Of a stretch of DNA of 64,000 nt, positions 1-64,000 are shown piece by piece (position 1 is the first letter of the stretch; every line of letters begins with the position of its first letter). The notes under the pieces are model-generated. The model searched no databases. It worked only from the letters and a program-made list of their open reading frames with translations, and was not told where the DNA came from. The DNA is from an uncultured archaeon. GTDB lineage: Archaea > Thermoproteota > Bathyarchaeia > 40CM-2-53-6 > CALIRQ01. Position numbers and translations under genes: made by a program. The stretch is taken from assembly GCA_938042195.1 (NCBI GenBank), contig CALIRQ010000009.1, positions 72,262 to 136,261 on the forward strand. The letters are read 5' to 3'.

Positions 1-824
1 GCGAGGAAGGAGGCGGAGAGGCCATTCCCTCCGAGCCAGCCCCTGATCCAATCCTCCGGCAATAGCCTCCCTATTACCCCGACGACGAAGACCCCGGTCA
101 GGAGCAGGGGGGTTATGATCCTCACGAACCACCAAGTCTCACTAAGCCATTCCCGCAGCCTATCCCGGGATATGGCCTTTAGGGCGTAGATGGCCATGGC
201 GGCTGTGAAGGCGGCCCAGACCAAGACCTTGTTGAGGTAAGGCCCACTTCTCACCAAGTAATTGGGCATTAGGAGGGAGAGTAGTATCAACAATATGAGG
301 GCAAGATCCCGTCGGGCGAAGATCCTTCTATTCGCTCGCTCCCCGCTCGGCTCCCCCGGGGCGACCGCATCTGGCCTCTCGCCTCGGAAGGCCAAGTCCA
401 TGACGCTACCTACGATGAAGGCCATGAAGAGGGCGGCGATCACCCTGGAGGCGGCCATCCACCCGCCGAGGATGCCCCCCGTGTAGGTGAGGGCCAATAT
501 GTTCGCCGCCGGCGCGACCCAGAGGACGATGAAGGCGACGCCGATCCCGGCTCCGCTATAATAAAGTCCACTCGAAACCGGGATCACGGTACAAGAGCAG
601 GCGGCCAGGAAGAAGCTGGAGGCCGCCGCCAGCGAGAAGGATTTAACCTTGTTCGCCCTCTCGCCCAACTGGTCCAAGACGACCTCCCGGTCGATGAAGG
701 TCACCATCGCGCCCGCCAATAGGAAGGCCGGGACGAGGCAGGTCAATACGTGGGCGGCGATGTAGTCCTCTAAGGCGAGCAATCCCGCGGCCGCCAAATC
801 CAAGAGCGCTTCCAACGCCATAGA
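1..824 (-). CDS. Predicted permease (COG0701/DUF318, ArsP-like); partial, C-terminus beyond window start
   Basis: Manual reverse translation from ATG at 824: MALEALLDLAAAGLL... with multiple TM helices and an AACSCTVIPV (CSC) motif typical of this permease family. It is co-located with an ArsR regulator. It is absent from the ORF track because it runs off the window edge. Confidence 0.5.
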
Positions 825-1196
825 GCTTCCTGGTGTTCTGGGGAGATATTTAAACATTTCTACGAATTTAAATATATGATCATTTAGAATTTGTTGGATT
901 GCTTCCGATCGGGGGCCCCATCGATCAGCTCTCCTCTCAGCTGGCCGGTCTCGAAAAACCGGAGGGGCAAATGAAATTGGCCTCAGGTGAGGGGTGACCA
1001 AATTGGCCCCAGGATTTGTAAATGATTCAACATAGATGCGGAAAGCGTACAGCGAAAGGTTTATTTAAACCGCGATGGATCAAGGGATTTTAGGCCTCGC
1101 TGTTCGATTTTCCCGGATTGAAGGTCTTCAATCGATTTCTGGGCCTACAATATATTTAAATATATCATCAGGACCAAAAATATATATGAGAAAAAG

Positions 1197-1583
1197 GTGC
1201 GCGCGATGTCAAAATCCGACCTTAATAGGATCCAAAGGCTTCTGAAATCCGGGCTCTCCAAAGCCGAAAGCCCAGCGCAATATATGAGGGAGCTCAAGAG
1301 GCTGGTGAGGGATGAGGTGCACAAAGGCGCGATCGAAAGGCAGAGCAAGATTCTGAAGGCCCTTTCGAATCCAGAGCGCCTGAAGATAATGAAGCTTCTG
1401 AGCGCTCGAAAAGTCTGCGTATGTGAGATAATGGCCGCCTTGGGCCTATCCCAGACTACGACATCCTATCACCTAAGGGTGCTTAGGAGCGCCGGCTTGG
1501 TGAAGGGTGAGAAAAGAGGCAAGTGGGTCTTTTACACGATATCGAGCCCGGATGCCATGAGGCTATTGGAAAAAGTCGCGTAA
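1197..1583 (+). CDS. ArsR/SmtB-family HTH transcriptional regulator
   Basis: 128 aa with a winged-HTH signature: ERLKIMKLLSARKVCVCEIMAALGLSQTTTSYHLRVLRSAGLV. Confidence 0.85.
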   Translation: MRAMSKSDLNRIQRLLKSGLSKAESPAQYMRELKRLVRDEVHKGAIERQSKILKALSNPERLKIMKLLSARKVCVCEIMAALGLSQTTTSYHLRVLRSAGLVKGEKRGKWVFYTISSPDAMRLLEKVA

Positions 1584-1595
1584 GCGCATCCCCAA

Positions 1596-2735
1596 TCAGA
1601 AGCCGATCCCCAAGAGCACGGAGGCCATCTTACCGATCAAGAATGTCAATCCCGCGGACCCCAAGCCAATCGATACAATTTCCAAGACCTTTCTCCTAAC
1701 TGGCAGGGAGGCCAAGATGGCCACGAGGAACCCAGTGATCGCCAAAGCTACAGCCGCCGATATTACGGAGAGGGGCATCGCGATCGATATCGGGAGGCCG
1801 AGGAAATAGGGGAGCAAAGGTACGAGGGCCCCAGAGATATTCGATAGCCCGGAGTAAATCCCGGCTCTGCGCGGGCTCCCCAATGATTCCCCCTTCAGGC
1901 AGTATTCCTCCTCAGCTATAATCTTGGAGAGCAGATCGTGATCCTTGGAAGATTCCTCAGCCATCGCCCTTGAGAGCTCCGTGCTATATCCCCTTTTCGC
2001 CATGTGACCAATCAGCCTCTCCTTGAATACGTGCGCGACGTACCTCGATGCGTCCCTGACCCTGCGCATGAGGTTTTCGCTGACCTGCCTCTGCGCCTTT
2101 ACGCTGGCGAAGACGCCAATCCCCATAGAAAGCGCGCCGGCCACCGCGACCACGAGCCCGCCCAAGGCCGTGTGGAAGGGGTCCCCGTAGGCCCCCGCCA
2201 AACCGGATGTGATCGACAATATCTCGACCAGCCCATCGTTCATGCCCAAGACGGCGTCCCTGATGTGGGCGATGTGCTCCTTAGCCTTGGATTCCTCCTC
2301 GAGGAGTTCCCGCTCGTGGAGGAGCTCATCCTCCAGAATCTTCCTCATTTGCTCCTTTTCCGATCCATCGATCTCGGGGCTCTCGAGGAGCTTTGAATAG
2401 AGTTCGATGGCCTCGCGCTCATCCCTCTCTAGCAACAGCAGGAAGACCCTGAGGCCCAATAATCTGTGCATGGCGAAGTGGAGGGCGAGCCTTAGGCCGC
2501 ATGCAGCCCCCTTTGGCACCAGGCGGTGCCTCCTCCTGAGGAACTCGCGCCAGAACTCGGCATGGCGGAGTTCCATCTCCGCCATCTTCTCCAATTTCGA
2601 TTCGATCGGCCTCCCCCTATGGGCGATCGCCAAGCGGTCGTATAGGATCGAGGCGTAGATCTCGTCCGATAGCGCCTTCTCGGCCGTTTCCAAGGCACTG
2701 GATGTCGATGTAAAGGCGATTGTTCTTCCGTTCAA
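1596..2735 (-). CDS. Ferritin-like (rubrerythrin/ER) domain fused to a VIT1/CCC1-family iron/manganese transporter
   Basis: 379 aa. The N-terminal region has ferritin-like EExxH-type helices. The central MNDGLVEI motif and C-terminal TM helices are typical of the VIT family. Confidence 0.75.
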   Translation of the reverse strand: MNGRTIAFTSTSSALETAEKALSDEIYASILYDRLAIAHRGRPIESKLEKMAEMELRHAEFWREFLRRRHRLVPKGAACGLRLALHFAMHRLLGLRVFLLLLERDEREAIELYSKLLESPEIDGSEKEQMRKILEDELLHERELLEEESKAKEHIAHIRDAVLGMNDGLVEILSITSGLAGAYGDPFHTALGGLVVAVAGALSMGIGVFASVKAQRQVSENLMRRVRDASRYVAHVFKERLIGHMAKRGYSTELSRAMAEESSKDHDLLSKIIAEEEYCLKGESLGSPRRAGIYSGLSNISGALVPLLPYFLGLPISIAMPLSVISAAVALAITGFLVAILASLPVRRKVLEIVSIGLGSAGLTFLIGKMASVLLGIGF

Positions 2736-3268
2736 TGTATGTATCCCATATAAACGGGATCGAAGCCCTTCACTATTTTGGGCGGACGCCCGCCCAAATC
2801 CGTGCGGGCCATTGTCCCTTCCAAGAGTTCCAAGAGCTCCACTGGCCCTCGGGCGGCAATCCTGGTGGCATGGTGGTCTTCCCCGAATAGCTCCCTGCAG
2901 ATTCCATATACGAGCTCCCTTGTCTGCTCCTCGTCGATATGCCCCAAGCTATGGAGATATTCGTGGAGGAGCGCCACGAAAATATAGGATTTGACCTCTA
3001 TCTCGTCCCTTGCACCGGCCCTCATAGCCTCCAAGGCGAGCCTGTTCATGACTATGGAGTTGGATCCAAAGCTATGTAAAGCCACTATATTGGGCGGCAA
3101 ATCCGCCAAGACGAGCATCAGACCAGCCCTCTCCTTGCCAATGATTGCCTTGACGGCCTTCTTGACGATTAGGAATATTTCCCGGAAGTCCTCGGACTCG
3201 CCCAGGTCCAACCGGACACTTCCGGAGCCCCTCCCCAAACCATCGCGGCTTGGATCCGAGAATCCCAT
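2732..3268 (-). CDS. Small HExxH-motif protein (putative zincin-like metallohydrolase); hypothetical
   Basis: Internal Met (MGFSDPSR...) gives about 179 aa without overlapping pstA. It carries LLHEYLHSLGH (HExxHxxGH). It sits where pstB would be expected in a pst operon. Confidence 0.4.
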   Translation of the reverse strand: MGFSDPSRDGLGRGSGSVRLDLGESEDFREIFLIVKKAVKAIIGKERAGLMLVLADLPPNIVALHSFGSNSIVMNRLALEAMRAGARDEIEVKSYIFVALLHEYLHSLGHIDEEQTRELVYGICRELFGEDHHATRIAARGPVELLELLEGTMARTDLGGRPPKIVKGFDPVYMGYIH

Positions 3269-3309
3269 GGGATTCGCCCCATACTTTATTTTAGGAGCAA
3301 TTAATAAGC

Positions 3310-4152
3310 TTAACGTTGTGAAGCAAATTCCCCACCCCTCCTTATGCCATATTTGACAAATAGGTTTATCGCGAGCACGAGGAGCATGAGGATCAGGGCG
3401 GCCCCCCAAGCCTTCCCATGCCAATCGGCATAGGGAGATATAGCGTATATATAAATCATCAATGGTATTGCTGAAACCGGATGAAGGATGTCGGAGGCGA
3501 ACTTATTGCTGCCGAAGGCCGTGAAGAGGAGCGGGGCTGTTTCCCCCATCACCCTCGCCAAGATCAACAGGGTTCCGGAGGTTATGGATGGAGTCGCCGC
3601 GCCCAAAACTATGTGGATTATTACCCGCCATTTTGGGGCCCCCAAGGCTAAGCCCGCCATCCTCAAATCCAATGGGACGAGTTTAAGGGCCTCCCCGAAG
3701 ATCCTCACCATATTCGGGATGGCGAGTATGCTCAGCGCCATCGCCCCGGCCAAGGCCGAGAATCCATGCCTCAGGACCACGAAGGAGTAGACGAATACGC
3801 CAGCCACTATGCTTGGGGTTCCCGTGAAGGCGTCGTTTACAACCTCTAGAACCTCACCCAACCTTCTATCGCGATATTCCGCCAAGTATATGGCGATCAT
3901 CAAGGATGTCGGGACGCTGATCGCCATAGTAAGGGCCGCGAGGATAATCGAACCCTGTATCGCGTGCGCTATGCCGCCCCCGGCCTCGCCGGGGGGCTTT
4001 GGGAGGGAAGTTAGGAAGGCGGCATCGATTGATCGAATGCCGTTCATCGCCGTGGTCAGGATTATGTGGATCAACGGAAAGGCCACTATAGCCACCGATG
4101 ATGCCGAGAAGACCACCAATAGCCAGTCCTTTACCTCACGGACCTTTGCCAT
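3310..4152 (-). CDS. pstA: Phosphate ABC transporter permease PstA
   Basis: 280 aa polytopic membrane protein with the ABC permease EAA-like region (RVMGETAPLLFTA), downstream of pstC and pstS. Confidence 0.9.
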   Translation of the reverse strand: MAKVREVKDWLLVVFSASSVAIVAFPLIHIILTTAMNGIRSIDAAFLTSLPKPPGEAGGGIAHAIQGSIILAALTMAISVPTSLMIAIYLAEYRDRRLGEVLEVVNDAFTGTPSIVAGVFVYSFVVLRHGFSALAGAMALSILAIPNMVRIFGEALKLVPLDLRMAGLALGAPKWRVIIHIVLGAATPSITSGTLLILARVMGETAPLLFTAFGSNKFASDILHPVSAIPLMIYIYAISPYADWHGKAWGAALILMLLVLAINLFVKYGIRRGGEFASQR

Positions 4153-5135
4153 TTCATCACCACCGACCTTCCGGCCAAGTTTATGAGGAGGGAGATGAGG
4201 ATCAGCAGGAGCGCAATGGCAGTCAGAGAGGAGAGGTAGAAGATATCGGTGGCCTCCGCGAACTCATTCGCCAGCACCGAGGCCATCGTATGGGCGGGGC
4301 TGAGGAGGGAGGGTGAGATCGCATATGAGTTCCCTATCACCATCGTGACCGCCATAGTCTCCCCTATGGCCCTCCCATAGCCCAATATGAGGCCGCCGAT
4401 TATGCCGCTCTTTGCATATGGTATGCTCACGTGCCTTATGACCTCATATCTCCTAGCGCCCAATCCATAAGCGGCCTCCTTCAGTTCCCGCGGTACCATG
4501 AGGAGGCAATCCTTCGACACCGTGACGACTATTGGGGTTATCATGAACGATAGCACGATTATGGCTGCGAGCATCGAAAGGCCGCTCGGGCTCCTGCCGG
4601 AGAAGAGCGGCAAGAATGATAGCGGGGCCAGCAGTGTTTGGAGGTAATCCCTAACGAATGGCACTAGGACGAAGATGCCCCATAGGCCTATTATTACGCT
4701 GGGTATGGCGGCTATTAGCTCCACTACGGCCGAGAGTGGCTCCCTGAGGCCCCTTGGGGATATCTCGGAGAGGAATACGGCCACACCGATCCCCAATACC
4801 GCGGCCGCCAGCAAGGCGAAGGTCGAGGAAACTATCGTGCCATAAATGAACGGGAGGGCGCCGTAGACCCCATTGAGCGGATCCCATCTTTGGCCGAGCA
4901 CGAAGGCGACCCCGAGCCTTCCCCAAGTCAGGCTGGAGGCGGAGAATAGCTCGTGGATGAATATGGCCGAGAAGATCAGGAATAGGATTGAAAAGAGGAG
5001 GGTCAGGGATCCGAACTTATCCCTCATCATTTCCGGATCATCGCTATCGTTTCCAAGTTGAGCCTCTGCACCTCTGGCGGGAGAGGCACATAGTATAGGT
5101 CCTTGCAATATTTCTGCCCTTCGGTCACGGCCCAT
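4131..5135 (-). CDS. pstC: Phosphate ABC transporter permease PstC
   Basis: 334 aa membrane protein with GRAIGETMAVTMVIGN, between pstS and pstA. Confidence 0.9.
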   Translation of the reverse strand: MGRDRRAEILQGPILCASPARGAEAQLGNDSDDPEMMRDKFGSLTLLFSILFLIFSAIFIHELFSASSLTWGRLGVAFVLGQRWDPLNGVYGALPFIYGTIVSSTFALLAAAVLGIGVAVFLSEISPRGLREPLSAVVELIAAIPSVIIGLWGIFVLVPFVRDYLQTLLAPLSFLPLFSGRSPSGLSMLAAIIVLSFMITPIVVTVSKDCLLMVPRELKEAAYGLGARRYEVIRHVSIPYAKSGIIGGLILGYGRAIGETMAVTMVIGNSYAISPSLLSPAHTMASVLANEFAEATDIFYLSSLTAIALLLILISLLINLAGRSVVMKWQRSVR

Positions 5136-6157
5136 CTTAAGAAGCCCACCAAGGCTTGGGCCTTATCCTTGTCCATATAAGATAGGTCCTTATAGACCAA
5201 TAGGTAGGTGAAGCTGGATATGGGATAGGATTCCTCCCCCTCCGCGTCGACGATGCTCACTTTATCCCAAGATTCGTCTCCCCTTGGGAGCTTTGGGACG
5301 GCTGCGGAGGCGGCGCTGGCTATTGTGTCGAAGTTCGCATGGACGAACTTCCCCGCCTTGTTCTTGATGAGCGCATAAGGTATATTGTTTTGAAGGGCGT
5401 ATGTGAGCTCCACGTAGCCGATCGAGTATGGCGTTTGCTTGACGATGGCCGTGACCCCCTCGTTACCCTTGGCTTGGACCCCCCTCGCTCCAATAGCCTC
5501 GGGATAATTGAAGACCTTGCCCCTTCCCACGCCCCTCATCCAATCGCCGCTAACGGCCGATAGATAGTCCGTGAATACGAAGGTCGTTCCGCTAGAATCG
5601 GACCTCTTCACAACGACTATTTCCCTATCCGGGAGCGCCATCCCTTCATTTATTGAGGCGATCCTAGGGTCATTCCATTTGGCGATTTTGCCCAAATATA
5701 TGTCGGCCAAAACGCCGCCGCTCAACCTCAGCCTCCCCTCGATCCCCGGGAGATTATAGGCCAAAACTACGGCCCCAATGGTTTCCGGGAGATGCAGGAG
5801 GCCCGGAGCCCTCTTCGCCTCATCTGGCGTTAGGGGCGCGTCCGAAGCCCCGAAATCCACAGTTCTCTCCGATATCTGCTTTATGCCTCCCCCGCTTCCT
5901 ATGCTTTGGTAGTTAATGGCTACCATGCCATTGGTAAAGGCCTCGTATTCTTGGGACCATTTCGCTATGAGAGGGTAGGGGAACGTGGCCCCGGCCCCCA
6001 AGAGGACGATCCTCCTTCCAAGGGTGGGCTCGGTGCCGGTTTGGGTCGTAACCGTTGGTTGAGGTGGTCCGATTGGCCGCTGGAGCGTTAGAGACGCTAC
6101 CGCAATTATTACCAAAGCGAGTATTGCTGCGATTACAAACTTTTTTTGAATGCCCAT
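5027..6157 (-). CDS. pstS: Phosphate-binding protein PstS (substrate-binding lipoprotein)
   Basis: 376 aa with an N-terminal signal/TM segment and AGATFPYPLIAKW...SGGG periplasmic-binding motifs. Confidence 0.9.
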   Translation of the reverse strand: MGIQKKFVIAAILALVIIAVASLTLQRPIGPPQPTVTTQTGTEPTLGRRIVLLGAGATFPYPLIAKWSQEYEAFTNGMVAINYQSIGSGGGIKQISERTVDFGASDAPLTPDEAKRAPGLLHLPETIGAVVLAYNLPGIEGRLRLSGGVLADIYLGKIAKWNDPRIASINEGMALPDREIVVVKRSDSSGTTFVFTDYLSAVSGDWMRGVGRGKVFNYPEAIGARGVQAKGNEGVTAIVKQTPYSIGYVELTYALQNNIPYALIKNKAGKFVHANFDTIASAASAAVPKLPRGDESWDKVSIVDAEGEESYPISSFTYLLVYKDLSYMDKDKAQALVGFLRWAVTEGQKYCKDLYYVPLPPEVQRLNLETIAMIRK

Positions 6158-6239
6158 CTTTCCATCACCTCGCCGAACCTTATATAATCGCCAAATATAT
6201 ATATTTCTGCAATATTCTAAATAGTTTCCCGAAAACTAT

Positions 6240-7268
6240 ATGGGAGATGGAGGCCCATTGAGCAAAAGGGAAGTCAGGAGGATCCAAGTAACCGGCGGCT
6301 CAACCTTTATAGTTTCCTTACCGAAGTGGTGGGCGGAGGATCTGAAACTGAGGCGGGGCGACCTATTGGACATCTTGCCCCAACCGGACCAATCCCTAGT
6401 CATCATCCCAAGGGGCAGATCCGATGAGGGGAAGATGTCCGCCTCTATAGATGCTACCTCCATCGAGGATGCCGAGGGGATCGTGAGGCTCCTAATAGCG
6501 CGCTATCTGGCCGGATACGATACGATAAGCATCCGATTCAGCGGTCATGCGCCGGATTTTGGATATAGAATCAAGGACGCTATAAGGAGGAAGCTCGTCG
6601 GGGTGGAGGTCATGGAGAGTTCCTCCGATCGCATTGTGGTGCAATCCCTCATCGGACATTTGGAATTTCCACTCAAGGCCGCGATAAGCCGCATGTACGT
6701 GCTCTCCTCGATGATGCATAGGGATGCCGTCAGAGCCCTCAAGGAGGTTAATCTTTCGCTAGCCGATGACGTTGAGCAACGGGACGACGACGTGGATCGC
6801 CTATACTTCTTCGTGGTCCGGCAGCTAAAGTCCGCGGTGGTGGATAGATCGCTGATAAAGGAGTTGGGCCTCAGCGGCCCGAAGGATTGCCTCGGGTATA
6901 GGCTTGTGGCGAAGAGCCTCGAGAGGATAGCTGACCATGCCATCAATATAGCGCAGGCGGCCCGCATGCTGAGCGCGCCCGTGGGAAAGGAGCTCATGGG
7001 ATCCATCGAGGAGGTAAGCTCCGTCGCTATGAATGTTTGCGAGTATGCCATGAGGGCCCTAAGCAGGCTCGATGTGGAATTAGCGCAAAGGTCCATATCC
7101 CTAGCCCGGGAGGTTGAGGCGTTCGAGGGGACTTTAACAAAGAGGATCCTAGAATCCGGCGCGACGTCCCAGTCCATGATCGGCCTGAGACTGGCCTTGG
7201 AGAGCATTCGCAGGACGGCCGATTATGGCGCGGATATATCCGAGATCGCCATAAACCTCTCGGCCTAA
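6240..7268 (+). CDS. phoU: Phosphate uptake regulator, PhoU family, with N-terminal SpoVT/AbrB-like swapped-hairpin domain
   Basis: 342 aa with an N-terminal VTGGSTFIVSLPKWWAEDLKLRRGD (AbrB-like) region followed by two PhoU repeats (DDVDRLY..., ERIADHA...). It is divergent from the pst operon. Confidence 0.85.
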   Translation: MGDGGPLSKREVRRIQVTGGSTFIVSLPKWWAEDLKLRRGDLLDILPQPDQSLVIIPRGRSDEGKMSASIDATSIEDAEGIVRLLIARYLAGYDTISIRFSGHAPDFGYRIKDAIRRKLVGVEVMESSSDRIVVQSLIGHLEFPLKAAISRMYVLSSMMHRDAVRALKEVNLSLADDVEQRDDDVDRLYFFVVRQLKSAVVDRSLIKELGLSGPKDCLGYRLVAKSLERIADHAINIAQAARMLSAPVGKELMGSIEEVSSVAMNVCEYAMRALSRLDVELAQRSISLAREVEAFEGTLTKRILESGATSQSMIGLRLALESIRRTADYGADISEIAINLSA

Positions 7269-7361
7269 AGGGCCGGAGCGCCTGTTCCCACCCGTTGATT
7301 TCTGTTAAACGTCCCGAAATCTTTTATTACCGCTCCCGACTAACCCATTAAGCGTTCAGGG

Positions 7362-7727
7362 ATGTCCCAAATAATCAAGGCAACGTCCTCGAATTGGAAA
7401 GATTTAATGAAGTCCGAGGTACCGGTCGTCGTGGAGTTCTACACGCCCACCTGTCCGTTCTGTAGGCAATTGACCCCAATATTGGATAAGCTCTCTCGGG
7501 AGTACGCCGGGAGGTTGAAATTTGCGATGGTGGACGCATCAATGGAGAGCGAACTCGCCTTGGGATATGGCATAATGGGCGTTCCAACGATCAAGTTCTT
7601 CTGCGCCGGCAGGCCGATCGGGGAGATGGTCGGCCTCAGATCCGAGGGCGAGCTCAGGGCAAGCCTTGAGGATATATTGAAAAGATATAGGAGATGCGTT
7701 TCGGAGAGCTCACCGCTTTACGCCTGA
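7362..7727 (+). CDS. Thioredoxin
   Basis: 121 aa with a CPFC active site (FYTPTCPFCRQL) and a Trx fold signature (GVPTIKFF). Confidence 0.85.
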   Translation: MSQIIKATSSNWKDLMKSEVPVVVEFYTPTCPFCRQLTPILDKLSREYAGRLKFAMVDASMESELALGYGIMGVPTIKFFCAGRPIGEMVGLRSEGELRASLEDILKRYRRCVSESSPLYA

Positions 7728-7809
7728 CCATCCGACGGCCAAACCCCAGTGGTTGCCTGGCTAATGGGTGGAGGGGCTCCATCGCGAGCCGGTCCCCTTG
7801 GCCAATGGC

Positions 7810-10095
7810 CTAGGCCAATTTCCAGCGCTTCTCCAACGATCTGCTGGCGAATATGGCTTGGCCTATCGAGGTCCCATTATCGCCGGGTGGGATCAACTTG
7901 GGCAGGCTGAGAATGTACCCCTCCCCCTCCACCCTCTCCCCGATCGCCCTAGTTATATGCTCGTTATAGGCCACCCCGCCCGTGAACCCTATAAACTTGA
8001 CCCCCCGAGCCCCCGCCTCGCCGCAGGCCAATTCGGCCAATCCCCTCGCGAGGTATTCCTCCGAGGATCTGGCTAGGTCCTCCTTGCGGAATCGATTCCT
8101 TTGCCTGAAGACCTCCTCTAGGAGTATATCTGTCTTCAGTACCCCGCCCTCCAGCTCGGGCTCGAGCCCTAGAACGTCCCTCCCCTTGGAGGCGGCCGCC
8201 TCGAGCTTCATGGCCGGCTCCCCCTCATAGGTCCTCTCCCAGCAAATGTCCAGCAGAACAGCGATCGCATCGAGCATCCTCCCGAGGCTGGTCGTCTTGA
8301 TAGTTCCCCTCCTGGCTTGGGAGATTATCGCCTCCGCCTCCCTTGGGCCATGGGGGAGCCTCCAAGCCCTTTCGAGGAACCATTCCTCTACATCCCCCCT
8401 ACCGAGCAGTGCCCCAACCACGACCCTTATCGGATATCTGGCCGCGAGATCTCCGCCCGGGAGCGGGTGCTCTTGGAGGTGCCCAACCCTCTCGATCCTT
8501 TCGCCGTCGCAATAGAAGACCTCTCCCCCCCAAGCCTGTCCATCCAATCCATAGCCATAACCATCGCATACGATGCCGATCGCCTCCTCCAAGCCGCTCT
8601 CCTCCATGAGGCCCAATAGATGGGCATGATGATGCTGTACCCTGACGACCTCGATCCCGAGCTCCCCCCCAAACCTCTCCGCCAATGCGGTCGTATGGAA
8701 GGAGGGGTGGAGATCGCATCCTATGGCGCGCGGCTCGGCTCCCGTCAACATCAATAAATGTTCCGTCGCGGACCTCAAGAACTTTATCGAGTCCGGGGAC
8801 TCCACATCCCCTATGTACTGCGATGGGTATGCCAAGTTCCCTTTCAAAACGCATGAGCTGACATTGGCTTCGGCCCCGATGCCTATCGAATGATGGCCGA
8901 AGCCATGGGAGAGGGTTATGGGGAGGGGGACGAAGCCTCTCGACCTCCTTATGAATACCGGGGCGGTCCCGTTCACCCTGACTACGGAATCGTCGCATCT
9001 ATGGAGTATCGCCCGGTTATGGATCAGGAAATAATCCACAACCTCCCGGAGCCTCTCGAACGCCTCCCCATCGTCCTTGACTATCGGCTCTCCGGGGAAG
9101 TTGGCGCTGGTCATCACGAAGGCTGGCTCCCCAACGCCATCGAATAGCATGAAATGCAATCCCGTGTAGGGCAACATGACCCCGATGTTATGAAGGCCGG
9201 GGGATATCAGCTCCGAAAGATAGAAATCGTCGCGCTTCTTCAGGAGCACTATCGGCCTCGAGTAGGACGTCAAAAGCGATTCCTCGGCCTCATTCACGAG
9301 TGCGAAGGTCTTCACCGTTTCAAGATCTCGCGCCATTATCGCGAACGGCTTCTGCCTCCTATGCTTGAACCTCCTCGCCCTCGCGATGGCATCGGACCTC
9401 AGGGCCGATATGGCCATATGATACCCCCCTATTCCCTTTATCGCTATTATGGCGCCCCCCTCCAACAACTTCCCAGCGGCCCTTATCGGATCCCCTCCTC
9501 CAACCTTCGAGCCGTTCCTGTCGTATAGGGCCACGGCCGGGCCGCAGGCCGCGCAAGCGATCGTCTGGGCGTGGAACCTCCTATCCAAGGGATCCGAGTA
9601 CTCATTGGCGCAGGATTCGCAGAGACCGAACTCATTCATCGCCGTATTGACCCTATCATATGGTGGCCTCTCGATTATGGTGAACCTCGGCCCGCAATTC
9701 GTGCAGGTTATGAAGAAATAATCGAACCTCCTATTCCCGGGATCCCTCAGCTCGGCGAGGCATTCATCGCATATGGATATATCTGGCGGTATTATCGAGC
9801 CGGGGGATTCCCTCCGCTCATCGCTCCCCAGTATGGAGAAATCCTCTAATCCGCAGCCGGCGGGGATCTCCTCAACCGAAAGGCTCTCTATCTTGGACAT
9901 CGGAGGCGGTCCGTTGCGGAGGGCGGAAAGGAGGCCCTCTATGCCCTCGGGCTCCCCCTCCGCCACTATCTCAACCCCGGCGTCGCCAGTGTTTCTGACG
10001 AATCCCTTCAGGCCGCGCCCCTTCGCGACCCTGTAGACGAACGGCCTGAAGCCAACCCCCTGGACCACCCCCCCAACCCTTATCCTAACCCTCAA
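7810..10095 (-). CDS. hypF: Carbamoyltransferase HypF ([NiFe]-hydrogenase maturation factor type)
   Basis: 761 aa with an acylphosphatase domain (VQGVGFRPFV), two zinc-finger CxxC pairs (ICDECLAEL.../CTNCGPRF; CESCANEY/CAACGP), a YrdC-like domain and a Kae1/Tcp-like carbamoyltransferase domain. Confidence 0.95.
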   Translation of the reverse strand: MRVRIRVGGVVQGVGFRPFVYRVAKGRGLKGFVRNTGDAGVEIVAEGEPEGIEGLLSALRNGPPPMSKIESLSVEEIPAGCGLEDFSILGSDERRESPGSIIPPDISICDECLAELRDPGNRRFDYFFITCTNCGPRFTIIERPPYDRVNTAMNEFGLCESCANEYSDPLDRRFHAQTIACAACGPAVALYDRNGSKVGGGDPIRAAGKLLEGGAIIAIKGIGGYHMAISALRSDAIARARRFKHRRQKPFAIMARDLETVKTFALVNEAEESLLTSYSRPIVLLKKRDDFYLSELISPGLHNIGVMLPYTGLHFMLFDGVGEPAFVMTSANFPGEPIVKDDGEAFERLREVVDYFLIHNRAILHRCDDSVVRVNGTAPVFIRRSRGFVPLPITLSHGFGHHSIGIGAEANVSSCVLKGNLAYPSQYIGDVESPDSIKFLRSATEHLLMLTGAEPRAIGCDLHPSFHTTALAERFGGELGIEVVRVQHHHAHLLGLMEESGLEEAIGIVCDGYGYGLDGQAWGGEVFYCDGERIERVGHLQEHPLPGGDLAARYPIRVVVGALLGRGDVEEWFLERAWRLPHGPREAEAIISQARRGTIKTTSLGRMLDAIAVLLDICWERTYEGEPAMKLEAAASKGRDVLGLEPELEGGVLKTDILLEEVFRQRNRFRKEDLARSSEEYLARGLAELACGEAGARGVKFIGFTGGVAYNEHITRAIGERVEGEGYILSLPKLIPPGDNGTSIGQAIFASRSLEKRWKLA

Positions 10096-10266
10096 GACCG
10101 CGGCTCACCCCGCGAGGGGCGGGGGAAGGTTCATGGTTCCATTTGGGGCTCGGCTCTGGTTTCATCGGGCATCGGTTTCCCAATACCAGCTCTCGTCATC
10201 GCCCCGAGGCTAAAAGTTTTTATTGGTTATAATGAACCCGCTTATAAAATTGACCGAAGCCGGGCG

Positions 10267-11052
10267 ATGTCCAAGGTCATATCCTTGGCCACATATGGCC
10301 TGAGGTCGAGGGGTCAAAGGATAGCCGAATTTCTGAGGGCCTTTTGGGAGGGCCCGATACTATTCGACCTGGCGGAGGATTTCGAAGGATTCCTTAGGGA
10401 TTACATAAGGGGGGAGATCTCGGAGGCGGAGCTTTGGGACGGCTACAGGATGTTAACTGGCGCCCAAGAGGCCTTCGTGAGAGCCTCGACGATGGCGGTG
10501 GAGCCAATAATAAGGGCGCTTAGGGGCATCAGGGAGCGAGCCGCGCAGGTCCATTGCTACCAGAGCCTCAGCTCCGTCGTCGAATCATATAAGATCGCCG
10601 AGAAGATAGTCCTCCTCCAGTTCAGGTCCAAGGTCCGAGGCAAGGTTGATGTGGGGGAATGGAGGAGGGTCCTATTGGCTGAGGCGAAGTGCGCCGAGAG
10701 GTTTTGGAGCGAGACCCTCGACGCCATCGTGGAGAAGATCAAGGGATATCGCTTGGGCGCCGTGCTGTACGATGGCGACCTTGGGGAGCTGAAGCGCGGG
10801 CTTGAGGGGAAGGGGATACCCTTAGAGGTCCTCCCGTTAGGAAGGTATTGGAGGACCCCCTTGGATGTCCTCAGGGCCATGATGAGGAGGAGGGAGGTCG
10901 GTGATGAAGAGATCGAGCTGTGCGTTAGGAGGCAGATGGATTATTTGAACTTAGTCATCAGATCGGAGGACTTGGATGAGGCCCATGAGAGATGGACCGA
11001 AGAGATGGAGGCTTCCGGATCCGCTCGGTCGGGGGCTCGGGTTGATCGATAG
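10267..11052 (+). CDS. Hypothetical protein
   Basis: 261 aa ORF with coding-like composition and no recognisable motif. Confidence 0.4.
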   Translation: MSKVISLATYGLRSRGQRIAEFLRAFWEGPILFDLAEDFEGFLRDYIRGEISEAELWDGYRMLTGAQEAFVRASTMAVEPIIRALRGIRERAAQVHCYQSLSSVVESYKIAEKIVLLQFRSKVRGKVDVGEWRRVLLAEAKCAERFWSETLDAIVEKIKGYRLGAVLYDGDLGELKRGLEGKGIPLEVLPLGRYWRTPLDVLRAMMRRREVGDEEIELCVRRQMDYLNLVIRSEDLDEAHERWTEEMEASGSARSGARVDR

Positions 11053-11818
11053 CCCATTCGGCCGCATCCTTCCCTGGAAGAAGGTAAGGGATTGGTTCTG
11101 CTCAGCTTGCGGGGAATGCTGTAAGCACTTCGAGGTTCAGCTGAGCCCCTACCAGCTAGCCAAGATCGCCCCATTTGGCGCGGCATCAAGGATCCGATTC
11201 GAACATGGGAAGGTTTACCTCAGCAAGCGCCGAGATGGGAGATGCGCCTTTCAAGAGGAAGTGATGGGCCTATGGATCTGCTCGTTGGGCGATCGGAAGC
11301 CGACCGTATGCAAGCTCTGGCCCTTCCACGTATTCAATCGTCCGAACTATGGGAGGGGCGAGCAGGCAGAGTATGAATATGATGGAAGGAAGTTCTACAT
11401 ATACGTTAATTCCTATTGTCCAAATATAACGCTGGGCCGTCCAACTGAAAGGCTAACCACGCTGGTCTTACCTGAGGTCTTGGACATAGCCCTCGGGAGG
11501 TTGGGCTCGCAGAGGTATTCGACGAGCAGGATCCTCGACCACGCAATATCCCCGAGAGATCTTTGGGGCGCGCGGCATGCGCAGCCAGAAGCTCCTGCGA
11601 TCCCCGTTCGCCTTGGGCAATGCGTCGCACTGGGAGATTTGGCTAATGCGAGCTTCTACCAGAAGCGCTTCTTTAGCGCCTCCCTCTCGGCTTCCATTAT
11701 CAATTTGAAGAGCCTATCCGAAATCCTCCCTTCCTTCTTCAATATCCTCTCGGCGTCCCCCGGATCGAGCCCCTTCCCCGATAGGGCCAAGAATGCAACT
11801 TTCCCGTATTTCTCATAG
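11042..11818 (+). CDS. YkgJ/UPF0153-family putative Fe-S or zinc-binding protein (CxxCxxCC motif)
   Basis: CSACGECCKHFE plus additional conserved Cys (CAFQ, CKLWPF). A TTG at 11042 is proposed as the start, which overlaps the upstream gene by 11 nt. The C-terminal 160 nt overlap the convergent helicase and look low-complexity, so the 3' end is uncertain. Confidence 0.5.
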   Translation: MIDSPFGRILPWKKVRDWFCSACGECCKHFEVQLSPYQLAKIAPFGAASRIRFEHGKVYLSKRRDGRCAFQEEVMGLWICSLGDRKPTVCKLWPFHVFNRPNYGRGEQAEYEYDGRKFYIYVNSYCPNITLGRPTERLTTLVLPEVLDIALGRLGSQRYSTSRILDHAISPRDLWGARHAQPEAPAIPVRLGQCVALGDLANASFYQKRFFSASLSASIINLKSLSEILPSFFNILSASPGSSPFPDRAKNATFPYFS

Positions 11819-14520
11819 AGCTTCGCCGATCCCTCGGCGAACTTGCGAAGCCTCGATTCCCTGATGGTTGGATTGCCCCTCTTCTTCAAAACCCTTTTGA
11901 CGATGTCCTCCGACTCCTCGAACATCCCAATCCTTTTGGATCCGCATAGTGGGCAGGCGATCTCATCCGGCAGGTCCTCGATCCTGAAGATCTCGATGTA
12001 ATCACCGCACGAAAGGCAGGCGAACGTCCTCGATTCGCTTAATATGCGGCCCTTGGTCGACTCTACCAAGACCTTCGTGAGCTTTTCTGGGGGTATCAAA
12101 TCCACCTTCCTGCTCATCCTCTCCAATCCTAGCCTTGAGAGCGGGCTGAGCTCGCCATCGGTCCTCAACTCGATGACTTTGATCTCCCCATCCCTCATCC
12201 GCCTCAGGACCTCCATCGCGCCCCCTACATCGAGGTCCTTCTCCAATGTTTCTTTAAGCGCCTCCTCGAATATTGCCGTCCCCTCCAGACCCCTCGTCAG
12301 CTTCTCCAGCCTGACGCTCGTAAAGTCCGCCCATTTGGATATTGCGCCGAACCTCCTCGCCACGTGGATCAGCCTCCTCTTGAAGAGCCCGGTCCTGGTG
12401 ATGACCGCCCTCATTATGGCCGCGATGTCGAAGGAGACGAGTCGCTCGAGGCATTCGATTGCCTCCTTTGCCGAAGGGGAACTTGGGAATTGCACGACTA
12501 TCCTGTAGGGGTCCTGCTGCACCCCCACGGCTTCCCCAAGCCTATTCGATAGCTCGTGCCCCAACAGCCTCCCCAACGACCTGTTGACGAGGGATCCGAA
12601 GTGGCAGGTGATTACCACAAGCTCGCCGGCGCCCTCCACCGTAACCAGCCTATCGTGCGGTATCGGCAATCCCCTCCGAGCTTGCTCGAACGTTTCGGAG
12701 AGTGCCTTCCTCATAAATTCCACGGGAGCGCCGTACTTATCGGCCAGCTCCCTCAACAACTCCCCCTCACCCTTCCCAGCGGAGAGCCCCTCGCTGATGT
12801 GCCTCCTAATGGCCCCGACCTCCTGAGCCACCTCAAACGGGACGGGGATCTCCTCCCCAACCCAGCTCGGTATCGCCCCGCTCGGGTCCTTGACGGGCTT
12901 GACGTAGATCCTATCGCCGTGGATGCTCATCAGCTTCCAAGGGCTACCCCTGACTATGAACTTGGTTCCGGGGGCCCCATATTCGGCCACGAAGGCCTCG
13001 TCCAATATACCAATCGGCGAGTCGTCATCCTCGTTGATGACGAGGTATTGCTTCTCATCCGGTATCATGGAGAGCCTATCGAAATAGTACTCGTATACCT
13101 CCTTGATCCTCCTCGGCCTCATCACGACCTGATCCTCCGGGGAGTACCAAGCCATCCTCGGGTATCTGGAATGCATGTAATTGATCACCGAGACGAGCTC
13201 CTCCTCGCTCAGATCCCTGTATGGATAGGCCTTCCTGAAGAGCTCCAATATCTCCCGCACGTACCACTTCCCCTTGTTGATCAGGAGTCCGGCGATCTGA
13301 TGCGCCAAAGCATCCAACGGCTTCCTCGGGATCGAGGCTCGCTCTAGCTCCCCCTCGTAGGCCCTTCGAACGATCGCCAGCGACTCCAACGCGTCGTCGG
13401 AATCCATCGCGATTATGACACCCTCCGCCACCTTGGAGATCCGGTGCCCGCTCCTGCCCACCCTTTGGACGAGCCTCGTCACCTGCCTCGGGCTCATGTA
13501 TTGGATCACGAAATCTATCCGGCCGACGTCTATCCCGAGCTCAAGGGAGCTCGTGCAAACGATGCCCTTCAGCTCCCCTTCCTTGAGCCCCCTCTCGGCC
13601 GAGATCCTGGATGGCTTCGCTAAGGAGCCGTGGTGTATGGATATTGGGAGCCCGCCATCCCAAATCCTGAACCTGCTGGCTAGGACTTCCGCTATCGACC
13701 TAGTGTTGGTGAAGAGCAATGTGGACTCATGGGCGTTTATAAGCTTGCGCATAACCCTCAGCCTCGCCGCGACCTCCGGCCTAGTATAGAGCCTCAACGC
13801 GAGCTCCTCGTCCGAGGCGGTCGGGGTCGGATATAGGACCCTCAGCTTGACTTTCCTCTCAAACGGGACCTTGAGGACCCTCACCGGCCTATCCACGCCC
13901 ACCAAGAACTTCCCAACGATGTCCGGCGATCCTATCGTGGCCGAGAGGCCTATCAGTTGGAAATCCCTCCCCACGAGCCATCTGATCCTCTCCAAGGCCA
14001 AGGAGAGCTGGCTGCCGCGCTTATCCTCGGCGAGCTCGTGGAGCTCATCCACTATGACGCATCTCAGGGCCCTCAGGTTCCTCTTCATGAGCCTGCCGGT
14101 CAACAGGGCTTGGAGCGTCTCCGGAGTGGTTATCAGGAGGTCCGGCGGGTTTCGGGCTTGGGAGCTCCTCTCCCTGACCTCGGTATCGCCGTGCCTAACG
14201 CCGACCCTGAGCCCGAGGCGGTTGCACCACCATTCGAGCCTATCGAGCAAATCCCTATTGAGGGCCCTCAGGGGGGTTATGTAGAGGACCTTGATCCCGG
14301 GGCCAGGCCGATCGTTTATGAGGCCATTCAGCACCGGGAGTATCGATGCCTCCGTCTTCCCCGAGGCGGTCGGGGAGATCAATAGCACGTTCTCGCCCCT
14401 CATTATGAGAGGTATCGCCTCCTCCTGCGCCCTCGTGGGCGAGGAGAAGCCGAAGTCCCTCACGGCCTCTCGAAGGGGCTCGGAGAGCAACGAGAACGCG
14501 CCGAAATCGCTTGCTTCCAT
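11656..14520 (-). CDS. lhr: Lhr-like large ATP-dependent helicase (DEAD/DEAH box, Lhr-core) with C-terminal Zn-ribbon
   Basis: Walker A (SPTASGKTEA), Walker B (VIVDELHEL), SAT motif (LSATIG), helicase C (QRVGRSGH) and a C-terminal CxxC..CxxC. The start is placed at the internal MEASDFGAFSLL, because the upstream 87 codons look non-coding. Confidence 0.85.
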   Translation of the reverse strand: MEASDFGAFSLLSEPLREAVRDFGFSSPTRAQEEAIPLIMRGENVLLISPTASGKTEASILPVLNGLINDRPGPGIKVLYITPLRALNRDLLDRLEWWCNRLGLRVGVRHGDTEVRERSSQARNPPDLLITTPETLQALLTGRLMKRNLRALRCVIVDELHELAEDKRGSQLSLALERIRWLVGRDFQLIGLSATIGSPDIVGKFLVGVDRPVRVLKVPFERKVKLRVLYPTPTASDEELALRLYTRPEVAARLRVMRKLINAHESTLLFTNTRSIAEVLASRFRIWDGGLPISIHHGSLAKPSRISAERGLKEGELKGIVCTSSLELGIDVGRIDFVIQYMSPRQVTRLVQRVGRSGHRISKVAEGVIIAMDSDDALESLAIVRRAYEGELERASIPRKPLDALAHQIAGLLINKGKWYVREILELFRKAYPYRDLSEEELVSVINYMHSRYPRMAWYSPEDQVVMRPRRIKEVYEYYFDRLSMIPDEKQYLVINEDDDSPIGILDEAFVAEYGAPGTKFIVRGSPWKLMSIHGDRIYVKPVKDPSGAIPSWVGEEIPVPFEVAQEVGAIRRHISEGLSAGKGEGELLRELADKYGAPVEFMRKALSETFEQARRGLPIPHDRLVTVEGAGELVVITCHFGSLVNRSLGRLLGHELSNRLGEAVGVQQDPYRIVVQFPSSPSAKEAIECLERLVSFDIAAIMRAVITRTGLFKRRLIHVARRFGAISKWADFTSVRLEKLTRGLEGTAIFEEALKETLEKDLDVGGAMEVLRRMRDGEIKVIELRTDGELSPLSRLGLERMSRKVDLIPPEKLTKVLVESTKGRILSESRTFACLSCGDYIEIFRIEDLPDEIACPLCGSKRIGMFEESEDIVKRVLKKRGNPTIRESRLRKFAEGSAKLYEKYGKVAFLALSGKGLDPGDAERILKKEGRISDRLFKLIMEAEREALKKRFW

Positions 14521-14799
14521 CCTTATATTGCGCCTATCCCCTATCCCTATTCCCCCCCATGGCCCTCCCAAGGCTGGATCGGATAGGGATATCTTGCGGA
14601 TCAGCTTTTCGGTTGGGAAGGATACCGAAATAATAAATATTCCCGAAGCCAAATCGCCATCGAATGGCCCACGCGGATAGCATGGGCTAACCCGTTCACG
14701 GCGCTCCCGTAAGGGCCGCCGGCGCATTGGGGAACGGGCCGATGGCCCGAGCGAGGCCCCAGATGGGGCCAATAGGTTCAATCGAGCCGGTGATGGACA

Positions 14800-15132
14800 T
14801 TGGAGAGGGTTTCCGAAAAAGCGTTGAGGGAGAGGATTGTGAAAAGCATGCTAGACCTAATAGTCCTGAGGCTCTTAAAGAATAAGCCCCGTTGGGGCTA
14901 TGAGATAAATTTGGCCATACGGGAGGAGTACAAGGTTTACCTCAGCGCTGGGACGCTCTATCCACTCCTCCACTCCTTGGAGAGCGATGGATACATCGAG
15001 GGCTCTTGGGAATCCGAGGGCGGGAGGGATAGGAGGATATATAGGATAACGCCAAAGGGAGAGGAATTTCTCGCGGCTGGTGAGAGGGCCTCGGATGACA
15101 TAAACAGGAGGCTCCAATCGAAGGGGCCGTGA
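14800..15132 (+). CDS. PadR-family transcriptional regulator
   Basis: 110 aa with LIVLRLLKNKPRWGYEI...GTLYPLLHSLESDGYIE...RRIYRITPKGEE, the PadR wHTH signature. Confidence 0.8.
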   Translation: MERVSEKALRERIVKSMLDLIVLRLLKNKPRWGYEINLAIREEYKVYLSAGTLYPLLHSLESDGYIEGSWESEGGRDRRIYRITPKGEEFLAAGERASDDINRRLQSKGP

Positions 15133-15216
15133 GGACCGAAGGGATGGTATCGGAGCCGCGGGCCGCCTAAAGCTGGCCCCGATCCGGCTTATCCGATGCC
15201 CAACGATTGCACTCCA

Positions 15217-15777
15217 TCAAGGCTCGGCCTGGGGCCATGCCCTGCAGGAGCGCAAAGCCGCCATAAGATCCGAAAGCGCGTTCCGTATATCGGGTTCGCT
15301 CCTCCCGCCGGCGCATACGATATTGCCATTCTGGAAGAGCAGGAGAGAGATCCCGGAGGCCTTCACCCTATACTTCAGCCCCGGGAATTGCTCCGGATCA
15401 TATATGGCCCCGTCCAAGAAGCGGGCCGCCCTCTCCAGATCGAGGCGCGCCCCAAGCCTGCAGGAAGCCACAACGTTCCGTATGATCGCCTTGGGCCTCC
15501 CGAGGATCACTATGCCGCTCCTCCTGAGCTCCTCCACTATGGCATCTATGGCCGACTTGGCCTGCCTCTCGGATTTGGCGCCCGTGCATACTACCTTCCC
15601 CGAGCTGAATATGAGGGCGGTGGCCCTAGGGCGCTTCAAATGGAATATCAGGCCCGGGAATATCGCTGGCCTATACTCCGCGCTGGGGAGGGCCTTGGCT
15701 ATCGAGTCCAGATCGATCCCCTGGCCCAGCTCCGCGGAGGCGACGACGTTCTCGATGCTTATCTTGATCCCTTCCAA
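15217..15777 (-). CDS. tbp: TATA-box binding protein
   Basis: 186 aa with two direct TBP repeats (IENVVAS..., IRNVVAS...; KVVCTGAKS / NIVCAGGRS). Confidence 0.95.
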   Translation of the reverse strand: MEGIKISIENVVASAELGQGIDLDSIAKALPSAEYRPAIFPGLIFHLKRPRATALIFSSGKVVCTGAKSERQAKSAIDAIVEELRRSGIVILGRPKAIIRNVVASCRLGARLDLERAARFLDGAIYDPEQFPGLKYRVKASGISLLLFQNGNIVCAGGRSEPDIRNALSDLMAALRSCRAWPQAEP

Positions 15778-15820
15778 ACCCCCTCCCCTCGGACGGGCTC
15801 GAATGAGGCGTTCGGGCCAT

Positions 15821-16342
15821 TCATTTGGATCTCTTGGACCGGAGGTCGAAGGCCAAGGCCAATATGACGAATAGTAGCATCATGGCAATTCCGATCGGCC
15901 TCTTGAGCCAGAGGGCGAGGAGGCCGATTCGGGGGGCCTGCGCCACAACCCTCCCGATAACGTAATCCTCCGGGATGCCGGGCAGAGGGTCGAACCTATC
16001 CGGCGCTGGGTTGTTATCGCCCTTCGTGAGGAAGTAGATCCTCCCTCCCCTTTCGACGATCCCAATGACCCTATGGATGATGGCGCCATTTGCCAAATGC
16101 GGCGGGCTCTTGAAGACTATTATGTCCCCTACGGCTATTTCCCTTGGGCTCGCCCCTTTCACGACCACGAGATCCCCCTCTTGATAGGTTGGGAGCATGC
16201 TTCCCCCAACAACGACCATGAGGGGATACTCGCTCCCGAGAGCGAACCCGAGGGCGACCCAGCCGGAGTAGGAGATGAGGAGGACGGCGGCCATCAGCAA
16301 TAGGGATCTAAGAATCCCCTTGGGAGCCCTTGATGGAGCCAA
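15821..16342 (-). CDS. Signal peptidase I (archaeal Sec11/S26B type)
   Basis: 173 aa with an N-terminal TM helix, catalytic Ser box GGSMLPTY, His box AIIHRV and a GDNN motif. Confidence 0.85.
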   Translation of the reverse strand: MAPSRAPKGILRSLLLMAAVLLISYSGWVALGFALGSEYPLMVVVGGSMLPTYQEGDLVVVKGASPREIAVGDIIVFKSPPHLANGAIIHRVIGIVERGGRIYFLTKGDNNPAPDRFDPLPGIPEDYVIGRVVAQAPRIGLLALWLKRPIGIAMMLLFVILALAFDLRSKRSK

Positions 16343-16426
16343 GCCTCATCCGCGCCCCCATTCGGGGTTCCCCAATGCCCCCTATTTTAATTTACCCGAT
16401 GCGAGCATTTCCCTCCGCGGAGGTGT

Positions 16427-16678
16427 TTGGGGCTGGATGTGATCGATATATACCTATTGAACTTGGCCCTCACGATGGCCATGTTCTTGGTGCTCATATT
16501 CAGGGCTTGGATAGAGCTCAAGAACTATCAGATCATGTGGAGGGAGATAGGCTTCAGGAAGACGATGGAGCTTATAAGGAAGGTCCTGAGGGCCGAGAGG
16601 GATTCGTTCCTTGGGGTTGAGGGGGGACGGGAGCTCTACGAGTTGCTCTGCAAGGTCTTCGAGGTGGAGGCGGAATAG
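16427..16678 (+). CDS. Small hypothetical membrane protein
   Basis: 83 aa, TTG start, one predicted TM helix. It is weakly supported. Confidence 0.3.
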   Translation: MGLDVIDIYLLNLALTMAMFLVLIFRAWIELKNYQIMWREIGFRKTMELIRKVLRAERDSFLGVEGGRELYELLCKVFEVEAE

Positions 16679-16800
16679 GCGGCCGGCGGGCGGGGCAAAG
16701 CATAAAAATCGGGCCGGGAAGGGGTTTGGAGACGACTATGATGTCTCAAAGTTACGGTGAGCGGTGATCGAAAGGCATTTTTCTGAGTCGTCGCAAGCCC

Positions 16801-17343
16801 CTATCCCTTCTCCTTAACGATCCTGTAGAAATGGACGTCGAGAAGGGTCCTTATGGCCTCGAGCCTCATGCCGAAGATTTGCTGCAACATGGCCTTCGTC
16901 ATCTCCGAGGGCAGGATTGGATGAGCGACTTGGATCTTCTCCCCTGATATCTCGAATACCCCCAGCCCGAATTTGTTGAGCACTTCGAATGCCTCCCTCA
17001 TCTTGGCCGGGTCCTTGCCATCTATCCCCCTAATCATCATGAGGGATCCGAGGACGTCCCCAAGCTCCCTCCCTATGATCTCATAATCCTCTTCCCGCAA
17101 TTTCTGGATCATCACGTCGAGCATCCTCTTGGCGAGGATCACCACTCTAACGGGCCCGAAGTAGAAGAGGCCCCCGTTCCATCGATCAATCGTATACTCC
17201 TTCCCGAATTTGACGCATTTCTCGACGAATTCCTTCAGGGATCGTATCCTCCCCTCCTTCAACAAGCCCATTATGTACTCGAAATCCTCGGGATCGAACT
17301 CCACCGAGGTGATGTGCGACCTCTTCTTATCCTGCCTCTCCAT
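16801..17343 (-). CDS. Hypothetical protein, possibly V4R-related, divergent partner of the next gene
   Basis: 180 aa soluble protein with a similar size and charge pattern to COG1719 V4R proteins. It has no Cys motif, so the assignment is weak. Confidence 0.35.
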   Translation of the reverse strand: MERQDKKRSHITSVEFDPEDFEYIMGLLKEGRIRSLKEFVEKCVKFGKEYTIDRWNGGLFYFGPVRVVILAKRMLDVMIQKLREEDYEIIGRELGDVLGSLMMIRGIDGKDPAKMREAFEVLNKFGLGVFEISGEKIQVAHPILPSEMTKAMLQQIFGMRLEAIRTLLDVHFYRIVKEKG

Positions 17344-17479
17344 ACCCTCCGCCGCGCGCCCCTCTTGGAGGATTAGGAGCCCAGCGTCCTAGGCATCGCC
17401 GCCCTAAATGGCCCCACCCCGCCTTTTTTAACCTACTATACTGGAAAATTTAAAATATTAGTATGTCCAACAAAAATAA
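17344..17479. promoter_or_regulatory. AT-rich divergent promoter region
   Basis: Low-GC segment (ttttttaacctactatactggaaaatttaaaatattagtatg) between two divergently oriented genes. It contains TATA-like tracts. Confidence 0.4.
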
Positions 17480-18322
17480 ATGGATCCATATATGCAATTG
17501 GAAGCCGCATATCCAAGGGGGGTCAGGGTTCTTTACCCCCGGGAGCTCGAGACGCTCATATTCCCCAAAGAGGATGGGCGGATAGTGGAGGCCCTGCTCG
17601 TCCTCAAGGATAGGTCGGATTGCCTGAGCAAGGTATTCGGGTTCCTCCACGGGATCGGGGCCGAAGTGGAGCATATGGAGATGTATAGGTCCGAATGGGA
17701 TGCGGGGAAGAAGATCCTCACCATGTTTCTGTCCTTCCCCAAGGACACCTTCAAAGTCGATTCGCTAAGGGAGGGGCTTTTGGGGCTGGATGTAGCTGAA
17801 GAATTGGAAATAGTTGAGCCGCAGCCCCTTCCCTATGAAACCATGCTATTCCCGATCAGGAATCTTCATAATAGGGTCCTGCTTTTCAGGGCGGAGCATG
17901 TCCATTTCGTAATGGATAGAATGGAGAAGATACTCACGCCGGCAGGGGCCGCCGTCCTATTCTTCAATATGGGGCTGGAGAACGGGAGGGCTTTGAGGAG
18001 ATTCATGGATACGATGGCGTGGAGTAGGGATCTGAGCTTCGAGGAGAAGCTCTGGGTATTGAAACATCACCTCAAATCCGTCGGGATGGGCGTGGTGGAG
18101 TTCTTGAACATCGACCTCGAGGCGGGGTATGCCTCCGTGAGGGTTTACGGTTCATTCGAGGCCGATGGTCGGAAGAAGGGCAGGCCGATATGCCATGTGA
18201 CCCGCGGCCTCTTCGTTGGATTCTTCGAGGAGGTGCTCGGGAAGAAGGCGAAGGCAACCGAATCGAAATGCGCGGCCATGGGGAACGATTTTTGTGAATT
18301 TGAGATCCGCTTTAGGCCCTAG
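17480..18322 (+). CDS. V4R (4-vinyl reductase) domain protein with N-terminal ACT-like region
   Basis: 280 aa with the C-terminal CHVTRGLFVGFFEEVLGKKAKATESKCAAMGNDFCEFEI, which matches the V4R C...G...C...G..C.F pattern. Confidence 0.55.
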   Translation: MDPYMQLEAAYPRGVRVLYPRELETLIFPKEDGRIVEALLVLKDRSDCLSKVFGFLHGIGAEVEHMEMYRSEWDAGKKILTMFLSFPKDTFKVDSLREGLLGLDVAEELEIVEPQPLPYETMLFPIRNLHNRVLLFRAEHVHFVMDRMEKILTPAGAAVLFFNMGLENGRALRRFMDTMAWSRDLSFEEKLWVLKHHLKSVGMGVVEFLNIDLEAGYASVRVYGSFEADGRKKGRPICHVTRGLFVGFFEEVLGKKAKATESKCAAMGNDFCEFEIRFRP

Positions 18323-18326
18323 AAGC

Positions 18327-19892
18327 CTAGAAGAGGCCTTGGGTCTTGAAGTAATTCTGATCTATCACCAGCTTCGGGATCTTCAGCCGACCCAGGGGTA
18401 TGTCGCCAGCACGGAAGGCCTTGATCTTCTGATTCCTAACCACCTCCATCGTATTCCTCTGCAAATGCTCTATCTTGAACTCCGCCATGCCCATATCCGT
18501 GACTATGAAGAAGGGCTCGAGCTCGATGCTCTCCCTCATGACCTTCAGGATCTCGGCCTCGAGGGCCTCCTTGCCCCTAAGGTATTCGGCCTCAACATAT
18601 AGGACGACCTCGGGCTTTCCTCCCTTGTACCGGAGTGTCATGAACCAATCCCTTATTCTTCCGCTCTCCCTTACCCTCGAAAGGGCCCCGAAGACATATT
18701 TCACGCAGAAGGGGGCCGCCGCCACCTTGACTAGAGTCGCCTCATATCCATCCAAACCGAGCTCCGGCTCATCGACCTTCCTGAGGGCCCTGCCCAGCAT
18801 CTCGAAGGCTGGCAATCCCTTCGGGCAATCCGGGGGGTCCTGGACCTTCTTTATGATGTCGCCCGTCCTATAGTTTATCCTGACGAAGCAATCGGAATTG
18901 ACCGTGAAAACCGCCTCGCCTATCGTTCCATCCGGCACATTCCATAGGAGGCGCTTCTCGGGCTCATGATCCGGATCCCTCCTCTCCCTTTCAATCTCCT
19001 CCAACGGTATGATTAGGGGCACATAGTTATCGAAGGCGGGATGCATCTTATCCTTATGGAATCTTTCCCCCTCCAAGAAGCATTCTCCACCTCCCCCAAC
19101 GACCTCGGTTGAAGCGTAGATCATGCAAGAGGGTTTGCCGAAGAACCCCGTGAAGAGCTCGTCTTGGAAATCGGTCCTAAAATCTCCGGACATATAGAGC
19201 TGGCAACCCCTGAATGCCCTCTCGATCTTCTTCTGTGCTATAAATAATAGGATCGTGGAAAGCAATGGGATTCTCCCGTACTTCTTCAGGAGCCTCCTCT
19301 TCTCATCCCTCAGGGCTAATAGGTGGGCCACGTATGGAAGCGTGAATAGTATATCGAATCTACCGTTATCGAAGACCTTATGCCTATTTTCGCCCAGTTC
19401 GGTGAAGGGCACCCCTACAGCCTCTCTTATCCAATTCAGTGCTAGCATTGGAACGGTCATCGAAACATAGCCCATGGGGGCCCCGAGGATGAGCGCCCTC
19501 GTCTCCGGGCCGAGCCCGAAGTTGTACATAACCCTCCCTATCATCCTTCTGAGCATATCCAAATCTTCCTCCGATGCCCATACGATCTTTTGCCTCCCAG
19601 ATGTGCCGGAGGACTTCCAAAAGGCCACTGGCTCAGCCGTTATGAGCTTCTCTAGCCCCCCAACCTCGTCGGCCTTCCTCTCGATATCCTTCCAATCTAT
19701 GGCGGGGTAATCCTCCAAGTCCTCTATATCCCGTATATTCTCGGCGTCCTCGTAGACCGGATTCTTCTTCGCGGCGGGTACGACGCGATAGGTAAGCCAA
19801 TCGTTCTCGAATTGTTGCCAAAACTCCAAGGGCCAATAGGCCGTCATCTCGATGTATCTACGTATTTCATCATAGGTTATCAAAGGAAACAC
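18327..19892 (-). CDS. GH3-family adenylate-forming acyl-acid amido synthetase homolog
   Basis: 521 aa with SSGTSGRQK (P-loop of the ANL/GH3 superfamily), IYASTEVVGGG (GH3 YASSE box) and NYRTGDI (GH3 YRxGD box). Confidence 0.7.
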   Translation of the reverse strand: MFPLITYDEIRRYIEMTAYWPLEFWQQFENDWLTYRVVPAAKKNPVYEDAENIRDIEDLEDYPAIDWKDIERKADEVGGLEKLITAEPVAFWKSSGTSGRQKIVWASEEDLDMLRRMIGRVMYNFGLGPETRALILGAPMGYVSMTVPMLALNWIREAVGVPFTELGENRHKVFDNGRFDILFTLPYVAHLLALRDEKRRLLKKYGRIPLLSTILLFIAQKKIERAFRGCQLYMSGDFRTDFQDELFTGFFGKPSCMIYASTEVVGGGGECFLEGERFHKDKMHPAFDNYVPLIIPLEEIERERRDPDHEPEKRLLWNVPDGTIGEAVFTVNSDCFVRINYRTGDIIKKVQDPPDCPKGLPAFEMLGRALRKVDEPELGLDGYEATLVKVAAAPFCVKYVFGALSRVRESGRIRDWFMTLRYKGGKPEVVLYVEAEYLRGKEALEAEILKVMRESIELEPFFIVTDMGMAEFKIEHLQRNTMEVVRNQKIKAFRAGDIPLGRLKIPKLVIDQNYFKTQGLF

Positions 19893-20024
19893 ACCACTCG
19901 ATTTTTTCGCATCAAAACCTTAAAAAATTTATTATTTTCAAAAAATAAGGCAGAATTAAATTGCTTTGCATTAAAAAAACGTAGCCGATCTGAATGGACT
20001 TAAATGAAAAATTTAGCCCGGATT
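19893..20024. promoter_or_regulatory. AT-rich convergent/terminator-promoter spacer
   Basis: About 25% GC stretch with T tracts (ttattattttcaaaaaataagg) between two minus-strand genes. Confidence 0.3.
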
Positions 20025-21119
20025 TCACGTTATAAAGTTCCTCAATCCTAGTTGGCGAGCGTATGCGACGACCTCTTGGAACTCCTCCCTCCTCAGCCTC
20101 CTCCCGAGCTCCTCTACCTCGTAATACCTCCATTCGGGCCTATATTGATCCATTATGTTCACCCTTGCCCAAGCCCCCAAGTTCTTCGCTATCCATTCCA
20201 AGATCGGCTTGGCGCAGCAATCTATATGGCTCGGCAGGACGAGGACCCTCACTATTATCTCGCCGTATTCCTTCGCGGCCAATAGGTTCCTGGTGGCGAC
20301 ATCCCAATAGGATGGCGCGGAGGAGATCCTCTCGGCGCATCCCCCTGGGCCGTATTTGAAGTCCAGCAGGTATACATCGGCGAAGTGGGCCAAAAGCTTG
20401 GCCGCCTCCTCGCTATAGTAGGAGTTGCTATTCCAAACGATCGGGACGTTCTCCCTTACGTATTTGAAGGTTTCCAGCCATTGGGGGAGCCACGGCGTGG
20501 GCTCCCCGCCAACAAGGTTGGCGTTCCTGCACCCCCTCGCCCTGAGCGCTTCCACCTCCTTCGCCAACGATCGAGGAGCATACGGCCTCCCGACCTCGTA
20601 CCATTGGGATATGGACCAATTTTGGCAATGGAGGCAGGCCATCGTGCAACCGTTCGTGAATATCGTCCCCGATGGCACGAGCTCGGGCTCCTCGCCCAAG
20701 TGCTCGAATATGGAGGAGACGTGGATCTCGGCCCCGCATCTGCAATACCCCAACTCCCCCTTGGCCCTATTCCTCCGGCAGCGCCTTTCGCAAAGCCTGC
20801 AGCTCTCCAAGATCCTTCGGGCCAAGCATAGCTTGAGGTCCAAAAGGGACCTCTCCGGGATGCCCGAGCCCACACCGAGGCCCTTCGCATCGAAGGCCCC
20901 CTCAAACTCCCTGAAGCTAGATATGGCCCTTTCGTGGAGCCCCCATAGCTCCTCCTCCACCGCCCCCTCTTGGAAATCCAGCGGGATTTGTTTGCAAATC
21001 ATGAACTTGGCCAGCTTCCTGCCCTCGAATACGTCGAAATAGCGGGATAGGCTAGACCTGCAGGCCTCATCCCGTAGGACCTCTATTGAGTCCGGCCTCA
21101 GGACCCCGAAGTAGGCCAA
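20025..21119 (-). CDS. Radical SAM protein, PflX family (pyruvate formate-lyase activating enzyme-related, COG1313)
   Basis: CTMACLHC (CxxxCxxC) plus the upstream Cys-rich CRLCERRCRRNRAKGELGYCRCG typical of PflX. Confidence 0.8.
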   Translation of the reverse strand: MAYFGVLRPDSIEVLRDEACRSSLSRYFDVFEGRKLAKFMICKQIPLDFQEGAVEEELWGLHERAISSFREFEGAFDAKGLGVGSGIPERSLLDLKLCLARRILESCRLCERRCRRNRAKGELGYCRCGAEIHVSSIFEHLGEEPELVPSGTIFTNGCTMACLHCQNWSISQWYEVGRPYAPRSLAKEVEALRARGCRNANLVGGEPTPWLPQWLETFKYVRENVPIVWNSNSYYSEEAAKLLAHFADVYLLDFKYGPGGCAERISSAPSYWDVATRNLLAAKEYGEIIVRVLVLPSHIDCCAKPILEWIAKNLGAWARVNIMDQYRPEWRYYEVEELGRRLRREEFQEVVAYARQLGLRNFIT

Positions 21120-21167
21120 TTCAGCCCCCGACTTCGGTATTGAAGCCGCGGCTTATGGGCTTTTCCC

Positions 21168-21704
21168 CTAGAGGTACGTGGAGCAAACCCCGCAGTACCA
21201 GCGCCCGGCCTTGGCCTCGTAGGTCAATGGGTTGCCGCAATTGGGGCAGGTCTGGATTGGAGGAGGCGTTGGGACGAGCAGGGCCGGGATGGCTATTGGC
21301 CCGTATTTAGCCGTGAGCTCCCCCGCTTTCGTGTAGGCCAAGAAGAAGAATATGGAGGCGAAGAGGGAGCCCGTCAAAAGGCTCACTATCGCCCAGAAGA
21401 GGCATGGCGTCTTGGCCGACTCGAATCTTCCCTCATCGATCTTCTTGAGGGTGGTTATGTAGACCAGCAGGAATATTATCAGCCCGAAGAGCGCCCAAGC
21501 CGTGATCCCGGCGGCTACGTAATAGACCGGGACCGTTATGATGGGCCACCACCATATGGTCATATCCGAGTAGAGGTAGGGCCAATAGGCCCACCAGAAC
21601 CATACGCATATGCCGAGGGATATAAGGAACCCGAAGAGGTAGGAGAGTACCCCGAGCGCGGCGTAAACATGCGCGGACCAGATATCGGCCGGCCTTTGGG
21701 ACAT
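21168..21704 (-). CDS. Membrane protein with C-terminal zinc ribbon
   Basis: 178 aa with four or five Trp-rich TM helices and a C-terminal CPNCGNPL...CGVC. Confidence 0.5.
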   Translation of the reverse strand: MSQRPADIWSAHVYAALGVLSYLFGFLISLGICVWFWWAYWPYLYSDMTIWWWPIITVPVYYVAAGITAWALFGLIIFLLVYITTLKKIDEGRFESAKTPCLFWAIVSLLTGSLFASIFFFLAYTKAGELTAKYGPIAIPALLVPTPPPIQTCPNCGNPLTYEAKAGRWYCGVCSTYL

Positions 21705-22201
21705 CGCGCGGCAGCCTCTTGAATCGGAATCGCGGTTTTTAGGGGCTCTATTGGATAGATAACATTTTGCATTCGCTAACCCATCATTTTAATAAAATTT
21801 ATAAATATCTATTATAAATTTTCCCATAAAATTTTTCATCTATGGTCTATAGGATGCCAATAGGCTGCGCGCATATTCCCAATGTTTCAAAATTCACCGG
21901 CGGAGGAGGTCGATCTTATCAACATCGCGCTGTTTTTCGAATAAATTTTATATACGGCTTCTCTCCCGCAAAAGATGCGCGGAGGTTGGGCGATGCGCAG
22001 GGAGTTCCGAGGGGATTCAGTTTATACGGGTCGCTCCCATAGCGGTAGCGCGCATCGAAACTCCTGAGCCCGCACCACGAAATCTTCTGGAAACCTTTCT
22101 GGAAGCTTCGAATGGATCTAGATACAACATATTCCGCCATTCTCTCGGAATGCACCCCGCGAGACAACCTCCGAGCCTGAAAACGACTAGTTGGAGGTGA
22201 C

Positions 22202-23899
22202 ATGTTTGGAAAGGGTTTTAGGCCTGCCGTTGATAACGGCCTTAGTGGTTTTTGGGATGCCCGCACTGATAACCTTGGCCCTGATCGCTTGGGCCCTTTG
22301 GTTCAAGGGGGAGGCGGAGCGCAGATGAGCATGGCGATGGCCGAGATAGTGCTGCTCTCGATAGCGATATACTTAGCCATAATAATGGCCATGGGGTTGG
22401 CCTTCTCCAAAAGGGTCAAGACGGCCTTGGATTTCGCAACCGCCGGAGGGGGGTTGGGCTTCTGGCTTTATACATTATTGATGGCGGGCTCCCTCATGAG
22501 CGGGATGACGGCGATGGGCGTCGCTGGGCTGGGGTTCCAAGCAGCTTATCAGACTTGGTGGGAGCAGCTGGCGGTCCCGCTCTCCATAGCGATATGCACG
22601 GCCATATACGGGCCCAAGCTGAACGCCATTGGAAGGAGGCTTGGTTTCGCAACCGTACAGGATTATTTGGCCTTCAGGTATTATGACATGAAGCTGGTTA
22701 GGGGGATATCGGGCCTGATATCAATATTCGTCTCCGCAGTATACTTGATAGGGCAGTATGTCGCCATAGGCATAGTATTAAAAGTGCTTATGGATTGGGA
22801 ATATTGGCAAGGGCTGCTCCTCACCGGGGCCATAGTGATACTATACGTCATGGCGGGCGGGTTGTTCGCGGTTGCTTGGACGACGCTCTTCCAGGGCCTC
22901 ATATTGGTGATCGGAGTGGTCCTAATGGTACCCCTCGTACTGGGCTCCGTCGGTGGCTTCGCCTCCATGAACGAGGCCCTTAGCGCCGCCAAGCCCGTAG
23001 GGCCCTTCAAACCCCCCGGGCTAGACATGCCATTTGGGGGGTTCGAGTTCCTCACGACCCCCCTCTACAACCTTACGCTCTTCGGGCTATCGGTCTTCCT
23101 CGGGCTCAGCGTCGCGCCCCATATAATAAACAACGTATTCGCCTTCAAGGATGTTAAATGCATAAAGTGGGGGCCCCTCGCGGGATTCTTAATCGGCGCC
23201 ATAGTGCTCGCCTCGACGAAAATAATTGGGATAGCCGGCAGGGTGGCTTGGAGCAAGGGGCTAATCGATATACCGAGCCATCCGGTGGTCCCCGGGGCGA
23301 AGTGGTCCGATATGGTGCTCCCGGCGATGATCAAGTTTGCCGTACCGCCGGTGCTCTGGGGGCTGTTCGCAGTGGTCATATTGGCCGCGGTGATGTCCAC
23401 TACGGATAGGCTTCTATTGACCATAGGGACCAACTTCTCTTGGGACATATACCGGAACTTGATCAACCCAAGGGCCAGCGATAGGAGGATCATGTCCATA
23501 GGCAGAGCGGCCGTGGCGATCGTGGGCTGCCTGACAATATTGGCGGCGCTATCCCCTCCCGCGTTGATCGCTTGGCTCATATGGGCGGCGCTGGGCATGA
23601 TGTTCTCCACGTGGTTCGTGGTGCTCGTGGGGGGCCTATTCTGGAGAAGGGCGACCAGGGAGGGCTGCATTGGGGGGATGCTATCCGGGTTCTTGGCCAC
23701 GGTCGTCGCCGGCATAATAGACGGGGGCGGGATATGGCCTCCCCCGCTTGGGTTCCGGTTCCCATTCTACTACGCGGTCCTAGGATTCATAACGAGCTCC
23801 TTGATCTTCGTGGCGATTAGCTTGGCGACCAAGAGGCCGCCGGAGAGGGTCATTGAGGATAGCCTGACCGGGCCGTTCCTGAGGTGGGCTGGTAAATAA
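22202..23899 (+). CDS. Sodium:solute symporter family (SSF) transporter
   Basis: 565 aa with about 13 TM helices and the SSF signature. GGAGGTGAC lies 4 nt upstream of the ATG. An alternative start at MSMAMAE (22322) is possible. Confidence 0.85.
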   Translation: MFGKGFRPAVDNGLSGFWDARTDNLGPDRLGPLVQGGGGAQMSMAMAEIVLLSIAIYLAIIMAMGLAFSKRVKTALDFATAGGGLGFWLYTLLMAGSLMSGMTAMGVAGLGFQAAYQTWWEQLAVPLSIAICTAIYGPKLNAIGRRLGFATVQDYLAFRYYDMKLVRGISGLISIFVSAVYLIGQYVAIGIVLKVLMDWEYWQGLLLTGAIVILYVMAGGLFAVAWTTLFQGLILVIGVVLMVPLVLGSVGGFASMNEALSAAKPVGPFKPPGLDMPFGGFEFLTTPLYNLTLFGLSVFLGLSVAPHIINNVFAFKDVKCIKWGPLAGFLIGAIVLASTKIIGIAGRVAWSKGLIDIPSHPVVPGAKWSDMVLPAMIKFAVPPVLWGLFAVVILAAVMSTTDRLLLTIGTNFSWDIYRNLINPRASDRRIMSIGRAAVAIVGCLTILAALSPPALIAWLIWAALGMMFSTWFVVLVGGLFWRRATREGCIGGMLSGFLATVVAGIIDGGGIWPPPLGFRFPFYYAVLGFITSSLIFVAISLATKRPPERVIEDSLTGPFLRWAGK

Positions 23900-25236
23900 T
23901 GGGGCGGGCGAAGGGCGCTTTAAAGAACGCATTCTGGGAGCCGGAGGCCGAGAGGCTGAGCCCGAAGCGGATAAAGGAGGTTCAGAACGAGAGGCTGAGG
24001 GGGCTCGTGAGGAGGGTTTACGAGGGGAGCGCCTTCTACAGGAAGCTTTTGAGGGAGAGGGGCATAGGGCCCGATTCCATAAGATCCATTGAGGACCTAG
24101 AGAAGCTCCCCTTTACAACCAAGGAGGACCTAAGGGATAATTACCCCTTTGGCCTTCTGGCGGTTCCATTCTCGAAGGTCGTTAGGATCCATACGTCCTC
24201 CGGGACCACTGGGAACCCGACCGTTGTGGCCTATAGCAGGAGGGATTTGGAGATATGGGCGAATTGCATTGCGAGATGCCTCACGATGACCGGCGTAACC
24301 CCGGAAGACGTATTCCAAGTGATATTGGGATACGGCCTATTCACGGGGGGCCTCGGATTTCATTATGGTGCCGAGCTGATAGGCGCGAAGGTCCTGCCGT
24401 CGTCAACGGGCGGGACGAAGAGGCAGGTCAAGCTGATGAAGGACTTTGGGGTCACGGCCTTCACGAGTATACCGTCCTATGCGCTCTACTTAGGGGAGAC
24501 GGCCATCGAGATGGGCATCAATCCCCAAAAGGACCTGAGGGTCAAGACGATAAGCTGCGGCGCCGAGCCTTGGTCCGAGGGCACTAGGGATAAGCTCGAG
24601 GACCTATTCGGTTGCATGGTCTTCAACTCCTACGGGCTATCGGAGGTCGGCGGCCCGGGTGTGGCGTTCGAATGCATTGCCCAAGACGGGCTCCACGTTT
24701 GGTCGGATCACTTCCTCATAGAGGTCATCGATCCCAAGACGGGCGAGGCCCTCCCCCCCGGCGAAGAAGGAGAGCTGGTCATAACGACCCTATCCAGGGA
24801 GGCCATGCCGTTGATCAGATACAGGACCAGGGACATAGCGATGATCCTGGATGATGACGTATGCGAATGCGGCAGGGCCCATAGGAGGATCTCATGGATA
24901 AAGGGGCGGACCGACGATATGATAAAGATAAGGGGGGTCAACGTCTTCCCGAGCCAAATAGAACACGTTCTAATGAGGATGCCTGGTGTCGGGAACAATT
25001 ACCAGATAGTGGTTGAGAAAAAGGGCCACATGGACGAATTGAAGGTTAGGATCGAGGTCACGGGGGATATTTTCAAGGGCGAATTGAAGGATTTGGTCGA
25101 ACTCAGGGAGAGGATATCCTCGGAGCTCGAGAACGCCCTAGGACTCCGCTTGACGGTAGAGCTCGCGGAGCCGGGCTCTCTGCCTAGGGCCGAGGGGAAG
25201 GCGGTTAGGGTTCTGGATCGGAGGCCGGAGAGATGA
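23899..25236 (+). CDS. paaK: Phenylacetate-CoA ligase family (PaaK / coenzyme F390 synthetase-like)
   Basis: 445 aa with SSGTTGNPTV, YGLSE and the C-terminal GR..DMIKIRGVNVFP motif. Confidence 0.85.
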   Translation: MGRAKGALKNAFWEPEAERLSPKRIKEVQNERLRGLVRRVYEGSAFYRKLLRERGIGPDSIRSIEDLEKLPFTTKEDLRDNYPFGLLAVPFSKVVRIHTSSGTTGNPTVVAYSRRDLEIWANCIARCLTMTGVTPEDVFQVILGYGLFTGGLGFHYGAELIGAKVLPSSTGGTKRQVKLMKDFGVTAFTSIPSYALYLGETAIEMGINPQKDLRVKTISCGAEPWSEGTRDKLEDLFGCMVFNSYGLSEVGGPGVAFECIAQDGLHVWSDHFLIEVIDPKTGEALPPGEEGELVITTLSREAMPLIRYRTRDIAMILDDDVCECGRAHRRISWIKGRTDDMIKIRGVNVFPSQIEHVLMRMPGVGNNYQIVVEKKGHMDELKVRIEVTGDIFKGELKDLVELRERISSELENALGLRLTVELAEPGSLPRAEGKAVRVLDRRPER

Positions 25237-25652
25237 AGGTGAGGAAACAGATCTCCGTATTCGTCGAGAACAAACCCGGTAGGCTATCGAAGGTCCTGGA
25301 GGTTCTTAGGGATGGTGGAATAGGCGTAGAGGCCTTCATGATAGCGGATGCCGGCGAGTTCGGCATAATCCATTTGATCCTAAGCGATCCGGCTCGAGGA
25401 AAGGAGCGCCTAGTGGAGAGCTCCTTCGCGATTTCCGAGAGCGACGTCTTGGTCTTGGGATCGGTTGATCAGGATCTGCTCCTCGAGCTCTCGACCGAGC
25501 TCGGGAGGAGCGATATCAATATTCAATACGCCTACGGGTCCTTAGGCGAAAAAGATTTAATCGTCATGAAGCTCTCTGATCTGGAAAGGGGCGAGGAGAT
25601 CTTCAAGGGGATCCTTTCGTCTCGGAGGGCTCCCCCCGCATCCTCCGAATAG
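25233..25652 (+). CDS. ACT domain protein
   Basis: 139 aa with ISVFVENKPGRLSKVLEVL. Its start overlaps the paaK stop by 4 nt, the classic PaaK-ACT pairing. Confidence 0.75.
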   Translation: MKVRKQISVFVENKPGRLSKVLEVLRDGGIGVEAFMIADAGEFGIIHLILSDPARGKERLVESSFAISESDVLVLGSVDQDLLLELSTELGRSDINIQYAYGSLGEKDLIVMKLSDLERGEEIFKGILSSRRAPPASSE

Positions 25653-25917
25653 CCATCGCCACGCTCCTGAGGATCTCGGATCTCGGCCTCCCGTCCCTAT
25701 CCACCACGACGTATCCGCTCCCTTCCCACCAACTCCCGGGCCTGGAGGCGCGCTTCTTCGAATCCACCCTGAGCCCCAGCCGCGAGGAGGCCCTCTCGAC
25801 CTCCTCCAATGTCGGGGAATCGATGGCCAAGCCCCTCGGGATCTTCCTCCCCCCTCCCCTACTTTTAGATGAGTCGAGGTTCTCCAGCCAGATTACCATC
25901 TTCCCCGGTCTCTTCAT
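25603..25917 (-). CDS. srp19: Signal recognition particle protein SRP19
   Basis: MVIWLENLDSSKSRGGGRKIPRGLAIDSPTLEEV matches the archaeal SRP19 N-terminus (VIWP.Y.D...SR..GR). Confidence 0.8.
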   Translation of the reverse strand: MKRPGKMVIWLENLDSSKSRGGGRKIPRGLAIDSPTLEEVERASSRLGLRVDSKKRASRPGSWWEGSGYVVVDRDGRPRSEILRSVAMAIRRMRGEPSETKGSP

Positions 25918-25942
25918 GATCCAAGTCGATCCGGATGGGAGT

Positions 25943-26335
25943 TCATTCCAAACCCTTCAGAAGCACGGCGTTCAGGACCCCATCCTGACCGGGCCTCGAG
26001 GTCACCTTCGCCTTTCCCAAGGGCGTGGAGATTATCGCGCCCTTCGTTATTATCCCGCGGCGCTGATAATCCACATTGGCCGGGTTCTTCACCACGCCCT
26101 TCACCTCGACGACTTGGCATTTCCCGGTAGTGGTGTCCACGACGTTCGCGACATTCGCCGATAGAAGCTTGACCTTAAGGCCGCCGCCCCTCGTCCTCTT
26201 CTTCAAGGCCTTCCTCTCCCCGAGGCGGGTTTCGGACGGGGGTCCCCCCCTTTCGAAAGCCCTCTTTCCGCGGAACGGCTTCCTCTTCCCCCCGGTCCTC
26301 TTCCTCTTGTGAAGGTCGCCGTGCCACATCGACAT
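25943..26335 (-). CDS. rps8e: 30S ribosomal protein S8e
   Basis: 130 aa and basic, with MSMWHGDLHKRKRTGGKRKPFRGKR matching the S8e N-terminus. Confidence 0.9.
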   Translation of the reverse strand: MSMWHGDLHKRKRTGGKRKPFRGKRAFERGGPPSETRLGERKALKKRTRGGGLKVKLLSANVANVVDTTTGKCQVVEVKGVVKNPANVDYQRRGIITKGAIISTPLGKAKVTSRPGQDGVLNAVLLKGLE

Positions 26336-26930
26336 ATGGAAGCCCCAATCCCGGGGTTCGCGAGGGGGGATTTAAGACTTTTTCTTTAACGCCCTGGATT
26401 CCCTGGGCCTTCTCCCCCAATAGGGCCCTTAGTTGCCTTTTAAGCGTCGGGAGATCATAGCTCAGGTTGAACATATCCGAGAACATCCTGGTCGTCCTCA
26501 GGATCTTGGTCCGCCCCATCCTCTCCTCCTCCACAAGCTCCATCTCCTTCAACTTCCTGACGTGCCGATACGCGAGCTTCCCCCTCACCTTGACCAGATA
26601 GGCCTGCGTGATCGGTTGCCTAATGGCTATGAGGGAGAGCGACCTCAGAGGCCCCAAGGTCAAAAGCCTTTTGTTCGAGAACTTCTTCACGTGTTCCACG
26701 TACTCGGGCCGCAACTGCATCGCATATCTATCGTTGGGTAGCCTTAAGATCTGGATGGGGCTCCCCGAGCCATCGTATCTCTCCGCCAACCTCTCGACGA
26801 GCCCCTTCACCTCCCCCTCTGGCCTCTCAACCAGCTTGGAAAGGGCGCTTATCTCCAAGGGGCGGCCGCTCACGTAAAGGGCGGCTTCGATCAGGGCCAT
26901 GGGGTCCTTGGGATCTGAACGGCCCTTCAA
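26175..26930 (-). CDS. scpB: Segregation and condensation protein B (ScpB)
   Basis: Tandem winged-helix ScpB signature (LIEAALYVSGRPLEISAL..., LSLIAIRQPITQAYL). The C-terminal 50 aa are low-complexity and overlap rps8e by 160 nt. Confidence 0.8.
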   Translation of the reverse strand: MKGRSDPKDPMALIEAALYVSGRPLEISALSKLVERPEGEVKGLVERLAERYDGSGSPIQILRLPNDRYAMQLRPEYVEHVKKFSNKRLLTLGPLRSLSLIAIRQPITQAYLVKVRGKLAYRHVRKLKEMELVEEERMGRTKILRTTRMFSDMFNLSYDLPTLKRQLRALLGEKAQGIQGVKEKVLNPPSRTPGLGLPYVDVARRPSQEEEDRGEEEAVPRKEGFRKGGTPVRNPPRGEEGLEEEDEGRRP

Positions 26931-27598
26931 CCGGCTTCGATCCTCGGGATTATTCTTATATCCCCGATGCCATCCTCCTGGAATAGCTCGACCCTTCCCT
27001 CGTTGGCCAAGAATAGCAACATTACGAACCTCCTTATGGCTTCCAATGCCCTGAGCCCGCTGATCAACCTCAAGAAAGATATGCTCTCCCCCAGCTCCCC
27101 GTATAGCGCTACGAGCAAATCGTAAAACTCGGATATCTTGCTCTCTATATCGACCAAGAACTCATCTATCGGGGGCGGGCTGGCCTGCGGAAGGCTCGGG
27201 CCCCTCCTCGAGGATAACAACAAGGACTCGTCCAGGAGCGCATCCCTCAGGGACCTCAGGATGTCCTCCATCGGGATCGTGGCGTACTCGAACTTGAGGG
27301 GCAATGGGAGGGGGGGCGGTAGCGGGATCCGCTCCACCTCGGGCCCGGGCTGGGGGGGAGGCCTTGGGGGCTCCTCCATCTTCAGGACGATCTCGGATTT
27401 CATCCTATGGATTATCGAGGAGGAGAGGAGGGCTATGGCGGATGCGTAGAAGTCTATCGACCCGCGGTTCCTCATCTCATCCAAGAAGGAGTCCAGAAGC
27501 TCGGCTATCTTGACGTCCCAAGGCCTGAGCCTATGGAGGCGGGCCAAGTCGAAGAGCAGGGCATAGGGAGGATTCAACCAGAACGGCTTGCCCGACAT
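26927..27598 (-). CDS. scpA: Segregation and condensation protein A (ScpA, kleisin)
   Basis: 223 aa. It is translationally coupled between smc and scpB, with an N-terminal ScpA motif and a Pro-rich linker. Confidence 0.8.
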   Translation of the reverse strand: MSGKPFWLNPPYALLFDLARLHRLRPWDVKIAELLDSFLDEMRNRGSIDFYASAIALLSSSIIHRMKSEIVLKMEEPPRPPPQPGPEVERIPLPPPLPLPLKFEYATIPMEDILRSLRDALLDESLLLSSRRGPSLPQASPPPIDEFLVDIESKISEFYDLLVALYGELGESISFLRLISGLRALEAIRRFVMLLFLANEGRVELFQEDGIGDIRIIPRIEAG

Positions 27599-27737
27599 TC
27601 ATCCCCACCCGCCCGCGATTGGCCCAAGCGATGTCCCCTTTCGTCCGGGGTCCAGTATTTCAGCCTTTCCAAGGCCATGGAGGGATGGGTTGGGAAATTC
27701 TCCCCTCGGCCTTCGCCGGTTCGACCATGGGGCGGGC

Positions 27738-30700
27738 TTAGTCGCCCTCGATCTTGGGCAAGCAGACTACGTTGGATTCGCCATCCTTTAAGTATACGCC
27801 GTAGACCTTGTCCCCAGCGGATATCATGGAATCCCTGAGGGTTATGACTATGAATTGGGAATCCTTGGAGCGCTCCTTCAATATCTCGGCAAGTTTTTGC
27901 GAATTTAGCGGATCCAGATGAGCATCTATTTCATCGAAGGCGTAAAATGGCACCGGGCGGAATGCCTGCAGCGCTAAGATGAAGCACACCGTAGCGACGG
28001 ACTTCTCCCCGCCGCTGGCGCTCCCTATCGAGAGCTCGGCCTTGCCCGGGAACCTAGCCGATATATCCACCCCGCCCTCGAAGGGGTTCTCCGGGTCCTC
28101 CAAGATAAGCCTCCCCTCCCCGTTCGTCATCCTCCGGAATATTTCTTGGAAGTTTTGCGATATCTTCTCGAAGGCCGAGAGGAAGGTGGCGAGTTTCTTT
28201 TCCTCCAGCTCCGCCATGAATTTCAATATGGAGCTCTTCTCCATCTCCAGCTCCGCTATCTTGGTGGATAGTTGCTTGTAATTGTTCTTCTGCTCCTCAT
28301 AATGGATTATGGCCAATTGGTTCACCAATCCGATTCGCTCGAGCTCCTCCTCAAGCGCCTCCATCTCCCTTTGGAGTGCTTGCGAATCCAATCCCGCAAC
28401 GGTCAAAGGGGAATCGAACCCGAGGTCCTTCAATCGAATGCTGAGGAGCTCGATCTTATTCCTCCTCTCCTGAACTCCCCTGTCCAACTCCCTGATCAAT
28501 CCCTCGATCCTCTCCATCGATTCGACGATATCCGATATATCCCCCTCGAGGTTCCTTAGCTCGATCTCCAAGGCCCGCCTTTCGGAGGCGATAGATTCGA
28601 TGGATTTTATCAATTCGGCCCTCTCGGCCCTCAGGGCATCTAGCTCCCCCTCGAGGGATCTCTTCCTCCCCTCGATCCTCTTGATCTCCAATTCCATGGC
28701 CACCATCTCCACTTTCAATGCGGCGATCCTCCTCGAGGCCTCCGCCATTTCCCTAGCGTTGCCCCTGATGGAGTACTCCAAGTTCATCATCTCCCTCTCC
28801 ACCTTCGCGCATTCCTCCTTGGCCAATTCCAGCTCCCTTGAGATGCGCTCGCTCCTGGCCCTCAATTCGATCCTGACCTGGCGGCGGATCGGGTCGTTGA
28901 TCTTCGTCATATCTCCCTTCAACATCTCGATCTCCTCGAGGGCGGCTTCCCTCTCCCTTGAGAGCTCCTCAAGCCGCGCCTCGAGGTTCGCCTTGGCGAT
29001 CGCCAGATCCCTCATCTCCCCATCGATCGCCATCAACGCCGATTCCATGCGAGCGATGCCGGCATTGATTCCCTCCAATTCCCTCTCGGAGGACTTCAAG
29101 GAGGCCTCCATCATGGATTTTTTCTCCAAAATCTCCCCCATCGCTTCGGCCAACGCATCCCTCTCCGCCCTCCTCGTCCTGATTGCCTCCTCGAGCTTCT
29201 GGATGCGATGCTCCAGATCCTTCCACATCCTCAGGGCCCCGGCTGAGGATCTGGGACCCGGATCCCTATTCGATCCGCTCAAGAGGCCGCCACCGGGCTC
29301 GCAGAGGTTTCCGTTCTTCGTGACGGCCCTGATCCCCTTCGAATAGCAATAGGCGGCCGCGGCCTCGGAATTTACTAGGACCGTATCCCCGAAGACGAAG
29401 TCGACGGCGGGCCTCAGGGCCTCATCGCATTTTATCAGCTCCGATAATGGTCGGATGAGCCCGGGAAACCTCGGGGGGGAGTTTCCCCTCGGGGCCAAAT
29501 TACGTAGGGGTATTAGCTTCATCTCGCCGACCCAATAGCGCCGCGATTTCTCGATGCACGCCACGGCAGCCTCCAAATCCCTCACAACGATGGCATCCAA
29601 CCAACCATCCGAGGCCGCTTCGATGGCCCTTCCGTATTCACTCCCATACTCAATCAGATTTGAAAACTTCCCGATGAATCCGTCCAGCAGGCCCAAGCGG
29701 GCCAATTCCTCGATCCCCCGGACAGCCGAGGGGCCGAGCTCGCTTTGTAATTTGGCGCTTAACCCCGCCAGCGCCACCCTAGCTCTCTCGAGGACCCCCT
29801 CGGCCCCGCCGACCTCCTCCTCAATCCTCTCCACTTCCCCTTTCATCTTCACGAACTCCTCGCGGATCCTCAGCAGCTCCAACTCGAGCGCCTTGACCAA
29901 GTCCGATGCCCTTCCCCGGCTGGCGTATAGGGAGGCCCTCATGGATTCAAGGGCCCTCTTCCTCTCATGGAGCGAGGAGAGCCTCCCATCAACGGAGCCG
30001 AGCTCCCTCCTCGCGCCCTCGATCTTGGAGTCCAAGTTGGCCAGCCTCACCTCCAAGGACCTCCTCCTTTCCCCAAGCTCCCTAAGGAGGCCCTCATCCC
30101 TGACGATGCCATCCTCGATGGCCTTCATCTCCTCGTTCGCGGCCGACAGCTCCGATGCAAGGCCCTCAACCCTGGATCCCAATTCCCTCCTCTTGGCGAA
30201 GAGGTCTCGGTAACGCTCCGAGAGTCCCTCGATCAAGCCCCTGAGGGATGCCCACTTGGCCTCCAAGGACTTTATTTCATCCCCCATCTCCCGGATCCTC
30301 GAGGCCTTGATGCCAATCTCCGCGGATAGGGCCGATATGGAGTTGCTGAGGTCCGAGATCCCCCTCTCCAGCCGGAAGAGTCTCTCGTTGCCATTCGCCG
30401 AGAGCTCATCCAGGGCTCTCTTCTTCGCCTCGATCCCGGATTTCTTGGAGGCCAGCTCGGCCCTCCTCGCCCTCAGCTCGCTCAGCTTCCCGTTGAGCTC
30501 GGCCAATTCGAGCTCCAATGGCCGGATCTCATCCTCAATCCTATTAATCTCGAAGGAGGCGAGCATGGCTTTGAGCCTCGAAACCTCGCCCTTTACGAAG
30601 GAATGCCGGATGTAATCGTTCCTCTCCCTCTCCAAGGATTCCACCCTTTGCCTGACCTCCGCCACCTTTGCCGATGCGATCTTTATGTTCATCTCCGCCC

Positions 30701-31244
30701 TCTGCAGATGGACCTCCGCCTCCTTCTTCTTTTCGTCGTAAACCCCTATGCCGACGAGATCCGCTATGATCTTCATCCGTTCCTCGGGGGAGAGCTCGGC
30801 TATCCGGGTGACGCTGTGCTGCGGGACCATGTTATGGCCCGTCGCCATTATGTTCGCGGAGGACAGCAGATCCATCAGGTACTTCCTCGAGATCTTCCTA
30901 CCGTTTAACCTATACACCCCCTCCCCTCCCCCGCTGTACTCCCGGGAGATTGTGACTATATCCGAGTCCACCGGTATCCTTCTATCGAGGTTTTCGAATT
31001 GCAGCGAAACGTATGCGGATCCGGAGGAGGACTTCTGGCTCCTATGTATGACGTCCGATATGGCGGCGCCCCTCAACTCCCTCGGGCTCAACTCCCCCAG
31101 GGCGAACTTTATCGAATCCATTATGTTGCTCTTCCCGGAGCCGTTCGGCCCAGTAACTATCGTAAGCCCCTTCTCCAGTGATATTGTGGTTTTCTTGCCG
31201 AAGGTCTTGAAGCCCTTGATCGTAATCCTTTTTATGTGGACCAA
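27738..31244 (-). CDS. smc: Chromosome segregation protein SMC
   Basis: 1168 aa with N-terminal Walker A (GPNGSGKSN), long coiled coils, a hinge, and a C-terminal signature motif (LSGGEKS) with Walker B (DEIDAHLD). Confidence 0.95.
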   Translation of the reverse strand: MVHIKRITIKGFKTFGKKTTISLEKGLTIVTGPNGSGKSNIMDSIKFALGELSPRELRGAAISDVIHRSQKSSSGSAYVSLQFENLDRRIPVDSDIVTISREYSGGGEGVYRLNGRKISRKYLMDLLSSANIMATGHNMVPQHSVTRIAELSPEERMKIIADLVGIGVYDEKKKEAEVHLQRAEMNIKIASAKVAEVRQRVESLERERNDYIRHSFVKGEVSRLKAMLASFEINRIEDEIRPLELELAELNGKLSELRARRAELASKKSGIEAKKRALDELSANGNERLFRLERGISDLSNSISALSAEIGIKASRIREMGDEIKSLEAKWASLRGLIEGLSERYRDLFAKRRELGSRVEGLASELSAANEEMKAIEDGIVRDEGLLRELGERRRSLEVRLANLDSKIEGARRELGSVDGRLSSLHERKRALESMRASLYASRGRASDLVKALELELLRIREEFVKMKGEVERIEEEVGGAEGVLERARVALAGLSAKLQSELGPSAVRGIEELARLGLLDGFIGKFSNLIEYGSEYGRAIEAASDGWLDAIVVRDLEAAVACIEKSRRYWVGEMKLIPLRNLAPRGNSPPRFPGLIRPLSELIKCDEALRPAVDFVFGDTVLVNSEAAAAYCYSKGIRAVTKNGNLCEPGGGLLSGSNRDPGPRSSAGALRMWKDLEHRIQKLEEAIRTRRAERDALAEAMGEILEKKSMMEASLKSSERELEGINAGIARMESALMAIDGEMRDLAIAKANLEARLEELSREREAALEEIEMLKGDMTKINDPIRRQVRIELRARSERISRELELAKEECAKVEREMMNLEYSIRGNAREMAEASRRIAALKVEMVAMELEIKRIEGRKRSLEGELDALRAERAELIKSIESIASERRALEIELRNLEGDISDIVESMERIEGLIRELDRGVQERRNKIELLSIRLKDLGFDSPLTVAGLDSQALQREMEALEEELERIGLVNQLAIIHYEEQKNNYKQLSTKIAELEMEKSSILKFMAELEEKKLATFLSAFEKISQNFQEIFRRMTNGEGRLILEDPENPFEGGVDISARFPGKAELSIGSASGGEKSVATVCFILALQAFRPVPFYAFDEIDAHLDPLNSQKLAEILKERSKDSQFIVITLRDSMISAGDKVYGVYLKDGESNVVCLPKIEGD

Positions 31245-31281
31245 CCCGAGATCCCCGAGGTCCGATGGCCGGTCGCTCCCT

Positions 31282-32076
31282 CTACCTCCCGAACCTCCTC
31301 GATCTCCTTTGATAGACCCTTATGGCCCTTAGTAGGTCGATCTTCCTGAAGTCCGGCCAATATATATCCAAGAAGCAGAGCTCGCTATACGCCGATTGCC
31401 ATATCAGGAATCCACTCAAGCGCTCCTCCCCCGAGGTCCTTATGATCAAATCCGGCTCTGGTTTCGGCAAATGGGCAGTGTAGAGGTTCCTCATGAAGAG
31501 GTCCTCGTCTATCTCGCTCGGTTCTATTCTTCCCTCCTTGACCATCTCCGCGATCTTCTTCGTCGCATCCAATATCTCCGTCCTCCCCCCATACGCCACG
31601 GCGAGGTTGAAGTAGTAATCGGCATAGCCCTTCGTGGCATCCTCCAATTCGCTCAACAAAGCCCTCAGGCTTTCGGGAAGCAGGGAAAGCCTCCCGAGCG
31701 CCTTCACCCTAACCCTGTTCTTATGGATCTCCGGATTGGAGATGATCCCCCTCAGCTTCTCCTCCATTACCCGGAATATGTTCTCGATCTCCTCCTTGCT
31801 CCTCCCGAGATTCTCCGTGGAGAGTATATATACGGTGACTATCTTTATGCCGAGCTCTAGGCACCATCGCAGAAACTCCTCAAGCGTTTTGGCGCCGTGG
31901 TTATGGCCCTCGGTCATGGGCAACATCCGTTCTGAGGCCCATCTCCTGTTCCCATCCAGTATGACAGCTATGTGCTCCGGCATCCCCTTTCCCTTGATCT
32001 CGCTCAGCAGCTTTTTCTCGTACAGTTTGTAGACGCCCGTGAGCTCCAATACCCTCTTCAGCGATATCCCAGCCAA
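31282..32076 (-). CDS. uppS: Undecaprenyl/di-trans,poly-cis-prenyl diphosphate synthase (cis-IPTase)
   Basis: HIAVILDGNRRWA and YAFSTENW-like (YILSTENL) motifs, plus a C-terminal RFG. Confidence 0.9.
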   Translation of the reverse strand: MAGISLKRVLELTGVYKLYEKKLLSEIKGKGMPEHIAVILDGNRRWASERMLPMTEGHNHGAKTLEEFLRWCLELGIKIVTVYILSTENLGRSKEEIENIFRVMEEKLRGIISNPEIHKNRVRVKALGRLSLLPESLRALLSELEDATKGYADYYFNLAVAYGGRTEILDATKKIAEMVKEGRIEPSEIDEDLFMRNLYTAHLPKPEPDLIIRTSGEERLSGFLIWQSAYSELCFLDIYWPDFRKIDLLRAIRVYQRRSRRFGR

Positions 32077-32079
32077 TCC

Positions 32080-32865
32080 CTACGGCCCCCCGGTCGGGAC
32101 CGTGCAGCCGCATTTCCTCTCCGAAGGGATCGAGGCTATAACCCCTTTGAGGATCGCGTCGATGAGCGGATAAAGCCTTTCGGCCATCTCTAGCACCTCC
32201 TTGGCGGTCACCCTCTCCTGCATGCCAGCCGCCATGTTCGAAACGAAGCAGAGCGGGCAATAGCATATGCCGAGTTCTCTCGCCAAGAAGGCCTCCGGGG
32301 AGGCCGTCATGCCGACGAGGTCCGCCCCCAAGGCCCTCAGCATCCTTATCTCCGCCGGGGTTTCGAACCTCGGCCCCTCGGTCACGGCCATTACGGAGCC
32401 GCTCCGGACGACAGGAGCATGTTTTCTGGACTCCTCAAGCAAGAGGCCCGATATCTCCGGGCAGAAGGGCATGCTGACGTCTATATGGGTGACTGGGGCC
32501 GCATCGAAGAACGTCGATTTCCTGCACTTCGTGAAATCTATCAGGTCTGCTGGGATCGCTATATCCCCAGGCCTATAATCTGGGTTGATCGCCCCCACAG
32601 CATTCGTGGAAACTATTCGCTCGACGCCAATGGATTTTAGGGCCCAGATGTTGGCCCTATAGTTGATCCTATGGGGGGGAACGCCGTGCTCGGGGCCGTG
32701 GCGGGGCAGGAACGCCACCCTCCTCCCGCCAATCTCCCCCAAGGTTATCCGAGGCGGTATGCCGAATGGCGTCCCGATGAGCATGGGCTCCCCCGATGCC
32801 AATATCCTCTCGAAGCCCGTGCCGCCAATTATAGCTATCCTGACCCGATCGCTCCCAACTCTCAA
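32080..32865 (-). CDS. mtnP: S-methyl-5'-thioadenosine / purine nucleoside phosphorylase
   Basis: 261 aa with IAIIGGTGF and a PNP-I family signature. Confidence 0.85.
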   Translation of the reverse strand: MRVGSDRVRIAIIGGTGFERILASGEPMLIGTPFGIPPRITLGEIGGRRVAFLPRHGPEHGVPPHRINYRANIWALKSIGVERIVSTNAVGAINPDYRPGDIAIPADLIDFTKCRKSTFFDAAPVTHIDVSMPFCPEISGLLLEESRKHAPVVRSGSVMAVTEGPRFETPAEIRMLRALGADLVGMTASPEAFLARELGICYCPLCFVSNMAAGMQERVTAKEVLEMAERLYPLIDAILKGVIASIPSERKCGCTVPTGGP

Positions 32866-32911
32866 ATCCGGTTCGGACCGCGGTCCCGATTGAGCCGGGT
32901 CGATAATAAAC

Positions 32912-33748
32912 CTAAATTGCCTTTTTCTCCATCAAAATCTTGAACTCCTCAAAGGATAATTTCCTCCTATTTTTAAATTTCTCCGAGGCGATCCTCTCGA
33001 GCTCCTCCATCTTCCTATTCGCTCTATCCTCCTCCATGGCCTTGATCGCCGCCTTGAGACTTTTGATCCTCTCCAAGCATTCCAAGCGCTCCCTATGGGC
33101 GGTATCCGCCGCCCCCTTGACCTCCACGTATTGGCTTTCCGCCTCCTTGATCTCCGCCCTCAGGGAGTCGGCGGCTTTCGCAAGCGATGCGATCCTCGCG
33201 TGAAGCTCATTCCTCCTCCCCTCCTTTTCGGAGATCTCGGACCGCAATCCCTCGATCCTCCTCCGGATCTCCTCCAAGTCCTTCCTGGAGGAGAGCTGAC
33301 GCTTCACCTCGGCTAGCTCCGATTCCAGCCTCCTCACCCGCTCCACGAGCTCCTTCTCCCTCTCGATCGGGAGTGATGATGTCTGAATCACCCAATCCAG
33401 CCTGCGGATCTCCTCCTCCAAGCCCGCCTCGTCGAGCCTCGCGCCCCTTCCCCTCCCCAGCGCCTTGATGGCCGCCGAGGCCTTGCGCTTGAGTTCCCTT
33501 TCTTGGGCCTTCAATTCCCTAAGGCTTTGGTTGAGCTCGTCCCTCGCGCCCTTATTCAAGCGGATCTCCCGGATTATCTCCCTCAGCTTGAGGCTTAACT
33601 CCTCCCTTCTCTCTAGGATTCGCCTCGCATCGGAATTGTAGGAGTCCCTCTTAATCCTGAGCTCTTCGGCCCTCCCTTTCAGTTCCCCTATGGTCTTTCT
33701 GAGCTCCTCCGCCCTCGCCATATGATCGGCCAACTGCAATCCCACCAA
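32912..33748 (-). CDS. Archaeal coiled-coil protein (COG1340-like)
   Basis: 278 aa, almost entirely heptad-repeat coiled coil, Glu/Arg/Lys-rich. Confidence 0.5.
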   Translation of the reverse strand: MVGLQLADHMARAEELRKTIGELKGRAEELRIKRDSYNSDARRILERREELSLKLREIIREIRLNKGARDELNQSLRELKAQERELKRKASAAIKALGRGRGARLDEAGLEEEIRRLDWVIQTSSLPIEREKELVERVRRLESELAEVKRQLSSRKDLEEIRRRIEGLRSEISEKEGRRNELHARIASLAKAADSLRAEIKEAESQYVEVKGAADTAHRERLECLERIKSLKAAIKAMEEDRANRKMEELERIASEKFKNRRKLSFEEFKILMEKKAI

Positions 33749-33762
33749 AGGCCCAGAGGGGG

Positions 33763-34458
33763 CTATAGGACTATCTTGGCGTCCACGACCGCCGCGCCCC
33801 TTTCGTAGGCCATTATCGGGTTCAAGTCCATCTGGGATATCTCCTGGAAGTCCATCAGCAACCTCGACGCCTTCTGGATTATATCGACGAGGGCGCCCTC
33901 ATCGGCCTTCGGCATCCCCCTATAGCCCTTTAGGATCTCGTATCCCCTTATCTCCCTCAGCATCTCCTCGGCATCCTCCCGGGGAACGGGCGCCACCCTG
34001 AAGGTTACATCCTTGAAGATCTCCACGAATATGCCCCCCAAGCCGAACATGATCGTTTGCCCGAATTGGGGATCCCTTATCCCCCCTACTATGACCTCTA
34101 TGCCGCTCGGCGCCATCTTCCTCACCATGACCCCATCGATCCTCGCATCGGGCCTCTTCCTCTTAACGTTGTTCAAGATCATGCGGTAATGGGCCCTAAC
34201 CTCCGATGGGCCCTTCAGGTTCAAATATATCCCCCCGACATCGGTCTTATGGAGGATGTCCGCGGAAACCACCTCGAGGACGACGGGGAACCCCATTCGC
34301 TTGGCGAACTCCACGGCCTCCCCTTCGCTCCTCGCCAAGCGATATTTTGGCACCGGTATTTTGTAATCCTTGCATATCTCCTTGGCCTCGAGCCCCGTCA
34401 GGTTCTTCCTGCCCTCGGAGAGCGCCCTCCTGATTATCCTCTCGGCCCTCGCGCCCAT
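33763..34458 (-). CDS. ATP-grasp domain protein (ADP-forming acetyl-CoA synthetase beta-subunit-like)
   Basis: 231 aa with LTGLEAKEICKDYKIPVP...GFPVVLE..., the ATP-grasp of ACD beta subunits. No alpha subunit is adjacent. Confidence 0.7.
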   Translation of the reverse strand: MGARAERIIRRALSEGRKNLTGLEAKEICKDYKIPVPKYRLARSEGEAVEFAKRMGFPVVLEVVSADILHKTDVGGIYLNLKGPSEVRAHYRMILNNVKRKRPDARIDGVMVRKMAPSGIEVIVGGIRDPQFGQTIMFGLGGIFVEIFKDVTFRVAPVPREDAEEMLREIRGYEILKGYRGMPKADEGALVDIIQKASRLLMDFQEISQMDLNPIMAYERGAAVVDAKIVL

Positions 34459-34523
34459 CCGCGATTACCGAGCGCATCTCTCCTCCATGATATTAATAAA
34501 TCGCTTATGGTGGCCCAATTCCC

Positions 34524-35285
34524 TCAGGGTTCCAACTCCTCGCCCCCCCTGAGGGCCCTCGTGATCTCGGCGTAGAGCTCCGTGAGCCCGATTGCGCTCT
34601 TGGAAGATACGGGCAGTGGATGAAATTCTATGCCTATCCCGCTGATCGCCCTAGCCAGCTCCTTGGATATGAGATAGGCGGTCCCCTCGGAGGCCCCCCT
34701 GAGGGCCTCCTCCAAGTTCTCGACGTCCTCCGACCACCCAATAACGGTCCCGAGCTCCTCTTCAGACAGGAGGTCGGCCTTGCTGAGGACGTAGATCTGC
34801 GGCAACATCAGCCTCTCATAAACGGCCATCGACATATACATGTTCGAGATATAGTTCATCGGGTTCTTCGAGAACGGCCCGTCGAATAGATAGACCACGG
34901 CCTTCGGATCCTCCGTGAACTCGGCGGCTATGAACTTCCCGCTCTCCCGGAAGGCGAAGAGCTCTATCTGCCCCGGGGTATCCACTAAGACCAAATCCGC
35001 GCCCGTGGATTCGACCTCCTCCCTCAGCTCCTCGAGATAATCCCCCATCAGGTCGGCGGCCATGAGGAGGGCCCCGTTCGGGCCCAAGCCGTATTCTTCC
35101 ATGAGGCCCTCGACGCTCACGTAGGACCTTATGTCCACATCGGGATTATATGGAAGGGATCTAGCGCCAGGATCCAAGTTGAGCGAGATCGCGTCCTGAT
35201 CCTTCAACCTAATCAGGTTTAGGAGCTCGGATGTCAGGGCCGATTTACCGGAGCCGGCCATGCCGATAACGAATACGGCGTACAA
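34524..35285 (-). CDS. GPN-loop GTPase
   Basis: 253 aa with Walker A GMAGSGKS, an LGPNGAL GPN motif, DTPGQIE and SKAD. Confidence 0.85.
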   Translation of the reverse strand: MYAVFVIGMAGSGKSALTSELLNLIRLKDQDAISLNLDPGARSLPYNPDVDIRSYVSVEGLMEEYGLGPNGALLMAADLMGDYLEELREEVESTGADLVLVDTPGQIELFAFRESGKFIAAEFTEDPKAVVYLFDGPFSKNPMNYISNMYMSMAVYERLMLPQIYVLSKADLLSEEELGTVIGWSEDVENLEEALRGASEGTAYLISKELARAISGIGIEFHPLPVSSKSAIGLTELYAEITRALRGGEELEP

Positions 35286-35419
35286 GCCGATCCCCGCCTA
35301 TCCCTGTAAAGGTTTTATATTCGTGCCATCGCAAGAAGCGTTGGTTGCGATGAGGAACAGGCTAGGGCTGAGCGCCCCCCGATGATTGCGAAACCGGGTT
35401 CCTGAGCAACTGAATCCCC

Positions 35420-35911
35420 TCAACTACCCTCCCGTCCGATCAACTTGGATAAATGGGGGCCCTTGAATATATCCGATAGATAGAGGTAGACCTCCCGCGC
35501 CAACTTCCCAGCCGCCACCGCCCTAATTATATCCGTGGCCGTGATTATGCCCACGAGCGACGAATCCCTGACGACCACAAGCCTCTTGATTCCCCCCTTC
35601 ACCATCTCCCTAGCGGCATCCTCCAAGGGGGCATCCTCGGGGATCGTTCGAACCGGAGCGCTCATCACTTCAAGAACCCTCAGGTCCTTCGCCAATTTCC
35701 CCTTTGCCACGACCTTGGCCAGTATATCCCTCTCGGTGACTATCCCCACGGGCCGCCCCCCTTCCACGGCTATGATCGAGCCGACCCTGAGGCGATTCAT
35801 CCTTTCCACGGCCTCATCCAATCGATCGCCGGGGGAGCATGTCAGCGGATCCTTAGCCATGAGTTCGCGGACCCTTGTCGGCTCGGACATCGCTGGTGGG
35901 CCTTCGGGCAT
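35420..35911 (-). CDS. CBS domain pair protein
   Basis: 163 aa with two CBS motifs (GIVTERDIL..., GIITATDIIRA). Confidence 0.8.
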   Translation of the reverse strand: MPEGPPAMSEPTRVRELMAKDPLTCSPGDRLDEAVERMNRLRVGSIIAVEGGRPVGIVTERDILAKVVAKGKLAKDLRVLEVMSAPVRTIPEDAPLEDAAREMVKGGIKRLVVVRDSSLVGIITATDIIRAVAAGKLAREVYLYLSDIFKGPHLSKLIGREGS

Positions 35912-36041
35912 CCCCCTTAAAAACGAATGGGTCGACCGCTCCGAGGGGAGCGGGACCCGATGCCCCTCGAACGCTTTTAAACCCAGCAGTGGTGCGGATC
36001 AAGCGATGGTAAATGCTCGGCAACGATGGAGGTGCTTGCCC

Positions 36042-36722
36042 ATGAGGCTGGAGGACGTGGAACTTGTCCAAAGGGTTGAGGTGGGGGATGCGGATGCGCT
36101 GATAGTGATCGATTTGCAAAACGATTTCATGCCATCCGGCGCGCTCCCGGTTGAGGGGGGCGATGCCATCGTCCCATCCATAAACGCCCTAGCCGAAAAA
36201 TTCCATCGCCTCGGCAACCCGATCATCGCGACGCAGGATTGGCATCCCCCGGGCCATCTCTCCTTCGCCAGTAGCCATGGGAGGAAGCCCTTCGAGAGAT
36301 ATGAGGCTGAGGGGATAGGCCCGGTCCTTTGGCCAGATCATTGCGTCCAAGGCTCCCCGGGGGCGGATTTCCATCCGGGCTTCGATGCGAAGCTCGCCAA
36401 GGCCGTGATCAGGAAGGGTTTCCGCCCAGCCGTGGACAGCTATTCGGCGTTCGTGGAAAACGATAGGAGGACGCGCACGGGCCTCTCGGGTTATCTTAGG
36501 GAATTGGGGGTTGAGCGGATCTTCCTCTGCGGGCTGGCCTTGGATTATTGCGTCCACTTCTCGGCCCTCCATGGGAGGGAGCTAGGCTTCGAGGTCCTCA
36601 TCCCCATCGATCTCACAAAGGCCATCGATTCCCCGCCCGGCAATCTATCGAGGGCGCTGGACCTAATGGTCGGGAGGGGGGTCAAATTCACTAGATCCGA
36701 GCGCATATCCGCCCGCGGATAG
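36042..36722 (+). CDS. pncA: Isochorismatase-family hydrolase (nicotinamidase PncA-like)
   Basis: The start is placed at MRLEDVELV (ATG 36042). It has the LIVIDLQNDF catalytic Asp box, Lys, and Cys in GLALDYCV. The upstream 500 nt of the tracked ORF overlap the CBS gene and are rejected. Confidence 0.8.
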   Translation: MRLEDVELVQRVEVGDADALIVIDLQNDFMPSGALPVEGGDAIVPSINALAEKFHRLGNPIIATQDWHPPGHLSFASSHGRKPFERYEAEGIGPVLWPDHCVQGSPGADFHPGFDAKLAKAVIRKGFRPAVDSYSAFVENDRRTRTGLSGYLRELGVERIFLCGLALDYCVHFSALHGRELGFEVLIPIDLTKAIDSPPGNLSRALDLMVGRGVKFTRSERISARG

Positions 36723-36783
36723 GCCCGAGGCCGATGAGGATCCAAAATAACCATATATCGCCCCAGCTTTAGTTGAGGATTCG

Positions 36784-37674
36784 GTGAATGGTTTGAAGGG
36801 GATAATCGCGGGCCCAGCCTCCTCGGAACTCGGGGCCAAGATCGCTTCCGCGTTGGGCTGGAGGCTCATACCGTTGGAGTTTAAGGCGTTCCCAGATGGG
36901 GAATCCTATATAAGGATCGATTGGGAGGGCTTTGAAGGCTCCGACGTCGTCCTAATCCAATCAACCCATCCCCCCCAAGATAGGCATTTGATGCAATTGT
37001 TCCTGATGGCCGATGCCGCCAAGGATGCGGGGATGAGCATAGAGGCCGTCGTCCCCTACTTGGCCTATTCTAGGCAGGACAAGATGTTCAGGGCGGGCGA
37101 GGCGGTGAGCGTCAAAACCGTATGCAAGCTGATGAGGTGCTCCGGGATCGGGAAGCTCTTCGTCGTGGATGTGCATTCCGAGGAGGCCCTCGCCCGCTCG
37201 GGGATTCCAGCCAGAAATATAACGGCCATGTTAAGCATAGGCAGATATTTCTTGGGGAAGGGGTTGAAGGACCCAATCGTCGTTTCGCCCGACGAAGGGG
37301 CCAAGCGCCATGCCGAGAGGGTGGCCGGGATATTGGGTTGCGAGGCATCCAGCTTCAGGAAGGAGAGGGATCGCATCACCGGCGAGGTCTCTGTAACCCC
37401 CTCCGGGGCGCGCTTCTCGAGGAGGGACGTCGTGCTCGTCGACGATATGATCTCCACCGGGGGCAGCATGCTCAAGGCGATGGCTGCGATCAAGGCCGAG
37501 GGCCCCAATAGGATCTTTGTGGCTTGCACCCATCCGCTCCTCGGCGAGGGCGTTGGGAGAATGTTGCTGGAGGCCGGCGCCGAGGAGATCGTCGGGACCG
37601 ATTCCTTCCCGAACCCGTTCGAGAAGGTCTCTGTAGCCGACCCGATCGCGGAGGCCCTGAGGTCGAGCGCCTGA
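36784..37674 (+). CDS. prs: Ribose-phosphate pyrophosphokinase
   Basis: 296 aa with the PRPP synthase signature (VVLVDDMISTGGS) and an N-terminal AGPASSELG. Confidence 0.9.
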   Translation: MNGLKGIIAGPASSELGAKIASALGWRLIPLEFKAFPDGESYIRIDWEGFEGSDVVLIQSTHPPQDRHLMQLFLMADAAKDAGMSIEAVVPYLAYSRQDKMFRAGEAVSVKTVCKLMRCSGIGKLFVVDVHSEEALARSGIPARNITAMLSIGRYFLGKGLKDPIVVSPDEGAKRHAERVAGILGCEASSFRKERDRITGEVSVTPSGARFSRRDVVLVDDMISTGGSMLKAMAAIKAEGPNRIFVACTHPLLGEGVGRMLLEAGAEEIVGTDSFPNPFEKVSVADPIAEALRSSA

Positions 37675-38714
37675 TTGGGAGCCTCTTCTTCCTCCTCTCG
37701 AGGGATCACCCCACCCTGCCCCGGGCCGAGGTGGAGGCGATACTCCAAGCGGAGGGCTTTCGCTTCGAGATCATAAGCTCCCGGCCCGGCCTCCTGAGGT
37801 TGAGGGCTGATGCGGCGGCTCTGAGGGCGGTTGGGGCGAGAAGCCTGATGTGCAACCTCTGCGGGCTCGAGTTGGCGCATTGCGATGAGCTCGGGGAAGG
37901 GGCGATCCTGAGGGCTTGCCGCGATGTCGATCCCGGCCGTTGCTTGAGCCCAGGGAATGGGTTCGCCGTCAGGGTCCGGAGGCTCTTAGGCGCAGGGGGG
38001 CATTTGAGGAGCCCGGATTTGGAGAGATCCATAGGGGCCCTCATAGCCTCCGGATCCTGCGGGGCAAAGGTGGATCTGGAGAGGCCGGATAAATTGTTCT
38101 TGGGCATAATCTCCGATGATGGCTTCACGCTGGGGCTCGCGATGGCTGAGGGAGGCGCCAGATCCTCCGCCGCTAGGGCGCCGAGGAGGAGGCCGTTCTT
38201 CCATCCGTCCAGCATGCCGCCTAGGTTGGCCAGATGCATGGTCAACCTTTCAAGGGCCAAGGCCGGCGAGGCGTTCCTCGATCCATTCTGCGGGGCGGGG
38301 GGGATACTTCTCGAGGCGGCGTCGATGGGCTGCGAGGCAATCGGGTCGGACATCGATCTCAAGATGATCCGCGGGGCGAGGGAGAACTTGAGGCACTTCG
38401 GCCTACCATTCATCGGCCTAGTGCGATCAGACGCCGCCCTATTGCCCATCCGCGGGATTTGGGCGATCGCGACCGATCCTCCATACGGAAGGAGGGCCTC
38501 ATCGCTCAAGAGGCGCCTCGAGGAGATACTCGCCGGGTTCATCCCAAGGGCGCGCGATGCCCTAGAGCCGGGGGGCCATCTTTGCATAGCACATCCGAGC
38601 TCGATCGATGCGGCCTCGTTGGCGATCGAGGCGGGTTTCGATCCTATCGAGAGCCATGAGCTATTCGTCCACAAGGGGCTGACGAGGGTCGTATCAGTCT
38701 TCGGGAGGCGTTAA
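37675..38714 (+). CDS. THUMP-domain tRNA (guanine-N2)-methyltransferase (Trm11/Trm-G10-like)
   Basis: DPFCGAGGILLEA (SAM motif I) and DPPYG (motif IV). A TTG start is placed immediately after the prs stop. The track's longer N-terminus overlaps prs and is rejected. Confidence 0.75.
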
Positions 38715-38719
38715 GGGCC

Positions 38720-39613
38720 GTGGAGATTCGCTTCCTCGGGACCGGGGGGAGCATCCCGACCGGGTTCAGGGCCTCGCCATCGGTAGTCGTTAGGAGGGAT
38801 GAGGAGTTGCTGATGTTCGATTGCGGGGAAGGGACGCAGGTCCGCATGGCCTCTTGCGGGCTTGGCCTGAATAAGCCCATGAAGATATTCATCACCCATA
38901 TGCACGGGGATCATGTCCTCGGGCTCCCGGGGTTGATTATGAGCATGTCGCTCCTCGGCAGGACGAGGGAGCTTGAGATCTACGGCCCGCCAGGGATCCG
39001 GGAGTTCCTAGAATCGATCGGGAGGATATTGGGATATGATCCGAAGTTCCCGATCTCGATCGAGGAGGTCCGGGCCGGCGGGGCGGTGGAGGGAAGGGGC
39101 TACAGGGTCCTAGTAGAAGCGGCGGATCACGGGATCCCTTGCAACGCCTTCTCCCTAGAGGAGGGGGCCAAGAGGGAGTTCCTGCCAGAGAGGGCGATGG
39201 AGCTTGGGGTCCCGAAGGGGCCCCTTTGGAAGGAGCTCCAGCTTGGGAGGGCCGTTAGCATAAACGGGAGGATCGTGGAGCCGTCCCAAGTGCTCGGGGA
39301 GCTCAAGCGAGGGAGGAAGATAGTATACGCCTCCGATACTAGGCCCTCCGAGCCCATAATGAGCCTCTCCAGAGGCGCCGACATCCTAATCCACGATTCG
39401 ACATTCGACGATTCGAGGGCCGAGGAGGCCAAGGAGTATGGGCATTCCACCGCCAGCGAGGCGGCATCGGTGGCGAAGGGGGCCGAGGTCAGGGCCTTGA
39501 TCCTCTTCCACTTGAGCCCAATATATCGGGACCCGGCCCCTCTGCTCCTCCAAGCCAAGCGGATATTCCCAAACTCCATGGTCGCATATGATTCCATGGC
39601 GCTGGAGCTTTAG
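38720..39613 (+). CDS. rnz: Ribonuclease Z (tRNA 3' endonuclease)
   Basis: 297 aa metallo-beta-lactamase fold with HMHGDH, an exosite region and a C-terminal His. Confidence 0.9.
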   Translation: MEIRFLGTGGSIPTGFRASPSVVVRRDEELLMFDCGEGTQVRMASCGLGLNKPMKIFITHMHGDHVLGLPGLIMSMSLLGRTRELEIYGPPGIREFLESIGRILGYDPKFPISIEEVRAGGAVEGRGYRVLVEAADHGIPCNAFSLEEGAKREFLPERAMELGVPKGPLWKELQLGRAVSINGRIVEPSQVLGELKRGRKIVYASDTRPSEPIMSLSRGADILIHDSTFDDSRAEEAKEYGHSTASEAASVAKGAEVRALILFHLSPIYRDPAPLLLQAKRIFPNSMVAYDSMALEL

Positions 39614-40044
39614 CCCGATCCCGAGCGCCCCTCCGAGCCACGAGCGGCTGGCTCGGTAAGCCATTCGATGAGCGCGTCCGGGTCATCGCATTCCACCCTG
39701 ACGGATATAGGGCCCAAGGGCGATTCCCCGAAGGGCTGGGAGAAGGAGATCTTCCCCGCGAAGGCGGCCTGCTTATGCAAATGGAACTCCAAGGCGTTCC
39801 CGATTTTGGATGAGGACAAAATGGCCTTGGCGGCGCTCCTTATCCTCTCGGCCCCTATGAGGGACTTCAAGCGATCTAGCGCCTCGAGCCCCTCCGAGGA
39901 TCCCCTGAGGAGGGCCGAGCCGTTCCCAAGCCCCTCCTCAGCCAATCGCACGTTCGGGAATATATTCGCGATTGCCCTCCCCACCTTTTCTTGATCCTCG
40001 GTGGGGTTTACCATCGCGCTGACCTCTACCCTGATCTTATCCAC
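39610..40044 (-). CDS. UPF0201-family predicted RNA-binding protein (COG1931)
   Basis: 144 aa with MDKIRVEVSAMVNPTEDQEKV, resembling the archaeal UPF0201 N-terminus. It is paired with UPF0200 as in many archaea. Confidence 0.55.
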   Translation of the reverse strand: MDKIRVEVSAMVNPTEDQEKVGRAIANIFPNVRLAEEGLGNGSALLRGSSEGLEALDRLKSLIGAERIRSAAKAILSSSKIGNALEFHLHKQAAFAGKISFSQPFGESPLGPISVRVECDDPDALIEWLTEPAARGSEGRSGSG

Positions 40045-40589
40045 CTCTCGATCCTCCCCATGAGCCCCTTGAACTCCTCCTCCAAGTCCGCCAAGGTCCC
40101 CTCGTTCCGGATCACGAGGTCCGCGAGTGCTATCACATCGCCAACGCCGACCTTCAGCTCCCTTTCGTCCCTTTCCCTGAAATCCTCGGGGGACTTGGGA
40201 TCGTCCCCCCTCCCCCTCCTCAATAACCTTTCATACCTGAGCTTGGGCGGGGAATGCACCGCGACGACGATCACCTCGAAGCGCCTCCTGAACTCATCCA
40301 CCTCCTCCAAGTTCCTTATCCCCTCCACGACGACCACCTTCGATGGGTCCGATTCCACTTCCGCCGAGAGCCTCTTCACTATCGCGGCCCGACCCCCCTC
40401 CTCCCTCAACGCGAACATCAGGCCGCCCAAGGTTCGGGAATCCTTCGGAAGGCCCCGCCTCTCAGCTTCCCGGCGGACGATGTCCCCGCAGATGTACACC
40501 GGGTACCCGGCCTCCCTGAAGAGCCTCGAGAGCTCCCCCTTGCCGGAGCCGGGCATCCCTGTCGTGGCTATCACGAGCTTCGCGCTCAA
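40026..40589 (-). CDS. UPF0200-family P-loop nucleotide kinase (dephospho-CoA kinase-like/AAA)
   Basis: 187 aa with Walker A TGMPGSGKG and a kinase lid (RRGRGDD). Confidence 0.6.
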   Translation of the reverse strand: MSAKLVIATTGMPGSGKGELSRLFREAGYPVYICGDIVRREAERRGLPKDSRTLGGLMFALREEGGRAAIVKRLSAEVESDPSKVVVVEGIRNLEEVDEFRRRFEVIVVAVHSPPKLRYERLLRRGRGDDPKSPEDFRERDERELKVGVGDVIALADLVIRNEGTLADLEEEFKGLMGRIERWIRSG

Positions 40590-40647
40590 GCGCTCTCGCC
40601 CCGGGCGGACGCTCGCAGAAGATAAATAGAATCGGGCGGATTAATAT

Positions 40648-41226
40648 TTGCGAGCGCCGGGGGATGGCGCCTTGAGATGCTTCATCTCGGTTGACTTGGA
40701 GGATAGGGACTTCGTGGAAAGGGTGGGGAGGGTTCAACGCGACCTGCTGGGGATTTGCGGGGGCTTAAAGCTCGTTGAGCCCCAAAACCTCCACATAACC
40801 CTTAGGTTCTTGGGCGAGATCGATGAGCGGATGGCCTATGGGGTCTGCGAAGCGATAGGCGGGATTGAGTTCAACCCCTTCGAGGTGGAGCTGAGGGGCT
40901 TGGGGGCCTTCCCAAAGGACGGCTACGCCAATGTCATATGGATAGGGATCCGAGGGGGTCGAAGGGAGCTGGAGGAGGTATCGGGGAAGATCGAGTCGCG
41001 CTTGAGGGGGCTTGGCATCCCGCCGGATGAAAGGGGCTTCTCGCCGCATTTGACGATAGCGAGGGTGAAATCCCCCGGCTGTAGGGCGAAGTTCAAGGAA
41101 TTTCTCTCCGGCTCGAAGGAGCTGGAGTTCGGGAGGGTGCTCGTAGAATCGATAAGGCTCAAGAGGAGCGAGCTCTCGTCAGAGGGGCCCACGTATTATA
41201 CCCTTTGCGAGGCCCGCGCCAAATGA
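40648..41226 (+). CDS. thpR: RNA 2',3'-cyclic phosphodiesterase (2H phosphoesterase, ThpR/LigT)
   Basis: 192 aa with two HxT/SL motifs (HITLRF, HLTIAR). Confidence 0.85.
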   Translation: MRAPGDGALRCFISVDLEDRDFVERVGRVQRDLLGICGGLKLVEPQNLHITLRFLGEIDERMAYGVCEAIGGIEFNPFEVELRGLGAFPKDGYANVIWIGIRGGRRELEEVSGKIESRLRGLGIPPDERGFSPHLTIARVKSPGCRAKFKEFLSGSKELEFGRVLVESIRLKRSELSSEGPTYYTLCEARAK

Positions 41227-42659
41227 GGGATGTCTCCCCCGTCTTGGAGGAGGTCCTCCACGCCCTCCGCCCGGATGGGGCAGAGAGGAAGAGGATAATG
41301 GGGTTGGCGGAGGAGCTGATGAGGCGATTGGGGGAGGAGGTCCGAAGATCTGGGTTTGACATAGAGGTTAGGCTCGAGGGCTCGGTGGCGAAGGGGACGT
41401 GGATCAAGGGGGAGGCGGATCTGGATATATTCCTCAGGTTCCCGAGGGACTTCGAGAGGGGGGCTTTTCGCAAAATCGCCTTGGAGCTCGGGAAGAGGGC
41501 CCTCTCTGAGCATCAGCCGTACGAGAGGTACTCCGAGCACCCCTATGTGGAGGCGGTGGTGAATGGAGTGGTGGTGGATATCGTCCCCTGTTATCGGGTC
41601 GAGCCCAGGGATTGGCTCAGCTCCACGGATAGGACCCCATACCATACGAAGTATGTGATCGAAAGGCTCGGGGAGAGGGGGAAGGACGAGGTAAGGCTGC
41701 TCAAGAGGTTCTTGAGGGCCAATGGCCTCTACGGGGCCGATGCCAAGGTCAGGGGGTTCAGCGGAATGCTTTGCGAAACCCTGATCCTGAAGTATGGTTC
41801 GTTCGCCTCCCTCCTCGAGGGCGCCGCAGCTTGGGGGAGGCACGAGGTCATAGATGTGGAGGGCCATTATGCGGGTAGGGAGGAGGAGGCTAGAGAGCTC
41901 TTCGGGGAACCCCTTATAGTCATCGACCCGGTCGATGGGGGCAGGAACCTCGCCTCGGCCCTTTCGGAGGAGAACCTTTGGAGGTTCGTTGCCTTGGCTA
42001 GGGCGTTCTTGGAGGAGCCCTCGGCGGATTTCTTCTTCCCAAAGGAGGTGGTCCTCGGCCCAAGCGAGTTGAGGGCGGAGCTCGAAAGGAGGGGGTCCTG
42101 CCTCGTGATTCTAGCCTTTGGAGGGATCGATGCCGTTGTGGACGTCGTTTGGAGTCAGCTGAGGAAGTCGGAGGCAGTCCTCAGGCGAGCGCTCGAGGGG
42201 GAGGGGTTCAAGGTCTACAGAGCATCGGCGTGGACCGATGAGAGATCAATGAGCGCCATCGCATTCGAGTTGGAGGCGGGGGAGTTGCCGCCCTTGGAGC
42301 TCAGGATCGGCCCGCCGGTCCTCCGGAGGGCCGATTCCGAGAGGTTCTTGAGGAAGCATAGGGGCGCCAAGGATACGGTCGGCGAGCCTTGGGTTAGGGG
42401 TGATAGATGGGCCGTGGAGAAGCTGAGGAGGTTCAGGAGGGCTGGGGATGCGCTAGAGGGGTTCCTAGAGGGGGGAGGGGAGGCGTTGGGGATCCCGAAA
42501 ATGGTCGCTGAAGCGATCCGAAGGGGCCATGCCGTATTGATAAACGATCAGGTATCTTCACTCTTGGAGGACAACCAAAAGCTCAGCAAATTCCTAGCCG
42601 AGTTCTTAGGCGGTTGGCCCATGGCACGAGGGGGGATCGGGCCTCGAGCGACGAGGTGA
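41205..42659 (+). CDS. cca: CCA-adding enzyme (archaeal class I tRNA nucleotidyltransferase)
   Basis: 484 aa with GSVAKGTWIKGEADLDIFL (Pol-beta NT motif), matching the archaeal CCA architecture. Confidence 0.9.
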   Translation: MRGPRQMRDVSPVLEEVLHALRPDGAERKRIMGLAEELMRRLGEEVRRSGFDIEVRLEGSVAKGTWIKGEADLDIFLRFPRDFERGAFRKIALELGKRALSEHQPYERYSEHPYVEAVVNGVVVDIVPCYRVEPRDWLSSTDRTPYHTKYVIERLGERGKDEVRLLKRFLRANGLYGADAKVRGFSGMLCETLILKYGSFASLLEGAAAWGRHEVIDVEGHYAGREEEARELFGEPLIVIDPVDGGRNLASALSEENLWRFVALARAFLEEPSADFFFPKEVVLGPSELRAELERRGSCLVILAFGGIDAVVDVVWSQLRKSEAVLRRALEGEGFKVYRASAWTDERSMSAIAFELEAGELPPLELRIGPPVLRRADSERFLRKHRGAKDTVGEPWVRGDRWAVEKLRRFRRAGDALEGFLEGGGEALGIPKMVAEAIRRGHAVLINDQVSSLLEDNQKLSKFLAEFLGGWPMARGGIGPRATR

Positions 42660-43432
42660 GGATCGAGGTACCCCAAGGCCTCTCGTTCGAGCTCCACGGC
42701 CCCTTGCTGTGCTATCCCAAGCCCGATCCCTCTGAGTTCTCGAGAAGGGTTTCGGAGATGAGCCGCTTGGGCGTGAGGGGGCTGATCTTAGGCGGGCCCA
42801 AGGAGATCGGGCGGTTCCGGATCTTGGGGAAGGGGTGCACTAGCTTGGTTATCAAGGCCGAGGCGGCCGAGGGGATGGCGGCCCTCAAGGTGAGAAGGAT
42901 CGATGCCAACAGGCCGAGCATGGCGAGGGAGGCGGAACTGCTGGCGCTTGCAAACCGAGCCGGGATCGGCCCGAGGCTCATGGGGGCCTCGGAGAATTTC
43001 CTACTGATGGAGTTCGTGGAGGGTTACGATATATCGAGTTTATTGGATAGCTCCCTGGAGATGGGCCCCGGCCCGGAGGCGCTGAGGAGCGCCCTGCGGG
43101 CCCTCCTCCTTGACGCGTTCAAGCTGGATTCGATCGGTTTGGATCACGGCGAGCTGAGCAGGGCCGATGGGCACATCATGATAGCTCGGGACGGGAAGCC
43201 CTTCATATTGGATTTCGAATCGGCCAGCGTGAATCGGCGCCCCTCGAACCTCGCATCCCTCGCCCATTACCTCTTCCTATCCCGGCGCTCGGGCGGGCTC
43301 GCCTCAACCCTAGGGCGACCGGATCGAAAGGCCCTAATAGAGGCCCTCCGGGAATACAAAATGGGCCCATCGATCGAGCGCTTTCGGAAGGTCATGAGGA
43401 TCCTCGGCCTCGGCGAAGGAAAAGAAATATAG
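42614..43432 (+). CDS. Small archaeal Ser/Thr protein kinase-like protein (COG2112-like)
   Basis: Gly-loop LGKGCTSLV, a VAIK-like ALKVRR and a catalytic-loop-like LDHGELSRADGHIM. The true start may be the internal Met near 42758. Confidence 0.6.
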   Translation: MAHGTRGDRASSDEVRIEVPQGLSFELHGPLLCYPKPDPSEFSRRVSEMSRLGVRGLILGGPKEIGRFRILGKGCTSLVIKAEAAEGMAALKVRRIDANRPSMAREAELLALANRAGIGPRLMGASENFLLMEFVEGYDISSLLDSSLEMGPGPEALRSALRALLLDAFKLDSIGLDHGELSRADGHIMIARDGKPFILDFESASVNRRPSNLASLAHYLFLSRRSGGLASTLGRPDRKALIEALREYKMGPSIERFRKVMRILGLGEGKEI

Positions 43433-43456
43433 GCCCCTGGATGGCCCTCTAAGGGC

Positions 43457-43591
43457 GGGGCAGTCGTCTAGTTTGGTCCAGGATCCCAGAGGCCATCGGG
43501 GAGCCTGGGGCGCTGGAGACCGCTTCGAGCGGCCGAAGGTCGCGGGTTCAAAATGGCCCGAGCGGCCATGGGAATCCCGTCTGCCCCACCA
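43457..43591 (+). tRNA. tRNA with encoded CCA and two non-canonical introns; tentatively tRNA-Arg(UCG)
   Basis: GGGGCAG pairs with CUGCCCC, followed by A-CCA. U8, A14, G18G19 and A21 are present, plus an AGGUC variable region. The T-arm GCGGG-UUCAAA...CCCGU is interrupted by a 22-nt hairpin insert (AUGGCC-CGAGC-GGCCAU). About 33 nt are inserted between the D-arm and anticodon arm. The candidate anticodon loop is CUUCGAG. Confidence 0.6.
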
Positions 43592-43822
43592 AGGACCCCA
43601 TGGCGATTCGACTCAAGGATCTATGGGATCGTCCGCTCGGGGCTCGAAAACGCCCAGGTAGTGAACTCGGGGAGACATTCGAGGGAATTGGGGGGGGGCG
43701 CTCGAGGGAGCCGGGGCAAGCGAAGCTCATAGAGCTGGAGAGGAATCCATCGCCCAGCCATAGCCGGAGAAGCCCATGCGCCCATGAGCTCCGAAGTTCC
43801 GATCCTCGGAGAACAACACCAT

Positions 43823-45301
43823 TCAAGGGAGGCGCGACCCCCTCTCTCGATGCGGCGGAAGGATCCTCGCAGATCCCCCGAAGATCGCCTTGAACTCATC
43901 CCTTAGGAGCTCCGGCAGGGCGCGCCCCATATCCCTCGCGATCCCCCCCAAGGCCTTGCTCACTCCAGTCGAGTATTGAATCGCTCGCTTGGGGCGGCTG
44001 GCAATCCGCTCCGGGAGGCCGATCTCCTTGGCCAGCGCCCTGAGCAACACCTTTCTCTCCCCTCTCTCGGCATCGAGGAGGAGGCGAATGGGAAGGGAGA
44101 GGGCGAAGTCCACTATCCCGGTATCGGCGAATGGGATCCTGAGCTCCACTGATGACGCGGAGCTTATCTTATCATCGCGCTCGAAGTTCACCAGATGTGA
44201 GTTCCTTATATCCTTCAATAGCAACTCCCTAGCCAGCCGAGGGCCGCCGGAGCGATGGGCCCTCAGGGCCTTCATATAGCCCCCGAAGCATTCGTCCGCC
44301 CCCTGGCCCGTCAGCGCGACGGCGAAGCCCAAGGCCGACGCTTCCTCAAGAACCCAATAAAGCGGGATCCCGATAGCAACCTTCATCGGATCCGAATCCT
44401 CAATCAGCCAAAGGATCTTCCTCAGATCCCCCCTAACGTCCTCCGGCCCCTTCTCGACCTGAATGAGTTCGATTCCGATCTCCCCCGCGGCCCATTTCGC
44501 GAACTCGAGCTCCCCGCTGCCCCTCAGCGAGGCCGAGATCAATAGGACCTCCTTCCCAATCGCGCTCGCCATCCGGGCTATTATGGAGCTATCGAGGCCC
44601 CCCGAGAAAGCTATCGCAATGCGATCCGCATCGCGCAACCTGATCCTCAAGGAGTTCTCCATCAATTCCCCCAAGCGCGCCTTCGCATCCTCGATTCCCA
44701 GCCGCTCGATCCTCCGGCGCCCGATCCCCCGGGCCCTGCGGAACCTAGGCTCATCGCCCTCGACCACGCAAATCGATCCGGGCGGGAATGATTCGGCATC
44801 GGGTATGCCAATGGCCCAAAGCGCCTTGGCCTCGGAGGCGGCCGCGAAGACGCCCTCCCCCTTGCCGAAGTATAGGGGCTTCAACCCCAGCGGGTCCCTC
44901 CCCAGGATCAAGGAGTCCCCGCATAGCGCGGCGAACGCATAGGCCCCCTCGGCTTCGGCCAAGAGGCGTTCGAAGCGCTCCAATCCCCCGCCCCCCAAGA
45001 GCCCTCCAATGCCGCTTCGGCATTCGGGCGAGAAGACCCTCCCATCGAATGCGATCGGATCGCCCCCGGCCAAGATGGGCTGCGGCGAATCCCCCGGGAG
45101 GAGCCGCTTGAAATTATGCCCTATGGCCCTTGGGCCAATCCCCCTCAAATCCCAAGGATCCGCTGGGAAGATGACCCCGCTCGGATCGGCGATTCCGTAC
45201 CCGGTCCCTCGGTGATCTAAGGCCTTCAGCATCCTCGCCAAGGGGTTAGAAATGTCCCCCGATCCGGAGCTGGATATGGCGATGACCGAGCCCATTCCCA
45301 A
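43823..45301 (-). CDS. asnB: Asparagine synthetase B-like (class-II amidotransferase domain + PP-loop synthetase domain)
   Basis: 492 aa with the PP-loop AFSGGLDSS. The N-terminus is MGMGSVIA, without the catalytic Cys2. Confidence 0.8.
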   Translation of the reverse strand: MGMGSVIAISSSGSGDISNPLARMLKALDHRGTGYGIADPSGVIFPADPWDLRGIGPRAIGHNFKRLLPGDSPQPILAGGDPIAFDGRVFSPECRSGIGGLLGGGGLERFERLLAEAEGAYAFAALCGDSLILGRDPLGLKPLYFGKGEGVFAAASEAKALWAIGIPDAESFPPGSICVVEGDEPRFRRARGIGRRRIERLGIEDAKARLGELMENSLRIRLRDADRIAIAFSGGLDSSIIARMASAIGKEVLLISASLRGSGELEFAKWAAGEIGIELIQVEKGPEDVRGDLRKILWLIEDSDPMKVAIGIPLYWVLEEASALGFAVALTGQGADECFGGYMKALRAHRSGGPRLARELLLKDIRNSHLVNFERDDKISSASSVELRIPFADTGIVDFALSLPIRLLLDAERGERKVLLRALAKEIGLPERIASRPKRAIQYSTGVSKALGGIARDMGRALPELLRDEFKAIFGGSARILPPHRERGSRLP

Positions 45302-45310
45302 CGAACCCGA

Positions 45311-47539
45311 TCATGGCAATAGGGATCTCTGCTCAAACCCCTTTCGCTTCTCCTTCAGGAGTGCCCAATCCTCCGGGGCGATCTTCCCGCCCGCGTATTC
45401 CTTTATCCTCTTCGCGATCGCGGGGCCTATCGTCGGGACGCTGAGCAATTCACCAACGGTTGCCCTCCTGAGGCTCTCCTCATCCCTATAGCCGGCATTA
45501 TATAGCGCCCTCGCCCTAACCCTCCCCACCCCCTCGATCCTCACGAGGAACAGGAGCTCCCGCTTGACCCCATGCCTGACTCGGGGGATGAGCTCCTCGA
45601 GTACGCGCATGTATTCCCCCTTGCCCAATAGCTTCGAGATCTCCCTCGTCGCGTGGAGGAGCCATTCCGCGTTCTCGACGAGCCTGAGCAGGTCCCCCGG
45701 CTCCACCCCGTGCCTCTCCAAGATCCTCTCCTCGCCAACCTCCCCTATCCAATCCATCAGGACCGATGCGCATTTAACTTCCGCCAAGAACTCCTCATAC
45801 CCATAGTAGGATTCGGGGCTTAGGGGCTCCAATAGGAACTCGCCCTCGTGCTCCTCCGCCAATGCCTCGAGCCATTCGTATTCCCTGCGCCTCGGGTAGG
45901 GCCTCGGGGCCATATCCGGGGTCCTGGAGATGAGGTGGAGGAAGCTGAACTCCGTTATCCTCTCCGCGCCATTGAGGAGGCCGTCCCTGATTATGACGGC
46001 TGAGAGGGGATCTATGTAGAGCTCGGATACCCTCTTGCCGAACTCCGTGGCGAAGATCCTCCGCCGCCTGAGCTCGATCATGCCCTCCTTGTATAGGAAG
46101 GAGAGGACCTTCCCGAGCTTCGGCCTCACGCTCTCCATACCGTATTGGAAGGCGCAGAGGGTCTTCCCGAAGAAATCGCTCAAGCCCTCCTCGGAGCTCG
46201 CGTAGCCGGTCGCTAAGGTCGCCAATACATGCGGCCTGAGGACGCCCTCCATGGCCATCTTCGACCACAGCCTCTCCGGCTTGGCCATGACGTAGCTCTC
46301 CATCAGCATATCCCTCTCGTCCTCGCTCCTCGCGATCAATATGGCCTCACCGTAATCGTCGAACCTCGGCCTACCGGCCCTCCCGCAAAGTTGCTTATAC
46401 TCCAAGACCGAGATCGGGGATCTGCCGAAGCCTGGCTCGTACCTCTCGTGGCTACTTATTATCACGGATCTCGCGGGCAGGTTGACACCGGCCGCCAAGG
46501 TGGGCGTAGCGACCAAGGCCTTTATCCAACCATCCCTAAAGCCGTTCTCGATGATCTCCCTATCCCTCGTAGATAAGCCGGCATGGTGGAAGGCCACGCC
46601 ATCGGCCACGAGGCCCGAGAGGGCCTCGCTCAGCCTCGTTCGCGAATCGCCCTCCAAGATCGACCTCGAGATCGCCCTCAAGCGCTTAGCCTCCCCCCTC
46701 CCGAGGATGTGCTTCACGTATGCGGATGCCTTCCTCGCCATGCCCATCGCCGACCTCCTGGTATCGGAAAAGATCAAGACCTGGCCCCCCGACCTGAGGG
46801 TCTCCAAAGCCACGTCTATGACCGGATTCCCTGATTCCTGCGGGATCCTCCTCGATGAGCCATCGTTGAAGCAAACCTCCCCGTCGCAATATATCCCCTC
46901 CCTGAGGGGGACGGGCCTCCACTCGGTCGCGATGCGCTTCGCGCCAAGCCAATCGGCTATCTCGTCGATGTTGCTCACTGTGGCGCTCAGGGCCAGCACC
47001 CGGATCCTCGGGGCCACGGCCCTCAACCTTGTTAAGGTCGCCTCCAAGGTCGGCCCCCTATGGGGATCCGTTAGCAAATGAACCTCGTCCGCGACGACGA
47101 TGGAGACCTCCTCAAGCCATTTGGCCCTATGCCGGAGCAGGCTATCGGCTTTCTCGTTGGTGGATATGATGACGTCGTACCTGGAGAGGTGGGGATCGGA
47201 AGTGTCGTAATCGCCGCTCGTTATAGCGATCCTGACCTTGCCCCCCGACGCCTTCTCGAGGCCCTTGTACTTGGAGAAATCCCCGTACTTCTCCCTGGCC
47301 AGGGCCCTCAATGGCGTGAGGTAAAGCGCCTTCCCGCTCCTCTCGAGGACCTCCTTCATGACGACTATCTCGGCCACGAGGGTCTTGCCGCTCGCGGTCG
47401 GGCTCGCCAGGACCAGGTTCCCCTCATCCAATACGCCCGACCTGAGGGCATCGGCTTGGGGAGGGTATAACTCCCTATAGCCATTCTCGGTAAGGACTCG
47501 CATCAGCTCTTTGGGTATGTCCAGCTCCTCGATCCCCAA
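45311..47539 (-). CDS. hel308: ATP-dependent DNA helicase Hel308 (Hjm, Ski2-like)
   Basis: 742 aa with SPTASGKT, a DEVH box, a winged helix, and a C-terminal HhH (GIGPAIAKRI). Confidence 0.9.
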   Translation of the reverse strand: MGIEELDIPKELMRVLTENGYRELYPPQADALRSGVLDEGNLVLASPTASGKTLVAEIVVMKEVLERSGKALYLTPLRALAREKYGDFSKYKGLEKASGGKVRIAITSGDYDTSDPHLSRYDVIISTNEKADSLLRHRAKWLEEVSIVVADEVHLLTDPHRGPTLEATLTRLRAVAPRIRVLALSATVSNIDEIADWLGAKRIATEWRPVPLREGIYCDGEVCFNDGSSRRIPQESGNPVIDVALETLRSGGQVLIFSDTRRSAMGMARKASAYVKHILGRGEAKRLRAISRSILEGDSRTRLSEALSGLVADGVAFHHAGLSTRDREIIENGFRDGWIKALVATPTLAAGVNLPARSVIISSHERYEPGFGRSPISVLEYKQLCGRAGRPRFDDYGEAILIARSEDERDMLMESYVMAKPERLWSKMAMEGVLRPHVLATLATGYASSEEGLSDFFGKTLCAFQYGMESVRPKLGKVLSFLYKEGMIELRRRRIFATEFGKRVSELYIDPLSAVIIRDGLLNGAERITEFSFLHLISRTPDMAPRPYPRRREYEWLEALAEEHEGEFLLEPLSPESYYGYEEFLAEVKCASVLMDWIGEVGEERILERHGVEPGDLLRLVENAEWLLHATREISKLLGKGEYMRVLEELIPRVRHGVKRELLFLVRIEGVGRVRARALYNAGYRDEESLRRATVGELLSVPTIGPAIAKRIKEYAGGKIAPEDWALLKEKRKGFEQRSLLP

Positions 47540-47567
47540 AGCCGAAGCCCTCCCCCATCGGACCGGG

Positions 47568-49616
47568 TCATATCAAGGCCCTCTTGTACTGACCGGGCTT
47601 CGGCGAGTATATTATCCCCTCCTTAACCAGCTGGTTCAGTACAGAGGCCACTTCCGCCTCGCTCATGCCATATTGGCTCGCGAGCGTTCCCTTCAGCCTT
47701 TCCTCCTCCGCCGCCCCGTACTCCTTCTCCTCCTTGGCTATCTCCCCCATGATCGCCTGCATCTTATCCCTCAGGCTCTTGGGCTTGCCGGTCATTATGA
47801 CGTCGATATCGATCTTACCGGTCGCAACGTCGATCCCGACGTGCTGTAGGGAGATCGTCATTAACCTTATAGCGGCCTTAGCGTCCTCGGAGGTGACCTT
47901 GTCCCTGAGGAAGCACCTGGCCCTAGCCTCGGATATCCTGATCAGGGCCTCTAGCTGCCTCGGGGTTATGGCGATCGGGGAATCGGAGGCGCCTGAGGTC
48001 GCCCTCATCTTGAGGTAGAAGTCCTTCAATTCCCTTATGGCCTCATCGGTCAGGGTGGGCGTGATCCTCTTCGCGTAGCTTATGTACTTCCTCAGGATCT
48101 CGGGCGGCAATGGGGAGACCTCGGGCATGGGGGTGGCCCTGATCTGATGGGTCCGAAGTATGTGGTCCGACATCTTCCTATCGAGTTCTTCGTCGGGCAT
48201 ATCCCTGAAGACGAATATGAGGTCGAACCTGGATAGTATGGTTATGGGGAGGTTTATGTTCTCGCTAACGTTCCTATAGGGATCGTATCTGCCCAGCGCC
48301 GGGTTAGCGGCGGCGAGCACGGAAGTCCTGGCGTTAAGCGTGGCGACGATGCCCCCCTTGGCCACTGAAACGGTTTGCTGCTCCATCGCTTCATGTATGG
48401 CTACCCTATCCTCCGGCCTCATCTTGTCTATCTCGTCTATCGAGCAGACCCCCTTATCCGCCAATACCAAGGCCCCGGCTTCGAGGGCCATCCCGCCGGA
48501 TTTCTCCCTTATAACGGCCGCCGTCAAGCCGGCTGCGGTGGATCCCCTGCCGCTCGTATACAATCCCCTAGGGGCGACCCTGGCGACGTATTGCAGGAGC
48601 GCGCTCTTGGCAGTTCCTGGGTCCCCGACCAGCAATATGTTCATATCACCCCGAAGGTTTATGCCATCAGGGAGCTCCTTCCTGACGCCGCCGTGGAGGA
48701 GGTACAATATGGCCTCCTTCACATCCTCATATCCATAGATCGATGGCGCTATGGACATCTTCAGCCTATTCAGGATCCACGGATCCTTCGAGAGGCCCTT
48801 AAGGTATCTCTCATCCTCCGGCGTTATCTCGAGGATCTCCGCCTCCCTGCCGGATACGTCGACGTAGTTGGCATCGAGGTAGAGCTCGAAGGTCCTGAGC
48901 CCTCCCCTCCTCCCCGCCATCGTTTGCTGCGCCCTCACTATGCCGGTTATCGACGCCCTATCGCCAGGCCTTGCCGCATCGACCAAATCGTCCCTAAGGG
49001 TCACGTCTATGGACCTTGGGAGCTGGCCGGGTGGGAGCTCCTCCGGCTTCTCTTGGGCGCGTATCTCCTGCGAATCTATGAAGCTCGACTCCTTCTCGTC
49101 GAAATCGAATTGCCTCGCCTTGCAATTGGCACAGAAGAGCGGGACCCTCATGAGCGGCCCCTTCTGCTCGACGAGGGTTATCTCGTTGCACCTCCTGCAC
49201 CTGAAGGCCGCCTTGACGACAAGCGGCTGTACCGGGGTCGCCCTTACGATTATGGCATCGATCATCACCAATTTCCCGATGTGATCGGCTCTTATCCTCC
49301 TGAGCGACAGCCTCTCGGGCAAGCCCCTGAACCTGACGAAGAACTCCCCGACCTGCTCCGCGTATTCGGGATCCTCGATCCTCATCTGCTCCAAGATGGA
49401 TGCATTGGCGTACTTCAGGGCCTCGTCCGGGTTGTTGACGATCTCCTTCGCCAGCTCGGGGTCGAAGGCCATTAGGTCCTCGAAGTCGACGATCAGTGAT
49501 TTGGAGCCCGTGAGGGCCATTTGGGACAGCCTCCTCCTGTACTTTTGCTCCTCGATCTCGGTCCTGAAGCCCCTCAGGAATTCCCTGAAGCTCTCTTGGA
49601 GCTCCGCCGTGCTCAT
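47568..49616 (-). CDS. mcm: Replicative helicase MCM
   Basis: 682 aa with a Zn finger (CRRCNE...CANCK), Walker A GDPGTAKS, Walker B IDEIDKM, an Arg finger SRFD and a C-terminal wH. Confidence 0.95.
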   Translation of the reverse strand: MSTAELQESFREFLRGFRTEIEEQKYRRRLSQMALTGSKSLIVDFEDLMAFDPELAKEIVNNPDEALKYANASILEQMRIEDPEYAEQVGEFFVRFRGLPERLSLRRIRADHIGKLVMIDAIIVRATPVQPLVVKAAFRCRRCNEITLVEQKGPLMRVPLFCANCKARQFDFDEKESSFIDSQEIRAQEKPEELPPGQLPRSIDVTLRDDLVDAARPGDRASITGIVRAQQTMAGRRGGLRTFELYLDANYVDVSGREAEILEITPEDERYLKGLSKDPWILNRLKMSIAPSIYGYEDVKEAILYLLHGGVRKELPDGINLRGDMNILLVGDPGTAKSALLQYVARVAPRGLYTSGRGSTAAGLTAAVIREKSGGMALEAGALVLADKGVCSIDEIDKMRPEDRVAIHEAMEQQTVSVAKGGIVATLNARTSVLAAANPALGRYDPYRNVSENINLPITILSRFDLIFVFRDMPDEELDRKMSDHILRTHQIRATPMPEVSPLPPEILRKYISYAKRITPTLTDEAIRELKDFYLKMRATSGASDSPIAITPRQLEALIRISEARARCFLRDKVTSEDAKAAIRLMTISLQHVGIDVATGKIDIDVIMTGKPKSLRDKMQAIMGEIAKEEKEYGAAEEERLKGTLASQYGMSEAEVASVLNQLVKEGIIYSPKPGQYKRALI

Positions 49617-50164
49617 CGGGCATCCCCCTCAAGTGCCGCGAAGCCCTTCCAAGCCATTATCACGGATCGCACGCCCTCCAACAACAACCTCTCCTCCGGC
49701 GTGAGGTTCTTAAGCGCCTCCTCCGATTCGGCGCCGGCGGAGGCTATCGATAGGATCTTCCGGATCCTGCAGTTCAATATCTCCTCGAACAATCCCATGG
49801 CCTTCTCAAGCTCCATCAGCTTGGAGCCGTCCGCCTTGGAAGCGGCCCTCAAGTTCGATAGGTACTCCTTCATCTTGAAATAGAAATCCTTTCCTACGGC
49901 CGATATCTGCCTAGTCGCCGGGATCGTCTCCCTCCAATGGATCTTCGAGAGCTGGATCAGGTCCATCCTCGCGGAATCGGCCGGCTTCGCCAATCCGGCC
50001 TCGGAGAGCTTCCGAGAGATCCAATATAGCACCTCAATCTCCGCCCCGGCGCTTGCCTCCAGATCTCCCCCGCAGACCCTGAGCTTGACGGGCTTGAGGA
50101 GGCGCATTTTGATCGGAGAGTTCTCGAACTCGATATGTATATCCCCGAAGCTCATGCCGCCCAA
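49613..50164 (-). CDS. gins23: GINS complex subunit (Gins23-like, B-domain then A-domain order)
   Basis: 183 aa, translationally coupled upstream of mcm as in Sulfolobus. The N-terminal part is beta-rich and the C-terminal part is helical with CRIRKIL. Confidence 0.55.
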   Translation of the reverse strand: MGGMSFGDIHIEFENSPIKMRLLKPVKLRVCGGDLEASAGAEIEVLYWISRKLSEAGLAKPADSARMDLIQLSKIHWRETIPATRQISAVGKDFYFKMKEYLSNLRAASKADGSKLMELEKAMGLFEEILNCRIRKILSIASAGAESEEALKNLTPEERLLLEGVRSVIMAWKGFAALEGDAR

Positions 50165-50620
50165 GGACCCCTCGCCAGAATCGCTTATGGCGAATGGATT
50201 ACTTTACCCTTACCCCAGCCGGCGGGCCGGCCCAGGGGTCGGCGGGATCGGATGCGCCTTAAGCGATATAACGCCGTAGCCCCCTATAGGGGGGTGGTCG
50301 CAAATGGGCCGTCTTGAAATCTCGAATGAAATCAAAAGAAATCAAATGAATCGAATCCAGGCCGAAAGGGGCCCATTTTGGGCCCCATCTCGGCGAAAGG
50401 GGCTCGAATAATCGAGGGAAATCAAGCGCCAAAATCAGGGGATGCGGAAGAAAGCCTGCCGCGGCAGGCCGTACAACCGTACGACTGGGGCGGAGGAAAT
50501 CCTCGCCCCTTCGCCGAAAGCTCAATTTGGGAAAGAATGAGGCGTATTATGATTTTTTCGACCTATTTAAACGAAAGTTTTTAAAGCAATAATTCCATAA
50601 CCTTTGAATTAGGGTGTCAA
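50165..50620. promoter_or_regulatory. Divergent promoter / structured regulatory intergenic region (gins-mcm versus gdhA)
   Basis: 456 nt with perfect palindromes CCCCCTATAGGGGGG, GGGGCCCATTTTGGGCCCC and GCCTGCCGCGGCAGGC, five GAAATC repeats, and an AT-rich TATA-like tract tttaaacgaaagtttttaaag about 30 nt before the gdhA start. Confidence 0.4.
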
Positions 50621-51868
50621 TTGAGCGGAAGGGAGTTTTACCGGGATACGCTGGGGAAGATAGATCGCTCGGCCGAGAAGCTTGGGCTCGATAAGGGCGT
50701 AAGGGAGATATTGAGGTATCCCCGCAGGGTTATCGAGGTTTACCTCCCGGTCAGGATGGACGATGGGTCCCTCAAGGTGTTTTGGGGATGCCGAGTTCAG
50801 CATAACTCCGCCAGGGGCCCCTATAAGGGCGGGATAAGGTATCACGAGAGCACAGATCTAGAGGAGGTCAAGGCCCTCGCGGCGCTGATGACGTTCAAAT
50901 CCGCCGTCGCCGATATACCGTTCGGCGGGGCGAAGGGCGGGGTGGCCTGCAACCCAAAGGCCCTCTCGAGGGGGGAGCTGGAGAGGATAACGAGGCGCTA
51001 TACGGCGGCGCTGGCGAACGACATTGGCCCCTACACCGACATCCCGGCTCCAGATGTGAACACGAATCCCCAAACGATGGCTTGGATCGTCGATACCTAT
51101 AGCCAACTCAAGGGGAGGAAGGTCCCGGAGGTTGTGACCGGGAAGCCGATCAGCATAGGGGGATCCCAAGGGAGGGAGGAGGCCACGGGAAGGGGGGTGG
51201 CGATATGCGCCGAGGAAGCGATGAAGTACAAGGGGCTGGATCCCCAATCGGTAACGATCGCCCTACAGGGCTTTGGGAACGTCGGCACCCATGCGGCCCT
51301 GGCGCTCTCGGAGCTGGGCTGTAAGATAATCGCGGTCAGCGATTCGAAGGGTGGCGTTTACGATTCCGAGGGCCTCCCGATCAAGGACTTGATCGAGCAT
51401 AAGCGAAGGACCGGCTCCGTCGTCGGCTTCCGAAACGGCTCCGAGATCGGGAGCGAGGCCGTTTTGGAGGTGGAGTGCGATGTCCTCATACCGGCCGCCC
51501 TCCAGAACGCCATAACAAAGGAGAACGCGAATAGGATAAGGGCCAAGGTCATGGTAGAGGGGGCCAACGGGCCGACGACGACCGAGGCCGATAAGATCTT
51601 GGAGAGAAGGGGCGTATTCGTCGTCCCGGATATATTGGCAAACGCCGGCGGGGTCATAGTCAGCTATTTCGAATGGACGCAGAACCTAAGGAGGGAATAT
51701 TGGGACTTGGAGGAGGTCAGGGGAAAGCTCGAGAAGAGGCTCAAATGCCAATTCAAAAGGGTCTTGGAGACATCAGAGGAGTTCAAGGTCCCGATGAAGG
51801 AGGGGGCCTTCATACTTGGCATTAAGAGGGTCGCCGAGGCGCTGGAGACGCTAGGCCTCTTCCCATGA
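50621..51868 (+). CDS. gdhA: Glutamate dehydrogenase
   Basis: 415 aa with the GGxKGG active-site region (PFGGAKGGV) and a Rossmann GFGNVG. Confidence 0.95.
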   Translation: MSGREFYRDTLGKIDRSAEKLGLDKGVREILRYPRRVIEVYLPVRMDDGSLKVFWGCRVQHNSARGPYKGGIRYHESTDLEEVKALAALMTFKSAVADIPFGGAKGGVACNPKALSRGELERITRRYTAALANDIGPYTDIPAPDVNTNPQTMAWIVDTYSQLKGRKVPEVVTGKPISIGGSQGREEATGRGVAICAEEAMKYKGLDPQSVTIALQGFGNVGTHAALALSELGCKIIAVSDSKGGVYDSEGLPIKDLIEHKRRTGSVVGFRNGSEIGSEAVLEVECDVLIPAALQNAITKENANRIRAKVMVEGANGPTTTEADKILERRGVFVVPDILANAGGVIVSYFEWTQNLRREYWDLEEVRGKLEKRLKCQFKRVLETSEEFKVPMKEGAFILGIKRVAEALETLGLFP

Positions 51869-51987
51869 GCGGGCGCCATCGGCCGAGCTGCCCCGAGGAT
51901 CCCCCAAGGGGCCCAATTGAAATATCGTCGCGGCGGCCCAAAGCCTTATCTTATTATGCCCCATGAGCGGGCCTTAGGGCGATCTAA

Positions 51988-52962
51988 ATGGCCGAGGAGA
52001 GGCATATGATGTGGACGGAGAAGTATAGGCCGAGGACCTTGGATGAGATAAGGGATCAAAGCGAGATCGTTTCGAGGCTAAAGAAGTTCGTAGAGGAGAG
52101 GAGCATGCCGCATTGCCTCTTCGCCGGCCCGCCCGGGACCGGCAAGACGACGGCCGCGCTCTGCTTGGCCCATGACCTCTTCGGCGAGAGGTTCATGGAC
52201 CTGTTCATGGAGCTGAACGCGAGCGATGAGAGGGGGATAGACGTTATCAGGACGACCGTGAAGGAGTTCGCGAGGGCCGCAGCGATCAGCGAGGCCCCTT
52301 TCAAGATATTGGTCCTCGATGAGGCTGATAACATGACGGGTGATGCACAGCAGGCCCTCAGGCGGACGATGGAGAGATATACGGACACGTGCAGGTTCAT
52401 CCTGTGCTGCAATTACTCAAGCAAGATAATCGAGCCGATACAATCCCGCTGCGCCATCTTCCGGTTCTCCCCATTGGGGGAGGGAGACGTAAAGGACTTC
52501 TTGGGGTGGATAGCCAAAAACGAGGGCGTTGATATAACGGATGGGGGCTTGGGGGCGATCGCGAGGATCTCCGAGGGGGATTTGAGGAGGGCGATAAATC
52601 TCCTCCAAGCCGCCTCGTCGCTAAAGGGGGAGATCGACGAGGATTCCATCCATCGCCTCGCCGGCCGGATAGAGCCCAGATATGCGAAGGAGATATTGGA
52701 GTTGGCCATAAAGGGGAACTTCTCCGAATCCAGGAAGAGGCTGAGGAGCCTCCTCCTAGAGAAGGGCCTCTCGCCCTTGGATATCATAAGGCAGATCCAC
52801 GGCGAGATATTCCAGATCGAGCTCCAGGAGAGGGACAAGCTCCTCTTGGCCGAGATGCTCGGGGAAGCGGATTTCAGGATATCCCAGGGGGGGGACCCCG
52901 AGGTCCAGATGAGCGCCTTCTTGGCGAAGCTGGCTTCGCTATCCTCGAGGCCCAGGGGCTGA
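51988..52962 (+). CDS. rfcS: Replication factor C small subunit
   Basis: 324 aa with KYRP, Walker A GPPGTGKT, DEADNMT and an SRC motif. No intein is present. Confidence 0.95.
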   Translation: MAEERHMMWTEKYRPRTLDEIRDQSEIVSRLKKFVEERSMPHCLFAGPPGTGKTTAALCLAHDLFGERFMDLFMELNASDERGIDVIRTTVKEFARAAAISEAPFKILVLDEADNMTGDAQQALRRTMERYTDTCRFILCCNYSSKIIEPIQSRCAIFRFSPLGEGDVKDFLGWIAKNEGVDITDGGLGAIARISEGDLRRAINLLQAASSLKGEIDEDSIHRLAGRIEPRYAKEILELAIKGNFSESRKRLRSLLLEKGLSPLDIIRQIHGEIFQIELQERDKLLLAEMLGEADFRISQGGDPEVQMSAFLAKLASLSSRPRG

Positions 52963-52966
52963 AGCC

Positions 52967-54229
52967 ATGCGGCCCGCCGAGCAATGGGAGGAGAAGTATA
53001 GGCCATCCAGCATCTCGGAGATCGTTGGGAACAAGGAGGCAATCGGGCGGCTGGTCGAATGGGTTAGGAAATGGGGGAAGGACCCAAAGGCCAAGAGGGG
53101 CGCTTTGATATATGGCCCGCCAGGCAGCGGCAAGACCGTCGCGGTCGAGGCGCTGGCGAGGGACCTCGGCTTGGACCTCATAGAGGTGAACGCGAGCGAC
53201 GATCGATCCAAGGGGAAGCTCGAGAGGATGATCGGGGGCGCCGCCAGCGGGATGAGCATACTCGGCAAGGGGAAAATATTATTCCTAGACGAGGTCGATG
53301 GAATGAGCCCATCCATGGATTCGGGCGCAATGGATTACATCGATGAGCTCCTATCCAAGGCCAATTACCCGGTGATCCTCGCCGCCAATAACGCTTGGGA
53401 TCCGAAACTCGGGAGGATAAGGCAAAAGTGCGAGCTGATCGAGTTCAAGAGGATCGGGGTAAGGGAGGCGGTCCCGTTCCTGAAGAGGGTAGCCGAGGAG
53501 GAGGGCATAAGGGCCGATCCGGAGGCCTTGAAGCTCTTGGCGGAGCGGAACAGGGGCGATCTGAGGGCCATGCTGAAGGATTTGCAAACGCTCTCCCATC
53601 CCGGCGGGGCGTTGACGAAGGAGGATGTCCAAGGGGCATCCCGAAGGGATCGAACCGATTTGATATTCAACGTCCTCAAGAACGTATTCTCGGCGAAGAG
53701 CTGCCAATCCGCGAAGATCGCCATCAATGAGGCCGAGGTGGATCACGAGATGCTTTTCGAGTGGATCTACGAGAACGCCCCGCTGTGGCTCTCGGACCCG
53801 GGCGACCTGGCCAATGGTATGGAGGCCCTAGCCAAGGCGGATCTGCTCTTCAACATAGCCAAGAGGGAGCAGAATTGGGGCCTGATCTCCTACGCCATCG
53901 ATTTAATGACCGCTGGGGTCGCCATGGCCAAGGAGAGGTCGAGGGCCGGATGGGTTCCGATGAGGTTCCCCGAGAGGATAGCCCTGATGGCCAAGACCAG
54001 ATCGGAGAGGGCCATTAGGCAAAGGGTCCTCGGGAGGATCGCGAGGCGATGCCACCTCTCGAGGGCATCTGCCAGCGCGAGCGTGTTGCCCTATGTCCTC
54101 GAGATAGCCAGGAACGATTCGAAGGCCTTCAAGGGCCTCGCGGAATGGTTCGGGTTCGATGGCGAAGAGATCGAGTTCCTGAAGTCCCTTTGCGGATCCC
54201 CCGCGCGCCGGGGGTCCAAGGAGGCCTAG
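52967..54229 (+). CDS. rfcL: Replication factor C large subunit
   Basis: 420 aa with KYRP, GPPGSGKT and a DEVD box, immediately downstream of rfcS. Confidence 0.9.
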   Translation: MRPAEQWEEKYRPSSISEIVGNKEAIGRLVEWVRKWGKDPKAKRGALIYGPPGSGKTVAVEALARDLGLDLIEVNASDDRSKGKLERMIGGAASGMSILGKGKILFLDEVDGMSPSMDSGAMDYIDELLSKANYPVILAANNAWDPKLGRIRQKCELIEFKRIGVREAVPFLKRVAEEEGIRADPEALKLLAERNRGDLRAMLKDLQTLSHPGGALTKEDVQGASRRDRTDLIFNVLKNVFSAKSCQSAKIAINEAEVDHEMLFEWIYENAPLWLSDPGDLANGMEALAKADLLFNIAKREQNWGLISYAIDLMTAGVAMAKERSRAGWVPMRFPERIALMAKTRSERAIRQRVLGRIARRCHLSRASASASVLPYVLEIARNDSKAFKGLAEWFGFDGEEIEFLKSLCGSPARRGSKEA

Positions 54230-54741
54230 CCCCTCCTCAAATGCTCCACTATATGCGCCGCTTCCGGTATTATCAGGTTCTCCACGGCCAACTCGACGGC
54301 CTCGGGCGATCCGGGGAGGCAGAATATGACGGATTCTCCTCGGATGCCCGCGGCGGCCCTCGTGAGGAGGGCCGGACTGCCTATCCTCTCGAAGCTGATG
54401 TGCCTGAAGAGCTCCCCGAAGCCGGGTAGGTCCTTCTCGAATAGCTTCGATACGGCCTCTATGGTCACGTCGCCCTTCCCTATGCCCGTCCCCCCAGTAA
54501 TTATGACGACGTCGGCCCCCTTGAGGGCCTCCAATACCGCCCCCAATATGGCCGACTCCTCATCGGGGACCATTGCCCTCATGGTTAGCTCGTGGCCCCT
54601 CCTCCCCATAAGTCTCGCGATCGTTTCGCCGGAGATATCGGGCTCGCCGGAGCCCTTGCTTCGTGAAGTGCTGCATGTTATGACGGCGAATTTCACGCTC
54701 TTCGGCGCCCTCCCCTTATGCGCCTCGGAGGTCTCGCTCAA
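54226..54741 (-). CDS. moaB: Molybdenum cofactor biosynthesis protein MoaB/MogA family
   Basis: 171 aa with GGTGIGKGD and an MoaB/MogA fold signature. Confidence 0.85.
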   Translation of the reverse strand: MSETSEAHKGRAPKSVKFAVITCSTSRSKGSGEPDISGETIARLMGRRGHELTMRAMVPDEESAILGAVLEALKGADVVIITGGTGIGKGDVTIEAVSKLFEKDLPGFGELFRHISFERIGSPALLTRAAAGIRGESVIFCLPGSPEAVELAVENLIIPEAAHIVEHLRRG

Positions 54742-55196
54742 ACGGCCTCCCCCTTCCTCTTCCTCTCCACCCTTATCGCCCTTATCTCCGTGAACGGATA
54801 TTGTCCTTCCTCGTCCTTCTCGTACTTCTTAACCATGTCCCAAACGGTCAGGAGGAACGCGGAAACTGCGGCCAGCGCCTCCATCTCAACGCCCGTCTTG
54901 GACGCCGCCCTCACCCTTGCCCTGACTTCGATGGAATCCTCGTTGAGGCGATGCTCAAGTTGGACGTGTGCGATTTGGATTGGGTGGCAAAGCGGTATCA
55001 TCTGGCTCGCGTTCTTGGCAGCCATTATCGCGGCTATCTCCGCCGCGTATATGGGATCCCCCTTCTCGATCCGCTCGCCCCTTATCAGCTCGATCGTCTC
55101 CCTCCTCATTCGGATCTCGCCGAACGCCACCGCCTCCCTCACTACGTCGCCCTTCCCCGAGATATCGACCATCCTCACCCTGCTCATAGCGCTCAT
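54738..55196 (-). CDS. moaC: Cyclic pyranopterin monophosphate synthase MoaC
   Basis: 152 aa with the conserved MIPLCHP motif. Confidence 0.9.
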   Translation of the reverse strand: MSAMSRVRMVDISGKGDVVREAVAFGEIRMRRETIELIRGERIEKGDPIYAAEIAAIMAAKNASQMIPLCHPIQIAHVQLEHRLNEDSIEVRARVRAASKTGVEMEALAAVSAFLLTVWDMVKKYEKDEEGQYPFTEIRAIRVERKRKGEAV

Positions 55197-55213
55197 ATCC
55201 CCCTCGCGGCCGT

Positions 55214-56356
55214 CTACGAATGCTGGTAATTTATGACTTTATCCCACCTCAGGCCCCTGAGCCCGATGAGGGTCGTCCTCCCCCTGATGCCCGCCCCCGA
55301 GGGCCTGAGCGAGAGCAGGCCAGCGATGGAGAGCCTCCTCGCATATTTCCATAGCTGGGTATGCCGCCTCGGCGCGAGCCCGCGGAGCCCGCAAAGGGCC
55401 AAATACTCTCCCTCAGCATCCCCCATCCTAACCTCTTGGGAGGGGCCCCTCCCCAAAGCCCTCGCCACCGCCTCCAAGAACAGCCTCTCGTGATCGGATA
55501 GATCGCCGATCAAGCATGGGTCCGGCGAGGTCCGAGCTTCATGCAAAGCCCTTTCCGCATGTCCCGCGCCAACCGAGCCAGCCCCTTCGCGCTCGGCCAG
55601 CGCAGCGGCGATCCTCAGGGCCCTGATCGCGAAGCCCGCGTCCCCGAACTCGGAGGAGGCGTCGGCGATCAGATCCAGCGCTTCCCCCTCGATGGCCCCC
55701 TCCCTCAGCGCCATATTAGCCCTTTCGGCCAAGATCGCCTCGAGCTCGGCCTTCGAATATCCCCGAAGCCTCAGGATACCCCTCCTCAGCGCGCTGAGGG
55801 CGCTCCTATCGATCCCCGCCAAGCGGTTCCAATCCCCCAAGGAGAGGATGAGCCCGAGGTCCCGGATGCCAAAAGCCTCCCCGGGCCTGGAGAGAATGTA
55901 GATCGGATCGGCCCCCTCGGCCCAAAGGATCGCTTCCGCATCGTCGAGCGCTAGGATCGGGAAGATGCCGCGGTTCGGGATCTTCCCAATAAGGCCTAGG
56001 AGCTCCTTGGAGGAGCGGCCCCTGAGGCCATCCCCAGCCCCGAAGTAGGTCAAGGCCACTTCGAGGATCTTGAACAGCCTCCCCCTGGCCCTCCAGCAGC
56101 TCACGTAAGCGCATTTTATGGCCCTCCCGCGCTTCAAGCCCTCCGCCTCCATAATCTGCCCGAACCGTTTCAAAAGGGCGGTCTTCCCGCTCCCCCGCGG
56201 CCCGACGAGGACCATCAGCGGGGAGCCGCCGCGCTCAAGGGCGGGCGATAGGAAATGTTGCGCCATATCCCGCAGCTCGCGATCCCTGCCGATGAGATTC
56301 CCCGGAACGTATTCCGGCGAGAGGGGGAACGGATCCCTCAGGATCCCTTCGCCCAT
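55214..56356 (-). CDS. orc1: Orc1/Cdc6 replication initiator
   Basis: The start is placed at MGEGILRDPF (ATG 56356). Walker A is GPRGSGKT and Walker B is LALDDAE, with a C-terminal winged helix. The 116 codons upstream in the tracked ORF are Gly/Arg-rich junk that overlaps the next gene. Confidence 0.85.
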   Translation of the reverse strand: MGEGILRDPFPLSPEYVPGNLIGRDRELRDMAQHFLSPALERGGSPLMVLVGPRGSGKTALLKRFGQIMEAEGLKRGRAIKCAYVSCWRARGRLFKILEVALTYFGAGDGLRGRSSKELLGLIGKIPNRGIFPILALDDAEAILWAEGADPIYILSRPGEAFGIRDLGLILSLGDWNRLAGIDRSALSALRRGILRLRGYSKAELEAILAERANMALREGAIEGEALDLIADASSEFGDAGFAIRALRIAAALAEREGAGSVGAGHAERALHEARTSPDPCLIGDLSDHERLFLEAVARALGRGPSQEVRMGDAEGEYLALCGLRGLAPRRHTQLWKYARRLSIAGLLSLRPSGAGIRGRTTLIGLRGLRWDKVINYQHS

Positions 56357-57393
56357 CGGCCCCCGCCCCGCGATGCCGCCTCGTATAGCTCTATAACCTC
56401 GTATATGGAGTCGCGCGGCGGAGATCGGATCTCGATCAAGTCCCCGCGCGCATCGGTCAACTTGACCCCGAAGGACCCGTCCCTCATCTCTCCTATCTTG
56501 GTCGCCATGATCCCCTTCCCCCTGAGCGATCCCAAAAGCCCCTCCTCGGCCTTCGGATCGACCGAGATCAGCAGGCTCCCGGAGCCGAGCAATTTCATCG
56601 GATCGATGCCCAAGGATGCGCAAATGGCCTTGGTCTCCTCCGCGATCGGCACCCTCGCGGCCTCTATAAGGGCTCCCAGCCCCGATGCGGCCGCCATCTC
56701 CCAAACCCCGCCCAATATCCCGCCCTCTGTCGGGTCGTGGAGCGCATGGACCCCCTCGACCCTCGCGGCCACTAGCGCCTCCTCGACGACGCTTATCCTC
56801 CGGAGGAACCCCTTGGAGCGCTCGATGAGGTCCCCAGGCACCTCGAGGATATCGGGATAGCTGATCGAGATCACGGCCGTGCCCTCTATCCCGGCCGTCT
56901 TGGTCATGATTATCCTATCCCCGGGCTTGGCGTTCCTCGTTACCAAATATTTATCCTTGGGGCATTCCCCGGCCATCATTCCAACCACGATCGGGGCCCT
57001 TATGCCCGGCGCCACCTCCGTATGGCCGCCTACGACGGCCACCCCGAGCTCCTTGGCGGCCCGATCCACTTGGCCCATTATCTCCCTCAATTCGCCCTCG
57101 CCGGACCCCTCCGGCAGGAGGACGGCGCATAGGAACCATTTCGGGATCGCGCCCCTTGTCGCGACATCGTTTGCGTTTATGTGGACCGATAACCATCCGA
57201 GGTCCCTGCTGGCGGCAGTTATCGGATCCATGGCCAAGACCAGCAGCGCATCCCCCATATCTATGACGGCCGCGTCCTCGCCTATACCCGGGCCTAATAG
57301 GACCCTTGGATCCGGCCTCCCGGTGAAGCCGAAGACCAGCTCCAGCAGCCTCTCGGGGGGCACCTTCCCGGTTTTGAATCCGCCCAACCCCAA
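56338..57393 (-). CDS. AIR synthase-related (PurM-like superfamily) protein
   Basis: 351 aa with GEDAAVI and a VGGHTE PurM-fold signature. It lacks the C-terminal PRIC of HypE. Confidence 0.7.
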   Translation of the reverse strand: MGLGGFKTGKVPPERLLELVFGFTGRPDPRVLLGPGIGEDAAVIDMGDALLVLAMDPITAASRDLGWLSVHINANDVATRGAIPKWFLCAVLLPEGSGEGELREIMGQVDRAAKELGVAVVGGHTEVAPGIRAPIVVGMMAGECPKDKYLVTRNAKPGDRIIMTKTAGIEGTAVISISYPDILEVPGDLIERSKGFLRRISVVEEALVAARVEGVHALHDPTEGGILGGVWEMAAASGLGALIEAARVPIAEETKAICASLGIDPMKLLGSGSLLISVDPKAEEGLLGSLRGKGIMATKIGEMRDGSFGVKLTDARGDLIEIRSPPRDSIYEVIELYEAASRGGGRWAKGS

Positions 57394-57720
57394 GCCACTT
57401 TTCCGATGGATCCGGAGTCCAGCTTAAAAAGGCTGGCCCGTCTGATTCGCTAGCGCGATGACCATATGGAGCGCCCATGACCGTTTAGCGAATGCTGCCG
57501 GCAGGGGAGCGCTTCGGCAAGAACCCCTCCTGGCCCCGGACGGTTACAACTATCGGCTCCACCAGGCCGAGGCGGAGCCCGGAAGGCATTGGTTCATCCA
57601 GAGGGTGAGGGGGGAAGTGAAGGCGGGGCTGATGAAAAAGATGATAATTTTATGTTATTTAACACAAAAATCAGGAGGGTACGTTTTGCTGGGTTATTGC
57701 ATGGGCGAGGTCGGCCATCC
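57394..57720. ncRNA. Candidate structured ncRNA (SRP-RNA-like motif); unverified
   Basis: GC-rich 330-nt intergenic segment with many helices: GUCCAGC-UUAAAAAG-GCUGGC, a GCUUCGGC UUCG tetraloop hairpin and CUGCCGGCAGG. It also has CCAGGCC...CCCGGAAGG, reminiscent of the SRP RNA helix-8 GGAA region. No ORF of coding quality is present. Confidence 0.25.
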
Positions 57721-57953
57721 CATGCCTCGCCATGCTTCGCCTCTTGGCAATCCCCGTTAAGGCCCATCTCGGGACGCCGATCACCTGCTACCGATCTTTT
57801 CAAATGCATCCAGAATGGATATAAGAGACCATTGCTCAAAAGTGAGTCCCTCAGACCGGCGCTGAGGAAAGCCCAACCTCCCAATCCTTAAGTTGACGAC
57901 CTTCATAACTATGGGAAAAGCTTAAGTCCAGCATCAACTCGAGGAGAAATCCG

Positions 57954-58572
57954 ATGAATAATATTAATGAGCTGCTCCAAAATATCTGTCTTGATTCACT
58001 AAATGCTGGGTGGTCAAGTGAAAGAGAAAAGCTAAATCCTATTGCCGAATTTATGGAAGAAGGTTGTGGAAGCATTAAAATCGACCTCCCAATTAAATTT
58101 TATAAAAGCAAGAAACATGACGTGCCTACCAATATTATCTTAAACATAATAGCATTGCATCATAGGGATTACTTTAGAGCAATTGCGGTATTGTGTTCAT
58201 GTGCAAGGCTGTAAGCTGGGGCTTGAGGCATTTCTTAAGAAAATTAAGGAACTTGATAGTGGATTAATAAGGATAGTTAAAGGAAATTTACGCAGACTTA
58301 TCCGCCATATTGAAAGAAGGGACCTTAAGCGCCGAGATAGGATTTCCATCTGGAAATCATGGCGGAGTGGCGTAATGCTTTCAGCAGAAAAATCGGCCAT
58401 TAGACGTAAGTGCACTCCAGTCATTAAAAAAGTAAAGGTCGAACTGGTTAAAGACGAAATAGGCAAAATGCAAATAAGAGATCTTGAGGCTACACGTCCA
58501 TTAGGTTTATTTGGTTTAATGCTTCAAGAAAGTCCAATAAGTTCGGCGAATGTCACAAAAGAAAGCCTTTAG
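57954..58572 (+). pseudogene. Frameshifted or two-piece ORF in a low-GC island; HEPN-like Rx4H motif (possible Abi/toxin-like gene)
   Basis: Two ORFs (57954-58214 and 58183-58572) overlap by 32 nt in adjacent frames. Both are Lys/Ile/Asn-rich and match the local approximately 38% GC. The second piece contains RRLIRHIERRD. Confidence 0.35.
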
Positions 58573-58631
58573 AAGCTGTCTTAAGTTGTTTCCACAAACG
58601 CTTATATTTTCCCACTTTTGTACGAGGCCTC

Positions 58632-58717
58632 GTGGGCTTTATCGCTAGCCTCTCGACGAAATCGGCCAAGGAGACCGTGGAAGGAACTATGCTGTGGGCT
58701 TTATCGCTAGCCTCTCG
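58632..58717. repeat. CRISPR-like mini-array: two identical 24-bp direct repeats around a 38-bp spacer
   Basis: GTGGGCTTTATCGCTAGCCTCTCG occurs at 58632-58655 and 58694-58717 with a 62-bp period. An AT-rich leader-like 60 bp lies upstream, and a perfect palindrome ATCGGGCCGGCCCGAT (58722-58737) lies downstream. Confidence 0.4.
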
Positions 58718-60215
58718 GGGCATCGGGCCGGCCCGATTCCAACAGCGCGGCGTTGAGCCGCCCGATGAAGCCGGTGAAGCGTTCCTCAGGAACCCTGGCG
58801 CCGGCCGATGCCCTCGCATAGACAGCCGCCTTCCCTAGGGGAACGGCATATCGATGACGTATGCCACAAGCCCTCGATCCTGATGCACTCCCCGATCGAT
58901 CGGATTCAGCTCCTCTTCCCTCCTGGCGCTCTCCAGGGCCGATTCGATGAGCCCCGCGTAGGCGCTGGGCGACTCTGGCGGCGAGGTGGGAAACTACGCC
59001 CCACTTGAAATCGTAATCCCGCTTCCTACCCTCGATCCCTTGGACCAATACGCTCGTTTCGAAGTATGCGGACCTCTTATCCCAATCGCAAAGCGATCGG
59101 CCACGGCGCCGAGGATCGCCACTGGCCCCCTCCCCTGGAAGAATCGATACGCCAGCTCCGAGGCCGATGAGCGGATATCGTGGACGACCCTAGCGTGGAT
59201 CTCGTCATCTGATAACCCCTGGGAAGGGGATAGGGATCGATATAGACCGCATCGCCCTTCTCGCCAAGCCTCGAATCTCATCCAAGGCAGCCGATAGCTC
59301 GCTCGGGCGCGGATATATCGCATATTATGACCGAATCGCCCCTCATCCGCGCTTCTCAAATCCCCAGGAAGGCCCACCGGATGCGTGAAGAGGACCGAGG
59401 CGCCGGGGTTGGCGGCCAGCGCGAGCGCCTCGGCGCATAGCCCATCAGTCGCCGTGCGTGAACATCCTCGCGGCCATATCGAAAACCCGTTTTGGATCCC
59501 GAGGATCCGATGCGCCGAGAGATAGATAAGGATTCCACGAGCATGGAGGTGGGGCGCACGGCGCAAAGGTTCGCGGGGGCCGATGCCCGGGCCGGGTTCA
59601 GGGCGATTCTATATCCTTGAACTTCGTCGTCCCACGCAGGCTGAACCTTATTGTGAACCTGCGGGGGGATTCGCTGTCCGGGGAGCGGTAGCTCCCCTCC
59701 GCCTCCCATAGATCGCCAACTCGGCGGATCCTCCTGAACTCCACGCCGTAGCCCTTCGGGCAAACCCTTTGGATCAACCTGATGGACCTCTCCCTGACCT
59801 CCCGCTCGGTTATCCCCGGCCTTTCGAAGCGCAGGATCCCTCCACCCCGATCGGCCGTTCCGCGGCCTTGCCTTGTAAACCTTTCCAAAATGGATGCCCC
59901 ATCGGCGCGATCGCGCAATGCCCTTTCTCGCCATTCGCTCGCGCCTGAGGAGGATGTAGGAGATGGCCAGCCAGATCGAGGATCCAATAGCTGAAGCCTC
60001 TGGCCAAATAGCTTGAGGGGGGTCCGCCTGGCCCCCGCATCGGCCCCTTCGGATGGCGCGGCCGAGGCCTATGATCGATTGAAAGCCGTTCATAGACCTT
60101 AAGCATAAAATAGTGCGGTTGATATCGAAAGACCATCACCGAGTGCTCATCGACCCTGGGGCTCCCATGGGCGGCCATTGCCATCAGAGCCGCGCTCGCG
60201 AGCACGGTGGCGTAA

Positions 60216-60307
60216 TGCGGCCGCCGGGATTCGAACCCGGGTCACTGGCGCTCCGCCCGATCAAAGTTGGCAGGCCAGCGTCTTGGACCAGGCTGGACTA
60301 CGGCCGC
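60216..60307 (-). tRNA. tRNA-Gly(GCC) with a 17-18 nt intron adjacent to the anticodon loop
   Basis: Reverse complement: GCGGCCG-UA-GUCC...AGAC-G-CUGGC-CUGCCA[intron ACUUUGAUCGGGCGGAGC]-GCCAG-UGAC-CCGGG-UUCGAAU-CCCGG-CGGCCGC-A. CCA is not encoded. Confidence 0.85.
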
Positions 60308-60578
60308 ATCGAGGGGATTTCACTGCGCTCTTGGCTTTAAAATTTTGTTGGTGCCGAGGGTGTGACTTCCACCGGCTCATCGCCGGCTTTGAACACACGA
60401 CGCCCCGGTATCGGATCCGGGCGGATCTTCAGCCGGGTGCTCTCCATCGCCCCTGTGGGGGTCAGGCTGAGCTCTCGAGGGCCCTCGTCGCCGGCCTACC
60501 TCGGCTTCCCTCGGCGACCGCTTAGGTCGAATCGAGGGGGAAATAAAAAATCTTCCGCCATGGTCGCCCATGCCCGGC

Positions 60579-60956
60579 CTATGGGGGCTCAGCCTTGTTC
60601 ATCTCGATCATTATCGTATCGTTTATGCTGGGCTTGCCCAGCCTTTCGTATTCCTCCTCCGTTATCACCATATCCACCTTCGCATCCCATTGCCCCCCGA
60701 GCGAGATGGGGCCGCCGATGACGAGCCCGCCCGGGAAGGCCGCCTCGAAGGCCTGTTGGATCCTGGCGGCTATCTCCTCAGCCACCCTTTGCTCCTCCGT
60801 CCTCCCGATCGGCTCTATCCTGGCCTTCAGGCCCCTTCTGATGAGCACCATCCTGACCATGCCGCCCCCCAAGCCCATGACTTGGTGGACCCTCAGCTCC
60901 ATCAGCAACGCGGCGAACACCCGGAATGGCTTGGGAGGGGCCCTATTAAAATCCAC
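60579..60956 (-). CDS. Hypothetical small protein in a Mo-cofactor gene neighbourhood
   Basis: 125 aa with coding-like composition and no recognisable motif. Confidence 0.4.
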   Translation of the reverse strand: MDFNRAPPKPFRVFAALLMELRVHQVMGLGGGMVRMVLIRRGLKARIEPIGRTEEQRVAEEIAARIQQAFEAAFPGGLVIGGPISLGGQWDAKVDMVITEEEYERLGKPSINDTIMIEMNKAEPP

Positions 60957-61826
60957 CTAACCGCTGGCCGCCCTCCCTCGGCCAATCACCTCTATCCTGA
61001 TCGATTCATCCCCCCTTATCGAAACGCCCTTCAGCTTCGACACCATCCCGAGCACCGAGGCCCTTATGATTTCGGAGGCGAACCTCTGGATCGGGACCTC
61101 GGCGCCGCCGACGATTATCTCGGCCCTCAGGGAAGGCTTGGACCTGATCACCTCGCAATCCCCCGCCCCCGCCATGCCCTCCGAGATGGCCCTCGCCATT
61201 CGATCGCAGGAGCCCCATTCGCACCTTCCGCAATCCAAGCCCGGCAGCATGGCCCTCGCGGCCAACCTAGCCCTCTCCCCCGAGATGAAAGCGATCGCCC
61301 CCTCTACCAAGCCATTGAGAGCATCGGCCGAGCCGGGCCCCGGGGAATACACGCCTATCACCTTACCCTTGGCCCTGGCCGAATAATATTCGGCGTCCTC
61401 CGCTCTCGCGGCGCAGATTATCTTCCCAACGCCCTCGTCCTCCAGGACCTTCGCGGAGAACCCCTCCAACACCATCGAATCGGCCCCAATGGCCGATGCT
61501 AGCGCCTCCAGCGAGGCGATGTCCAACTCCCTGTTCAAGATGATCGCCGTTTGGCCCTCCGAGGCGGCCATCGAGATCTCGGCCCCGGCTTCGGAATGCC
61601 TCCAAGTATCCGTCCCGGCCCTATCGATCGAGAAGCCCTTCTCCGCGATGTGCTTAACGGCCGCCGGCCTATGGCCGCGCCTCCTGAGTTCGCGCAAAAG
61701 GGCCTCGACGAGCGACGTCTTCCCGCTCTTCTTCCGCCCGATCACGGCCACCTTTGGCAACCGGGCGGGTCCTCCGAGGCCCATCGGCGATCCCTTGCCA
61801 TTGGGCGCATCGGCTTTGGGCATCAG
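60957..61826 (-). CDS. mobB: MobB (molybdopterin-guanine dinucleotide biosynthesis protein B) fused to a C-terminal Cys-rich domain
   Basis: P-loop AVIGRKKSGKTSLVEAL...AVKH, and a C-terminal CGRCEWGSCDRMA...DC. The start is placed at the internal MPKADAPNG to avoid overlapping hisC. Confidence 0.7.
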   Translation of the reverse strand: MMPKADAPNGKGSPMGLGGPARLPKVAVIGRKKSGKTSLVEALLRELRRRGHRPAAVKHIAEKGFSIDRAGTDTWRHSEAGAEISMAASEGQTAIILNRELDIASLEALASAIGADSMVLEGFSAKVLEDEGVGKIICAARAEDAEYYSARAKGKVIGVYSPGPGSADALNGLVEGAIAFISGERARLAARAMLPGLDCGRCEWGSCDRMARAISEGMAGAGDCEVIRSKPSLRAEIIVGGAEVPIQRFASEIIRASVLGMVSKLKGVSIRGDESIRIEVIGRGRAASG

Positions 61827-62938
61827 GATCCACCGCCGGCTCCGATCCTGCGCATCGCCGCGCCGAGCTCCCTCAGGAAGGCCTCGTTCTCCTCCCCCCT
61901 GCCTATCGTCACCCTGGCGTGCTTGGGGAGGCCCCAAGGCCCCATATAGCGCACCACGATGCCCGCCCTTAGAAGCTCATCGCAGATCGCCTTGGCCTTG
62001 GGCCCCAAATGGACCAAGAGGAAGTTGGCCGCGCTGGGGACATACTCGACGCCCAGCTCCTCGAGGCCTCGATACAATTGGGATTTGCCAGCCTCCGTCA
62101 TCTCCCTGACCCAAGCCAGATATTCCTCGTCGTCCAACGCCGCCAAGGCGGCCGCTTGGGCCAGCGAGTTGACGTTGAAGGGCTCCCTCACCTTGTTCAT
62201 CAGCCCTATGACCTCCGGAGACGAAACGGCGTAGCCGATCCTCAGGCCGGCTAGGCCGTGGATCTTAGAGAAGGTCCTCGCCGTTATGACGTTCCCCCTC
62301 GATTGGTATTTGAGCGAATCTGGGTAATCCCCGCCCTCCCTGTAGGCGTATTCGAAATAGGCCTCGTCGAAGAAGACGAGGCAATCGCTCGGGACGGAAT
62401 CGAGGAACTCCTCCACCTCCTCATTCGAAACATATGTCCCGGTGGGGTTGTTGGGATTGGAGATGAATATCAAGCGCGTCCTCGGCCCTATCCGGGAGGC
62501 CATCGCCCTCAGATCGTACCTATAGTTCCTCAGCGGGACTTCCTTCACCCCTAGCCCCTCCGCCTTCGCCGCTATCCTGTATATCAAGAAGGTCGGCGCG
62601 GCCGTTAGGATCTCGTCGCCCTTATCGGCGAAGGCCCTTATGGCCATCACTATCAATTCGTCCGATCCGTTTCCAAAGATCAGCCTCTCCTCATCGAAGC
62701 CGAGCTTCTCAGAGAGGCGCTTCCTTAGATAGTAGCAACCGCCCTCTGGATACCTGTTGACGTTGGGCAGGGCCTCCCTGAGGGCCTCCAGGGCCCTCGG
62801 AGATGGCCCGAAGGGGTTCTCATTCGAGGCCAGCTTCACGACCTCCTTTAGGCCGAGCTCCCTCTTGACCTCCTCTATTGGCTTCCCGGGCTTGTAAACC
62901 TCCAGATCCCTCAGCTCCGGCTTTACCCTGAGCCCCAA
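61823..62938 (-). CDS. hisC: Histidinol-phosphate/aromatic aminotransferase (class II, HisC family)
   Basis: LASNENPFGPSP, a PLP-lysine region and YPEGG. A TTG start is proposed at 62938. The track's upstream extension to 63100 is not convincing. Confidence 0.8.
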   Translation of the reverse strand: MGLRVKPELRDLEVYKPGKPIEEVKRELGLKEVVKLASNENPFGPSPRALEALREALPNVNRYPEGGCYYLRKRLSEKLGFDEERLIFGNGSDELIVMAIRAFADKGDEILTAAPTFLIYRIAAKAEGLGVKEVPLRNYRYDLRAMASRIGPRTRLIFISNPNNPTGTYVSNEEVEEFLDSVPSDCLVFFDEAYFEYAYREGGDYPDSLKYQSRGNVITARTFSKIHGLAGLRIGYAVSSPEVIGLMNKVREPFNVNSLAQAAALAALDDEEYLAWVREMTEAGKSQLYRGLEELGVEYVPSAANFLLVHLGPKAKAICDELLRAGIVVRYMGPWGLPKHARVTIGRGEENEAFLRELGAAMRRIGAGGGS

Positions 62939-63503
62939 GCTCCAGCACGCTCCGGCGCACCCCACCGGGCCGGCAGGGCTTAAAAAACCATCCCCTAGGA
63001 GGGCGAAAGGGGGACCGAACTTCCCCGAGCTCGTCCTCGAAAAGCTCCTCACCCTGTTGAGCTCCTGAAGCCCCTTTTCCTTGGCCACTTGACCGAGCAT
63101 CGATGCCTGATGCTCCCATGTCCTTCAGGGCCCCGATCTTTGCCTCCTTGACGATGCCTATCTCCTCCAAGGGCTTCGATATCGCCCTTTTTGCCAGCCC
63201 TGCATCATTAGGCAAGGATGGCTTATCCTCCCCAATCGAACTCTGCTATGCTATGTGCGTATCGAATTAAGCCATGAGCATATAGCGCCTCAATCGAAGC
63301 CGGCCCTTGATCGCCTTGGGATCCGTCCCATCGAGCTCGCAATAAGGGGCCCAAGGCCCCAGGGCAGACCGCGGTCATCGGATAGGATTTAGCGGCTAGT
63401 TATCGAACTGCCTCCTCGCCTTCCCATCCCAGAGAAGGCGGGGCTTATTTGGGCCTCAACCCACTGAATAATGGGCTCGTAAAGGGGATTCGCTTAAATA
63501 ATT

Positions 63504-63581
63504 TGGTGGACCGGCGGGGATTTGAACCCCGGACCTTCCGCATGCCAAGCGGACGATCATACCAGGCTGATCTACCGGCCC
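63504..63581 (-). tRNA. tRNA-Ala(GGC), intronless, CCA encoded
   Basis: Reverse complement: GGGCCGG-UA-GAUC-AGCCUGGUAU-GAUC-G-UCCGC-UUGGCAU-GCGGA-AGGUC-CGGGG-UUCAAAU-CCCCG-CCGGUCC-A-CCA, with the G3:U70 Ala identity pair. Confidence 0.9.
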
Positions 63582-63726
63582 CGGCATAGTCGAATCCGGA
63601 TCGCCTTTATAAATATCTCACCTGCCGAGCCGGAGTCCATGGGGAATCGTTCCCAGCCGCGGCCTCAAGCTTTATCATTGGAAGGATGCGATTATCCCAT
63701 GGGGGAAAAGAGGGGCTGCGTAGATC

Positions 63727-63954
63727 ATGAGGAAGGAGGAGCTGCTGATATTGACCATTTTGCTTTTTGCCATGCTGGTCCTATCGGGCACCATACCGAT
63801 CGGTCCCGCGGCTCCGAGGCCGCAGCAAACGATCATCCCGGCCCAGACCGCCGTGATGACCGTCACCCCCGTGACGGCAATCCTCCCGATCAACTCCACG
63901 GCCGTCCCAGAGATAAGGAGCACCCCGGCCCCTCCCTCGACCCTAAGCGGCTGA
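63727..63954 (+). CDS. Possible small secreted/TM protein (weak)
   Basis: 75 aa with an N-terminal hydrophobic helix followed by a Pro/Thr-rich tail. It competes with an antisense ORF, so support is low. Confidence 0.2.
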   Translation: MRKEELLILTILLFAMLVLSGTIPIGPAAPRPQQTIIPAQTAVMTVTPVTAILPINSTAVPEIRSTPAPPSTLSG

Positions 63955-64000
63955 GGGTTGGGGGCCCAGCCCAATGGGCCGCTAATTAATGCGTAGCCTC

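Follow-up and report, generated by a model that had tools for sequence, protein, structure and literature searches.

In the 64,000-nucleotide stretch of archaeal DNA analysed here (64 kb; hereafter, the window), an AT-rich island at positions 57880–58630 carried one split gene on the plus strand and was followed on the same strand by a repeat-spacer-repeat unit at 58632–58717. The GC content of the 751-bp island was 38.5%, compared with 58.1% for the whole window. The island was the GC minimum among all 750-bp segments of the window (mean, 0.580; sd, 0.038), the lowest 750-bp value outside it being 0.473, and its local flanks had 61–64% GC. A low-GC island of approximately 750 bp with 38–40% GC, as described in the original prediction, was thus found, and the flanking value of about 60% given there holds locally. 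On the left, positions 57394–57879 were assigned as a non-coding flank from the comparison with relatives and from the coding signal; the nearest relative shared only 57394–57455 of this flank, corresponding to the promoter region of an AIRS-like gene, and synteny broke at approximately position 57455. On the right, a lineage-specific GC-rich stretch (58718–59597; 62.8% GC) showed no coding signal: there was no codon-position GC periodicity, no Pfam match in six frames, no Rfam match, no resemblance to the related loci, and no gene called in L083, a contig of an independent Logan assembly of sample ERR9287632. The island and the repeat unit sit in a gene-free stretch of 2.2 kb at a synteny breakpoint. 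At the ends of the island, a search for inverted or direct repeats gave only 8–9-mers expected by chance.

The coding signal in the island consisted of two overlapping ORFs in adjacent frames of the same strand, 57954–58214 (86 aa) and 58183–58572 (129 aa), exactly as predicted in coordinates and frames. When the island was shuffled 2000 times, two open frames of this length on one strand arose 3 times. A phmmer search of 1.84 billion proteins yielded a sole homologue, P0001, from a Thermoplasmata MAG (E = 4.7e-6), and its alignment ran across the junction of the two ORFs. P0001 was matched in frame 0 through NIIALHH and in frame +1 from ITLEQLRYCVHVQGCKL on, and the frame matches on each side placed one extra G in the GGG run at 58165–58167, in the context CAT CAT AGG (G) ATT ACT TTA GAG. 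Deletion of one base at this run gave a spacing exactly as in P0001, with the gene read in frame 0 over 57954–58166 and in frame +1 over 58168–58572. In the sequence, a Shine-Dalgarno-like GAGGAG on the plus strand (57941–57946) preceded the ATG at 57954 by 7 nt, and no such signal was seen ahead of the start of the second ORF. The alignment across the junction and the ORF shuffles showed that the ORF pair (57954–58572, plus strand) represents a single orphan gene of approximately 205 codons, predicted to be a pseudogene inactivated by a 1-nt insertion in the GGG run. The gene would be intact if the extra G were an assembly error.

Two other interpretations of the ORF pair were rejected. A two-gene toxin-antitoxin operon was incompatible with the single frame of the homologue at the junction and with the lack of a ribosome-binding signal before the second ORF. 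A programmed frameshift was incompatible with a homologue that is single-frame at this position and shifted elsewhere, and the CAT AGG GAT context contains no slippery motif. Since the homologue aligned across the junction and carried its own frameshift at another position, the split was attributed to the decay of an orphan gene acquired horizontally rather than to a programmed slip; of the options originally listed for the split (a frameshift, a decayed gene, or a programmed slip), the frameshifted single gene stood, decay was favored, and the programmed slip did not survive the homologue evidence.

The locus encoding P0001 (L081) was also an island, with 30% GC inside a contig of approximately 58% GC, and contained a single gene with a frameshift of its own near 1945–1950 of that locus. 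The repaired proteins of the two loci aligned end to end with 35% identity, and the P0001 gene product, including its frameshift, was called in two assemblies that were approximately 99% identical. These results showed that the same gene family had been deposited independently in a Thermoplasmata genome, again frameshifted and again in an AT-rich single-gene island. Comparison of the two islands revealed no shared conserved non-coding ends. No further family members were found in 5.8 billion proteins searched with a word index, or in IMG/VR, phages, and plasmids. The protein family of the broken gene is very rare, with only two members known. No counterpart of the island was found in the related Bathyarchaeia loci compared. 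The deviant GC content, the absence from relatives, and the AT-rich island of the homologue elsewhere showed that the island is foreign DNA with a single orphan gene, acquired horizontally and encoding a basic protein of approximately 205 aa, in agreement with the foreign origin originally proposed. With ordinary ORFan islands and pseudogenes acquired horizontally by prokaryotic chromosomes, this locus shares a deviant GC content, a lack of counterparts in relatives, a frameshift that disables the gene, and a position at a synteny breakpoint close to a tRNA gene. The present island differs from them in being unusually small, with a single gene, and in that its rare family recurs in an AT-rich, single-gene form in another archaeal phylum. 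The occurrence of such islands in two GC-rich archaeal phyla of hot environments hints at an unsampled pool of AT-rich mobile DNA.

The repaired protein was basic (pI 9.8), and its AlphaFold2 model, built from a two-sequence alignment, was helical and of low confidence (mean pLDDT, 35; pTM, 0.19). The RRLIRH string, from which a HEPN RNase or Abi toxin with an Rx4H motif had been proposed, was present (R113 and H118), and it aligned with KRLSRV in P0001, in which the histidine is replaced by valine. Motifs of this kind were frequent in composition-matched shuffles (Rx4H, 35%; Rx4-6H, 72%). Profile searches of Pfam, PADLOC, and NCBIfam gave no match of any kind up to E = 10, and so none to a HEPN, Abi, or defence family; PHROGs returned one unannotated family only, with the second ORF alone (E = 0.28), and the search of PDB-sequence profiles returned only noise (E = 0.19). 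The protein has in common with HEPN RNase toxins and Abi proteins a single Rx4H string in a basic protein with a helical low-confidence model, and differs from them in the lack of profile similarity, in a histidine that is not conserved in the homologue, and in a motif expected by chance. The string itself was correctly noted in the original prediction, but by any test available the orphan protein does not appear to be a HEPN protein.

The repeat unit began immediately after the AT-rich tail of the island (58573–58631, plus strand), a tract with T-runs resembling archaeal terminators and a TATA-like TTATATTT at 58602–58609. The 3′ end of this box lies 22 nt upstream of the first repeat; a TATA-like box preceding the tRNA (60216–60307) has a comparable spacing, and the box ahead of the repeat may be a promoter. 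The two direct repeats, GTGGGCTTTATCGCTAGCCTCTCG at 58632–58655 and its copy at 58694–58717, were exact (24 nt, 100% identity), were also present in L083, and had a GC content like that of the host and not that of the island. Between them was a unique 38-nt insert, the spacer (58656–58693; 53% GC), which agreed letter for letter with the one given in the original prediction, and a perfect 16-bp palindrome, ATCGGGCCGGCCCGAT (58722–58737; inverted repeat I8), followed 4 nt past the second repeat. Even with up to 3 mismatches allowed, the repeat had no further copy in the window, shuffled sequences never produced such a pair, and the spacer likewise occurred only once in the 64 kb. Local alignment of the spacer with the sequences after the second repeat and before the first scored at chance. 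A 62-bp tandem duplication would give a repeat-spacer-repeat-spacer order and was therefore excluded by the unrelated flank, and with it the ordinary tandem duplication that had been named as the fallback. The unit is a duplication plus an insertion, not a tandem repeat. In 1.17 Mb of control loci, the other exact pairs of at least 20 nt at 45–95-nt spacing were tandem duplications or repeats in coding regions. The 24-nt repeat formed no significant hairpin, no structured RNA was detected (fold z-scores of –1.7 to +1.9; Rfam gave only the tRNA), and by our own reading an AUUGAAAG/C-type 3′ handle was absent in both orientations of the repeat.

The arrangement has the geometry of a CRISPR array, with identical repeats in the 23–50-nt range and a unique spacer of similar length, at the bare minimum of one spacer. 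The sizes of 24 and 38 nt match those of short-repeat arrays of Thermoproteota. The exact 24-mer was absent from 596 Gb of representative genomes, JGI metagenomes, and IMG/VR, paired 14-mer cores of the repeat were absent from the genome, metagenome, and viral collections, and no Rfam CRISPR-DR family matched even at E ≤ 1. There was no CRISPR array in the comparison loci fetched. Pfam scans of approximately 45 ORFs detected no cas genes in the window, as originally stated, and none were found in the 7.7 kb past its right end in L083. No protospacer was found: there was no second copy in the window, neither half of the spacer had an exact match in IMG/VR, and blastn against INPHARED phages and PLSDB gave no match beneath the spacer. 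Of the leader and minimal CRISPR-like array that had been predicted, the geometry and the leader-like TATA box were borne out, and membership in a CRISPR family was not supported by these searches of the window, of L083, and of the sequence collections.

Among the known loci that resemble the unit are the mini-arrays of viruses and mobile elements, such as those of SPV1/SPV2 and Acidianus two-tailed virus of Sulfolobales (PMC6858448) and of Fuxivirus and Chiyouvirus of Bathyarchaeia (PMC10848311). Single- and 1–2-spacer mini-arrays with BRE/TATA leaders have been described in Sulfolobales viruses (PMC6858448), and type I-A and III-D systems, together with viral mini-arrays of two repeats and one spacer, have been reported in Bathyarchaeia (PMC10848311). 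The unit shares with these mini-arrays one spacer between two identical repeats, the lack of nearby cas genes, a TATA-like box in an AT-rich tract upstream, an association with foreign DNA, and a host class known to have viral mini-arrays. In known mini-arrays, however, the repeat matches the CRISPR repeat of the host and the spacers target rival elements, whereas here neither a matching array nor a protospacer nor a viral hallmark gene was found, and the adjacent gene family was absent from IMG/VR. The unit also resembles neo-CRISPR loci. Off-target integration by Cas1-Cas2 at non-CRISPR sites has been documented and proposed as a seed of new arrays (PMC6698737 and PMC7054753), and neo-CRISPR loci formed in this way are attributed in those two papers to Nivala et al. 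(2018). As in such loci, an exact repeat-length duplication of a non-CRISPR sequence surrounded a spacer-length insert beside a leader-like tract, and the flanks were unrelated to the insert. The repeat of a neo-CRISPR locus need not resemble known CRISPR families, which fits the negative database searches. In distinction from documented cases, no empty-site allele was found, and the comparison drew on the window sequence alone. Isolated arrays are reportedly treated by Shmakov et al. in 2020.

Overall, we tentatively favor the explanation that foreign DNA has accumulated and decayed at a breakpoint of rearrangement in a Bathyarchaeia chromosome, where a decayed orphan gene lies beside a repeat unit of the Cas1-Cas2 type. 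Integration of the Cas1-Cas2 type is probably the likeliest route to the repeat-spacer-repeat arrangement. Cas1-Cas2 would make staggered cuts one repeat-length apart at a 24-bp target, a spacer-sized fragment would be inserted at these cuts, and gap repair would duplicate the 24-bp target. The outcome could be either a one-spacer mini-array carried in by a mobile element or an off-target (neo-CRISPR) integration beside the leader-like AT-rich tract with its TATA box. The only link between the unit and the pseudogene is probably that both came to lie in one 2.2-kb stretch devoid of genes, and no evidence appears to support present activity of the unit or control of the pseudogene by it. Should Cas1-Cas2 have produced the unit, the locus would capture something rarely seen in nature, either a mini-array orphaned by a Bathyarchaeia mobile element or an array arising de novo; beyond Sulfolobales and experiments in E. 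coli, both are poorly documented.

The unit could quite possibly be instead a one-off duplication with filler, unrelated to CRISPR and made by break repair or template switching at a breakpoint, which would lie without function in decaying non-coding DNA. The negative repeat-family and cas-gene tests for CRISPR are consistent with such an event, as are the position of the unit in a gene-free stretch at a breakpoint of both synteny and assembly and its lack of conservation in the homologous L081 island, in which no repeats like the 24-nt pair were found. However, no common non-CRISPR mechanism is known to duplicate 24 bp exactly on both sides of an unrelated 38-bp insert, and the target duplications of transposons are much shorter than 24 bp. 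None of the control pairs in 1.17 Mb was of this kind, and the explanation would have to treat both the 24/38-nt sizes and the suitable distance of the TATA box as coincidental. A more specific version of the Cas1-Cas2 origin, the natural birth of a CRISPR array, is unlikely. A Bathyarchaeia Cas1-Cas2 would have integrated 38 bp off-target at a 24-bp non-CRISPR site beside the AT-rich edge, with its TATA box, of newly acquired foreign DNA, leaving an array of one spacer that could be transcribed and whose repeat resembles no known family.

A remnant of a small plasmid-type replicon or regulated cassette, in which a basic DNA-binding protein of the Rep or regulator type would act on two 24-bp iterons or operators approximately six helical turns apart, seems improbable. 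In iteron replicons the order is gene, AT-rich tract, and direct repeats, which the locus resembles, and the pI of 9.8, the all-helical low-confidence model, and the palindrome after the second repeat are compatible with this idea. Against it, there were only two copies with unrelated sequence between them, the GC content of the repeat was host-like, no Rep, HTH, or plasmid family was matched, no similarity to PLSDB plasmids or to phages was found, and the homologous island had no repeats.

A partial assembly artefact is quite improbable. In that case, either the 148-kb MAG contig would contain a false join within 57414–58539 or the additional G would be an error, so that the left context of the island or the split would not be real. 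The Logan contigs of the same sample stop at 57414 and resume at 58539, positions that coincide with synteny breakpoints relative to the related loci L001 and L002; the left junction of the island and the frameshift site fall in the interval between these contigs (57415–58538). However, L083 reproduced 58539–64000 with one mismatch (58588; 99.98% identity), so the right junction from the tail through both repeats to the host DNA and the tRNA was confirmed. Illumina indel errors would be expected in runs longer than GGG, and the homologue has the same island architecture elsewhere, with its frameshifted product in the two assemblies mentioned above.

An active or recently active module, in which a CRISPR-like RNA with one spacer would regulate a HEPN/Abi protein toxin or be its partner, in the manner of CreTA or as an anti-virus mini-array, is the most improbable reading: a basic protein gene does adjoin the repeat unit, both are associated with foreign DNA, and, speculatively, the frameshifts in both known gene copies could mean that the intact gene is harmful, but the gene is broken, no HEPN, Abi, or defence profile was matched, the Rx4H histidine is unconserved and the motif at chance level, the homologous island lacks repeats, and the spacer had no match of at least 11 nt within approximately 2 kb. 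There was no 12-nt spacer match anywhere in the window, and the only nearby match was a 10-nt word inside the ORF (58390–58399; p ~0.08). The likeness to CreTA modules that had been suggested was likewise not sustained. CreT toxins are small RNAs, and creA repeats are degenerate and located inside cas loci (PMC8501985 and PMC9458426). A lone repeat-spacer-repeat beside a putative toxic gene is common to both, but CreTA lies within or beside a type I cas operon and has degenerate repeats, a small RNA toxin, and a pseudo-spacer that matches the toxin promoter in part; here there was no cas operon, the repeats were identical, the neighbor was a protein pseudogene, and no significant promoter match to the spacer was found. 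The locus is a cautionary case in which a short motif (Rx4H) and a two-copy repeat are insufficient for calling a toxin/CRISPR module.

We also considered an element integrated at a tRNA att site and rejected it, there being no integrase in the Pfam scans and no att-length repeat. The single match to the tRNA region was a 12-mer at 60207–60218, identical to 58367–58378, which overlapped the tRNA by 3 nt and had its other copy inside the ORF.

The window belongs to the core chromosome of a Bathyarchaeia archaeon. Among the approximately 45 ORFs scanned, Pfam identified HypF, Lhr, SMC/ScpB, TBP, Hel308, MCM, GINS, both RFC subunits, Cdc6, MobB, and ordinary metabolic genes, and the product of the AIRS-like gene (56338-57393, minus strand) showed 87 and 82% identity to proteins encoded in L001 and L002, loci of two Bathyarchaeia MAGs, respectively. 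Genes were densely packed except at 57394-60216, where codon-position GC periodicity showed no coding outside a small conserved gene (approximately 59598-59888, minus strand). Within it, about 2.2 kb (57394-59597) had the island ORF described below as its only coding signal amid tightly packed core genes, and the GC-rich 880 bp at 58718-59597 had no match in Pfam, Rfam, or relatives. An intron-containing tRNA gene (60216-60307, minus strand) was detected by Rfam at 54.8 bits and overlooked by ARAGORN; L002 1205-1335, which resembles a second such tRNA, was overlooked by both.

At 57880-58630 the GC content was 38.5% versus 58.1% window-wide, the most extreme value of all 750-bp windows and approximately 5 sd under the mean, which bore out the low-GC island of the original prediction. 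ORF1 (57954-58214) and ORF2 (58183-58572) were present as the two overlapping ORFs in adjacent frames that it had described, and their open-frame length was equalled in 3 of 2000 shuffles, favoring real coding. No relative of the ORF protein was found among 5.8 billion proteins by word-indexed search; phmmer, run exhaustively against 1.84 billion cluster representatives, yielded a single credible one, P0001, a 196-aa hypothetical protein of a Thermoplasmata MAG (E 4.7e-6). The alignment spanned the ORF1/ORF2 junction, with P0001 matching frame 0 up to NIIALHH and the +1 frame from ITLEQLRYCVHVQGCKL on (P0001 equivalent, NLIALCNKLNLAELRRLCHIQGCKL), and removal of one G from the GGG run at 58165-58167 gave exactly the spacing of P0001. 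The P0001 locus (L081, 1440-2140; 98.9% identical in L082) was itself an AT-rich island of about 700 bp with about 30% GC, in a contig of roughly 58% GC, lying between unrelated host genes for a flavodoxin-like protein and a cation-ATPase. Its gene was frameshifted near 1945-1950, elsewhere than the window gene. Because P0001 aligned across the junction and the L081 gene was shifted at a different place, a programmed slip was ruled out and, among the options first offered for the split, the decayed gene was retained; a two-gene operon was likewise ruled out, since one homologue aligned over the junction. After repair, the two proteins aligned end to end with 35% identity, and the window protein was basic (pI 9.8) with conserved HxQGCKL and PLGL blocks. 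They represent a rare orphan family acquired independently and recently by two hosts from an AT-rich source and now decaying in both, and the island is very probably a horizontally acquired, frameshifted orphan gene. P0001 as called had a spurious GC-rich N-terminus overlapping an opposite-strand neighbor gene. Residues 3-41 of the repaired ORF weakly resembled (40% over 39 aa) a repeated unit of the 1279-aa P0002, apparently a phage tail tape-measure protein; the E-value of 2e-4 was probably inflated by its five repeats.

Downstream of the island, the 24-nt repeat GTGGGCTTTATCGCTAGCCTCTCG occurred in two exact copies (58632-58655 and 58694-58717) enclosing a unique 38-nt sequence. The predicted unit was thus exact in the window and was reproduced in an independent assembly, the Logan contig L083 (ERR9287632), which matched 58539-64000 with one mismatch and included both repeats. 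An ordinary tandem duplication, the alternative reading, was ruled out, as the insert resembled neither the 38 nt beyond repeat 2 nor the sequence preceding repeat 1. GC periodicity, Rfam, and folding gave no coding signal or RNA structure in the unit. Across control loci totaling 1.17 Mb, the other exact pairs of at least 20 nt with CRISPR-like spacing were only tandem duplications or protein-internal repeats, so the configuration is unusual. Structurally, the unit is a duplication of a 24-bp target around a 38-bp insertion. The TATA-like TTATATTT (58602-58609) ended 22 nt upstream of repeat 1, about the distance found upstream of the neighboring tRNA gene. A perfect 16-bp palindrome, ATCGGGCCGGCCCGAT (58722-58737), lay 4 nt past repeat 2, with no T-run after it.

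To our knowledge, Cas1-Cas2 spacer integration is the sole well-established mechanism that systematically yields target duplication around an insertion, and the 24/38 size pair is typical of Thermoproteota short-repeat arrays. Bathyarchaeia possess type I-A and III-D systems, and their viruses bear mini-arrays, one of which has two repeats and one spacer, as does the window unit (PMC10848311). Sulfolobales viruses carry arrays of 1-2 spacers behind BRE/TATA leaders (PMC6858448), comparable to the TATA-like box upstream of repeat 1. Archaeal Cas1-Cas2 also inserts spacers off-target, at non-CRISPR sites, and these insertions have been proposed as seeds of new arrays (PMC6698737; PMC7054753). 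We tentatively favor the view that Cas1-Cas2-type integration made the unit, which would be either a mini-array carried in or an off-target event.

The predicted minimal CRISPR-like array stood as an arrangement and found no known repeat family, protospacer, or nearby cas gene. Neither the exact 24-mer nor paired 14-mer cores of the repeat occurred in the collections of representative genomes, JGI metagenomes, and IMG/VR, Rfam CRISPR-DR families gave no match at E<=1, no protospacer was found in the window, IMG/VR, or phage and plasmid sets, and the homologous island in L081 was without such repeats. The Pfam scans of the window ORFs detected no cas gene, integrase, or transposase, agreeing with the original statement that the window has no cas genes. 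These negative repeat searches weigh against a widespread canonical repeat, and a non-CRISPR duplication-insertion is possible, if doubtful; off-target integration is unaffected, because its pseudo-repeat need not resemble anything. The representative-genome scan covered GTDB representatives, of which the source genome is not one; its arrays and cas genes would lie on its other contigs. The locus adds a new, unproven case to phenomena already known, and its interest is modest unless the rest of the genome has a Cas1-Cas2 system with 24-nt repeats.

It is unlikely that the repeats are iteron or operator sites. The window held no additional copies at <=3 mismatches, and shuffles held none. The 8-mer TCGCTAGC of the repeat core had just four copies in 64 kb (6756-6763, 57447-57454, 58642-58649, and 58704-58711), of which 57447-57454 lay at a synteny breakpoint beside the AIRS-like gene promoter (post-hoc p of approximately 0.03, flanks dissimilar). 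A 12-mer of the island ORF (58367-58378) recurred at the tRNA gene's 3' edge (60207-60218), near chance (E of approximately 0.03).

Compared with L001 and L002, which belong to the two nearest Bathyarchaeia genomes, the block 50591-57414, examined with 49402-50397 and 57394-57455, was inverted, and synteny stopped at approximately 57455. This 6.8-kb block contained GDH, RFC-S, RFC-L, MoCF, MoaC, Cdc6, and the AIRS-like gene, and no inverted repeats flanked it. On the other side, five more distant relatives (L084-L088) retained the order aminotransferase, MobB, small ORF, tRNA, and 78-aa gene, and had nothing similar to 57394-59597. Of the Logan contigs from the same sample, L089 spanned exactly 50591-57414 and L083 began at 58539; the assembly-graph breaks therefore coincided with the evolutionary breakpoints, which suggests that the population is structurally heterogeneous, and the block may be an inversion polymorphism in it. 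The two contigs left 57415-58538 uncovered, including the left junction of the island. The G-run at 58165 thus lay outside independent sequence, and assembly problems, such as an error in that run, are quite unlikely to affect part of the picture.

The original prediction had also read RRLIRH as the mark of a HEPN or Abi toxin. Profile searches of the ORF1, ORF2, and repaired proteins against Pfam, PADLOC, NCBIfam, and PDB sequences were empty, PHROGs gave only one unannotated family (E 0.28, ORF2 query), the motif His was replaced by Val in P0001, and same-composition shuffles of this arginine-rich protein contained Rx4H in 35% and Rx4-6H in 72%. An AlphaFold2 model from the two-sequence alignment had a pLDDT of 35, so low that it speaks neither for nor against a HEPN fold. 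CreTA is defined by its cas-locus position, degenerate repeats, RNA toxin, and spacer-promoter match (PMC8501985, PMC9458426), and was rejected on all four: the window unit was without cas genes within reach, its repeats were identical, and its neighbor was a decayed protein-coding gene, whereas the CreTA spacer matches the toxin promoter and the window spacer shared only a 10-nt word, AAATCGGCCA (58659-58668), with the inside of the island ORF (58390-58399; p of approximately 0.08, near chance). A HEPN toxin or CreTA-like module is therefore very improbable.

Beside GINS-MCM, the intergenic tract 50164-50620 contained GAAATCAA-type repeats at a 10-bp period and short direct repeats. It lies close to the replisome gene cluster and may have a regulatory or origin-related role; a comparable repeat-rich tract occurred in L002 at 900-1000.

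Follow-up and report, generated by a model that had tools for sequence, protein, structure and literature searches.

What event places two identical copies of a 24-bp sequence around an unrelated 38-bp insert in an archaeal chromosome, and does the product belong to a CRISPR system? The question is raised by one locus in a 64-kb stretch of DNA (hereafter the window), a Bathyarchaeia chromosome segment that carries MCM, GINS, RFC and Cdc6 genes. A preliminary description had called the geometry of the locus typical of archaeal CRISPR units. We favour, tentatively and at slightly less than an even chance, the reading that the unit is the product of a Cas1-Cas2-type integration: either an orphan mini-array or an off-target "neo-CRISPR".

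Two exact repeats around an unrelated insert

Repeat 1 (GTGGGCTTTATCGCTAGCCTCTCG, 58632..58655, + strand) and repeat 2 (again GTGGGCTTTATCGCTAGCCTCTCG, 58694..58717, + strand), both read from the sequence, are identical at 24/24 positions and start 62 nt apart. The 38-nt insert between them, read in the same way (ACGAAATCGGCCAAGGAGACCGTGGAAGGAACTATGCT, 58656..58693, + strand, 53% GC), is unrelated to the repeats around it. These values confirm the coordinates and perfect identity of the two 24-bp direct repeats and 38-bp spacer reported in the preliminary description, and its statement that similarity ends right at the repeat edges also held: comparing the two copies over the 40 nt beyond each edge gave 23% and 25% identity, no more than random. 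No third copy was found on either strand of the 64-kb window with up to 3 mismatches allowed, the best candidates, elsewhere in the window, scoring 16-17/24. The pair is far above chance expectation: two copies of the 24-mer occurred in 0/100 dinucleotide shuffles, which rules out a chance origin. The window also lacks an inverted copy of the 24-mer, ruling out a transposon end with several transposase-binding sites. Both the first and the last position of the 24-mer are G. Measured against CRISPR arrays, the 24-nt copies and 38-nt spacer fall within the usual pattern, in which identical direct repeats measure 23-47 bp and the unique spacers between them are of like length; such arrays hold at least three repeats, and with them several independent spacers, and here there are two copies only.

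As controls we used ~1.0 Mb of unrelated loci, in which exact repeats of at least 20 nt at a spacing of 40-100 nt were present at six places. In L028, L032 and L061, several repeat segments share one period; L066 holds a tandem duplication that is longer (74 nt) and degenerate; in L067 the repeats lie inside long ORFs; and in L076 the repeat flanks are ~35% identical. Unlike L066, the pair studied here has flanks at random identity, and a decayed tandem duplication was ruled out. The exact 24/24 duplication, the random-level flanks and the unrelated insert form the signature of a target-site duplication. Transposase target duplications are shorter than 24 bp, and apart from Cas proteins nothing known to us regularly leaves so clean a duplication, 24 bp around an unrelated insert of 38 bp; for this geometry we found no better mechanism than a CRISPR integrase.

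Two further origins, a structured RNA and a protein-coding repeat, were rejected. The 24-mer contains a 4-5 bp inverted repeat and folds into a weak hairpin (5-bp stem, 8-nt loop, -6.3 kcal/mol) with a z-score of only -1.7; folds of the whole unit on both strands were not more stable than those of shuffles (z = +0.6 to +1.9), and no Rfam family was matched. The ORF at 58632-58838 had been set aside as merely translating the repeats, and our data support this: the ORF has no host-like coding signal, and no + frame has a Pfam match. The 62-nt period puts the two repeat copies in different reading frames, and none of the six frames of 58540-60215 gave a Pfam match.

A leader-like stretch of 59 nt (58573..58631, + strand) separates the stop codon of ORF 58183-58572 from repeat 1; it has ~41% GC, against 57-64% in the neighbouring 1-kb bins, and the AT-to-GC shift falls exactly at repeat 1. 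The earlier claim that the ~60 bp upstream are AT-rich holds, and the stretch has a TATA-like box, TTATATTT (58602..58609, + strand), that ends 22 nt before repeat 1. In both tRNA genes of the window, ATTTATAAA and AATTTTAAAG end 24 and 27 nt before the mature 5' end; judged by position, the spacing of the candidate TTATATTT box to repeat 1 looks much like that of the tRNA promoters of this genome, and transcription would be predicted to start at ~58632-58635. Against this, promoter-like A/T octamers are common in AT-rich DNA and unsurprising there.

On the other side the unit is adjoined by a perfect 16-bp palindrome, ATCGGGCCGGCCCGAT (58722..58737, no strand assigned), 4 nt past repeat 2. 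The preliminary description was right about its presence; of the two labels that it offered, terminator-like or protein-binding, the first does not hold: no T-run follows it, and it does not resemble a terminator for an archaeon. The window holds six perfect 16-bp palindromes, ATCGGGCCGGCCCGAT among them, which makes it unremarkable by itself, and we accept chance as sufficient to account for it.

Cas genes, related arrays and the source of the spacer

Between the window's first ORF, ~57 kb to the left of the unit, and a point ~11 kb to its right, no cas gene was found. This search consisted of Pfam scans of ~50 window ORFs and of the gene calls past the right end on L081, a Logan fragment that reaches beyond the window there; the genes recognised in them were housekeeping and replication genes only. 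PADLOC gave 0 matches on six local ORFs.

Public contig collections were searched for arrays by exact-match scans. The exact 24-mer had 0 matches in GTDB species genomes, JGI metagenomes and IMG/VR contigs, and as far as such scans show neither the repeat nor either half of it is in an array of these collections. Absence of the repeat from bona fide arrays of related genomes is an outcome that the preliminary description had named as evidence against its own proposal. A two-copy pattern of the 3' half gave 9 metagenome matches, 8/9 of them short-period or compound repeats; L088, one of the matches, repeats 45 nt exactly at a spacing of 69 nt, and in none of the 9 does GTGGGCTTTATC precede the match. 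Both half-repeat patterns had 0 matches in viral contigs, and supplementary files from a Bathyarchaeia study (PMC10848311) contain neither repeat half in either orientation. An E-value scan of 57300-60700 with Rfam 15 found no CRISPR-DR family and returned only a tRNA plus two weak chance matches. The repeat is also without the ATTGAAAG/C-type 3' end that is usual for archaeal type I/III repeats.

A protospacer was sought in IMG/VR with the two 19-mer halves and three wobble-tolerant 38-mer patterns, with 0 matches, and blastn of the spacer against phage and plasmid collections gave matches only at E >= 1; in these three collections the spacer could not be traced to a mobile element. Elsewhere in the window, no k-mer shared with it exceeds 11 nt; those of 11 nt lie at four scattered sites, which we take to be chance level. 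Across the window, IMG/VR, phage and plasmid searches the spacer therefore matches only itself, the second result that the preliminary description had named as adverse. As to the third, a repeat unable to take up a Cas6-type structure, the 24-mer can form the 5-bp stem described above, at a z-score of only -1.7. The view of the 24/38 unit as typical of CRISPR stands for the geometry, which is integrase-like, and as far as these searches reach does not hold for membership in an array, given two copies and no cas gene, array, Rfam family or protospacer. Because no cas gene, matching array or target was found, the unit is a curiosity and not a working system.

A strain-specific region and the rival explanations

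An AT-rich island of orphan genes (57950..58620, + strand; 34-45% GC in 150-nt windows), probably foreign DNA, has the repeat unit at its GC-rich edge. The island holds two overlapping orphan ORFs on the + strand, of 86 aa (57954-58214) and 129 aa (58183-58572). Its ORFs had no Pfam, PHROG or PADLOC match, with no viral hallmark gene detected by these tools, and no homologue among 5.8e9 proteins; an exhaustive search of 1.8e9 representatives returned one match only, a 3944-aa protein aligned in 21 short stretches, in our view a spurious hit. There was no record for ORF 57954-58211, for ORF 58183-58569 or for the aminotransferase in its 424-aa form. The 129-aa orphan is basic, Arg/Lys-rich and predicted to be helical (AlphaFold2 model, pLDDT 39.6). 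For the neighbouring ORFs, word-indexed searches, exhaustive HMMER, Pfam, PHROGs, PADLOC and structure prediction gave no homology beyond one conserved hypothetical near the unit (96 aa, 59598-59888, P0001), which has a homologue, P0002, at 67% identity.

The ~2.8 kb that hold the unit (57450-60215) have no counterpart in the closest relatives, L001 and L002, and host-like coding signal is nearly absent from them. An assembly made independently from the same population is interrupted at 57414 and 58539, so that the neighbourhood is structurally unstable or polymorphic, and a 6.8-kb block beside the region is inverted relative to L002. A tRNA-targeted integrated element with att repeats was rejected, as no duplication of the tRNA at 60216-60307 turned up (best match a 12-mer, E = 0.41). 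An origin of replication near cdc6, or ORB elements there, was likewise rejected, since the 24-mer is unlike the origin-like element at 50270-50360, which lies between GINS and GDH and is the more plausible origin candidate.

This unsettled setting brings up an explanation without Cas proteins that we regard as possible but on the doubtful side, namely that the pair is a functionless scar of the rearrangements or insertions that built the 2.8-kb strain-specific region, for example through junction repair at the AT-rich island. The position of the unit suits a scar, exactly at the AT-to-GC transition inside a region that L001 and L002 lack and that gave no family match in any frame; the insert does not, being far too short for an insertion sequence and having no terminal inverted repeats. 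The assembly breaks at 57414 and 58539 and the inverted 6.8-kb block would fit the same history, but no tRNA-derived att duplication was found, and the control L066 is a longer degenerate tandem unit, unlike the repeat pair.

We consider it unlikely that the 24-mers are sites for a DNA-binding protein, whether an operator or centromere- or iteron-like repeats of the foreign island, in which case the binder might be the basic 129-aa orphan encoded just upstream. Plasmid and viral origins and partition sites combine such repeats with AT-rich DNA, and the locus shares with iterons and operators the direct repeats of ~20-24 bp beside AT-rich DNA and a near-integral helical spacing, 62 bp being near 6 x 10.5 bp, or ~six helical turns. 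Iterons and operators come as several phased copies beside the gene of their binder, however, and here there are two copies only, their spacing is far larger than that of typical iterons, and no recognisable initiator or partition gene, nor any rep, par or regulator family, was detected nearby. Protein-binding sites are usually shorter and imperfect, whereas these copies are sharp-edged and perfect over 24 bp. The direct repeats do begin at the predicted transcription start, as those of an operator might, but no + strand gene with coding signal lies downstream to be regulated; and while the neighbouring 129-aa ORF is Arg/Lys-rich and predicted to be helical, it has no homologues and hence offers no co-occurrence evidence.

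Least probable of all, and in our view very improbable, is a regulatory RNA derived from CRISPR, of the CreA type or another, in which Cascade would bind the mini-array transcript and, through partial complementarity of the spacer, shut down a toxin gene or cas promoter nearby: the two repeats around one spacer-like segment and the dedicated, here predicted, promoter do recall CreTA, with the CreA antitoxin RNA of Haloarcula type I-B systems, and had led the preliminary description to see a CreA-type architecture, but CreTA lies in or beside the Cascade operon, its spacer is partly complementary to the promoter of the adjacent toxin and CreA repeats are degenerate, whereas this unit is neither in nor beside a cas operon, has no spacer match >11 nt in the window that could serve as a partial target, no candidate small toxin was identified, and its repeats are identical.

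A proposed single Cas1-Cas2-type integration

The favoured reading, integration by a Cas1-Cas2-type enzyme, accounts for the sizes, as a 24-nt repeat and 38-nt spacer fit type I-A arrays of Thermoproteota. A putative Cas1-Cas2 would insert the 38-bp fragment by staggered attack on both borders of the 24-bp target, and gap repair would then duplicate that target exactly. The target would have adjoined AT-rich, promoter-bearing DNA at the foreign-island edge, the kind of flank that such integrases prefer, and the outcome would be a solitary leader-repeat-spacer-repeat mini-array: either an off-target "neo-CRISPR" with ordinary local sequence as its repeat, or one imported with the island. Transcription from the TATA-like box would begin near the first base of repeat 1, and processing or use of the RNA would depend on Cas proteins, if any, encoded elsewhere in the genome.

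In the I-A system of S. islandicus a 39-bp prespacer was used, and one favoured integration site is an inverted repeat beside an AT-rich promoter (PMC9456107); the present site is similar because the 24-mer has its 4-5 bp inverted repeat and adjoins AT-rich DNA with a TATA-like box. Cas1-Cas2 of P. furiosus integrates in vitro at non-CRISPR places that have G or C spaced by one repeat length (PMC6698737), and off-target integration in E. coli spawns new arrays, according to Nivala 2018 as cited in PMC7054753 and bioRxiv 10.1101/148544. Type I or III cas loci are present in >1/3 of high-quality Bathyarchaeia MAGs, and one Bathyarchaeia virus is known to carry a two-repeat, one-spacer mini-array (PMC10848311, PMC10541130).

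The locus is close in kind to neo-CRISPR integration (Nivala, Shipman and Church 2018; PMC6698737). The locus shares with it an exact repeat-length duplication of ordinary DNA (24/24), sharp edges (flanks at 23% / 25%), a spacer-length insert, border G's, an AT-rich or promoter flank on one side and a repeat absent from canonical arrays. Indeed, an off-target origin predicts that the repeat should be absent from all arrays searched, as we observed. The cases described there were made, for E. coli and P. furiosus, with enzymes that had been overexpressed or purified, whereas here the integrase is putative. A single-copy, pre-insertion allele was not found: the 24-mer is absent from the GTDB, JGI and IMG/VR scans, the relatives are without the whole region, and the reconstructed pre-insertion sequence had no match in the loci compared. 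Also counting against integration are the lack of a cas gene over ~57 kb to the left and ~11 kb to the right, the single spacer, the absence of a protospacer in the collections searched, and a repeat with no Rfam CRISPR-DR match and no ATTGAAAG/C-type 3' end.

Mini-CRISPR arrays borne by viruses and other mobile elements (Medvedeva et al. 2019, as summarised in PMC10848311) bear on whether the mini-array could have been imported. Among Bathyarchaeia viruses, Fuxivirus has one of two repeats and one spacer and Chiyouvirus has mini-arrays, the defining point of Chiyouvirus array 1 being a repeat identical to that of a host array (PMC10848311). The present unit is alike in host class and in being minimal, here beside foreign-looking AT-rich orphan genes, and for its spacer, as for that of Fuxivirus, no protospacer was found. 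Carriage by a virus or mobile element would agree with the fact that the unit adjoins an island absent from the relatives; PHROG, Pfam and PADLOC matches and an att duplication were all lacking, and unlike the virus-borne arrays the island is without a detected viral hallmark or cas gene.

A more specific form of the integration reading, which we would entertain but not expect, is the recent and natural birth of a CRISPR locus: an off-target insertion into ordinary DNA, next to the AT-rich promoter of recently gained foreign DNA, transcribed, and with a repeat of no known CRISPR family. The unit is one isolated, unconserved element with no demonstrated function, most probably a recent by-product with little function or none.

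The origin of CRISPR arrays has been argued mostly from off-target integration in the laboratory, in vivo in E. coli and in vitro with P. furiosus. Should the unit instead be a scar or a pair of binding sites, it would be a warning example for the two-repeat "arrays" called by CRISPR finders. If a CRISPR locus was recently born here, the unit would preserve an integration event in a wild genome right after it happened, and the question of array origin would gain a clean, concrete case from nature, in an uncultivated archaeal lineage.

The repeat-spacer-repeat unit and its promoter-like flank

The two perfect 24-nt direct repeats around a 38-nt spacer that the preliminary description recorded were confirmed. 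GTGGGCTTTATCGCTAGCCTCTCG occupies positions 58632-58655 of the plus strand and recurs unchanged on the same strand at 58694-58717, a start-to-start distance of 62 nt, with the 38-nt plus-strand spacer ACGAAATCGGCCAAGGAGACCGTGGAAGGAACTATGCT (58656-58693) between the copies. Allowing up to 3 mismatches, no third copy was found on either strand of the window, where the best ungapped candidates agreed at 16-17 of 24 positions and lay at scattered sites; two copies of the 24-mer arose in none of 100 dinucleotide-preserving shuffles. Identity between the 40-nt flanks outside the repeat copies was at the random level (23% and 25%), and the duplication is therefore sharp-edged. To gauge the background roughly, about 1.0 Mb of unrelated loci was scanned for exact repeats 20 nt or longer at 40-100 nt spacing, which occurred at 6 places: three controls (L028, L032, L061) carry several repeat segments with a single period each, L066 holds a longer tandem duplication (74 nt) that is degenerate, the repeats of L067 lie inside long ORFs, and L076 shows flank identity of about 35%.

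The perfect 16-bp palindrome previously described just downstream, ATCGGGCCGGCCCGAT, is indeed present at 58722-58737, but it is neither remarkable nor terminator-like by archaeal standards: it is one of six such palindromes in the window and no T-run lies 3' of it, so we gave it no weight. Nor does an oligo-T terminator follow the unit on the plus strand. On the other side, 59 nt separate repeat 1 from the stop codon of a 129-aa ORF, and within them a TATA-like box, TTATATTT (58602-58609), ends 22 nt upstream of the repeat. This spacing resembles that at the window's two tRNA genes, where ATTTATAAA and AATTTTAAAG end 24 and 27 nt before the mature 5' ends, and it would fit a predicted transcription start near the first bases of repeat 1. 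Since any AT-rich stretch can be expected to contain A/T octamers, this start site is best regarded as putative.

An AT-rich island beside a rearranged stretch of chromosome

The window is ordinary chromosome, with genes for phosphate transport, HypF, Lhr- and Hel308-type helicases, SMC/ScpB, MCM, GINS, glutamate dehydrogenase (GDH), the small and large RFC subunits, Cdc6/Orc1, MobB, an aminotransferase and two tRNAs. The nearest relatives of the neighbouring AIR-synthase-like (AIRS) gene are in two Bathyarchaeia MAG loci, L001 (88% amino acid identity) and L002 (82%). Synteny with both ends at 57400-57450, and the following ~2.8 kb (57450-60215), up to a minus-strand tRNA gene at 60216-60307, has no counterpart in either. 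Rfam detected this tRNA gene (54.8 bits) but ARAGORN missed it; 19 additional nt, presumably an intron, interrupt its anticodon region. ARAGORN also failed to call a different tRNA-like sequence with an intron that lies upstream of the AIRS gene in L002.

Codon-usage log-odds, trained on 30 confident window genes (gene average 0.45), were mostly negative over 57400-60200, with a maximum of 0.22 across all six frames. The exception was 59650-59800 on the minus strand, where 59598-59888 (-) is a real small gene. Its 96-aa product, P0001, has a homologue with 67% identity (P0002) on an unrelated 906-bp contig (L082, 157-438) labelled 'fossil.metagenome' in ENA, and matched no Pfam, PHROG or PADLOC family. 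With stops masked, no frame of 57400-57960 or 58540-60215 had a Pfam match, the sole entry being a sub-threshold ParB_N (E = 0.21), and PHROGs and PADLOC returned nothing for the ORFs of the 2.8-kb region. A minus-strand frame running from 59566 to 58553 crosses both repeats and is open except for two TAG codons (58994-58996 and ~58835-58837).

Directly left of repeat 1 lies an AT-rich island (57950-58620; 34-45% GC in 150-nt windows, against 57-64% in neighbouring 1-kb bins and ~58% in the genome), and the end of the AT-rich DNA coincides exactly with the start of repeat 1. The island holds two overlapping plus-strand ORFs of 86 aa (57954-58214) and 129 aa (58183-58572), the latter by our own estimate too long for chance in such AT-rich DNA. 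Both are orphans: no homologues were found among 5.8e9 clustered proteins, an exhaustive HMMER search of 1.8e9 representatives gave a single 3944-aa protein, aligned over 21 short stretches and in our view spurious, and a single-sequence structure model was unusable (pLDDT 39.6). A frameshift may have split what was a single gene of a lost mobile element into these two ORFs.

To the left of this region, the block 50579-57400, with GDH, RFC-S, RFC-L, MoCF_biosynth- and MoaC-domain genes, Cdc6/Orc1 and the AIRS-like gene, is inverted relative to L002 (1-8296), in which MCM-GINS is followed by a G/C palindrome with its AT-rich stretch, then by a tRNA with an intron and finally by AIRS-Cdc6. L001 (1-230) has a third arrangement: there that palindrome and its AT-rich stretch, oppositely oriented, adjoin the AIRS upstream region. 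Between GINS and GDH the window has a candidate element of a replication origin (50270-50360), in which the palindrome CCCCCTATAGGGGG (50280) is followed by GAAATCAAAA-type repeats (50328-50350) within an AT-rich stretch; its palindrome and AT-rich stretch recur beside the rearrangement junctions in L001 and L002.

A Logan contig from the same run, L092, ends at 50591 and 57414, that is, at both synteny breakpoints, with 4 mismatches in 6.8 kb, and L081, another Logan contig from this genome (99.98% identity), ends at 58539, inside the island and 93 nt left of repeat 1. Because contig ends fall at the breakpoints and near the repeat, these data suggest that the sampled population is structurally polymorphic, and the 6.8-kb block may be invertible or polymorphic within it. 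The end of L081 may reflect an assembly-graph branch from allelic variation, or low coverage of AT-rich DNA. Because the two assemblies agree over 58539-58740, neither the unit nor the AT-rich DNA on its left can be put down to the artefact of a single assembler.

Searches for cas genes, related arrays and spacer targets

None of about 50 window ORFs scanned with Pfam matched a cas family, and neither a CRISPR array nor any other short-period repeat in multiple copies occurs in the window. L081 reaches ~5.9 kb past the window's right end, and this extension too holds housekeeping genes only. Two paralogous genes for proteins with MazE/AbrB-like and PhoU domains lie ~63 kb apart, at 6240-7268 (+) of the window and at L081 1-239.

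The exact 24-mer was absent from the three collections scanned, namely GTDB genomes (one for each species), metagenome contigs from JGI, and IMG/VR. A relaxed pattern (the 3' half twice, 42-62 nt apart) gave 9 metagenome matches, none with GTGGGCTTTATC ahead of the match; eight were short-period or compound repeats and the ninth (L088) was a 45-nt exact repeat at 69-nt spacing. Two half-repeat patterns had no match in IMG/VR. An Rfam E-value scan of 57300-60700 returned no CRISPR repeat family, only the tRNA and two weak sub-gathering matches overlapping it. In the repeat, a 5-bp stem that includes one G-U pair can close an 8-nt loop (-6.3 kcal/mol), a fold equalled by 11 of 200 shuffles; since many repeats of archaeal types I-A and III lack structure, the fold does not discriminate for or against a CRISPR reading. 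The spacer had no match longer than 11 nt elsewhere in the window, no match in IMG/VR as exact 19-mer halves or as a wobble-tolerant 38-mer pattern in three phases, and only matches at E >= 1 in phage and plasmid collections. By every test applied, with sequence scans that were exact-match only, the unit is an orphan.

Possible origins of the unit

The arrangement, in which an exact and sharply bounded 24-bp duplication encloses 38 bp of unrelated sequence, has the signature of a target-site duplication. Known target duplications made by transposases are much shorter than 24 bp, and the 38-bp insert is too short for a transposon and has no terminal inverted repeats. No tRNA-derived att repeat was found, and a decayed tandem duplication is excluded by the random-level flank identity. 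To our knowledge, the CRISPR integrase Cas1-Cas2 is the sole enzyme class that duplicates a 24-37-bp target around a 30-45-bp insert.

In vitro, Cas1-Cas2 of P. furiosus carries out full-site integration outside CRISPR loci, at sites with G or C one repeat-length apart (PMC6698737); the 24-mer here has G at both ends. Off-target integration in E. coli creates new arrays, and circumstantial evidence exists for two further species (Nivala et al. 2018, summarised in PMC7054753 and bioRxiv 10.1101/148544). PMC9456107 describes one favoured non-CRISPR site, an inverted repeat beside an AT-rich promoter, and employs a 39-bp prespacer for the S. islandicus I-A system. In more than one-third of high-quality Bathyarchaeia MAGs, cas loci of type I or III were found, among them I-A loci in lineages from hot springs, and one Bathyarchaeia virus carries a two-repeat, one-spacer mini-array whose target is not identifiable (PMC10848311, PMC10541130).

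Our leading, still tentative reading derives the unit from one integration of the Cas1-Cas2 type; it would then be an off-target neo-CRISPR or else a mini-array that arrived with the island. The insertion would have taken place next to AT-rich DNA with the putative promoter, where foreign DNA ends, and an off-target origin would explain why the repeat is absent from every array searched. The perfect identity of the copies suggests that the integration was recent, and the unit probably has little or no function. The evident instability of the region speaks for a Cas-independent rearrangement scar, which we consider unlikely overall; that the copies are two sites at which a protein binds, as part of the island, seems to us rather improbable. 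The suggestion that the unit encodes a CreA-type regulatory RNA fails on the missing cas context and the lack of a partial spacer target, and we consider it very improbable.

Orphan two-repeat units and off-target integration are already known kinds, and the unit would be a natural archaeal newcomer among them. It is single and unconserved; its geometry is striking, and it bears on the real question of how arrays originate.
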